From a virus: a stretch of DNA of 31,911 bases. Below the pieces are notes generated by a model, which had not been told where the DNA came from, made no database searches, and saw nothing but the letters and a program-made list of their open reading frames with translations. The stretch lies in IMG/VR virus record IMGVR_UViG_3300045988_123119, one strand, 5' to 3'. Every line of letters starts with the position of its first letter. Positions within the stretch are counted from its first letter, which is position 1. Positions 1 through 31,911 of this stretch are shown here, piece after piece. Both the position numbers and the translations under genes were made by a program.

Positions 1-60
1 CTCCGATTATTGCCCAGCTTATCGGGCAACTTGCACCTGTTTTGGCTCAGATTATTTCAG
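1..60. repeat. Terminal overlap identical to 31852-31911, marking circular closure of the assembly
   Basis: Direct reading shows the 60 nt at the two window ends are identical. The overlap lies inside one continuous ORF. Confidence 0.9.
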
Positions 61-1205
61 TCATTGCTCAGGTGGTGGCTGCTGTGGCTCCGATTATTGC
101 AATGATTGTCGCTCAACTGCTCCCTGTGATTGCCCAAGTGGTAGGCATGGTGCTAAGCGTGGTAGCCCAAATTGTCGCTACCGTGCTGCCGATTATTGCC
201 CAGATTGTCGCTGCGATTGCCCCGCTTATCACTACGCTTATCAGCGTTCTTGTCCCGGTCATTCAAACGATACTTAACGCCGTGCAATCTGCCCTCCCGA
301 TTATCGGTACGATTTTCTCGACAACTTTCTCCGTCATCTCGAGTGTAGTCTCTGTCGTTATGTCTGTGGTGAAGGTTGTCATTGCTACCGTGATGGCTGT
401 CATTTCGGCGATTATTAACACCGTTCTTGCTGCTATAGACGGCGATTGGTCTGGCGTGTGGGAAGGCATCAAATCCTTTGCCTCCACAATTTGGGAGGGA
501 ATCAAGAGCGTCGTAAAAATTGCTATTGATGCCGTTTCCAAAGTCATTAGCACTGTGCTCGACACCATCAAGAAAGCTTGGGATACTTGTTGGAACGGCA
601 TCAAGACCGCCTTTAGCTCGATTTGGGACGGCCTCAAGAGCGCGGCCAAATCCGGCATTGATGCGGTGTATAAGACGGTCAAATCGATTAAGGACAAGAT
701 TGTCGGATTCTTCACCGGTGCTGGCGATTGGCTTGTCAATTCCGGCAAGTCGATGCTTGACGGCCTCGGACGCGGCATCAGCGACGCAATCGGCGGCGTG
801 GTGAAGTCCGTCAAGAGCGGGCTTAAGAAAATCCGCGGGCTTTTCCCGTTCTCGCCCGCTAAGTATGGACCGTTCTCCGGCCACGGATACACGACGTATT
901 CAGGCCGCGCGCTCATGACCTCATTCGGCGAGGGAATCGGCGGCGCCGCGTCTAGCGTCGTATCCTCCACCAAATCGGCGCTGAGCGACGTTCAGGCGCT
1001 TTTCGGCGCTCGAAGCCTGGCATTCGCTGCAGACGCGAGCGTTACGGGCAATATCGCGGCACGGCGCGCAACTCAGAACGGCGGTTACTCGATGCTTTCT
1101 ATCGGAAACCTGAGCGTTGACGCTGGGGGCATGCGCGATGAGGAAGTAGTCAACGCGATCAATACCATTGTCGGTTACGCACGACGCACTGCGGGGGCGA
1201 TGTAA
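1..1205 (+). CDS. Tail tape measure protein, C-terminal part. It continues the ORF that runs off the window end. Nt 1-60 duplicate nt 31852-31911.
   Basis: The frame is open from nt 3, and the listed ORF 42..1205 is in the same frame. It is in phase with the ORF starting at 29850 across the 60-nt overlap: 31911 corresponds to position 60, a codon start, and 31911-29850 is divisible by 3. The sequence has hydrophobic A/V/I/Q-rich periodic repeats followed by a Gly/Ser-rich C-terminus. It sits directly upstream of the distal tail genes. Confidence 0.85.
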   Translation, partial: PIIAQLIGQLAPVLAQIISVIAQVVAAVAPIIAMIVAQLLPVIAQVVGMVLSVVAQIVATVLPIIAQIVAAIAPLITTLISVLVPVIQTILNAVQSALPIIGTIFSTTFSVISSVVSVVMSVVKVVIATVMAVISAIINTVLAAIDGDWSGVWEGIKSFASTIWEGIKSVVKIAIDAVSKVISTVLDTIKKAWDTCWNGIKTAFSSIWDGLKSAAKSGIDAVYKTVKSIKDKIVGFFTGAGDWLVNSGKSMLDGLGRGISDAIGGVVKSVKSGLKKIRGLFPFSPAKYGPFSGHGYTTYSGRALMTSFGEGIGGAASSVVSSTKSALSDVQALFGARSLAFAADASVTGNIAARRATQNGGYSMLSIGNLSVDAGGMRDEEVVNAINTIVGYARRTAGAM

Positions 1206-3361
1206 TGCAATACGGTAATACAGTCCAGCATTGGCGCGTTGGAATTGAATACGGCATCACATGGCAGTCTGATACGCAAGCTGACGTGACGTGCAAAACC
1301 TACTTCTGCTCTATCGCATGGGGTTACAACACGGCTGCTATCGGTACGGCAACTGTTAACGGGCAGAGCGCGAGCACCCCGTCTGCAAGCGGTAGCCGAA
1401 AAACGGCATACTCGCCGTCCGGCGGCACGGTTAACCAGCTCTTCATCACCAAGACCGTTCGCGTAAACAAAAACGCGAGCGGTTTCAACGTGCCCGTCTC
1501 AGGCGTTATGCAGCTTGTCGGCGGTTACCACAACGGCACGTCAAGCACGTCCGGTAACGTCTGGGTTCCGGCGATTAACTACAAGGCCCCGGCGGCGCCT
1601 ACGGGCTTAGCTGTTGAGCGCGTATCCGACACGAGCCATAAGCTCACGTGGCAAAACGTCGTTGTCGATAACCTCCATCCCGTTAGCGGCAACATCGTAA
1701 AGCGCTTGATGGATGGTGGAACCACCCCCACCACCTTGTACAATTCGCGCGCAACGACGAACTACGACGATGGCTCGACCGAAGCGGGCCATAAATACAC
1801 GTACACGGTGTACTCAACTGGCGCGGGCGGAACGTCCGGCGCATCGAGCGCGGTCACCGTGTACACGTCCCCGCTTGCCCCATCCATCAACGCGACGAAG
1901 GACACTCTTTCGTCCGTGATGCTCACCATCACGAAAGCGCCCGCATACGTCGATTCATACGAGTGCCAGGTGACAACGGATGCTGGCAAGACATGGGTTG
2001 ACAAGACGCTTACCCCGTCCGGCAAGGGGCTGAGCGATACAAACCCGCCTGCCGGAACAATCAAGTACCGCGTTCGAGCTGTCGTTAGCGGAATCGCGGG
2101 CGCGTGGGGCGAATCGAATACAATCGTCACGATTTGCCCGCCTTTCGCCCCATCGCTCAGCGCGCTCAAATCAGTATATGTAACAGGGTCAAGAGTTGCG
2201 ATCACTTGGACACCGAACCACCCGGACGGAACCGCACAGAGCGCGGCTCAGGTGGATGTGGTCAAGGACGGCGCTTCACTCATCCATGATATTTCGGGCG
2301 CGACGGCGAGTTACACCATTGCGAATGCTTCCAACGGCTCGTACCAGGTACGAGTGCGCACAAAGGGCAAGCATGCCGACTGGGGCGAGTGGAGCGCGTA
2401 CACGAGTTTTACCGTTGCCACGGCACCGACCCTCATCGTCAACACGCCTGCCAAAAACAGCGTTATCAAGATGCTTCCACTCAATATCGCATGGACGGCA
2501 AGCGATGCGACGGGCATCACGGAGCAAAGCGTGACGGTTGCGAAAACTGACGGCACTGTGCTTTATTCCGGCACTCCCGGCAAGGATTCGCGCAGTCTTT
2601 CGCTCGGCACCGACGTTGGTTTCACGAACAACACGAGCTATGTGCTGACCATCACGGTTAGCGCTGGCTCGACGCTGAGCGTTACCGCGACCGTGCCGTT
2701 TAGCTCATCTTGGCAAACGCCGGACGCACCTAGCGTCGATATCGAATACACAGACGGTATGGCCGCGACCATCCAGGTTACAGCTGCCGATACCACGCCG
2801 AAAGCTGTTCGGTTCGACATCGTTCGCATCGCGCCGGACGGCACGAGGCTCACTATCAGCACAGACATGACGAGCGGGCAACAGGCCATTGACCGCCTGC
2901 CACCGCTCAACGTTGAGTATAAATACGAGGTCACGGCGTATGCCGAGACAGACGCACTGACAAAGCTCGACGTGCCGACCACCGCTAAGATGGATGGGGT
3001 GGCGTTCAATTTCGGGCCAGACGCTGCGGATGCATGGGTTGGCAAGCTCAATCCCTCATACAGCAGGGACATTGGGCACAGCGTCACGACCTACCACATG
3101 CTCAACGGTTCGAATATGCCTACAGCGTGGCCCACAGGCGAAACCGACATTAGCGAGAGCTATAACTTCTCGATTGATTCAGATGATTTCGCGCGCATCG
3201 ACGCTTTGGCGCGACGATATTACGAATGCTGGGTGCGCGACGCTTACGGCAACCGTTCGTTCGGCGTTGTCAGTTTCTCCACTTCCAGGGAATCGGCGGG
3301 GTGGTGGAAGCTAACCGCAAAGCTCACTGTGTGCGCATGGGAGGAGCCTGTAAATGGCTGA
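1205..3361 (+). CDS. Minor tail protein, likely a distal tail (Dit-like) protein. It has an N-terminal domain, about 5 FN3/Ig-like repeats and a C-terminal siphovirus tail-component-like domain.
   Basis: The ATG overlaps the tape measure stop (TAATG). Repeated P-A-P-x...L-x-W...Y-x-V-R/Y motifs are typical of FN3 domains. The gene is immediately downstream of the tape measure gene. Confidence 0.6.
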   Translation: MQYGNTVQHWRVGIEYGITWQSDTQADVTCKTYFCSIAWGYNTAAIGTATVNGQSASTPSASGSRKTAYSPSGGTVNQLFITKTVRVNKNASGFNVPVSGVMQLVGGYHNGTSSTSGNVWVPAINYKAPAAPTGLAVERVSDTSHKLTWQNVVVDNLHPVSGNIVKRLMDGGTTPTTLYNSRATTNYDDGSTEAGHKYTYTVYSTGAGGTSGASSAVTVYTSPLAPSINATKDTLSSVMLTITKAPAYVDSYECQVTTDAGKTWVDKTLTPSGKGLSDTNPPAGTIKYRVRAVVSGIAGAWGESNTIVTICPPFAPSLSALKSVYVTGSRVAITWTPNHPDGTAQSAAQVDVVKDGASLIHDISGATASYTIANASNGSYQVRVRTKGKHADWGEWSAYTSFTVATAPTLIVNTPAKNSVIKMLPLNIAWTASDATGITEQSVTVAKTDGTVLYSGTPGKDSRSLSLGTDVGFTNNTSYVLTITVSAGSTLSVTATVPFSSSWQTPDAPSVDIEYTDGMAATIQVTAADTTPKAVRFDIVRIAPDGTRLTISTDMTSGQQAIDRLPPLNVEYKYEVTAYAETDALTKLDVPTTAKMDGVAFNFGPDAADAWVGKLNPSYSRDIGHSVTTYHMLNGSNMPTAWPTGETDISESYNFSIDSDDFARIDALARRYYECWVRDAYGNRSFGVVSFSTSRESAGWWKLTAKLTVCAWEEPVNG

Positions 3362-4451
3362 TGATTTTTGGCGCGGGCGCTTCAAAGCGTCGTATCGATT
3401 CATGCGCGTAGATAGGCGCACCGGGCTCGAAACGGGCAGAGTTGGAAATATCACGGGTGGAACGATCACGCGTAATCAGGACACGTCCGTGTACGAGACC
3501 GCAAACATCGATTACGTTGGTTCTCTCGATATCGGTACCGACCTTCTGCGCATCTACCTCGACGCGGAATCTACGAACGGCAATGATTCGCGCACGGTTG
3601 CGCTCGGAACGTTCCTAGTGTCTACTCCATCCATCGATATTGACGGTACTAAGCGAAGCGGTACGGCAGACCTCTACGGGCGCCTGCGAGAGCTTGCAGA
3701 CGATGATTTCGACACGGCATACCAGGTGGATGCGGGCGAAAACGCTGTGGCGAAAGCTGCCGCAATCGCCCGCGCTTCCGGGCTTGCCGTTGTGGCAGAC
3801 CCATCCACGTATACGCTCACTGCATCTTGGACGTTTGGCGTTTCGGGCGGCTCTGATTCAGTATCCGACAAGCTCAGCGCCATTAACAAGCTGCTCGATG
3901 CTGCCGGATTCAACGCTGCGTATACCGACCCCATGGGACGCGTTATCATGAGCCGTTACACGGCGCAGGAGAAACGCCCTCTTGTGTGGGATTTCGCAGA
4001 GGGCGAGGGCTGCCACGTCTTGCCGCAGGCGACTGACGAGCTAGACCGCCTTGCAATCTCGAATGTTGTTCACGTCGATTACACCACGCAGGAATCGAGC
4101 GTGCGCGGCACAGCTGTGGATGATGACCCCGATAGCGAATGGTCTACGGTGAGTGTCGGGCGGCGAATCGTCAAGAGCTATAGTTACAGCTCATTGCCGG
4201 AAGGCACGACAGAGAGCCAGGCGCAAGCGCTGGCCAACGCAAAGGCGCTCGAACTGCTAAAGAGCGCGCGATCAATCTTGCGACGCGTGACCTTCACGAC
4301 GATGTATGTACCGGTCAACGTTGGCGATGCTCACGGATTCGAATCATCCACTCTCAAAATCAATCGCAGGTACGCAGTTCGAAAAATCGACATCAGCCTA
4401 AAGGCTGGTTGCCCAATGAAAATCGAATCACGCAATTTCGGAGAGGTGTAA
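3354..4451 (+). CDS. Tail tip/baseplate protein (Tal-like minor structural protein)
   Basis: GGGAGGAG RBS lies 7 nt upstream. The gene overlaps the previous gene by 8 nt. It is the second gene after the tape measure gene. The call is based on position and general composition only. Confidence 0.45.
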   Translation: MADDFWRGRFKASYRFMRVDRRTGLETGRVGNITGGTITRNQDTSVYETANIDYVGSLDIGTDLLRIYLDAESTNGNDSRTVALGTFLVSTPSIDIDGTKRSGTADLYGRLRELADDDFDTAYQVDAGENAVAKAAAIARASGLAVVADPSTYTLTASWTFGVSGGSDSVSDKLSAINKLLDAAGFNAAYTDPMGRVIMSRYTAQEKRPLVWDFAEGEGCHVLPQATDELDRLAISNVVHVDYTTQESSVRGTAVDDDPDSEWSTVSVGRRIVKSYSYSSLPEGTTESQAQALANAKALELLKSARSILRRVTFTTMYVPVNVGDAHGFESSTLKINRRYAVRKIDISLKAGCPMKIESRNFGEV

Positions 4452-5060
4452 ATGATGGATTTGCTTACGTCTGCCATGGATGCGGGAGCGGCGCTTGCGG
4501 AGACGTTCAGCAAGCCTGTGAACACCGGGGCTAGCTTCACGCGCTACGGCACCGTGGTCAAAAACAACGGCACGACGCTCGATGTTGAGCTTTGCGGAGC
4601 TACGCTCGCGGCAGTGCCGATGCTCACGACGTGCGCGGGCGCGAAAGCGGGCGATAGGTGCTTGCTCACTGTGGATGGGCCGCTTGCGACTGTCACCGGC
4701 ATACTCGCAAACGCAGATAATGCGCATTACGTAAACCGCTTGATGGAATATGTCCCCTGGACGGTGCTCTACGGAAGCATCGACGAAGACTGCGTTAGAT
4801 ATATGGTCTCCGGTGGGATGGTGACGCTCTCCGTGCGCCTCCGCGTCACGACAAGCGGTATGACCGTGCCGTCCATGCCTGCTCGATACAGGCCAAGCAT
4901 GTCGATGTACCTCTCGTCATACTTCTACGGCAGCAACAACGTGATGGGTGCGTGGGTCCCGAGCAGAAGCAATGACAGTATGCCAATCTACCTCTACGAC
5001 CTCGCGTCCGGCGCGGGCAATCTCCTCTCGTCCTCGTGGTCGTGGCCACTGGAGCCCTAG
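4452..5060 (+). CDS. Tail fibre / receptor-binding protein, with a constant N-terminal part and C-terminal tip domain 1
   Basis: GAGAGG RBS is present and the gene abuts the previous stop. The C-terminal half shows a head-domain-like pattern (MVTLSV...MP..YRP...G.W...) that is also seen in the opposed ORF 5057..5398. Confidence 0.55.
   Translation: MMDLLTSAMDAGAALAETFSKPVNTGASFTRYGTVVKNNGTTLDVELCGATLAAVPMLTTCAGAKAGDRCLLTVDGPLATVTGILANADNAHYVNRLMEYVPWTVLYGSIDEDCVRYMVSGGMVTLSVRLRVTTSGMTVPSMPARYRPSMSMYLSSYFYGSNNVMGAWVPSRSNDSMPIYLYDLASGAGNLLSSSWSWPLEP
4710..4734. repeat. Left arm of an in-frame inverted repeat (candidate recombination crossover site)
   Basis: AACGCAGATAATGCGCATTACGTAA matches the reverse complement of 5338-5362 (AACGGCGATAGTACGCATTACGTAA) at 21/25 positions. 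The perfect 12-nt core CGCATTACGTAA is at 4723-4734. The arm encodes NADNAHYV. Confidence 0.8.
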
Positions 5061-5398
5061 GCCACGCAAAACGTTAATGACCCGCCCAAATACGAATTGT
5101 TAGTAGAGCTGACGATCTCTATAACGCCTTTCGGGCTAATGCCTATTTGACCGAAAACGTTAGTACCCATGATTACGCAAACGCCGGTAACACGAATAAC
5201 GGGCCTAACGCCATCCGGTAATGTTGCTAAAATGCCGGTCTTACTCCATCCGAAAGATACAGTGACCATGCGCCCGATCTTCTCATATTTGAAGTATCCG
5301 GGCACGTCGTTAGTTCTGTCGTTGCCGTAGAAATACCTTACGTAATGCGTACTATCGCCGTTCGGGTACCGCGCCCGCACAATCCAATATAAACCCAC
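5057..5398 (-). CDS. Inverted ORF encoding a second tail-fibre tip-like domain, a candidate alternative C-terminal cassette
   Basis: It is the only minus-strand ORF inside the late operon. It has a GTG start with no Shine-Dalgarno sequence and lies only 16 nt from the next + gene. It shares the stop tetranucleotide CTAG with gene 4452..5060. Its product shares NGDSTHYV and a MVTVSF...LP..VRP...G...I pattern with the + gene. The region is visibly more A/T-rich, about 45% G+C in my hand count of 120 nt against about 57% in a 60-nt sample of the upstream gene. Confidence 0.5.
   Translation of the reverse strand: MGLYWIVRARYPNGDSTHYVRYFYGNDRTNDVPGYFKYEKIGRMVTVSFGWSKTGILATLPDGVRPVIRVTGVCVIMGTNVFGQIGISPKGVIEIVSSTNNSYLGGSLTFCVA
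5338..5362. repeat. Right arm of the in-frame inverted repeat
   Basis: TTACGTAATGCGTACTATCGCCGTT is the reverse complement partner of 4710-4734. It encodes NGDSTHYV on the minus strand, in frame with ORF 5057..5398. Confidence 0.8.
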
Positions 5399-5414
5399 GT
5401 GAAAGGAGCATTAC

Positions 5415-5855
5415 ATGCTTACAGGCACTATGACAAACGGAAGCGTCATATTGACCACCACTGGCGGGGTGCCGATTGTCGAAAGCACGGCGCCCGGGAA
5501 TATCCCGGCTGGCTATCACGCCCAAATGGGATTCGTCAATAACGGTACCCAAATCGTTCAGACGTGGACGGTCGCGCCGGACGTTGGCACCGTGACGGAC
5601 GCTGCGGCGACGCTCGCTCAGATGCAGGCCGCGTCTCTGAGCGACGATGACGCGCTCAAGGTTCCCGCGTTATTCCCAGAGTGGGAGAGCAACGGCCATT
5701 GCTACGCGCAAGGAGACCGCGTTGTATATCATGGCAAGCTGTACAAGTGCCTGGCCGCGCACACGTCCAGCGACACGGTGGCGCCAGGTGAATCCCCTCA
5801 GAGGTGGGCGGCTGTCTTGCCCTCCACATCCACCGATACGGACGTGGAGGAATAG
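5415..5855 (+). CDS. Tail-associated protein with a C-terminal CBM5/12-type carbohydrate-binding repeat
   Basis: GAAAGGAG RBS lies 6 nt upstream. The motif W-x6-Y-x2-GD-x-V-x-Y-x-G-K-x-Y-K-C-x4-H-T-S...W closely resembles chitin-binding CBM5/12 modules. Confidence 0.7.
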   Translation: MLTGTMTNGSVILTTTGGVPIVESTAPGNIPAGYHAQMGFVNNGTQIVQTWTVAPDVGTVTDAAATLAQMQAASLSDDDALKVPALFPEWESNGHCYAQGDRVVYHGKLYKCLAAHTSSDTVAPGESPQRWAAVLPSTSTDTDVEE

Positions 5856-5990
5856 CAGCAGGGCAAGAGCTAAGCCGTGGGCGATAAGGTCAAGAAATAC
5901 GGCGTGGTGTACGGATCCATCATGGACGGCAACACCATCGAGCCGGGGACGTTCGTCGGCGAATCCGCATGGAAGCAAATCACGCAGTAG
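5856..5990 (+). pseudogene. Second CBM5/12-like repeat, in frame with 5415..5855 but cut off by TAG (5853-5855) and TAA (5871-5873)
   Basis: In-frame translation gives QQGKS*AVGDKVKKYGVVYGSIMDGNTIEPGTFVGESAWKQITQ*. This matches the repeat consensus, and the TAA falls where the conserved Tyr sits. A terminator follows at 6018-6045. Confidence 0.5.
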
Positions 5991-6017
5991 ACGCGCGGTA
6001 GACAATCGATATGCACA

Positions 6018-6045
6018 GGGGCTTGGGAGACCAGGCCCTTTTTTT
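6018..6045 (+). terminator. Rho-independent terminator at the end of the tail module
   Basis: GGGCTTGG-GAGA-CCAGGCCC forms an 8-bp stem with one G-U pair, followed by T7. Confidence 0.8.
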
Positions 6046-6127
6046 CATGCCCGCCCATTGGGGGGGGCGCGCCCTAGACGATCCACTTGGATAGCGAATA
6101 AGCGACGAGGCGGGGGAGGTGAAGAGG

Positions 6128-6442
6128 ATGCAGGACACCGTAACACCCGCCGAGGTGACGGCTGTTATCAGCGCGTCAATCGCTGTCGCGACGTTTTTGA
6201 TCGGGCGGTTTACCGCCATGAAAGAGGGCGTGACCGACAAGGCCCGCACGAGAGACCGCCTGGACCGCATCTGGGAGACGTGCAGCGACACTCACGACGC
6301 AGTTCGTGAGATGTCACGCAAGCTCGATGACCATTCAGAGCGGTTGACGCGCGTAGAGCAGCAGGTGCAGGCCCTAACTACGCGCGTTGAGAGGGTCGAA
6401 GACAACTGCGACGCACTGCTTCGCACGGGCGGGACAGACTAG
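6128..6442 (+). CDS. Membrane-anchored coiled-coil protein of the lysis cassette, a possible holin partner or antiholin
   Basis: GGAGG lies 8 nt upstream of the ATG at 6128. The track start at 6119 abuts the RBS. The product has one N-terminal hydrophobic helix followed by a heptad-like charged region. Confidence 0.55.
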   Translation: MQDTVTPAEVTAVISASIAVATFLIGRFTAMKEGVTDKARTRDRLDRIWETCSDTHDAVREMSRKLDDHSERLTRVEQQVQALTTRVERVEDNCDALLRTGGTD

Positions 6443-6459
6443 GAAAAAGGAGCAAAAAC

Positions 6460-6693
6460 ATGGACGAATACAAGGCTTGGGCAATCGCCGCGTGCATCCG
6501 CGCAATCAAGACTGCGGCACAGACGGCAGTGTCCCTAATCGGCACGGGCGCCGTTGGATTCACGGATTTGGATTGGATTCAAATCGCAAGCGTTTCCGGC
6601 GTGGCCGCTGTCGTGAGCCTGCTTACGAGCGTGGGCGGCTTGCCCGAGGTGGCGGACGGCAAAAGCCCGCTTGCGTCCACTAAGGAGGTCTAG
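6460..6693 (+). CDS. Holin (phage r1t-type holin-like)
   Basis: AAGGAG RBS is present. The 77-aa product has two hydrophobic segments and a charged C-terminus, with an r1t-type motif (A..RAIKT.AQT). The gene lies upstream of the endolysin gene. Confidence 0.75.
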   Translation: MDEYKAWAIAACIRAIKTAAQTAVSLIGTGAVGFTDLDWIQIASVSGVAAVVSLLTSVGGLPEVADGKSPLASTKEV

Positions 6694-6695
6694 CG

Positions 6696-6845
6696 ATGGA
6701 CGAGGAGAAGACCGTAGAGCTTTCCGATGAAGAGGTGGAGCGCCTAAAGAAAGCCCTGAGCTGGAACGACGGGCAGGGCTACGACAGTGAAGGCCCCGAG
6801 GATATCTGCGATGTGATTGAGGTCGATTATGTCAACGGCGAATAA
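6696..6845 (+). CDS. Small acidic hypothetical protein (49 aa), absent from the ORF track
   Basis: TAAGGAGGT RBS lies 6 nt upstream of the ATG. The frame is open to TAA at 6843-6845. The gene is packed between the holin and endolysin genes. Confidence 0.5.
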   Translation: MDEEKTVELSDEEVERLKKALSWNDGQGYDSEGPEDICDVIEVDYVNGE

Positions 6846-7722
6846 GGTACTCCAAATCGAGCGCGGCGAAATCGGCTACTCGCGCTGGAATGACCCGCTG
6901 CAGGGCACGAAGTATGGCCGATGGCTGGCATCCAAGACGGGGCAGACGTGGCTTGCCCAAAACGGCGTCGCGTTTTGCGCCATGGGCCAATCGTGGTCGT
7001 TCGACCAGGCCGGGCAGGCTTGCCCCGGTATGCCCACGGCGGCGTGCGGCGATATCCGCGAAGCTGCTAAAAAAGCAAGGCGCGTAGTTGACCGCAAGAG
7101 CGCCCAAGCTGGCGATATCGTGCTGTTCCGATGGGACGGTAATATCAACGATGATTCATATTCCGACCACGTCGGAATCGTCGAGATGAATCTTGGCCGG
7201 AATGTCGGTATCCAGACTATCGAGTTCAACACCGGAAACGGGCAGGTGCTGAGGCGCACGCGTTCATGGAACGTCGTGCAGTACATCATTCGACCGCCTT
7301 ACGACGAAGTGGACGATACGCCCATCATCACAAGACCCACGCACGATATCATCACGGTAGACGGTCTGTGGGGATTCAACACCACGCTATCCATTCAGAT
7401 CCAGGCCGATTGCCCATACAAGGACAAGATCGTCTCGCGCCAAAACCCGAAGCACAAATGGCGCATAGCCAGATGCACGACGGGCTGGGAATACGTCTAC
7501 CCTGATGGGGACGCGCCCGGCTCTTACGCAGTCAAGGCCGTACAGAAGGTCTGGGGCGCGGAGCCTGACGGCATCCTTGGTCCTGATTCTATTAACGCTG
7601 GTATCGCCTGGGGCATGAAGCACGGCTCTGGTGCTGAAAAGCTTGACGGCAAGCTCGATTGGAAGTCACCCACCATCATGACGATGCAGCGCAAGCTCAA
7701 TGACGGGACGTTCTTCAAATGA
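6829..7722 (+). CDS. Endolysin with an N-terminal CHAP amidase/peptidase domain and C-terminal peptidoglycan-binding-like repeats
   Basis: A Cys...His CHAP pattern is present (AFCAMG ... SDHVGIV). VDG.WG..T and DGILGP motifs are repeated in the C-terminal half. The ATG at 6829 has GAGG 6 nt upstream. Confidence 0.8.
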   Translation: MSTANKVLQIERGEIGYSRWNDPLQGTKYGRWLASKTGQTWLAQNGVAFCAMGQSWSFDQAGQACPGMPTAACGDIREAAKKARRVVDRKSAQAGDIVLFRWDGNINDDSYSDHVGIVEMNLGRNVGIQTIEFNTGNGQVLRRTRSWNVVQYIIRPPYDEVDDTPIITRPTHDIITVDGLWGFNTTLSIQIQADCPYKDKIVSRQNPKHKWRIARCTTGWEYVYPDGDAPGSYAVKAVQKVWGAEPDGILGPDSINAGIAWGMKHGSGAEKLDGKLDWKSPTIMTMQRKLNDGTFFK

Positions 7723-7828
7723 CGCGCCTAGATTTGCTTTACATCCTGGCTATCCTGGGATAGCTCGCGGCATTCGTATATTGCGTCTCCACGGGCTGCG
7801 GCATACTCATTTAATAGCCACTCTATCT

Positions 7829-7862
7829 CCCCTCTCGGCATCGCGCCGGGAGGGGCTTTTTT
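7829..7862 (+). terminator. Rho-independent terminator after the lysis cassette
   Basis: CCCCTCTCGG-CATCGCG-CCGGGAGGGG forms a 10-bp stem, followed by CTTTTTT. Confidence 0.85.
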
Positions 7863-7954
7863 GTTATCTAGATGGGGCCTGTAATATCCTACGAATATCC
7901 TAAATTGAGTAAAAAGCTTGGATTTTGGTATATCGTTCGTAAGGCTCAGACAAT

Positions 7955-8191
7955 CTACCTGTTGGAATTAAACAGCTTGGACGGCTCGGATAATAATTCT
8001 ATACGCCAACCAACTAGATCGTTTGGCGTGCATCCAAGTACATTGCAGATGGCGGCAGCGAGCTTGAGGTTAATAGAACGTTCACCGCGCTCATACGACC
8101 CGTATGTTCTGCGCGGCATACCCAGCGCTTCTGCTATTTCTTGCTGGCTTAATCCAGCGGCTTTTCGCAATTCCTGAAGCATGAGTTTCAT
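7955..8191 (-). CDS. XRE-family HTH repressor (CI-like, short)
   Basis: The classic HTH_3 motif LSQQEIAEALGMPRRTYGSYERGER is present. The gene is divergent from a second XRE gene. Confidence 0.8.
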   Translation of the reverse strand: MKLMLQELRKAAGLSQQEIAEALGMPRRTYGSYERGERSINLKLAAAICNVLGCTPNDLVGWRIELLSEPSKLFNSNR

Positions 8192-8257
8192 TAAATAACA
8201 CCCTGTTTCGTCCTGTTCAAAGTTGCATCGATAATCAGAGTATTACCGATTTTCTAA

Positions 8258-8286
8258 AAAAAGTTTCATAAAATGTAAAACTTTTT
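8258..8286. promoter_or_regulatory. Candidate operator: perfect 9-bp inverted repeat AAAAAGTTT-N11-AAACTTTTT
   Basis: The repeat was read directly. It lies in the AT-rich divergent intergenic region, immediately upstream of the -35 box. Confidence 0.4.
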
Positions 8287-8287
8287 G

Positions 8288-8315
8288 TTGACACGGCATA
8301 GAATGTGAATATGAT
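8288..8315 (+). promoter_or_regulatory. Sigma70-like early promoter (TTGACA-16 nt-TATGAT)
   Basis: The -35 hexamer matches consensus and the -10 is near consensus. It lies 48 nt upstream of the cro-like ATG. Confidence 0.55.
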
Positions 8316-8363
8316 AAAAGCCGGTTATACGGAACGTGAACAAGAGATTGGGGGTGCACACAC

Positions 8364-8576
8364 ATGGAGTACACAGACGAGCTTTTCGCGGCGAACCTTC
8401 GAGCCGAGCGAGCGCGAGCGGATATGACACAGGAGCAGCTTGCGACCAAGGCCGGAATCTCGACCGCTTCCGTTGTTGGATATGAGAAGGGCACGACGCT
8501 CCCGACACTCACGACGCTCTACAAGCTTGCGGTAGCGCTTGGCACAACGCCAAACGCGCTCATGAGCTGGGAGTAA
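8364..8576 (+). CDS. XRE-family HTH regulator (Cro-like)
   Basis: HTH_3 motif MTQEQLATKAGISTASVVGYEKG is present. It is the first gene of the rightward early operon. Confidence 0.8.
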   Translation: MEYTDELFAANLRAERARADMTQEQLATKAGISTASVVGYEKGTTLPTLTTLYKLAVALGTTPNALMSWE

Positions 8577-8887
8577 CCCCCACCCAACGATCAATGCCCC
8601 GGCCACATGGACGTTACGGGCGGGATTCAAACTAACCATCCTCTATGCGTTTAATCCTACGGTGCGCGTATGTCCGTAACGCCCACGTAGCCGAGGGCGC
8701 GTTCATTGAAAACGAGAAATAGCGAGAAAGCTTGATGGTGCAATCAAGCGACGAAGAGAGACCCGCATACGTGCGGGCGGTGAGCCGTGAGAGCCGATAC
8801 ATCCACGGCATAAAGAAAGAGCGCGCTTCCCGACAGCAAGAGAAGACGCGCCCAAACCACAAAACACCTTGAAGGGAGGTGCCACAG

Positions 8888-9124
8888 ATGAATGATACCA
8901 CGACGTTCGCGGACATGGCCCGCGAGCTGGGATTACCCAAGAAGCCGCTCTATTCGGTCAAGGAGGTCAGCAGGGTGCTTGGCGTGCCGTGCTCAACCGT
9001 CTACGACGAGATGAAGTCTGGACGACTGAGATACCAACTGCCGCCCGGGCGCAAGTACGGGCAGCTTGTGAAACCCGAATGGGTGGACGCTTTGATAGCG
9101 GGAGGTACACATGACCAAAGTTGA
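8888..9124 (+). CDS. Excisionase/MerR-like HTH_17 DNA-binding protein
   Basis: GGAGG lies 8 nt upstream of the ATG at 8888. The motif YSVKEVSRVLGVPCSTVYDEMKSGRL is typical of the Xis/AlpA-like HTH family. Confidence 0.65.
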   Translation: MNDTTTFADMARELGLPKKPLYSVKEVSRVLGVPCSTVYDEMKSGRLRYQLPPGRKYGQLVKPEWVDALIAGGTHDQS

Positions 9125-9239
9125 GAAGGCCGTCTTCACGGCGCTTGCCATGCTTGGTGGCGTGGCTGCGCTCCATGCGGCCATTTATATGTTCGTCAAT
9201 CTGACAATCCTGGTGGCTAAGGCGCTGGGACGCGCGTAA
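9111..9239 (+). CDS. Small membrane protein (42 aa), absent from the ORF track
   Basis: GGAGG lies 5 nt upstream. The product has a single long hydrophobic segment. Confidence 0.5.
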   Translation: MTKVEKAVFTALAMLGGVAALHAAIYMFVNLTILVAKALGRA

Positions 9240-9251
9240 GGAAGGTTAAGC

Positions 9252-9398
9252 ATGGCGCAAGGCAAGCATTACACGACACCGATTGAGACCAGGCGCGCAC
9301 GGGAGCGCAAGCTGTTCACCTACGGTTTTCTCTGGGGCGCTGTCTGCACTCTGGCCGTCGTGGTGGGGCTTGTGGCGCTTGTGCTCTGGTCGATTTAG
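9252..9398 (+). CDS. Small membrane protein (48 aa), absent from the ORF track
   Basis: GAAGG-type RBS is present. The product has a basic N-terminus followed by a hydrophobic helix (FLWGAVCTLAVVVGLVALVLW). Confidence 0.5.
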   Translation: MAQGKHYTTPIETRRARERKLFTYGFLWGAVCTLAVVVGLVALVLWSI

Positions 9399-9410
9399 AA
9401 AGGACGCAAG

Positions 9411-9590
9411 ATGAAATACGTTTGGATTGTCGAGACACCAGGCGAAGTTCCGGTAGCCGTCAAGACGCGCGCACAGGCCCAGGAGCTTGTGCTGCTCTAT
9501 TACGGCAGTGATTACGCATCCGATACGATTCTATTCAAGGTCTTTGCCAAGAAGGTTCTCTTCTGTCCGGGTGGTGATGATGATGAGTAA
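9411..9590 (+). CDS. Hypothetical small protein (59 aa), absent from the ORF track
   Basis: AAAGGA RBS is present. The frame is open to TAA at 9588-9590 and overlaps the next gene start. Confidence 0.45.
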   Translation: MKYVWIVETPGEVPVAVKTRAQAQELVLLYYGSDYASDTILFKVFAKKVLFCPGGDDDE

Positions 9591-10074
9591 CGAGCTCACG
9601 GCAGTGCAAAAGTTGGCAATCGCCGACGCTTTCATAAAGGCATGCAAGGATGAGCAGAAGCGCATTCGCAATGAAGTGGATGAGGAGACTATCAAGCTTT
9701 ACCTTGATACCGGAGCGGATAGGCGCACGGTCTCGCTTAACGGCGAGAAAGTCGGAACGATTTCTATCGTCATGACAAAGCCCGTTGAGGGAAAGTTCCC
9801 AGAGATTCAAGACGCGCAGGAATTCGCAAAGTGGTACCGCGAGAGCGATGGCGGAATGGATGCGATTAACCGCCTTATCGCGTTGGAGCCTGGCATCATG
9901 CTCAAGGCTGCGGTAGCAGACGGGGAGTTGCCGGATGGCTGCGTGATGGTCGAGCGCAACGAACCGTCCAGAATCAAAAACACAACGCTGCGAATCAGCA
10001 AAGACAAGGTCGTTAAGGCAATGGGCGCGCAGCTCAGCGCGGCTGTTGCCGGATTCATCGGAGGGGGTGAATAA
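9577..10074 (+). CDS. Siphovirus Gp157-like protein, an accessory of the recombination module
   Basis: A triple ATG begins at 9577. The upstream part of track ORF 9487.. overlaps the previous small gene. The size, helical N-terminus and position immediately upstream of a Sak4-type ATPase support the call. Confidence 0.45.
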   Translation: MMMSNELTAVQKLAIADAFIKACKDEQKRIRNEVDEETIKLYLDTGADRRTVSLNGEKVGTISIVMTKPVEGKFPEIQDAQEFAKWYRESDGGMDAINRLIALEPGIMLKAAVADGELPDGCVMVERNEPSRIKNTTLRISKDKVVKAMGAQLSAAVAGFIGGGE

Positions 10075-10683
10075 ATGGGAGTACCTGTTTTGATTCTCGG
10101 CCCTTCCGGTAGCGGCAAGACGTATTCACTGCGGAATATCCCGGCGAATAAATACGGGCTTATCGAGTGCGAAAAAACCATGCTTCCGTTTCGCGGTGGC
10201 GTTAAGTTCGCCCGCACGAAGGATTTCGGCGAGCTGCGCGGCATCATCAAGGCATATAGCGAGCGATACAACACCGTGGTTGTCGATGATTTCGGTTACT
10301 GCGTAACTGATTTGTTCATCCATCACATCAACGACCGTGACCAATACGGCATCTATAAAACGATTGCCGCCGAGGTTTACAACACTACTGAATTTATCAA
10401 CGCTCTGCCTGAAAACGTCATCGTCTTCATCACGATGCACACGGATTCAGACGCTTTCAACAACATCGTCCCGAAAATCATGGGCAAGATGGTGAACGAG
10501 AAAATCGACCTGCTGGGCATGGTCAACGTTTGCATTCTCTCTGAGGTGGTGGACGGTGAGCACGTTTTCATTTTGGACGGCAAACCGCCCGCGAAGAGCT
10601 GCGGAATCTTTTCAGAGCCGGTGATACCGAATGATTTGGCGGTTGTCGAGAAGGGCATCCGCGACTTCATCAGCGGTGAGTGA
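10075..10683 (+). CDS. Sak4-like / AAA_24 RecA-fold ATPase (single-strand annealing protein)
   Basis: Walker A GPSGSGKT and Walker B VVVDDFG are present. The protein is about 200 aa, and GGAGGGGG RBS is present. Confidence 0.7.
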   Translation: MGVPVLILGPSGSGKTYSLRNIPANKYGLIECEKTMLPFRGGVKFARTKDFGELRGIIKAYSERYNTVVVDDFGYCVTDLFIHHINDRDQYGIYKTIAAEVYNTTEFINALPENVIVFITMHTDSDAFNNIVPKIMGKMVNEKIDLLGMVNVCILSEVVDGEHVFILDGKPPAKSCGIFSEPVIPNDLAVVEKGIRDFISGE

Positions 10684-10688
10684 TCGCA

Positions 10689-10901
10689 ATGTCGATTGAG
10701 CCTGGCAAGGCGAGCCGAATGATGGAGCTTTGCGAAGGCAGATACCAACAGTTGATACAAGGCGGTTGCGATTCAGACGTGGCGGCAGACCGAGCCTATG
10801 ACGCGCTTCGCGCTGCGTTCGGCGAGGTCGAGCACGCATACGACAAGCGCGATCGCCTGTTTGAGAACAAGCTACGAAGCGTAGCGGAAAGGAGCGCATA
10901 A
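10689..10901 (+). CDS. Hypothetical protein
   Basis: The ATG at 10689 has GGTGAG 8 nt upstream. The gene is tightly packed in the operon. Confidence 0.5.
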   Translation: MSIEPGKASRMMELCEGRYQQLIQGGCDSDVAADRAYDALRAAFGEVEHAYDKRDRLFENKLRSVAERSA

Positions 10902-11458
10902 TGCGCACGAACATCCCATGGGCAACGACCGAGGCGAGCACGGACGGCGGTTTTGAGAAGCTTCCCGCAGGGCCTTATGTCGCAAAGATTGTCGATATGG
11001 TCGATAACGATTCCAAGCAGTACGTAGAGCTTGTATTCGACATCGCAGAGGGCGAGCACGCCAATTTCTACGGCGATAAGTGGGGCAAAGAGCATCCGTT
11101 CGCACATCATATCTTCCTGAGCTACAAGGACACGGCACTAGGCATGCTCAAAGGCCGCTTGCAGGCCATCCAGGAGAGCAACCCTGGATTCGACCCGTTC
11201 GCCGCGTGGGACGCTGGCCGCTTGGACATGTTCAACGGGCGAATCCTGGGCATCAACCTTCAGGAAGAGGAATACGAGCGCAACGACGGCGAGACCGGCA
11301 CGCGCCTGACCGTATGCCAGGTTATCCCGGCTCAGGACGTGCGCGACGGCAAAATCAAGGCGCGCGACATCAAGAAGCTCAAAGGTTGTGCGGCTTCTAC
11401 CTCCACGACCGTAACGCCCGTGGTGGAGGCGTACAACGGCCCCATCCCGTTCAACTAA
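10901..11458 (+). CDS. DUF669-like protein, a putative SSB-like partner of Sak4
   Basis: It lies next to the Sak4-like gene. The C-terminus ...NGPIPFN resembles the SSB acidic-tip IPF motif. The protein is about 185 aa. Confidence 0.5.
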   Translation: MRTNIPWATTEASTDGGFEKLPAGPYVAKIVDMVDNDSKQYVELVFDIAEGEHANFYGDKWGKEHPFAHHIFLSYKDTALGMLKGRLQAIQESNPGFDPFAAWDAGRLDMFNGRILGINLQEEEYERNDGETGTRLTVCQVIPAQDVRDGKIKARDIKKLKGCAASTSTTVTPVVEAYNGPIPFN

Positions 11459-11470
11459 ATCAGGTGAGCT

Positions 11471-11986
11471 GTGATTATCGAGGACACACGGCAACAAGAG
11501 CTGAAACACGGGCACATAGAAAAATGGATGGTGGCCCATGGCGTTGATTTCGCGCCTAGGGCCACCGCTTTACCATTCGGCGATTACATGCTCGAAGGCT
11601 CTAACATCTCCATCGACACGAAAAAGGACGTGCAGGAGGTGGCCGGGAATCTCGGCAAGCAGCACGCACGCTTCTCACGGGAGTGCGACAAGGCGCGCGC
11701 CGAGGGCTACCGCCTTATTATCCTGGTCGAAGAGCATCCAGAGTACAACGATCGCAAGAAGCTGCGTGCTTGGAAAAGTTATGTCTGCCGACGTTGCCGA
11801 AAATGCAACCCGTTCGAGAAGAGCAGCAAATGCGCCAAGTATCGGGTGAAGCCGATGAACGGTAACAGCATTGCAAAGATTATCGAACGGATGGAAGAAA
11901 ACCACGGCGTTCGCTTCGAGTTCTGCCATAAGCTGGACACAGCGCGGCGCATATGCGAGATTTTGGGGGTGAAATACAAGGAGTAA
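11471..11986 (+). CDS. ERCC4/Hef-Mus81-like nuclease (putative structure-specific endonuclease or resolvase)
   Basis: IIEDTRQ, FGDY and IDTKKDVQE motifs resemble the ERCC4 GDxn-ERKxxxD signature. GTG start with AGGTGAG RBS. Confidence 0.5.
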   Translation: MIIEDTRQQELKHGHIEKWMVAHGVDFAPRATALPFGDYMLEGSNISIDTKKDVQEVAGNLGKQHARFSRECDKARAEGYRLIILVEEHPEYNDRKKLRAWKSYVCRRCRKCNPFEKSSKCAKYRVKPMNGNSIAKIIERMEENHGVRFEFCHKLDTARRICEILGVKYKE

Positions 11987-14160
11987 TGGACGAATCGAAT
12001 CTTTCAGCTCTAGGCAAGGCGGCGCTTGAATACGTTCGCGCCGGTTTCGCCGTCTTCCCGTGCCGTGAGAGGGACAAGAGACCGGCCACACCGCACGGGT
12101 TAAACGACTGGACGGATAACCCTGAGCACGTGATTATCCACTGGTCACAACATCCAAACTCGAATATCGGAATCACGTGCGGCGCTCCATCTGGCGGGCT
12201 GCTTGTACTCGATTTCGATGTTAGCGACACGAAAAACGGCCTTGCCACGTTGAAGCAGTGGGAAACCGAGCACGGGGAATTGCCCGAGACGGCGACGGCT
12301 ATCACGGGCAGCGGCGGCAGGCACTACCTTTTCCGCACAGACCGCAATAACATCCGCCCCACGTCCAATACCGAGCTTGGCGTGGACGTGCGATGCGATG
12401 GGTCATACATCGTCGCGCCCCCGTCCATCCATCCCAGTGGTGGTAGTTACGAATGGTGGGCATCGCCTGAAGATGTCGGAATCGCGAGCGCGGACGGCAA
12501 CGTCTACGATTTACTCGATTACATCCAGCGCAACGGAGGTAGCGAGGAAGGCTCACACAAGGAAAACGGCAAGTTCAGATTGCCCGATACGATCAAAAAG
12601 GGCGAGCGTGACAACATCCTCTTTAAGTACGCCTCGCACTTGCGAAGCATTGGCCGCTCAGATGATGAGATTCTAACGACGGTCGCAGGCGCCAACGCGA
12701 TGTTATGTAAACCGCCTATGGATTCATCTGACATCAAGCGCATTTGCAGGAGCGCATGCAAGTACGAGCAGGGGAGCGGCGTTAGCGATAGCGACGGCAA
12801 GGCCGTCGGAGCGCCCGGGAAGAAGCCCGCCGATACGGAGGGGCTGCGAGGGCCGCGCGGCGGAATCCTCACCAATAAAGTTGCTCAGGGGATCATTGAA
12901 AACAACCTTGCGCGAATCATCGACGGCGCGCCCGCTGTCTGGACTGGCAAGCGCTGGGACTTCGGGCCGCGCGCCATCAATCGCTGCGTGCTCGATTTGG
13001 TGGATGATGCGAAGAAGAATGATAAGAGCGAGGTCGTTAGCTACATCATGGACAAGGCCCCATCGGTAGCGAGCGATAGGGCTTTTGACGGCGGCTATTA
13101 CGTGCAGTTCTCTAACTGCACATACGACGTTCTGAAAGATGAAATTATTGACCCCACCCCGGAGATGTTTATTATCGCCCAATTACCGGTGGCATTAAAC
13201 ATGGATGCGCCACGCAACAAGGCAGACGAGTTTCTCGAATCCATCAGCAACGGCGATGAGGACACTCTGCAAGCGATGAAGGAGGTCATAGGGGCCTGCA
13301 TGTGCTCAAGGCGCGTGCTCAGCCAATCGCCCATGCTCATAGGCAGGGCGGGCGGCGCGAGCGGCAAGGCGAGCAACGGCAAGTCTACCTACCTCAACTG
13401 GCTGCGCTCGATACTCGGGGTTGAGAACGTCTCTAGCTTGGATATCGCCACGCTTGGACAGCGATTCAACGCTTCCCGCGTGGTGGGCAAGCTGGCGAAT
13501 CTCGGCGACGATATCCCGGACGGATTTCTGCGTGGTGATGAGCTGTCGATGTTTAAGAAGATCGTCACGGGCGATTCTATTTTTACCGACGTTAAGAACG
13601 GCGAGGGCTTCGAGTTCAGACCCAGCGCGAGCATGGTCTTTTCGATGAATGCCGTTCCGCGCCTTTCGGACACCACGGACGGCGTTTTCAGGCGCCTGGC
13701 CTTCATTCCCTTCAGGAAACGCTTTTCACCCGGTATGCCCGACTATGACCCCAATATCTCGCAGGAATTGAAGCAGCAGGAAGTGCTAGAGCGCGGCGCG
13801 CTGCTTGGCCTTATGGCGCTTGGCGATTTAATCAGGCGCGGCACCCTTACGCCAATCCCAGACATGGTGGCAGAGGTGAAGCAGGTAAAAGAAGACAACA
13901 ATTCAGTTGTGAGATGGATTGCCGATTGCGCTATTACCGCCGAGACGCTTAACGGCAAAACGGTGCCTGACACTTACAACGACTACAAGCGTTGGTGCGA
14001 GGACTGCGGAGAGCGCTCACCGTTCACCCGTAAAACATGGACAGCTGTTGTCAAAGATTCTGTGACGATTGAGAATTCTGGATTGCCACAACTTGATACA
14101 AAATCCGCTCGATTACTTGATAACTCAAGTAAATTTGTCCGAATATGGACGATTTTGTGA
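11986..14160 (+). CDS. Bifunctional primase-polymerase (Prim-Pol N-terminal domain) fused to a D5/P4-type SF3 helicase
   Basis: N-terminal AVFPC...KRP...HG...D.. and LDFD motifs are present. A central P-loop (GKASNGKST) and C-terminal P4-family primase-helicase features follow. The ATG at 11986 overlaps the previous stop. Confidence 0.8.
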   Translation: MDESNLSALGKAALEYVRAGFAVFPCRERDKRPATPHGLNDWTDNPEHVIIHWSQHPNSNIGITCGAPSGGLLVLDFDVSDTKNGLATLKQWETEHGELPETATAITGSGGRHYLFRTDRNNIRPTSNTELGVDVRCDGSYIVAPPSIHPSGGSYEWWASPEDVGIASADGNVYDLLDYIQRNGGSEEGSHKENGKFRLPDTIKKGERDNILFKYASHLRSIGRSDDEILTTVAGANAMLCKPPMDSSDIKRICRSACKYEQGSGVSDSDGKAVGAPGKKPADTEGLRGPRGGILTNKVAQGIIENNLARIIDGAPAVWTGKRWDFGPRAINRCVLDLVDDAKKNDKSEVVSYIMDKAPSVASDRAFDGGYYVQFSNCTYDVLKDEIIDPTPEMFIIAQLPVALNMDAPRNKADEFLESISNGDEDTLQAMKEVIGACMCSRRVLSQSPMLIGRAGGASGKASNGKSTYLNWLRSILGVENVSSLDIATLGQRFNASRVVGKLANLGDDIPDGFLRGDELSMFKKIVTGDSIFTDVKNGEGFEFRPSASMVFSMNAVPRLSDTTDGVFRRLAFIPFRKRFSPGMPDYDPNISQELKQQEVLERGALLGLMALGDLIRRGTLTPIPDMVAEVKQVKEDNNSVVRWIADCAITAETLNGKTVPDTYNDYKRWCEDCGERSPFTRKTWTAVVKDSVTIENSGLPQLDTKSARLLDNSSKFVRIWTIL

Positions 14161-14350
14161 CGATTGGAACGATTTGTGACGATTTGTGACGATTGAAAAC
14201 ACACTAATCGTCACATGGTTTCAGCAGGTAAACGCATGCGTGTGACGATGTGACGCAAAAAAGCGCGAACAACTTTCTCCTCTATAGAAAAAAAGTAGAT
14301 ATATAGAAGAAAAGAATACGCGCGCGCGTAGCAATCGTCACATCGTCACA
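14148..14350. repeat. Origin-like region with iterons (GTGACGAT / GACGATT core) in both orientations flanking an AT-rich stretch
   Basis: Five phased GACGATT-type copies lie at 14148-14194, with spacing of about 10 bp. An inverted copy is at 14207-14214. GTGACGATGTGACGC is at 14242-14256. An AT-rich stretch spans 14275-14318 and (CG)5 spans 14319-14328. Two tandem inverted copies lie at 14334-14349. Confidence 0.65.
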
Positions 14351-14394
14351 AGGCGCATTTTCCCAAACCGAAAAACCGAATAGGAGTGATCGCG

Positions 14395-14637
14395 ATGAAC
14401 GAACTGGAACAGTTCGGCGTCTACGATGCGCGCGACGCGAAGACGTGCGGCGGCTGCGCGTATTTCGTCACGGACGGATACCACACGTGCGGCGTGTGCC
14501 AGGTGAACGTGTTCCGTTCGATGAATGCCGGGCGCAACATCAAGTCGTGCGCGGACATCTGCCGCGCTGCCGTCGATGCGCTGGTGGACGAGGAGGCGTG
14601 TGCGTGCGCTGATTGGAAGGATTGGAATCGTGGGTAA
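14395..14637 (+). CDS. Cys-rich (CxxC...CxxC) hypothetical protein
   Basis: AGGAG lies 8 nt upstream of the ATG at 14395. Confidence 0.55.
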   Translation: MNELEQFGVYDARDAKTCGGCAYFVTDGYHTCGVCQVNVFRSMNAGRNIKSCADICRAAVDALVDEEACACADWKDWNRG

Positions 14638-14905
14638 TTTCGATTTCAGGACGCATGACCGCGTGGAGCTGTTCGACGCGGTCAACGAGGTCAAGCGCCG
14701 GGCCGGTTTCCGCTACGCGGACGGGCGGCACATCAACGTGGGCGATACGGTGATGCTCAAAAACGACCGTCAAGCGGGGCTTTTGAAGGTTCGTGCGCTC
14801 AATCCCCGCGGGATGCGCGTCGTGGTGAGCAACCCGACGAGCGGCGCGCTCTCGGTCGAGCCTGGCGAGCTCGATTTTGTTCACGCCATTGTTCGCGGCG
14901 CGTAA
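14630..14905 (+). CDS. Hypothetical protein
   Basis: GTG at 14630 overlaps the previous stop, with GGAAGGA 7 nt upstream. The upstream part of track ORF 14525.. overlaps the previous gene out of frame. The start is uncertain. Confidence 0.4.
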   Translation: MGNFDFRTHDRVELFDAVNEVKRRAGFRYADGRHINVGDTVMLKNDRQAGLLKVRALNPRGMRVVVSNPTSGALSVEPGELDFVHAIVRGA

Positions 14906-15047
14906 ATCCGTTTTGGCTTGCGAGACGGCGCTGACGGCCTTTTAAGGACTTGCCCCTAGTCGGACTAGCGTGCAAGGCTTAACGAGGCGTCTAGGCACGA
15001 CTGAGCGGGCGAGAACGGTAAATCCAAAGCGACAAGAAAGGCAAAAA

Positions 15048-15350
15048 ATGAATTACATCAACCTTGGTTACGGTTACAGGCTCCATAGGCGCGATTCGCG
15101 CAACTGGGAATTGCAACGATTCAGGGAAATCAAGCAGAACAACAACCCGAAAGCAAGAATCGGCGTATCGGAGTGGTCCGGCTGCGGGAAGTTCTACCAA
15201 TCGCTGAGGGCCGCCCTGCTTGCCGTCTACGAGCTGGTATTGCACGAGGATGACGGCAAAGCGGTAGACCTCGAAGAAGCACTGAAACGTGCGGAGGAAA
15301 TTGAGAAGAGCCTAAAGGCCGTGTCGGTCAATCTGCTAAACCTAAAATGA
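15048..15350 (+). CDS. Hypothetical protein
   Basis: The ATG at 15048 has GAAAGG upstream. The 100-aa product has no recognisable motif. Confidence 0.5.
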   Translation: MNYINLGYGYRLHRRDSRNWELQRFREIKQNNNPKARIGVSEWSGCGKFYQSLRAALLAVYELVLHEDDGKAVDLEEALKRAEEIEKSLKAVSVNLLNLK

Positions 15351-15369
15351 TGGATGGGGGATATTAAAA

Positions 15370-15840
15370 ATGCGCGACAGTAGCGACTTCGACACTTTAA
15401 ATAACCCCCTAGAGATACGTTGTAAATGCGATGATTCGCGGCTCCCGAAATACGCGCATCTCGGTGACGCTGGCGCAGACCTTCGCGCGGACATACCCTG
15501 CGCAATCAAGATTTGGCCGCATGAATCCGCTTGGATTGACACGGGTGTTTGCGTTGAGATTCCGAGCGGCTACGTCGGCCTTCAATTCGCTCGAAGCGGC
15601 CTGGGGATGAAACACAACGTTTGCCTTGCTAACGGCGTTGGCGTTATCGATTCCGGGTACCGTGGGAGAATCCGCGCGAAGCTCATCAATCTCAGCGATA
15701 AGCCTTACACGGTGCATCCAGGTGACCGCGTGTGCCAATTAGTGATCGTGCCGTTCGCAACGTGCAGCTACACACAGGTGGACGAGCTTGACGAAACGGA
15801 GCGCGGGGCAAACGGTTACGGCTCGACCGGAGTTGACTAG
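15370..15840 (+). CDS. dut: dUTP diphosphatase (trimeric dUTPase)
   Basis: Motifs GDAGADLRA, IDSGYRG, RVCQLV and C-terminal RG..GYGSTG are present. Confidence 0.9.
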   Translation: MRDSSDFDTLNNPLEIRCKCDDSRLPKYAHLGDAGADLRADIPCAIKIWPHESAWIDTGVCVEIPSGYVGLQFARSGLGMKHNVCLANGVGVIDSGYRGRIRAKLINLSDKPYTVHPGDRVCQLVIVPFATCSYTQVDELDETERGANGYGSTGVD

Positions 15841-15842
15841 CC

Positions 15843-16298
15843 ATGCGCGACGTTTGCCCCAAGTGCCTGCATCGCGTGAAACCAGAACACGTGGAGGGGG
15901 CGGGCCAAGGATACGCGCAGCTATGGCGTTGCCCTAAGTGCGGTGGGGAAGAGAAGATGTGCCGATGGCTCTTCAAGCTGCCAGAGGAAAAGGCAACACC
16001 CACGCCAGAGCAGAACAGGCGCAAACGTGAGAAGAAGCGTGAATGGGAGAGGGCGAACCGCTACCGAATCAACGAAAGAAGGCGCAAGCGGTACGCGGAA
16101 GACCATGAGTACCGCAAGAAGATGCGCGATGCACGGAAAAGGTACTACGAGCGCCACCGTGAAGAAATCCTTGCGAAAAACGCGAAGTATCAAAGGGAAA
16201 ACGCCGATTACATCAGGTACATGCGCAAGCGGCGAAAGCTCATGCGCTACCGCGAGCAGAAGTTGAAAGAGCAGAAGGAACAAGAATGTCTGAGCTAG
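15843..16298 (+). CDS. Zinc-ribbon protein with a long Arg/Lys/Tyr-rich helical repeat region
   Basis: CPKC...CPKC is at the N-terminus, followed by about 100 aa of basic, Tyr-punctuated repeats. Confidence 0.55.
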   Translation: MRDVCPKCLHRVKPEHVEGAGQGYAQLWRCPKCGGEEKMCRWLFKLPEEKATPTPEQNRRKREKKREWERANRYRINERRRKRYAEDHEYRKKMRDARKRYYERHREEILAKNAKYQRENADYIRYMRKRRKLMRYREQKLKEQKEQECLS

Positions 16299-16576
16299 TC
16301 AATTTCGGCCATAGCCCGCTGCTCGAAGCCATGCCCACATTCTCAACATGGAAGGGCAGTTTCAGTGCTGCCGACAAGCAGGCGATGGCCGACGCGCTCC
16401 AAACGATTAGAACAGCAATTGTTCAGCCAGTCGGTGCAAACTCAAACGCCAAGCGACGTAGCGCGAAGTGCGTTACAGATGCGAAATACGACATCGCGGT
16501 AATAACTGTACTTTGCGCGGCGATGTGCCTGCGGCTGTCTGGAAAGTTAGACGAGATCGAAGCAGAGGAGGATTGA
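16286..16576 (+). CDS. Hypothetical protein
   Basis: GAAGGA RBS is present and the gene overlaps the previous gene by 13 nt. Confidence 0.5.
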   Translation: MSELVNFGHSPLLEAMPTFSTWKGSFSAADKQAMADALQTIRTAIVQPVGANSNAKRRSAKCVTDAKYDIAVITVLCAAMCLRLSGKLDEIEAEED

Positions 16577-17167
16577 ATGACAACTCAAATCACACTGCCG
16601 AAAGATGCCGAGGGACGAGAGATTCCGCTGGACACAAAGGTGCTTTACAGCTTGAGCGGCGAGGAGTACGAGGTGGACGAGTTCACTTATTCGCCTTCCG
16701 AGAATATCTGGGGGGTGGCCTTCGCTAAACAATTCGTGCATTTTTACACCTGCGACATGCAGCTGGCCCCGGTCGTCGTTCTTTCCGCAGACGGGAAGCC
16801 CGTCAGTATCGGTGACACGGTCTACTGCGACGACGACCCAGAGCCGTTGACGGTGAATAGTCTCACTGTCAGTGAATGCGGTCCCGTAGGCGTCCAATCT
16901 GCTGCCGGTGCGAACTACACCGTCCCTGCCGTGAGATTGACACACGAGCGCCCAGGCTGGGAGAAGCTGCTAGAAGACCTGGACAACGCGGCTAAAGGCG
17001 GAGACAACGCTGAATGTCTCTATTCGCGCAGAGAGGGCGTCGCAGCTGGCAGCCGGTGCTATGGATGCAAGCTATACAACCAAGATTACGGTAGCCCTGA
17101 GTGCGAGTACCTGGCCTATGCCGACATTGCCGCGCGAATCCGCAAGCTGGCGGAGAAGGAGGGCTAG
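16577..17167 (+). CDS. Hypothetical protein
   Basis: GAGGAGG RBS lies 5 nt upstream. The start overlaps the previous stop (TGAATG). Confidence 0.55.
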   Translation: MTTQITLPKDAEGREIPLDTKVLYSLSGEEYEVDEFTYSPSENIWGVAFAKQFVHFYTCDMQLAPVVVLSADGKPVSIGDTVYCDDDPEPLTVNSLTVSECGPVGVQSAAGANYTVPAVRLTHERPGWEKLLEDLDNAAKGGDNAECLYSRREGVAAGSRCYGCKLYNQDYGSPECEYLAYADIAARIRKLAEKEG

Positions 17168-17169
17168 CT

Positions 17170-17604
17170 ATGGCAAAGTACCGCAAAAGGCCAGTTGAGG
17201 TCGAAGCTTTTCAAATCTTGATGGGCACTCTGCGCAAGCGGGATTACCCCCAGTGGTTCGCCGATGCGATCGCGAGCGGCGTGGTGTACCGGAAGGCAAA
17301 TCCAGATTACCCAGTCGAATGCACCATCAGGACGCTCGAGGGCGAGATGGATGCGAACCTCTGCGACTACATCATCAAGGGAGTTAATGGCGAGCTGTAT
17401 CCATGCAAACCGGACATATTCGACAAGACGTATGAGAGGTGCCCCGTCAACGCTCTCAACACCTGCGATAACTGCAATCATGCACGCGAGGTCACGCTGC
17501 TTGACGGTTCGAGGATAACCGTGTGTGACGGGCAATCGGGCGAGATGGTGCAGGTCAACGCAGACGATACCTGCGACGATTGCGAACAGGTGGCGGTTGA
17601 ATGA
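17170..17604 (+). CDS. PGDYG-domain-like phage protein with a Cys-rich C-terminal extension
   Basis: AAGGAGG RBS is present. The motif CDYIIKGVNGELYPCKPDIFDKTYE resembles the PGDYG family signature. Confidence 0.5.
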   Translation: MAKYRKRPVEVEAFQILMGTLRKRDYPQWFADAIASGVVYRKANPDYPVECTIRTLEGEMDANLCDYIIKGVNGELYPCKPDIFDKTYERCPVNALNTCDNCNHAREVTLLDGSRITVCDGQSGEMVQVNADDTCDDCEQVAVE

Positions 17605-18248
17605 AGGTCTTTGAGCTATTCAGCGGAACGAGGTCCGTAAGCCGCGCATTCGAGAAACGCGGCCACAAAACGTTTGCGATCGACTACGACAGGCAGTTCC
17701 CGGCAAACGCGCATTGCGACGTCGAGACGTTGACGGCTGAACAGGTCATCGAGCGGTTCGGTAGGCCAGATGTCATATGGGCAAGTCCGGACTGCACGAC
17801 GTATTCGGTCGCCGCACTCGGCAAGCACTGGAAGAAGAACAAGGAGACCGGGGAGCTTGAGCCGCAAACGCCTTATGCGCAGAAGTGCGACCGGGCGAAC
17901 AGGCACATGATCGCGTTGATCCGCGAGCTGAATCCAAGGCTTTTCTTTATCGAGAACCCGAGGGGAGGCATGCGGACGATGGACTTCGCTTCCGGGATTC
18001 CCCGGTACACGGTCACCTATTGCCAGTACGGCGAGCGGTTCATGAAACCTACCGACATATGGACGAATTGCGCAGACCCGCAGCTCAAGCCGCCGTGCCA
18101 CAACGGCGATCCGTGCCACGAGGGAGCGCCGCGCCGATCGAAATCCGGTCTGCAAAAAGTAAACGGCAAGCGTGACAGGGCGAGGATTCCGGCGGCGCCT
18201 TGCGACCACATCGTCGATATATGCGAGAGGGAGATTACCGATGTCTAG
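17601..18248 (+). CDS. DNA (cytosine-5) methyltransferase, unusually short form (215 aa)
   Basis: Motif I FELFSGTRS, motif IV SPDCTTYS (PC), motif VI ENPRG and motif VIII-like CQYGERFMKPT are present. Very little sequence is left for a target-recognition domain. Confidence 0.65.
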   Translation: MKVFELFSGTRSVSRAFEKRGHKTFAIDYDRQFPANAHCDVETLTAEQVIERFGRPDVIWASPDCTTYSVAALGKHWKKNKETGELEPQTPYAQKCDRANRHMIALIRELNPRLFFIENPRGGMRTMDFASGIPRYTVTYCQYGERFMKPTDIWTNCADPQLKPPCHNGDPCHEGAPRRSKSGLQKVNGKRDRARIPAAPCDHIVDICEREITDV

Positions 18249-18441
18249 ACCAGAGCTGAGACCATGCCCCTTCTGCGAAGGCAAAGTCGTATTACTCGCG
18301 ACGGAGAAGATTTTTCCTTCTGGCCCTAATCGATATTACACAGAGTGCATATCATGTTTTGCACGCGGGCCGGTTAGCTCTACTCGCAAGTACGCAATCA
18401 TCAAATGGAACAGGAGCGTGCAATGCCAACAAAGAGGCTAA
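18241..18441 (+). CDS. lar: Lar-family restriction alleviation protein
   Basis: LRPCPFCEG...TECISCFARGP...AIIKWNR matches the Lar family pattern (CPFCG ... C..C ... A...WN.R). The ATG overlaps the methyltransferase stop. Confidence 0.7.
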   Translation: MSRPELRPCPFCEGKVVLLATEKIFPSGPNRYYTECISCFARGPVSSTRKYAIIKWNRSVQCQQRG

Positions 18442-18653
18442 CCGCCTACGCGCTCAACAAGAAGGCCATCCAGAACTATCTGATTGACCGCGACCTAACG
18501 CAAGACGATTTTGCCAAGACCCTTGGAATCTCGACTTCGTATTTCAACGAGCTGATGAACGGGCGTAAAAGCATTTCGTTGAACATCCTGTCCTCCATTG
18601 CCGAAGAGACGGCTATAGACGTGCGCGATCTCATTGTGGAGGTTGACGAATGA
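18423..18653 (+). CDS. XRE-family HTH protein
   Basis: AGGAG lies 6 nt upstream of the ATG at 18423. The motif LTQDDFAKTLGISTSYFNELMNGRKS is present. Confidence 0.7.
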   Translation: MPTKRLTAYALNKKAIQNYLIDRDLTQDDFAKTLGISTSYFNELMNGRKSISLNILSSIAEETAIDVRDLIVEVDE

Positions 18654-18970
18654 TTACCGATAGGCAACGACGCGAGGTGGCTGAACGATTGAGGATTCTA
18701 GCATCTCACGCTCCTGCCGATAAGGACTATGTGCTCGATGCTTTGGGTCTCTATCCTGGCGAATATATCGACGGGTTCGATCCGTATCGCGTGAACGAGC
18801 TTGCCGACCTAATCGACCGTCTGACATGCCACCTTATCGAGGACGAGGACGGGTACACGGCCTGCTCTGAGTGTGGATGCACTGCGCTATGCATGCGCAA
18901 CGCGGTCTTCTGCCCTAGCTGCGGGGCGCGAGTGATTCACAATGAGGAAAACGATACGAGGTGGAAGTGA
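18650..18970 (+). CDS. Zinc-ribbon hypothetical protein
   Basis: GGAGG RBS is present. CSECG...CPSCG lies near the C-terminus. Confidence 0.55.
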   Translation: MITDRQRREVAERLRILASHAPADKDYVLDALGLYPGEYIDGFDPYRVNELADLIDRLTCHLIEDEDGYTACSECGCTALCMRNAVFCPSCGARVIHNEENDTRWK

Positions 18971-18974
18971 TCGC

Positions 18975-19229
18975 ATGACATCACCTAGCGAAGAAGCGGC
19001 CATGGTACAGGAGCGCGTTGATTCACCCGCGTGGTACCAAGGCCGCGTTGAGACAATCGAGAAAATCGAAACCGTAGTAGATGGCCTGCCCGCAAAGCAG
19101 GCTTATCTTTTAGGCCAAATCATCAGGTATTGCGATAGGGCCGGGCTTAAAGACGAAGTCTCGACCGACTTGGGCAAGGCCAACAACTACGCGCACCGCC
19201 TGGTCTACGGCGAATGGAGGGACGCATGA
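18975..19229 (+). CDS. DUF3310-like phage protein
   Basis: The motif GQIIRYCDRAGLK......DLGKANNYAHRL resembles the DUF3310 signature (KY..R...K...DL.KA..Y). Confidence 0.55.
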   Translation: MTSPSEEAAMVQERVDSPAWYQGRVETIEKIETVVDGLPAKQAYLLGQIIRYCDRAGLKDEVSTDLGKANNYAHRLVYGEWRDA

Positions 19230-19435
19230 GGATATTCGACCCGCGCCCGCTAAAAAAATGGATGGAGCGCAGGAGTATCGACGTAAACCAGATGGCAGAG
19301 ATGATTCAGATGGACAAGTTGACAGTCAAGAACATCCTGGGCGGTCGCGTTGACCCGCGCTTGGGGACGATGGCTGCAATCCATCGCGTGACCAAAATCC
19401 CATACGACATGATGATCAGGGGTGATGGCAAGTGA
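19226..19435 (+). CDS. HTH-type small regulator
   Basis: GGAGGG RBS lies 4 nt upstream. The motif VNQMAEMIQMDKLTVKNILGGR is HTH-like. Confidence 0.55.
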   Translation: MRIFDPRPLKKWMERRSIDVNQMAEMIQMDKLTVKNILGGRVDPRLGTMAAIHRVTKIPYDMMIRGDGK

Positions 19436-19454
19436 GCGATAAACCAGTAATGAA

Positions 19455-19652
19455 ATGCCGTTTTGCGGCAAGGAGTTCGTTAACGAATTCGGAGCAAAGA
19501 ACAAAGTCTATTGCTCTGCAAAATGCAAAAGAACGGCAAGCAACAGGCGGCGAGACCGCAGTAAGAAGGCCGCTGCGAAGGTTGATAGCTACATTCCTAA
19601 GCGCGCATCGTCGCCAGGGATACAGCGGATGCGCTGCTCCAACTCATGGTAA
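19455..19652 (+). CDS. Small zinc-ribbon/basic protein, with the N-terminal CxxC possibly disrupted
   Basis: FCGKEF...YCSAKCKR is followed by a basic tail. It is preferred over the overlapping frame 19432..19668, which translates to low-complexity sequence. Confidence 0.5.
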   Translation: MPFCGKEFVNEFGAKNKVYCSAKCKRTASNRRRDRSKKAAAKVDSYIPKRASSPGIQRMRCSNSW

Positions 19653-19712
19653 ACCGCTGGTATTTTGATACAATTATGCAGTTAAACGGCATAATTTGGG
19701 GGGGTTAATGCC

Positions 19713-20171
19713 ATGACGGCGAAAGAGTATTTCGAAGGCGTGAGGGCATGCCAGAGAGCCATTGATAGGCGCCTGGCCGTCCTCGCGTCGATGCGCGCCC
19801 GAGAGGAGGTGCGCGCCCAAACCTACGATGCTATCGGACACGCCACGGGCAACAAGGACGTTATGCGCGCCACTGACATTCGAATCGACGCGGAAAATGC
19901 GGCCCTCTCCGACCTCGCCGACATGCACGCCGAAGTGGAGGAGGGCCGCGAGCTCTGCCGTGGCGTCAGAGCAGCCAACGCAACGCACCGCTGGGCGGAC
20001 GCTTTAGAGCTACATTACGTAGAGGATATGACCTGGTACCAGACGGCCAACGCGCTAGGAATCTCAGAGCGCCAGGCCCAACTCGATGTATCGACCGCGC
20101 TAGACTGGATTGATTCAGTGGGCATAGTACAAGCAAAAAGCGGTATGGGCCAAACAGCCCTATTTAACTAA
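19713..20171 (+). CDS. Late-gene transcriptional regulator with a sigma-70 region-4-like HTH (ArpU/RinA/DUF1492-like by position)
   Basis: The C-terminal WYQTANALGISERQAQLDVSTAL is HTH-like. It is the last gene before the packaging module. Confidence 0.5.
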   Translation: MTAKEYFEGVRACQRAIDRRLAVLASMRAREEVRAQTYDAIGHATGNKDVMRATDIRIDAENAALSDLADMHAEVEEGRELCRGVRAANATHRWADALELHYVEDMTWYQTANALGISERQAQLDVSTALDWIDSVGIVQAKSGMGQTALFN

Positions 20172-20176
20172 CATGT

Positions 20177-20214
20177 AGCCCCGTGTGCTCAGGCATGCGG
20201 GGCTTTTCTGTTTT
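20177..20214 (+). terminator. Rho-independent terminator after the regulator gene
   Basis: An 11-bp stem (AGCCCCGTGTG / CATGCGGGGCT, two G-U pairs) with a 6-nt loop is followed by TTTTCTGTTTT. Confidence 0.75.
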
Positions 20215-20230
20215 AATGGCCCCCATGTTT

Positions 20231-20300
20231 CATTTCGCACTATTTCGCACATATGCGCTAACCTGCGGTAACATTCGCTCAATTGCGCTGCAATGCGTAT
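20231..20300. repeat. Seven consecutive 10-bp-phased repeats with invariant T-(T/G)-C-G core
   Basis: The blocks are catTTCGCac, tatTTCGCac, ataTGCGCta, accTGCGGta, acaTTCGCtc, aatTGCGCtg and caaTGCGTat. Columns 4, 6 and 7 are invariant. Confidence 0.8.
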
Positions 20301-20466
20301 CGATAATGCCGTATAAATATGGTGGCGCGCGTTTGGGGAGTACCGGACACGCCCTTATCTCAAAGGGGAGGGCTGCGCACATGCACAGCAGTCTATACAG
20401 CGGGCTATCCCTCCATAAGCGCGCCCCCTTCGCGCATATAGCCCGCGCACTTAGCAGGTGGTGCAC

Positions 20467-20784
20467 ATGTCGCGCAACGATCGCAACGGGCATCGCAGGC
20501 GCATACTCAGGGCTAGGGTGAAAGCCCTTGGCCTGCCGTGCGCCATATGCGGCGCGCCCATTGATTACTCACTGCCGGCGCTAGACCCATGGAGCTATGA
20601 GCTGGATGAAATCATTCCCGTTTCACTCGGCGGCTCAGAGCTTGACCCTGAGAACGTTCAGCCTGCTCACCGCATCTGCAATGAGCGCAAGGGCAATCGC
20701 ATAGGTTACGTTGCCGACGCGCTCGCGCCCAGCGCGCGCGAACCGCAATTGAAACCGAAAGCATCGCAAAATTGGTCATCCTGA
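20467..20784 (+). CDS. HNH endonuclease (terminase-associated type)
   Basis: CAICG...ELDEIIPVSLGGS...N.QPAHRICNERKGN is present. AGGTGG RBS lies 6 nt upstream of the ATG at 20467. The gene lies upstream of terS and terL. Confidence 0.85.
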   Translation: MSRNDRNGHRRRILRARVKALGLPCAICGAPIDYSLPALDPWSYELDEIIPVSLGGSELDPENVQPAHRICNERKGNRIGYVADALAPSAREPQLKPKASQNWSS

Positions 20785-20849
20785 CCTTTCATCGATAATG
20801 CCTAATTCCTGCTATTTTTATTAGTGTTAACAAAACCAGATGAAAAAGC

Positions 20850-20878
20850 GGGGTGGGGGGATGGCCCCCCTCCACCCC
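20850..20878. other. G/C-rich imperfect palindrome (hairpin-forming)
   Basis: In GGGGTGGGGGG-ATGG-CCCCCCTCCACCCC, GGGGTGG pairs with CCACCCC and GGGG pairs with CCCC, leaving a 3-nt bulge. Confidence 0.6.
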
Positions 20879-20968
20879 TCACGGCCCCCTTCGCGCATGG
20901 GCCGAAATACCCCCCAAGTGTGGAATTTCTCAAGGATTAAACAAAACAGCAGGTCAAATGAAGTTTCC

Positions 20969-20993
20969 AGCCGTCCTTCGGGGCGGCTTTTTT
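20969..20993 (+). terminator. Rho-independent terminator 22 nt upstream of terS, with no upstream CDS
   Basis: AGCCGTCC-TTCG-GGGCGGCT forms an 8-bp stem with a UUCG tetraloop, followed by TTTTTT. Confidence 0.8.
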
Positions 20994-21015
20994 ATTACCG
21001 ATTGGATGTGATCGC

Positions 21016-21396
21016 GTGCCCATCACAAAGCCTCCCGGAGTTAAGTCTGACGCTTTCAAATCCGCTAAATGGGACGAGCTGACGCATGGACGCGCGTTCA
21101 CACAGTCAGACGCACCGGCGCTATCACTGCTTTGCCAATGGTACAAAATCGCGGAGACAGCGCAGGAAGAGCTAGACAACTTCGGCGGACAGACGGCCTA
21201 CTCAAACGACATGGGCGATTTGAAGGCGTTCCCGCAAATCGGAACTTTGAAAACGGCAAGCGCGGAGATTCGGCAACTGAACAAACAGCTCGGAATCTGC
21301 GACGCCCACGAGGAGGCGGAGAGTGGCGCAAAGCAAGCAAGCATCCTCTCCATCGTCTCTGGAAACCGTGAGAAGAGGCAGGCAAGAACCGCGTAG
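21016..21396 (+). CDS. terS: Terminase small subunit (P27 family-like)
   Basis: GTG start. The size, the ...LLCQWY.....E.....G....N..G....P......A..EIRQL.K.LGI pattern and the position between the HNH and TerL genes support the call. Confidence 0.7.
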   Translation: MPITKPPGVKSDAFKSAKWDELTHGRAFTQSDAPALSLLCQWYKIAETAQEELDNFGGQTAYSNDMGDLKAFPQIGTLKTASAEIRQLNKQLGICDAHEEAESGAKQASILSIVSGNREKRQARTA

Positions 21397-22834
21397 GGTA
21401 TACCACGATGGCGCCGTCGCCTATAGCGAGGTTGACGACGCGGTAGCCCTCGGCGAAGACCTCGGTATCTCGCCCTTTCCATGGCAGCGCCACATCTTGA
21501 CGGACTGGTGCGCGTGCAGCGCGGACGGAAAGCCCGCCTATGTGACGTGTGGACTGGACGTGCCACGTCAGAACGGCAAGAACGCGGCGCTCGAAATCTA
21601 CGAGCTTTACCGACTTGCGGTCTGCGGATGGCATATCCTCCACACCGCCCACCGCGTGAAGACCGCCAAGAAAGCGTTTATGCGCCTCGTGCGCTACTTC
21701 ACCGATGAGCGCCACCCCGAGTTGTGCGAGCTGGTTGAGCGCATTCGCCGAACGAATGGCGAAGAAGCAATTTTCCTGAAAAACGGCGGCTCAATCGAGT
21801 TTATCGCCCGCACGAACGGAACGGCGCGTGGTTTCGACGATATCCAGCTGGTCGTGTACGACGAAGCCCAGGAGCTTACCGACACCCAGTACGACGCAAT
21901 AGCCTATACGCTGGCTGCATCGTCAACGGGAGAGCGCCAAATCCTGTACATGGGAACGCCTCCCAATGAGCGGAGCGCCGGAACCGTGTTCGCCCGCGTG
22001 CGCAAGTCCGTCCTAGAGGGCGGAATGCGGCGCATGTGCTGGGCATCGTGGGCTTGCGAGAAGCTCCCGCCCAAGGACTGCACGTTCGCCGACATCCTGG
22101 ATGAGATCTATCTATCCAACCCATCCATGGGATATGTGCTGGATGAGGGTTACACCGAAAGCGAGTTTGCGGGAGCAAAGGGAAATATCTCAGGTTTTGC
22201 CCACGAGCGCCTGGATTGGTGGAGCGGTTCGAGCAGCGCGAGCGCAATAGACGAATCGCTTTGGCTGTCTTTGGCTATCCCGCGCTCGCAGGTGCCCACA
22301 GAGGGCAAGAAGACCTTCGGCGTGAAGTTCTCCCCGGACGGTAGCCAAATCGCGCTGTGTGCTTGCAGATTGAGCGATGAAGGCAACGGATACGTTGAGC
22401 ATATCGGGCAAGGCACTTTGGCTGACGGCCTTTCCTGGCTTACTGATTTTCTCTGCACCGACGATATGGCCGATACCACAGCAGCCATTGCAGTGGATGG
22501 GCGGAACGGCGCTGCTGCGCTTCTCGACCGCTTGCGCGAGTATTACCCGCGCCAAGCCCTCTTTTCCACCACCACCAAGGACGTTATCAACGCAACGACG
22601 CTGTTCTCGCAAGCTCTTATCGATAAGACGTTGACACATTGGGACGGCGGCAAAGACAATGCGCAGCAGGCATTTAACGCAAGCGCGCTCGAAGCCCGCA
22701 GGCGCCCGATTGGCTCAGAAGGTGGATGGGCATACGGCGGCGATTCGTCCACACCGATAGAAGCGGCCGTTATCGCATACTGGGCCGCAAAAACGACAAA
22801 ACGCGACCCTGACGGGGGATGTGTGATTCTATGA
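21323..22834 (+). CDS. terL: Terminase large subunit
   Basis: Walker A-like VPRQNGKN and Walker B VVYDEAQE are present, followed by a C-terminal nuclease region. GTG at 21323 has AGGAGG 6 nt upstream but overlaps terS by 74 nt. The alternative GTG at 21368 has no RBS. Confidence 0.85.
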   Translation: MAQSKQASSPSSLETVRRGRQEPRRVYHDGAVAYSEVDDAVALGEDLGISPFPWQRHILTDWCACSADGKPAYVTCGLDVPRQNGKNAALEIYELYRLAVCGWHILHTAHRVKTAKKAFMRLVRYFTDERHPELCELVERIRRTNGEEAIFLKNGGSIEFIARTNGTARGFDDIQLVVYDEAQELTDTQYDAIAYTLAASSTGERQILYMGTPPNERSAGTVFARVRKSVLEGGMRRMCWASWACEKLPPKDCTFADILDEIYLSNPSMGYVLDEGYTESEFAGAKGNISGFAHERLDWWSGSSSASAIDESLWLSLAIPRSQVPTEGKKTFGVKFSPDGSQIALCACRLSDEGNGYVEHIGQGTLADGLSWLTDFLCTDDMADTTAAIAVDGRNGAAALLDRLREYYPRQALFSTTTKDVINATTLFSQALIDKTLTHWDGGKDNAQQAFNASALEARRRPIGSEGGWAYGGDSSTPIEAAVIAYWAAKTTKRDPDGGCVIL

Positions 22835-24264
22835 CGAACGATAACCCTACGCTTTATCAAGTTGACCCGTCAATGATGAATCTGACGGGCGAGGAGGTAA
22901 GCGTATTCAACGCCCTTTTGGCTGAATGGCAGAGCCATATAGGCTCGAACATTCGCAATGAAGCCTATTACAAAGGCAAGGTGAAGCCGGTTACGACAGA
23001 CACGTCCATGCCAAAAGACCTGGTTAACCTAAACATTGTTATGGGCTGGGGCGGAAAATGCGTCGACGTTCTCGCTAATCGCTCCGTTCTCGCCGGATTC
23101 GATGGCGAAAACGCCGACGCGATGGCGGATATCGTGACGCTTGACAGCCTTGTCGAGATTTACGAGCAGGCGGTAACGTCTGAGCTTACGGATTCGTGCG
23201 CGTTCCTGACCGTCTCTAAGGGCCTTGCAGGTGAACCGGATGTGATCGTGTCGGCGCACTCCGCGCTCGACGCGGCGGCTATCTGGGACGAGCGCAAGAA
23301 GCGAATCAAGGCGGGTATCTGCGTCGTTGATATCGACGTTGATTCGAGCGGGCTGCGCGTGCCTACGTGGGTAAACATGTACACTGACGAATACACGTAT
23401 TCGTGCCGTAAGGTTGACGATTCCTGGATTGCCGAGAAAGTGGCAAACCCGTTTGGCCGCCCGCTCATGGAGCCCTTGCGATACCGTCCGTCTTTGACGC
23501 GCCCGTTTGGCAAGTCGCGCATTAACCGCACCGTTCGCAGCCTGATTGACCGCGCGCTGTGCGTTGGCGCTCGAACTGAAATCGCAGCTACATTCTATAC
23601 GTGGCCGCAACGCTACCTGTTAGGCGTTGACAAGAAGACCGCCGAGAGCATGAGTAAGCGCAAGGTTGAAATGTACGCTGATTCGATGCTGCTTGTCACG
23701 CCGAATAAAAACGGCGATGTCCCGCAGCTCGGGCAGCTATCGCAGATGACCATGCAGCCTCATATTGACCACTTGGAGATGCTTGGCAAGCAGTTTGCGA
23801 GCGAGGCGTGCATACCGCTGGATGAGGTGGGAATCGTCTTCGATAACCCCACATCCTCCGAAGCTATGTTTGCGGCGCAGCAGCGCCTTATCGTCGAGGC
23901 GGAGCACGTCAATCGCATGAACGGAATCGCGCTCGGCAACATCGCGCGAATGGCGCTAGGTGCCGTCGATGCTGCGGATTTCGCCACGGCAGACATCACG
24001 CCGCGTTTCGCCGATGTGTTGCGCCCGTCCAAGGCGGCAAACGCAGATTTCGCTATCAAGGTCAATTCCGCAGTTCCGGCCTATTCAGGCACACGCCAAT
24101 TTTGGAGAGACCTGGGCTATTCCGAATCCAGCATCGATTCGATTCTGCGCGACGTGCGATATACGCAAATCGTGCAGGCGGCGGCGCAGGCATCTGCTCA
24201 GGTTTCACAACAGCAGGCTACACCGCAGGCAGAAGGCATAAGCAATGCAGATACCAGCGAGTAG
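22831..24264 (+). CDS. Portal protein (SPP1 Gp6-like)
   Basis: ATGA overlap with the terL stop. The 477-aa size and position support the call. Confidence 0.8.
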   Translation: MTNDNPTLYQVDPSMMNLTGEEVSVFNALLAEWQSHIGSNIRNEAYYKGKVKPVTTDTSMPKDLVNLNIVMGWGGKCVDVLANRSVLAGFDGENADAMADIVTLDSLVEIYEQAVTSELTDSCAFLTVSKGLAGEPDVIVSAHSALDAAAIWDERKKRIKAGICVVDIDVDSSGLRVPTWVNMYTDEYTYSCRKVDDSWIAEKVANPFGRPLMEPLRYRPSLTRPFGKSRINRTVRSLIDRALCVGARTEIAATFYTWPQRYLLGVDKKTAESMSKRKVEMYADSMLLVTPNKNGDVPQLGQLSQMTMQPHIDHLEMLGKQFASEACIPLDEVGIVFDNPTSSEAMFAAQQRLIVEAEHVNRMNGIALGNIARMALGAVDAADFATADITPRFADVLRPSKAANADFAIKVNSAVPAYSGTRQFWRDLGYSESSIDSILRDVRYTQIVQAAAQASAQVSQQQATPQAEGISNADTSE

Positions 24265-25405
24265 GCTCGAAGCCTATACGCAAGCGCTCAACGCGCAGCA
24301 AAGGGCCGCGTTCAACTTCATGCAAACGTCTCTGCGCACCTTTTACGAGCTGAACGGCGGCTCTATCGATGATGAGACCATGCGCGAGTTCGCGTTGGAG
24401 ACGTTCATCACGTGCCGTAGGGAGTTCGGTGACGCGGCGGCTTCAATCGCGTGCTCCGCCTACGATGTGACGATGGATGAGCTTGGCATCGATACCAGAC
24501 CGGCGCAAATCCATAACCCGGTGAGCGTGCCCAAGGCGCAAGCGACCGTCAATTATTTCGTGCATAACGTCACGCCGGATAACTTCAATGCCTTTGCTCA
24601 GGCTATGGCAGAGCGTGCCTATAACGACGTTGGACGCGCGGCGAACAACACGACGATCAAAAACGCAGAGCGCGACTATTCAAATGGCGCACGGTACGCC
24701 CGAGTGCCCACGGGCAAAGAGACATGCGGCTTCTGCGTCATGCTCGCGTCTCGCGGGTTCGATTACAAGAGCCGTAAATCGGCGGGTGATATGGGGTTCG
24801 GTTTCAACCGATTCCACGACCGCTGCGATTGCCGCGTTGTCGCGGGCGATGAGACCACAGAGGTGGAGGGTTATGACCCTGATTGGCTCTATTCCGTATA
24901 CTTGGACGCGCGAAAAGCGGTAGACCCTGAGCAAATTCGCAAGGACATGCGCGGGGAACATGCGGACGTTATCAACAAGCGAATCACGAACTTGATTTGC
25001 AACGAAATCAACAAGCGCGCTAAGGCATGGAGCTGGGATAACAAAGCCCCAGCTTATGAAGACAACGAATATTCGCCCGTCACATCGCAGCTCGCGGCGC
25101 ATGGGTTCGCCACGTCCACGACCACCAAGCCGGGCGCGCCCGTGCGCATGAACGGCCTCTTGTGGGGTGTTGACGATATCTCAGGCGGCGGAAACGTCGG
25201 CGAAAGCATTTCATCCATGCGGCAAGCCCGCGTCGATGGAGGAACCGCCACGGCGGGCCATTACGCAATGCTTGTGGATGATATAGACCAGGCGCGAAAA
25301 GACGCGCTAGAAGCCCTCGCCCCAGGTGAGACGGCGATTCTAATCGACCCTAACCGCATCGATAAGGAAACCGGTCTAACGCCAATGCGAAGGGTTACAC
25401 GCTGA
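24245..25405 (+). CDS. MuF/SPP1 gp7-like head morphogenesis protein with a C-terminal extension of about 180 aa
   Basis: The motifs TCGFCVMLASRGFDY and FHDRCDCRVV resemble the Phage_Mu_F signature. The gene follows the portal gene. Confidence 0.7.
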   Translation: MQIPASRLEAYTQALNAQQRAAFNFMQTSLRTFYELNGGSIDDETMREFALETFITCRREFGDAAASIACSAYDVTMDELGIDTRPAQIHNPVSVPKAQATVNYFVHNVTPDNFNAFAQAMAERAYNDVGRAANNTTIKNAERDYSNGARYARVPTGKETCGFCVMLASRGFDYKSRKSAGDMGFGFNRFHDRCDCRVVAGDETTEVEGYDPDWLYSVYLDARKAVDPEQIRKDMRGEHADVINKRITNLICNEINKRAKAWSWDNKAPAYEDNEYSPVTSQLAAHGFATSTTTKPGAPVRMNGLLWGVDDISGGGNVGESISSMRQARVDGGTATAGHYAMLVDDIDQARKDALEALAPGETAILIDPNRIDKETGLTPMRRVTR

Positions 25406-25410
25406 TTAAG

Positions 25411-25432
25411 GCCGCTTTCGAGCGGCTTTTTT
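25411..25432 (+). terminator. Rho-independent terminator between the MuF-like and scaffold genes
   Basis: GCCGCT-TTCG-AGCGGC is followed by TTTTTT. Confidence 0.7.
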
Positions 25433-25504
25433 CATATCTATCCGTATCCCGCAGCCGAACGGCAGCGGGGGACAGCGCCGAATGGCGCGGTAAGGAGGTT
25501 CGTC

Positions 25505-26002
25505 ATGGCAGACGACCAGAACCAGACCGACACGCAGCAGGTTGAACAGAACGGCGACACCGCTCATGTCGATTGGGAGGCAAAGTACAACGAGATGAAG
25601 CAGCATTCCCGAGAATGGGAGCGCAAGGCTAAGGCGAACAAGGACGCAGCCGACGAGCTCGCCGCGCTCAAAGAGGCTCAGATGAGCGAGCAGGAGAAGC
25701 TCAAGAAGCAACTTGCGAACGCTACGGCACGCGCCGACGCGCTTCAGGCCGAGAAGGACAAGAAGCAGTGGGCTAGCGAGGTATCTACCGAAACGGGAGT
25801 GCCGTCCGACCTGCTCGAACTCATCTCGGCATCAGACCGTGACGACCTCATGTCCAAGGCCGAGAAGCTAGTAGACAAGTACTCGACCAAGGAACAGGCC
25901 ACCGTGCCCGTGGTGCTGGGCGACGGCAAGCACGCAGAAATCAAGCAAACGGGCAGCGCGAAGAACGATTTCGCGCAATTCATGAAGAACGCCTTTAACT
26001 AG
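25505..26002 (+). CDS. Capsid scaffolding protein
   Basis: TAAGGAGG RBS is present. The product is acidic and coiled-coil-rich. The gene is immediately upstream of the major capsid gene. Confidence 0.75.
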   Translation: MADDQNQTDTQQVEQNGDTAHVDWEAKYNEMKQHSREWERKAKANKDAADELAALKEAQMSEQEKLKKQLANATARADALQAEKDKKQWASEVSTETGVPSDLLELISASDRDDLMSKAEKLVDKYSTKEQATVPVVLGDGKHAEIKQTGSAKNDFAQFMKNAFN

Positions 26003-26018
26003 ACAAGGAGAAAAAAAC

Positions 26019-26909
26019 ATGGCTGAAGGCATCAACAAGACCTCTATCACTCTTCCCTCTTCCGTCTCTTCCGAGATTTGGGCAAAGACGCTCGAAAGCT
26101 CCGTAATCATGCAGCTCGCTCAGCGTATCGACCTCCCCGGCAACGGCCTTACCATCCCGGTTATCACCGGTGAGCCTGCCGCCGATTGGGTCACCGAGAC
26201 CGAGGACAAGCCCGTATCTCAGCACACCCTCTCCACCAAGGAGATGAAGGGCTACACCCTGGCTATCATCGAGCCGTTCTCTAACCAGTTCCGAGACAAC
26301 ACCGAGGCGCTTTACAACGAGCTTGTCTCCCGCCTGCCGTTCGCTATCGCAAAGAAGTTCGACGAGACCGTCATGTTTGGCACCGCCCCCGGTACCGGCT
26401 TCGACACCCTCAAGGACGTGACCAACGCCGTAGACGCATCCACCAAGACCTATGACGCATTCGTCGATGCGATCGGCAAGGTTGCCGAGAACGACAGCGA
26501 CCTCAACGCCTTCGTCCTCTCCCCGCAGGCAAAGACCCTGCTTCTGAAGACCAAGGACACCACTAACCGCCCGCTGTTCATCAACAACGTTCAGACGGAC
26601 GGCGCCGTGGGCCACGTGCTTTCCGTCCCCACCTACTTCACCAAGTCCGCGCACAAGGCAGCCGTTTCTTCCGGCAATAAGGCGGTTGAGGTTCTTGGTT
26701 TCGGCGGCGATTGGAGCGCAGCCCGTTACGGCGTGGTCAAGGACGTTAATATCTCCATCTCTGACCAGGCCACCCTTACCAGCGGTCCTAAGACGCTCAA
26801 CCTGTGGCAGCGCAACATGTTCGCAGTCCGCTGCGAGTTCGAGGTTGGCTTCGTTATCCGCGACGTTAATGACTTCGTGCGCATCGACAACGGCACCGCT
26901 TCTGCCTAG
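26019..26909 (+). CDS. Major capsid protein (HK97 fold family)
   Basis: AAGGAG RBS is present. The 296-aa size, the position after the scaffold gene and the composition are typical of HK97-family major capsid proteins. Confidence 0.85.
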   Translation: MAEGINKTSITLPSSVSSEIWAKTLESSVIMQLAQRIDLPGNGLTIPVITGEPAADWVTETEDKPVSQHTLSTKEMKGYTLAIIEPFSNQFRDNTEALYNELVSRLPFAIAKKFDETVMFGTAPGTGFDTLKDVTNAVDASTKTYDAFVDAIGKVAENDSDLNAFVLSPQAKTLLLKTKDTTNRPLFINNVQTDGAVGHVLSVPTYFTKSAHKAAVSSGNKAVEVLGFGGDWSAARYGVVKDVNISISDQATLTSGPKTLNLWQRNMFAVRCEFEVGFVIRDVNDFVRIDNGTASA

Positions 26910-26921
26910 GAGTGATTCACT

Positions 26922-27308
26922 ATGGCTATCAAGGCATTTGCTACACCCGAGGAATACACGGCGGCATATGGCGCGGTAGCCGACGAGAAGCGGCTCGAAG
27001 CGCTGTTGCTTCGCGCAACGGGCTACCTTCTCGGCAAGATGGACGGGTATACGGCGGGTGTGGACGAGGTGCTAGACCTCAACGCCTCCACGGTGTGCAT
27101 GGCAATGGTCAATCGCGCGCTCTCCACGCCTGCCGGGCTTTCCGGCGTATCGCAGTATTCGCAGACAGCGGGCGGTTACACGGCTTCCGTCTCGCTGCTC
27201 GACCAGTACATGCGCCCCCTTCCATCTGAGCTTGATTTGCTCGGGCTTTCTTCCGGCGCGGTTCTCTCATGCCGGATGATGGCGGGTGAGCGCAATGAAT
27301 CTGATTAG
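26922..27308 (+). CDS. Head-tail connector (gp6-like adaptor)
   Basis: It is the first gene after the major capsid gene. The 128-aa size and helical N-terminus with an LLL.A...L pattern support the call. Confidence 0.6.
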   Translation: MAIKAFATPEEYTAAYGAVADEKRLEALLLRATGYLLGKMDGYTAGVDEVLDLNASTVCMAMVNRALSTPAGLSGVSQYSQTAGGYTASVSLLDQYMRPLPSELDLLGLSSGAVLSCRMMAGERNESD

Positions 27309-27636
27309 CGGCGTTGCTGTTGAGGTCTTGCGGCGAACTGCCGCTAGTAAGGATTCGCACGGTAACGCTGTGCCTGGCAGATGGATGGCTGAAACCGTCG
27401 AAAACGTCTTGCCGCAGCCCGGCTCGACGAGCGACCTCGAAGCTTCTAGGCCGGACGGCGTAAAGGTTGCGATGACCTTCCATTTTCCGAAAACATACGA
27501 GCAGGCTTTGCGCGGTTGCAGGGTCAAATACCTAGGAGCCGAGTATGCGGTTATCGGAGACCCGCAACCGTACCTAAACGCAAATTGCCCGGGCGATTGG
27601 AATCGCACGGTTGAATGCGAGGTGTGCAATGGGTAG
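27295..27636 (+). CDS. Head closure protein
   Basis: The call is based on position. The ATG at 27295 has GGGTGAG 5 nt upstream. Confidence 0.5.
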   Translation: MNLISGVAVEVLRRTAASKDSHGNAVPGRWMAETVENVLPQPGSTSDLEASRPDGVKVAMTFHFPKTYEQALRGCRVKYLGAEYAVIGDPQPYLNANCPGDWNRTVECEVCNG

Positions 27637-27922
27637 CGGATTCACGTTGAAGATGAAGCTAAAAGGCCGCGTGAAGCACGTAGACAGTGGCGTTGTCTCC
27701 ATCACGAAGAGCGACGGCGTTACTGGGATGCTCTACAAGCAGGGCGCTGGGTGTGCTGCGCGCTGCAATTCTCTGGCAAGCCTTCCGCGCGGGCACCCCG
27801 AATACGACGTGCAGGTAAAGCCGTTGAGTTGGTGCAACGGCGTTCGCGTCGGCGTTGCCAATGCTGACGCTTATATCGACAACCTGCGCAACAACACGCT
27901 TAAGAAAGGTTGTGGCATCTGA
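27629..27922 (+). CDS. Neck/tail-attachment protein (HK97 gp10-like by position)
   Basis: The ATG at 27629 has GAGGTG upstream and overlaps the previous stop. Confidence 0.4.
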   Translation: MGSGFTLKMKLKGRVKHVDSGVVSITKSDGVTGMLYKQGAGCAARCNSLASLPRGHPEYDVQVKPLSWCNGVRVGVANADAYIDNLRNNTLKKGCGI

Positions 27923-28269
27923 TGTTCGACGTTATCGCCGCAACCTGCGCGGCGCTCGAAAAGGGTCTGGGCGTTCCGTCCAGCTCTATTGTCCCAGCAG
28001 ACCGACCGCAGCGCTTCACGACGGTTGAGCGCACGGGCGGCGGCTACTCGCTTTGCCGCGACGTGCCCAACCTCGCCGTGCAGTGCTGGGCGGAAAGCGA
28101 GGCGGAGGCATACACCCTCGCACTCATGGCGCGCGAGGTGCTGACCAACATGCGCGAGACCTGCCCGAACGTCTGCTCAAGCTCCGTGGGCGGTATTTAC
28201 AGCTTCCCGGACCCCGATAGCAGGTGCTACCGTTATCAACTCGATTTCATGGCCGTTACGAGATCGTAG
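27922..28269 (+). CDS. Tail terminator / tail completion protein
   Basis: ATG/TGA overlap at 27920-27924. It is the last gene before the major tail gene. Confidence 0.45.
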   Translation: MFDVIAATCAALEKGLGVPSSSIVPADRPQRFTTVERTGGGYSLCRDVPNLAVQCWAESEAEAYTLALMAREVLTNMRETCPNVCSSSVGGIYSFPDPDSRCYRYQLDFMAVTRS

Positions 28270-28299
28270 CGGTTTTCTTTTTTAGAAAGGATTAGCAAA

Positions 28300-28908
28300 A
28301 TGGCTGAAAACATGCTTGACTCTTCTAACGTCGGTATCGCCAAGGGCCGTGAGGGCGGTTATGCTTGCGTTGCTCCCGCCGGAACTGACCCCACTGCTTT
28401 TATCGATATGAAAAAGACCCTTGCAGATTTCTGCAAGGAATCTGGCGCCGTGCTCAAATCCCTTGGTTACATCTCCGAGGATGGCGTTACCATTACGACC
28501 GATACCGACACCGACGATAAGACCGATTGGAGCGGCGTGACCATCGTCTCGCCCATGACCTCTTATTCCGAGGGCGTTGAGGTGACTTTCCTTGAGGCAC
28601 GCGACACCGTGCTCAAGACCGTTTACGGTGACGCTAACGTCACTAATGACAGCGAGGGAACCACGACCGTGCGCCATAACAAGAACTTCACCGGCGCCCA
28701 CCTCTTCATCTTCGATGCTGTCGTATCCGACACAAAGGTTAAGCGCGTCGTTATCCCCAACGGCGTTATCACTGAGCGCGACGATCAGGAAATGAATAAC
28801 TCCGACCTCGCCGGATACACGCCCACCATCAAGTGCCTGCCGTCCGATTTCTTCGATGGCGACTGCATGCGTGAGTACATCTACGACACGACCACTGTTG
28901 CCGCCTAG
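28300..28908 (+). CDS. Major tail protein
   Basis: AGAAAGGA RBS is present. The 202-aa size and the position upstream of the G/GT chaperone genes and the tape measure gene support the call. Confidence 0.8.
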   Translation: MAENMLDSSNVGIAKGREGGYACVAPAGTDPTAFIDMKKTLADFCKESGAVLKSLGYISEDGVTITTDTDTDDKTDWSGVTIVSPMTSYSEGVEVTFLEARDTVLKTVYGDANVTNDSEGTTTVRHNKNFTGAHLFIFDAVVSDTKVKRVVIPNGVITERDDQEMNNSDLAGYTPTIKCLPSDFFDGDCMREYIYDTTTVAA

Positions 28909-29012
28909 GCTGTAACTACCGCTTTCCGCATGGAGGGCGGCAACGGCGGCTTTGGTAGTAGGCGCTAAAGCCGTCCTTACCGTCCTCCGTGGGCCTACCG
29001 AAAGGATTGAAA

Positions 29013-29429
29013 ATGAATATCGAGGATATGACCCCTGAGCAGCTCCGCGAGTACGCCACCGAAAAGGAAATGCAGCGCGAGACCATTACGGCGCGTTACA
29101 TGGACCGTGAGCCTAGGTTAAGCGTCGTCCCTGACGATAAGCAGCCATATGAGAACGATATCGAGTTTGAGGGCGAGACGTACCGAATCGATATGCGCCG
29201 AATCAAATCCCGCGAGTTCATCCGCATGTTCGCGAAGTTCCAGGATTACGAGCGCACGGACGAGGACGCTCCGATTTCGTGCGCCCTGGCGCTCTATGAC
29301 TTCGTGTTCGGCGGCAAGGTGGATGACAAGGTGTGCGAAGTCGTTAAGGCCAAGATGGGTTATGAGGACTTCGAAGAGATTATGCGCATCGAAAACGAGC
29401 TGTTCAACCACCTCGAAGTAAAAAACTAG
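29013..29429 (+). CDS. Tail assembly chaperone (gpG-like)
   Basis: The product is acidic. The gene lies between the major tail and tape measure genes and ends just after a slippery heptamer. Confidence 0.8.
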   Translation: MNIEDMTPEQLREYATEKEMQRETITARYMDREPRLSVVPDDKQPYENDIEFEGETYRIDMRRIKSREFIRMFAKFQDYERTDEDAPISCALALYDFVFGGKVDDKVCEVVKAKMGYEDFEEIMRIENELFNHLEVKN

Positions 29430-29839
29430 CGGCGCTCGCCCCGATTCTTCTTGATTATCGGGACGAGCTCACCGCAGATTTCCAGCAGTATTACCAGCTG
29501 GATTTAAACGCGATGATGGATGCTGGGCGCTTCGCGGCAATTGCGACTTTTACCGCGCAGCTCCCGGCGCAATCGCGCACCTTTATACGCCTACACCCAG
29601 AGCTGGAATGGGATGAGAGCACCTACCTGCTTGCACTCATCGTAGACCAGCTAGCAAACATCTCCTATGGCCTGGGCGGCGGCAAGGGCAAGAAGCCGAA
29701 GCCGATTCCTAGACCGAAGGCGAAGAAGAAGAAAAAGAAGAAAACCCATCTCAACGTGGATAAGGCGAGAATCGACGCGCTTCTATTCGGCGCTCGCTCC
29801 CCATCCATTGCAAAAGAGGTGGGTGAGGAAGGCGAATAG
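29013..29839 (+). CDS. Tail assembly chaperone G-T fusion made by a -1 programmed frameshift at 29420-29426
   Basis: The -1 frame is open from before 29402 through 29839. It reads ...KKLAALAPILLDYRDELTADFQQYYQLDL..., continuous with track ORF 29513..29839. Confidence 0.75.
29420..29426 (+). promoter_or_regulatory. -1 ribosomal frameshift slippery heptamer A_AAA_AAC
   Basis: It fits the X_XXY_YYZ pattern in the zero frame (GTA AAA AAC TAG), immediately before the gpG stop. Confidence 0.75.
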
Positions 29840-29849
29840 GGGTGATTAA

Positions 29850-31911
29850 ATGGCTGATGTGGCGCGCGGTTCAGTGCTGCTTACCCCTAAATTCGATAAC
29901 CTCACCGGGTCGATTACTGAGCAGTTGAACGGCGCTTTTTCAGGTGCTAGCGCAATTGGCTCGAAGGCGGGCGCGCAGACCGGAACGAACTTTAGCAACG
30001 GGCTAAGCGCCAAGGCTGGCGCTGTTGCCGGTATCGTTTCATCGATTACGAAGGGCGCATTTAACGCTATCAGCAATTCGCTTGGCTCAGCGATCAGTCG
30101 CATTGACACTATGGCGAACTTCCCAAAGGTCATGAAGAACCTTGGTTATTCGAGCCAAGAAGCAACGGCGGCTATTAAGAAGATGTCACAAGCCGTTGAT
30201 GGCTTGCCTACATCGCTGCCCGGGCTTTCATCTATGGTGCAGCAGCTTGCGCCATTGTGCGGTTCCCTCGATGAGGCGACGAATATCGGCATCGCCTTCA
30301 ATGATATGTGCTTGGCTTCCGGCGCATCGACCGCAGACGTTTCTCGCGCGATGCAGCAGTACAGTCAAATCTTGAGCAAGGGCAAGCCAGAGCTGCAAGA
30401 CTGGAAGACCTTGCAAGAGGTCATGCCTGGACAGCTAAACCAAGTTGCCAAAGCGCTTCTCGGAGCTACTGCCAATTCTAAAGACCTGTACAACGCCCTA
30501 AAAGACGGCTCAATCACGATGGACGATTTCAACAACGCCGTCATGAAGCTAGACACTGAGGGCGTTGACGGTTTCGCATCGTTCGCGCAGCAGGCAAAAG
30601 ACGCGACGCAGGGCATCGGAACGGCAATCGACAATGTGCAAAACCGCATTGCTAAGGCAGTGTCAAAAATAATTGACGCAATCGGGCAGTCGAACATTTC
30701 GAACCTCATAAACGATTTTTCGAAAAGCTTTGATGTTGCGGCAAATGCGGCTGTTACCGCTATTGATTATCTTAAAGACCATGTAAACACGATCACAACA
30801 ACCCTTAGAGGAATTGCCCCTGCTGCATCGGCTGCGGCTGGTGGAATTATTGCATTAAAGGCCGCTCTTGCGGTTGAAAGCGTAATGGGTAGTTTCCAAA
30901 AGGGGTTACAGGGTGTTAAGCGCGGTATCATGGACGTAAAACTCGCGCTTGCCGTTAGCGGAGGCCTCAACGGGACGTTTTTCAGTTCCCTTGCAGGAAC
31001 TGTGAAAGAATCGGTTTCGTGGCTCAAAGTTGCCACGGTCGCGGTTGGTGCGTTTTTCGGTGGATTCGTTGCGCTTTACAACCTGTCTCCTGGTTTTGCA
31101 TCAGGTTTTAATGCCGTCGGCGATGCTGTGAAAAACGGGCTGTCCGGAGCGTTCTCAAGCGCAGGTGGCGCTATACAGACCCTCGGCGACAGCCTGGGCG
31201 GATTCCTGAAGTCTGCGGCCCCTGCCATCCAGTCGTTTGTATCGGGCGCGGCTACGGCAATATCCGGGTTTGTATCGAAAATCGGCCCCGCTTTGAGTGG
31301 AGCCGTCACCAGTATCGTTTCCCTGTTTACTGAAATCGGTAGCTCGATTGGACCGGTTCTCTCGGGCGCGCTTGGTGCTCTCGTTAGCTTCGGAAGCAGT
31401 TTCGCAAGCGCTTTCGCACCTGCCGTAACACAAGCTCTCAGCACGCTTGTTCCAGCTTTGCAGCAATCCGGGCAAATCATCAGCGAAGCGTTTGCGCAGA
31501 TTGGCCCTGCGCTTAGCCAAGCGGCGGCTACTCTTGGCCCTGTGCTTGGGCAATTAGGCGCGACAATCGCTGTAACCGGTGCTCAAATTGCATCATCGCT
31601 GGCCCCGGCTCTAGCAAGCGTTATGGCTGTAATGCCACAGCTGACATCCGCTTTTACAAGTGTAGTTACTGCCGTATCGTCTCTTTGGGCTGCCCTGGCT
31701 CCGGTTATCGCGCAACTTGTAAGCACTCTTGTGCCTGTCATCGCTCAGGTAGTGGCTTCCATAGCTCCGCTCATTGCCCAGCTTATCGGGCAACTTGCAC
31801 CTGTTTTGGCTCAGATTATTTTAGTCATTGCTCAGGTGGTGGCCGCTGTGGCTCCGATTATTGCCCAGCTTATCGGGCAACTTGCACCTGTTTTGGCTCA
31901 GATTATTTCAG
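29850..31911 (+). CDS. Tail tape measure protein, N-terminal and central part. It runs off the window end and continues at nt 61.
   Basis: The ATG at 29850 follows GGTGA. The N-terminus has ...IDTMANFPKVMKNLGYS...A...M....DGLPT.L, typical of the tape measure N-terminal domain. No in-frame stop occurs before the window end. Confidence 0.85.
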   Translation, partial: MADVARGSVLLTPKFDNLTGSITEQLNGAFSGASAIGSKAGAQTGTNFSNGLSAKAGAVAGIVSSITKGAFNAISNSLGSAISRIDTMANFPKVMKNLGYSSQEATAAIKKMSQAVDGLPTSLPGLSSMVQQLAPLCGSLDEATNIGIAFNDMCLASGASTADVSRAMQQYSQILSKGKPELQDWKTLQEVMPGQLNQVAKALLGATANSKDLYNALKDGSITMDDFNNAVMKLDTEGVDGFASFAQQAKDATQGIGTAIDNVQNRIAKAVSKIIDAIGQSNISNLINDFSKSFDVAANAAVTAIDYLKDHVNTITTTLRGIAPAASAAAGGIIALKAALAVESVMGSFQKGLQGVKRGIMDVKLALAVSGGLNGTFFSSLAGTVKESVSWLKVATVAVGAFFGGFVALYNLSPGFASGFNAVGDAVKNGLSGAFSSAGGAIQTLGDSLGGFLKSAAPAIQSFVSGAATAISGFVSKIGPALSGAVTSIVSLFTEIGSSIGPVLSGALGALVSFGSSFASAFAPAVTQALSTLVPALQQSGQIISEAFAQIGPALSQAAATLGPVLGQLGATIAVTGAQIASSLAPALASVMAVMPQLTSAFTSVVTAVSSLWAALAPVIAQLVSTLVPVIAQVVASIAPLIAQLIGQLAPVLAQIILVIAQVVAAVAPIIAQLIGQLAPVLAQIIS
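31773..31911 (+). repeat. 87-bp (29-aa) tandem repeat inside the tape measure gene. The second copy spans the circular junction.
   Basis: ATTGCCCAGCTTATCGGGCAACTTGCACCTGTTTTGGCTCAGATTATT... starts at 31773 and again at 31860 with very few mismatches. Degenerate copies continue from nt 96. Confidence 0.85.

Follow-up and report, generated by a model that had tools for sequence, protein, structure and literature searches.

A siphovirus of Collinsella carries its receptor-binding protein (RBP) gene in a small cassette, in which two head-coding regions oppose each other between two inverted dif-like sites, and natural relatives of this phage have the cassette inverted exactly at these sites. We read the locus, with a probability of roughly 0.55, as a recombinase-less switch (or shufflon) of RBP heads, i.e. 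a two-state host-range switch that would be operated in trans, most likely by the XerC/XerD recombinases of the host. Switching of phage host range by DNA inversion has been known since Mu and P1, and to our knowledge the phage supplies its own invertase in every inversion switch characterised so far. Since the crossover sites described here are in-frame mimics of dif, an essential and universal pair of host enzymes could do the work, and a 32-kb phage without a recombinase could still diversify its receptor specificity.

The linker codons of the RBP gene form a 28-bp mimic of dif, the site of chromosome-dimer resolution in bacteria, and a second copy of the site, placed 0.6 kb downstream in inverted orientation, precedes a promoter-less alternative head. 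According to the proposed mechanism, a site-specific crossover within the 6-bp centres would invert the segment between them, bring the other head into frame behind the constant domain and leave the first head parked behind a short stub. Catalysis is envisaged in trans, with the host XerC/XerD tyrosine recombinases as the likeliest enzyme.

Organization of the RBP cassette

The window, i.e. the whole stretch of 31,911 nucleotides analysed (IMG/VR virus record IMGVR_UViG_3300045988_123119), represents a complete circular genome of 31.85 kb whose tape-measure gene spans the ends; the contig is considered circular because of a terminal direct overlap of 60 nt. The host genus is Collinsella (Actinomycetota). 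The cassette and its flanks comprise the following features:

4452-5060, plus strand: RBP gene in its expressed form, 202 amino acids (constant N-domain, linker and head 1)
4452-4709, plus strand: constant part of the RBP, amino acids 1-86, which stays put on inversion
4710-4737, plus strand: L site, 28 bp, dif-like, located in the interdomain linker and encoding N-A-D-N-A-H-Y-V; XerC-type arm AACGCAGATAA (4710-4720), centre TGCGCA (4721-4726), XerD-type arm TTACGTAAACC (4727-4737)
4727-5345, no single strand: invertible segment between the two centres, with head 1 (plus) and head 2 (minus), each with its own XerD-type arm
4738-5060, plus strand: head 1 coding region, NRLMEYVPW...SWSWPLEP
5057-5334, minus strand: head 2 coding region, RYFYGNDRTN...LTFCVA, silent in the orientation of the window
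5335-5362, minus strand: R site, 28 bp, dif-like, second in the matrix ranking; XerC-type arm AACGGCGATAG (5362-5352), centre TACGCA (5351-5346), XerD-type arm TTACGTAAGGT (5345-5335), all read on the minus strand
5363-5398, minus strand: stub preceding the R site, 12 codons (VGLYWIVRARYP) beginning with GTG
5415-5855, plus strand: CBM5/12 carbohydrate-binding protein, the next late gene (Pfam CBM_5_12, E 3.6e-10)

The two opposed open reading frames, 4452-5060 on the plus strand (202 amino acids) and 5057-5398 on the minus strand (113 amino acids), end tail-to-tail on the shared CTAG at 5057-5060. The inverted repeat pointed out in the initial annotation (4710-4734 and 5338-5362, complementary at 21 of 25 positions or 84%, with the perfect core CGCATTACGTAA) lies within two longer sites of 28 bp, one per arm, at 4710-4737 (+) and 5335-5362 (-). 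With up to one mismatch allowed, the core occurs in the window at these two places only (0.24 expected by chance), and at least two matches appeared in 3 of 100 shuffled sequences. Both repeat arms lie in frame on the peptide N-(A/G)-D-(N/S)-(A/T)-H-Y-V. All the other sequence statements of that annotation were reproduced as well, including the higher A/T content of the minus-strand region, which has a GC fraction of 0.465-0.51 over 5100-5399 as compared with 0.55-0.63 in its neighbours.

The minus-strand frame begins with GTG at 5398, only 16 nt from the next plus-strand gene (5415), and is not preceded by a Shine-Dalgarno sequence; neither a promoter-like nor a terminator-like site was found between 4300 and 5700. 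With no promoter-like site, no ribosome-binding site and so little room, free-standing expression of this frame seems unlikely; 5057-5398 is taken to be a silent second head. Its stub overlaps the region upstream of the next plus-strand gene and is conserved among relatives (MGLYGILQAQYP, MGLYGIVGARYP). The CBM5/12 gene forms the right-hand constant flank of the switch and is collinear with that of relatives in either orientation of the cassette. The 7-bp stem (5041-5047/5060-5066) reported at the junction of the two frames is indeed present, is no better than those of shuffled sequence (z -0.8 and -1.0) and is taken as a chance occurrence; lacking a T-run and conservation, it was discarded as a bidirectional terminator at the shared stop codons. 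In the relatives L003 and L044, 80 nt separate the stop codons of the two frames.

The gene at 4452-5060 had been described as a tail fibre gene. Its product is instead a small siphovirus RBP with a head like that of TP901-1 BppL, not a long tail fibre: the AF2 model predicts a constant N-domain and a TP901-1-like head, both beta domains, separated by a disordered linker (low confidence at amino acids 91-100), and the best Foldseek matches of the model are the lactococcal phage RBPs TP901-1 ORF49, bIL170 and p2. Head 1 is modelled as a beta-sandwich. For head 2, the model of the natural fusion protein P0053 matches the TP901-1 RBP head (2f0c, E 2e-5) and aligns with 4ios_A at a target-normalised TM-score of 0.67 and an rmsd of 2.7 A. 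Both tips gave confident models with the RBP-head fold; the two heads probably differ in receptor specificity.

The N-terminal part of the RBP, about 94 amino acids, is 94-99% identical in many homologues with unrelated C-termini. As far as the L site, the constant part is collinear with L001, L012, L016, L017 and L019 (89-94% identity), and among relatives it is joined to at least 12 different heads. Over the last 43 nt or so ahead of the junction, two unrelated types of constant domain have almost the same sequence. The dif-like site overlaps the conserved protein motif TGILANADN.HYV, so part of its conservation may be due to protein constraint. Neither megablast with 12 kb nor tblastn with both proteins gave a match among GenBank phage records, and hence nothing annotated there is close; an exact look-up of the two products of the window likewise returned no record.

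Inversion at the dif-like sites in related phages

The inversion postulated in the initial annotation was borne out by natural relatives, which carry its predicted products. In-silico flipping of 4727-5345 leaves two intact open reading frames with matches among natural proteins. The predicted fusion of amino acids 1-94 to RYFYGNDRTN...FCVA has 187 amino acids, 177 of which are identical in the RBP of a prophage in Collinsella sp. CM84Y_54 (L017) and 174 of 187 in P0053, and the reciprocal product, consisting of the stub and head 1 (128 amino acids), is identical to P0003 at 110/128 positions. In the window, P0002 and L044 the constant domain carries head 1, which in P0003/L003 is joined to the stub and thus occupies the silent position. 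Head 2 is expressed as a constant-domain fusion in L017, L019/P0053, L003 and P0076 and is silent in the window, L012, L020, L021, L041 and L044.

At the DNA level the flipped form was found in L003, as compared with the window and L044, and in four further independent flip pairs. L003 has the cassette pair of the window inverted exactly at the repeats, with an interior that is 92-94% identical in inverted orientation and with collinear flanks; between the window/L044 and L003 a block of 737 nt is inverted at 93.9% identity. The remaining pairs are L012 versus L019 and L017 (inverted at 91.6% and 94.6%, the L012-L019 flanks being collinear at 91% and 90%), L016/L031/L032 versus L018, L004 versus L034 (interior 99.24% identical when inverted, right flank collinear at 99.25%), and L037 versus the end of contig L042. 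At the end of IMG/VR contig 3300045988_132015 the contig's own constant region is found reverse-complemented, matching at 79/79 nt up to the centre, and joined to the silent head, which suggests that both orientations coexist in one sample.

Related phages and prophages follow the same site logic with two or three sites, which makes a small shufflon, and with other heads and other constant proteins. Most members of the flip pairs are only 88-94% identical overall. Contigs L002, L028, L030 and L036 end at a site or within about 50 nt of one. In L004-L007 the silent head is out of frame through a 2-nt indel beside the site, so cassettes can decay. Two AT-rich IMG/VR contigs, L008 and L009, contain an exact match to the 19-nt pattern with no inverted partner, and were set aside as chance matches.

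The L and R sites share the 11-6-11 layout of XerC arm, 6-bp centre and XerD arm. With a matrix derived from 38 published dif sites of actinobacteria, they rank first and second among 63,780 positions, at 19.1 and 7.7 bits versus 30-41 bits for real actinobacterial dif sites. The published dif table does not contain Coriobacteriia, and a literature search on XerD and dif in Collinsella yielded nothing of use. When the arms alone are scored, the L site (16.7 bits) equals or exceeds the real dif sites of E. coli and B. subtilis under the same matrix, and the R site, in which the XerC arm has GATAG and not GATAA, reaches 9.8 bits (P about 4.5e-6 per position), the range for real dif being 23.7-31.1 bits. 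A second lineage of the cassette has CCGATAA-CGGCCC-TTATGTC/A with arms-only scores of 20-27 bits, and its best two sites, at 24.5 and 26.8 bits, fall inside the range of real dif; a third has GCGATAA-CGGCGC-TTATGTGAA. At 6-bp spacing, the arms correspond to CCGATAA and TTATGTCA/TTATGTAA, the dif arms specific to the phylum. Published dif sites include CACGCCGATAA-TGCACA-TTATGTCAAGT of F. alni and those of E. coli and B. subtilis (PMC3025954). XerCD and a dif site have been predicted in all 66 of 66 actinobacterial genomes.

In every flip pair the flank retains its XerC-type arm and the head takes its XerD-type arm along, at a resolution of about 7-8 bp. Flank-linked bases (GATAAT versus GATAGT) and head-linked bases (ACGTAA, CTGTAA or ATGTTA) place the exchange within about RCGCATT, and the aligned crossovers fall in the 6-bp centre. 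Across the lineages this centre occurs as five alleles (TGCGCA, TACGCA, CACGCA, CGGCCC and CGGCGC), and in 24 of 27 distinct loci both partners have the same one, as is the rule for tyrosine-recombinase sites. The centres of the window differ at position 2, which is G in the L site (TGCGCA) and A in the R site (TACGCA), and the same mismatch is seen in L019 and L044. Such a one-base mismatch could slow or lock the switch in this genome.

Candidate recombinases and alternative explanations

The absence of a recombinase, already stated in the initial annotation, was confirmed by Pfam, PHROGs and NCBIfam scans of plausible open reading frames on both strands, among them antisense frames of at least 150 amino acids and small unknown frames, with the short structural frames at 26,900-29,840 left out; no serine or tyrosine recombinase was detected. 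No frame scanned in the complete genome matched a Resolvase or Recombinase family, and the L012 counterparts of the frames at 26,900-29,840 had no recombinase family among their precomputed Pfam hits. A hidden recombinase was rejected for the frames scanned, the proteins found being Sak4-like, SSB-like, ERCC4-like, Prim-Pol/D5, methylase, dUTPase, HNH and terminase proteins only, and no recombinase gene lies beside the cassette in L004, L012, L019, L038 or L041. As no recombinase was found in the complete genome, an enzyme is needed in trans, in agreement with the earlier view that switching depends on an enzyme from outside the phage. Given dif-like flip points and no phage recombinase, the host XerC/XerD proteins probably do the flipping and are the most likely candidate. 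XerCD action at dif normally needs FtsK at the septum, which counts against the Xer reading, and among the proteins of the phage none was recognised as an Xer activator such as XafT.

The same switch might be driven by another tyrosine recombinase acting in trans, candidates being a dedicated invertase of the host and, from a related prophage in the same cell, an integrase or a Rin-like invertase, in which case the resemblance to dif would reflect only the common ancestry of Xer-family sites. Many of the relatives are Collinsella prophages, and in the temperate relative L034 a 441-amino-acid frame after the lysin gene has a weak match to Pfam Phage_integrase; a tyrosine integrase from temperate relatives might conceivably serve in trans. 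The RBP shufflons of Bifidobacterium and Eggerthella prophages are operated by Rin tyrosine invertases (PMC6109161, PMC8778435), and globally acting invertases of gut bacteria are known (Mpi, as cited in PMC6109161). We nevertheless regard this explanation as rather unlikely, since the arms match phylum-specific dif, in two lineages as well as real dif does, no Rin-like gene flanks any cassette and the Bifidobacterium rix sequence TTCCCTAACCC has no match in the window with up to one mismatch. Nor is there a third dif-like site near the integrase gene of L034, whose attP therefore appears to be different.

No site-specific enzyme would be required if the segment were inverted by homologous recombination or replication template switching across the short repeat, possibly with the help of the Sak4-like, SSB-like and ERCC4-like genes of the phage, the repeat being kept only for its linker peptide. 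The phage does encode an AAA_24 (Sak4-type) protein, an SSB-like protein and an ERCC4-like nuclease, the repeat does lie in coding sequence on a conserved peptide, and because CGCATT is always within the shared identity, microhomology would also put the crossover there. However, the arms are perfectly identical over only 8-12 nt, which is very short for such recurrence, and neither the 11-6-11 dif architecture nor the top rank in the genome would be predicted. In three lineages the arms are kept and the two partner sites have changed their centres jointly, the R site has been preserved though it lies outside any expressed protein, and the same sites join unrelated constant proteins of 915, 499 and about 200 amino acids. 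An origin of the flips by these routes is thus improbable.

We attach an equally low probability to a static arrangement, in which the minus-strand frame would be a decayed or separately expressed paralogue and the flipped relatives would stem from rare ancient events or from exchange of phage modules. The one-base difference between the L and R centres of the window, the frameshifted silent head of L004-L007 and the modest overall identity of most flip pairs fit such a picture. It is countered by at least five independent flip pairs, one of them 99.2% identical apart from the inversion, by the contig end that joins a silent head to its own constant region, and by the fact that both heads are intact reading frames with confident RBP-head models, the minus-strand one having neither ribosome-binding site nor promoter. 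We infer that switching is ongoing in the genome of the window. Diversification of the DGR type, considered as a concept only, was dismissed on the grounds that whole unrelated heads are exchanged and not point variants.

With host XerC/XerD as the preferred enzyme, a wider reading, on which we would lay even odds, is that a family of Collinsella siphoviruses, integrase-less and temperate alike, has handed host-range switching to XerC/XerD. Its RBP-head switches and three-site shufflons would be bounded by in-frame dif mimics, and the sites would double as universal joints through which heads pass from one constant tail protein to another, unrelated one and from one co-infecting genome to the next. 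Use of Xer by a tailed phage would then be without precedent, as would phase variation of a structural protein driven by Xer. If true, the exploitation of Xer would widen from the integration of IMEX phages and the shuffling of plasmid modules to protein-level phase variation in tailed phages, and the very sharp boundary between constant and variable parts of these RBPs would be explained. Paired inverted dif-like sites in tail genes would then be a simple signature for hidden host-range switches in metagenomic phages, and a portable, enzyme-free design for engineered switchable RBPs would be suggested. In gut virome assemblies such loci break contigs or yield palindromic ends.

Comparison with known inversion and Xer systems

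The cassette had been likened to the G segment of Mu. The likeness holds for the in-frame repeats at the boundary of constant and variable parts and for the exchange of the C-terminus by inversion; it fails in that no serine invertase was found and the sites are of the 11-6-11 dif (XerC/XerD) type. As in Mu G, P1 C and p15B Min, served by Gin, Cin and Min, a promoter-less alternative C-terminus lies on the opposite strand, and the outcome would be a switch of host range. Those systems have an adjacent serine invertase gene, a Fis-dependent enhancer, 26-bp sites with a 2-bp crossover and a second, chaperone gene that is inverted too. None of these features is apparent here, and the protein is a short siphovirus RBP. 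In apparent contrast to gix and hix sites, the sites of the present cassette fit the 11-6-11 layout, with exchange within a centre of 6-8 bp.

Parallels in site architecture are offered by the pXerC/D (pdif) pairs of Acinetobacter plasmids, where inverted pairs mediate reversible inversions and active pairs share an identical 6-nt spacer (PMC9947245, PMC5790767). In both cases 28-bp dif-like sites are found on a mobile replicon without a recombinase of its own. The pdif sites are intergenic and flank resistance-gene modules on plasmids of Gammaproteobacteria, whereas those described here lie in frame inside a phage structural gene and their inversion rewires a protein. The IMEX phages CTXphi, VGJphi and TLCphi (PMC4246890, PMC9226527) are integrase-less and have dif-like sites used by host XerC/XerD; they are filamentous or satellite phages that employ Xer for integration at chromosomal dif, and the phage analysed here is tailed and would use Xer for the intramolecular inversion of part of a structural gene. 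In the literature searched, no precedent came up for phage RBP or tail-fibre genes being inverted by Xer or at dif.

With regard to the protein, a close parallel is found in the Rin shufflons of Bifidobacterium and Eggerthella prophages (PMC6109161, PMC8778435), in which a constant RBP N-terminus is likewise combined by inversion with alternative TP901-1-like heads in phages of gut Actinomycetota. In their multi-site forms the expressed gene carries a second site, in direct orientation, at its 3' end, an arrangement shared by L038. They differ from the present cassette in encoding an armless tyrosine invertase beside the cassettes and in their rix sites, TTCCCTAACCC or ttccgtat.

One published precedent exists for recombinase-less inverted phage loci, that of the Bifidobacterium prophages Bb423phi2/689b-1, for which the authors proposed an invertase acting in trans (Mavrich et al. 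2018, PMC6109161). There too, relatives differ by the inversion, at a short repeat, of a small segment that comprises a small gene and its neighbour's 3' end; no recombinase gene flanks the segment, and the host is a gut actinobacterium. The crossover in that locus is the 8-bp CAGGGTTA, which is absent at the present cassette and has its sole match in the window far off, at 12117-12124; the present cassette is bounded by 28-bp dif mimics. For the Bifidobacterium locus neither a candidate enzyme nor the architecture of the sites nor the function of the gene had been identified, in contrast to the RBP, the many heads and the several lineages of the present one. That earlier locus was left unexplained, and the one described here offers a concrete and testable mechanism.

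Organization of the receptor-binding protein locus

The window carries a 60-nt terminal direct overlap (1-60 and 31852-31911), which shows it to be a circular, complete genome; its unique sequence amounts to about 31.85 kb and its G+C content to 56%. Apart from one minus-strand ORF all genes lie on the plus strand, in the following order.

29,8xx-31911 and 1-1205, +: tape-measure gene, split by the window ends, about 1,088 aa when joined
after the tape measure, +: 718-aa tail protein with FN3
next, +: 365-aa tail protein
4452-5060, +: 202-aa receptor-binding protein (RBP): constant N-terminal domain, linker, head 1
4710-4737, +: L site, dif-like
5335-5362, -: R site, dif-like
5057-5398, -: 113-aa minus ORF with GTG start: 12-codon stub (5363-5398), silent head 2
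after the minus ORF, +: CBM5/12 protein
after the CBM5/12 gene, +: CHAP endolysin (in relatives an r1t-type holin sits between the CBM and lysin genes)
after the endolysin, +: replication/recombination module (Sak4-like AAA_24, SSB-like, ERCC4-like, Prim-Pol/D5 helicase, dUTPase, methylase)
after this module, +: HNH, terminase, portal and capsid genes

The initial annotation had proposed an invertible tail-fibre tip cassette resembling the G segment of Mu. Its description of the locus was confirmed: the two ORFs end tail-to-tail on a shared CTAG, the inverted repeat (4710-4734 and 5338-5362) is complementary over 84% of 25 nt, both arms read N-(A/G)-D-(N/S)-(A/T)-H-Y-V in frame, and G+C is lower across the minus ORF region (0.465-0.51). 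The 12-nt repeat core CGCATTACGTAA, with up to one mismatch allowed, occurs in the window only as the two arms (chance expectation 0.24 matches). Nothing promoter-like or terminator-like was found within 4300-5700. The 7-bp stem reported over the stop codons is present, but shuffled sequences score as well and an 80-nt insert disrupts it in relatives; we regard it as chance.

This insert lies between two stop codons in the related loci L003 (2531-2612) and L044 (3639-3720) and is absent from the window. It codes for a remnant C-terminus (...PPHLLAMNIWRRVA and a stop) resembling the end of P0086 (...PPFLAVNIWRRVA), which has a third head type matching PF21939, and appears to be what remains of a third cassette since lost. 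A second inverted repeat in the window (4920-4938 and 5317-5335; 19 nt, 84%) codes for YFYG(S/N)N in each of the heads but at unlike positions, in the later part of head 1 and right at the beginning of head 2.

Among homologues of the 202-aa protein the N-terminal ~94 aa, ending TGILANADN(A/T)HYV, are nearly invariant (94-99% identity), and beyond them stand at least 12 unrelated kinds of C-terminal domain of 85-110 aa each. Modelled with AlphaFold, both the window protein and P0053, a homologue joining the constant domain to head 2, comprise two beta domains and a low-confidence linker (aa 90-104), with which the repeat position coincides exactly. In Foldseek comparisons both proteins group with lactococcal phage RBPs: head 2 matches TP901-1 ORF49/BppL 2f0c (E 2e-5), the 4ios_A match has a target-normalised TM-score of 0.67 (rmsd 2.7 A), and further matches are the phage p2 and bIL170 heads and Listeria phage PSA gp15. 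By these matches the gene is identified as that of a small siphovirus RBP, the two "tips" being alternative receptor-binding heads.

Inversion of the cassette among relatives

The host genus is Collinsella; in the isolate Collinsella sp. CM84Y_54 the constant domain of a prophage shares 97% identity with that of the window, and the locus is also found on two Collinsella MAG contigs. Nothing similar to the window was found among GenBank phage records. Prophage relatives reach into host genes (L004-L007, L017, L038 and L041; L004 10722-16579, L017 14728-20282, L038 13825-20549, L041 13523-20609), which begin directly past the lysis module at differing chromosomal places. Another relative, L034, has a 441-aa ORF past the lysin gene (12719-14047) with a weak tyrosine-integrase (Phage_integrase) match, whereas the window, L012 and L019 are integrase-less yet carry the same sites; the family thus mixes temperate and integrase-less genomes.

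The fusion of the constant domain to head 2 that the initial annotation predicted occurs naturally in P0053, P0076 and the RBP of L017, and the protein P0003 consists of the stub and head 1. When the window was flipped in silico between the repeat centres, the products were a 187-aa RBP identical at 177/187 positions to a Collinsella prophage RBP and a 128-aa silent ORF identical at 110/128 to P0003. The flipped arrangement is present in L003, where window 4710-5067 and 5059-5362 are matched inverted at 93% and 92% identity between collinear flanks. L003 compared with L044, which has the arrangement of the window, shows inversion of a 737-nt block without interruption (93.9%). Independent pairs with other heads behave alike: L012 is inverted against L019 (91.6%; flanks collinear, 91% and 90%) and L017 (94.6%), and other flip pairs are formed by L016/L031/L032 with L018, by L004-L007 with L034/L035 (interior 99.24% inverted, right flank 99.25% collinear) and by L037 with the end of L042. 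These comparisons show that inversion at the RBP locus is real and recurrent.

At the end of contig L042 (IMGVR_UViG_3300045988_132015; 9020-9104) the contig's RBP constant region recurs as an inverted copy of 85 nt, which matches at 79/79 nt as far as the repeat centre and is fused there to the contig's own silent head; contigs L002, L028, L030 and L036 break off within or just past a site. A palindromic end would be the expected assembler path if both cassette orientations were present in the reads of one sample, and is suggestive of this rather than proof, because two co-occurring strains could look alike.

A side observation concerns the silent head D of the integrated-prophage form (L004 8860-8921, also L005-L007), which compared with the expressed copy in L034 (10206-10260) has a 2-nt indel right after the XerD-type arm and thereby leaves the reading frame of the site; either the cassette is decaying or recombination has left a scar.

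dif-like sites at the junctions

Alignment of all sites of the window and its relatives gave a fixed layout, which in the window lineage is aacgcaGATAA-T[G/A]CGCA-TT[A/C][C/T]GTAA for the L site and aacggcGATAG-T[A/G]CGCA-TT..GTAA for the R site. Throughout the flip pairs, sequence left of the centre (GATAA vs GATAG) remains with the flank and sequence right of it (TTACGTAA, TTCTGTAA, TTATGTTA) travels with the head, which places the exchange within about RCGCATT. This layout, in which a 6-nt centre separates an 11-nt XerC arm from an 11-nt XerD arm, is that of a dif site; published examples are GGTGCGCATAA-TGTATA-TTATGTTAAAT in E. coli, ACTTCCTAGAA-TATATA-TTATGTAAACT in B. subtilis and CACGCCGATAA-TGCACA-TTATGTCAAGT in Frankia alni (PMC3025954).

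A weight matrix covering 22 nt was derived from 38 actinobacterial dif sites (PMC3025954 supplementary table), from which Collinsella's own dif may differ, and was run over both window strands (63,780 positions). The L site ranks first (19.1 bits) and the R site second (7.7 bits), followed by a match of 3.6 bits; real actinobacterial dif sites score higher, at 30-41 bits. Scores with the central six positions neutralised were as follows.

Arms-only scores of dif and dif-like sites
Real actinobacterial dif: 23.7-31.1 bits
E. coli dif: 15.9 bits
B. subtilis dif: 16.7 bits
Window L site: 16.7 bits
Window R site: 9.8 bits (P about 4.5e-6 per position)
Second lineage, CCGATAA-CGGCCC-TTATGTC/A: 20-27 bits
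Third lineage, GCGATAA / CCGATAA-CGGCGC-TTATGTGAA: 19-25 bits

Another arms-only match, CCCATAA-CAATGT-TTAGGTTAA at 23024-23045 (-), scores 15.5 bits, has no partner site and lies inside a 481-aa ORF (22819-24264) taken as the portal gene; it is probably due to chance. The same probably holds for exact 19-nt matches to GATA(A/G)TACGCATTACGTAA in two unrelated, AT-rich IMG/VR contigs (L008 9699-9717, L009 1145-1163), where an inverted partner is absent.

Five alleles of the centre occur (TGCGCA, TACGCA, CACGCA, CGGCCC and CGGCGC), and by our count from the site tables 24 of the 27 distinct loci have one and the same allele at all partner sites. In the other three, namely the window, L019 and L044, the partners differ only at position 2, G vs A, which is the most variable position of the centre among proteobacterial dif sites (PMC2731167). 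Conserved arms with a lineage-variable but partner-matched centre are the signature expected of tyrosine-recombinase sites, and a matched centre is the experimental rule for pXerC/D pairs inverting segments in Acinetobacter plasmids (PMC9947245). Since its two centres differ by one base, switching in the window might be slow or might not occur.

Each locus of a more distant lineage contains three sites, two of them direct and one inverted, always with centre CGGCCC (L038 10263-11208, L025 2436-3409, also L030 and L036). In L030, L036 and L038 the expressed RBP shares its stop codon with a directly oriented site, L025 has its second and third sites inverted, and cassette positions vary among the four, so that the arrangement is a small, 3-site shufflon; the direct repeats would carry the risk of losing the expressed head by deletion.

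The sites also mark the boundary between otherwise unlike genes. L003, L034, L037 and L042 carry a second constant N-domain (MDLARDEETRV...), unrelated to that of window 4452-4690, and the only part in common is the nearly invariant last ~43 nt ahead of the junction; to the right of the L site L004 and L034 share 99.2% identity, and to its left they are unrelated. In the third lineage (centre CGGCGC) the same silent head and sites stand behind different constant proteins:

L045 2088-4835, -: 915-aa Prophage_tail (Tal-like) protein
L046 1944-3443, -: 499-aa protein
L047 1781-2281, -: small 166-aa RBP

The L site is on these grounds also a mosaic boundary where genomes exchange heads, and the dif-like linker apparently serves the heads as a universal joint.

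Candidate recombinase and comparison with known systems

The reported absence of a recombinase was borne out: no scanned ORF, long antisense and small unknown ORFs included, had a serine or tyrosine recombinase match in Pfam, PHROGs or NCBIfam. No recombinase adjoins the cassette in L004, L012, L019, L038 or L041, and no dif-like site was found near the L034 integrase gene. We propose that inversion between the repeat centres would swap the RBP heads, the recombinase being supplied in trans. Host XerC/XerD, acting on in-frame dif mimics, would be the most economical candidate because the sites are dif-like; a dif site is predicted and XerCD conserved in 66/66 actinobacterial genomes (PMC3025954). 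Against this enzyme count the degenerate XerC arm of the window R site, the one-base difference between the two window centres and the normal dependence of XerCD at dif on FtsK; moreover, no phage-encoded Xer activator was recognised. The window also encodes recombination proteins of its own, a Sak4-type AAA_24 protein (10075-10683), an SSB-like protein (10901-11458) and an ERCC4-like nuclease (11471-11986), and these could process Holliday junctions or promote exchange at short homologies.

The interpretation in the initial annotation is supported, and we put at about 0.85 the probability that this is now, or was until recently, a switch that exchanges RBP heads by site-specific inversion and is served in trans. 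That XerC/XerD is the enzyme has an even or slightly better chance. In-frame dif mimics with matched centres are the added result and offer a specific, testable mechanism.

The locus is alike in function to the Mu G, P1 C and p15B Min switches and to the Rin shufflons of Bifidobacterium and Eggerthella prophages, but falls outside both groups because it has no cis-encoded invertase; the rix sequence used by Rin shufflons is absent here. No case in which dif-like sites drive the inversion of an RBP or tail-fibre gene was found in the literature searched. Of published cases, Bb423phi2/689b-1 (PMC6109161) comes closest, with an inverted locus that lacks a recombinase, is unexplained and has another crossover sequence. 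In its proposed mechanism the locus stands nearest to the Xer-exploiting IMEX phages and to the pdif/pXerC/D modules of Acinetobacter plasmids.
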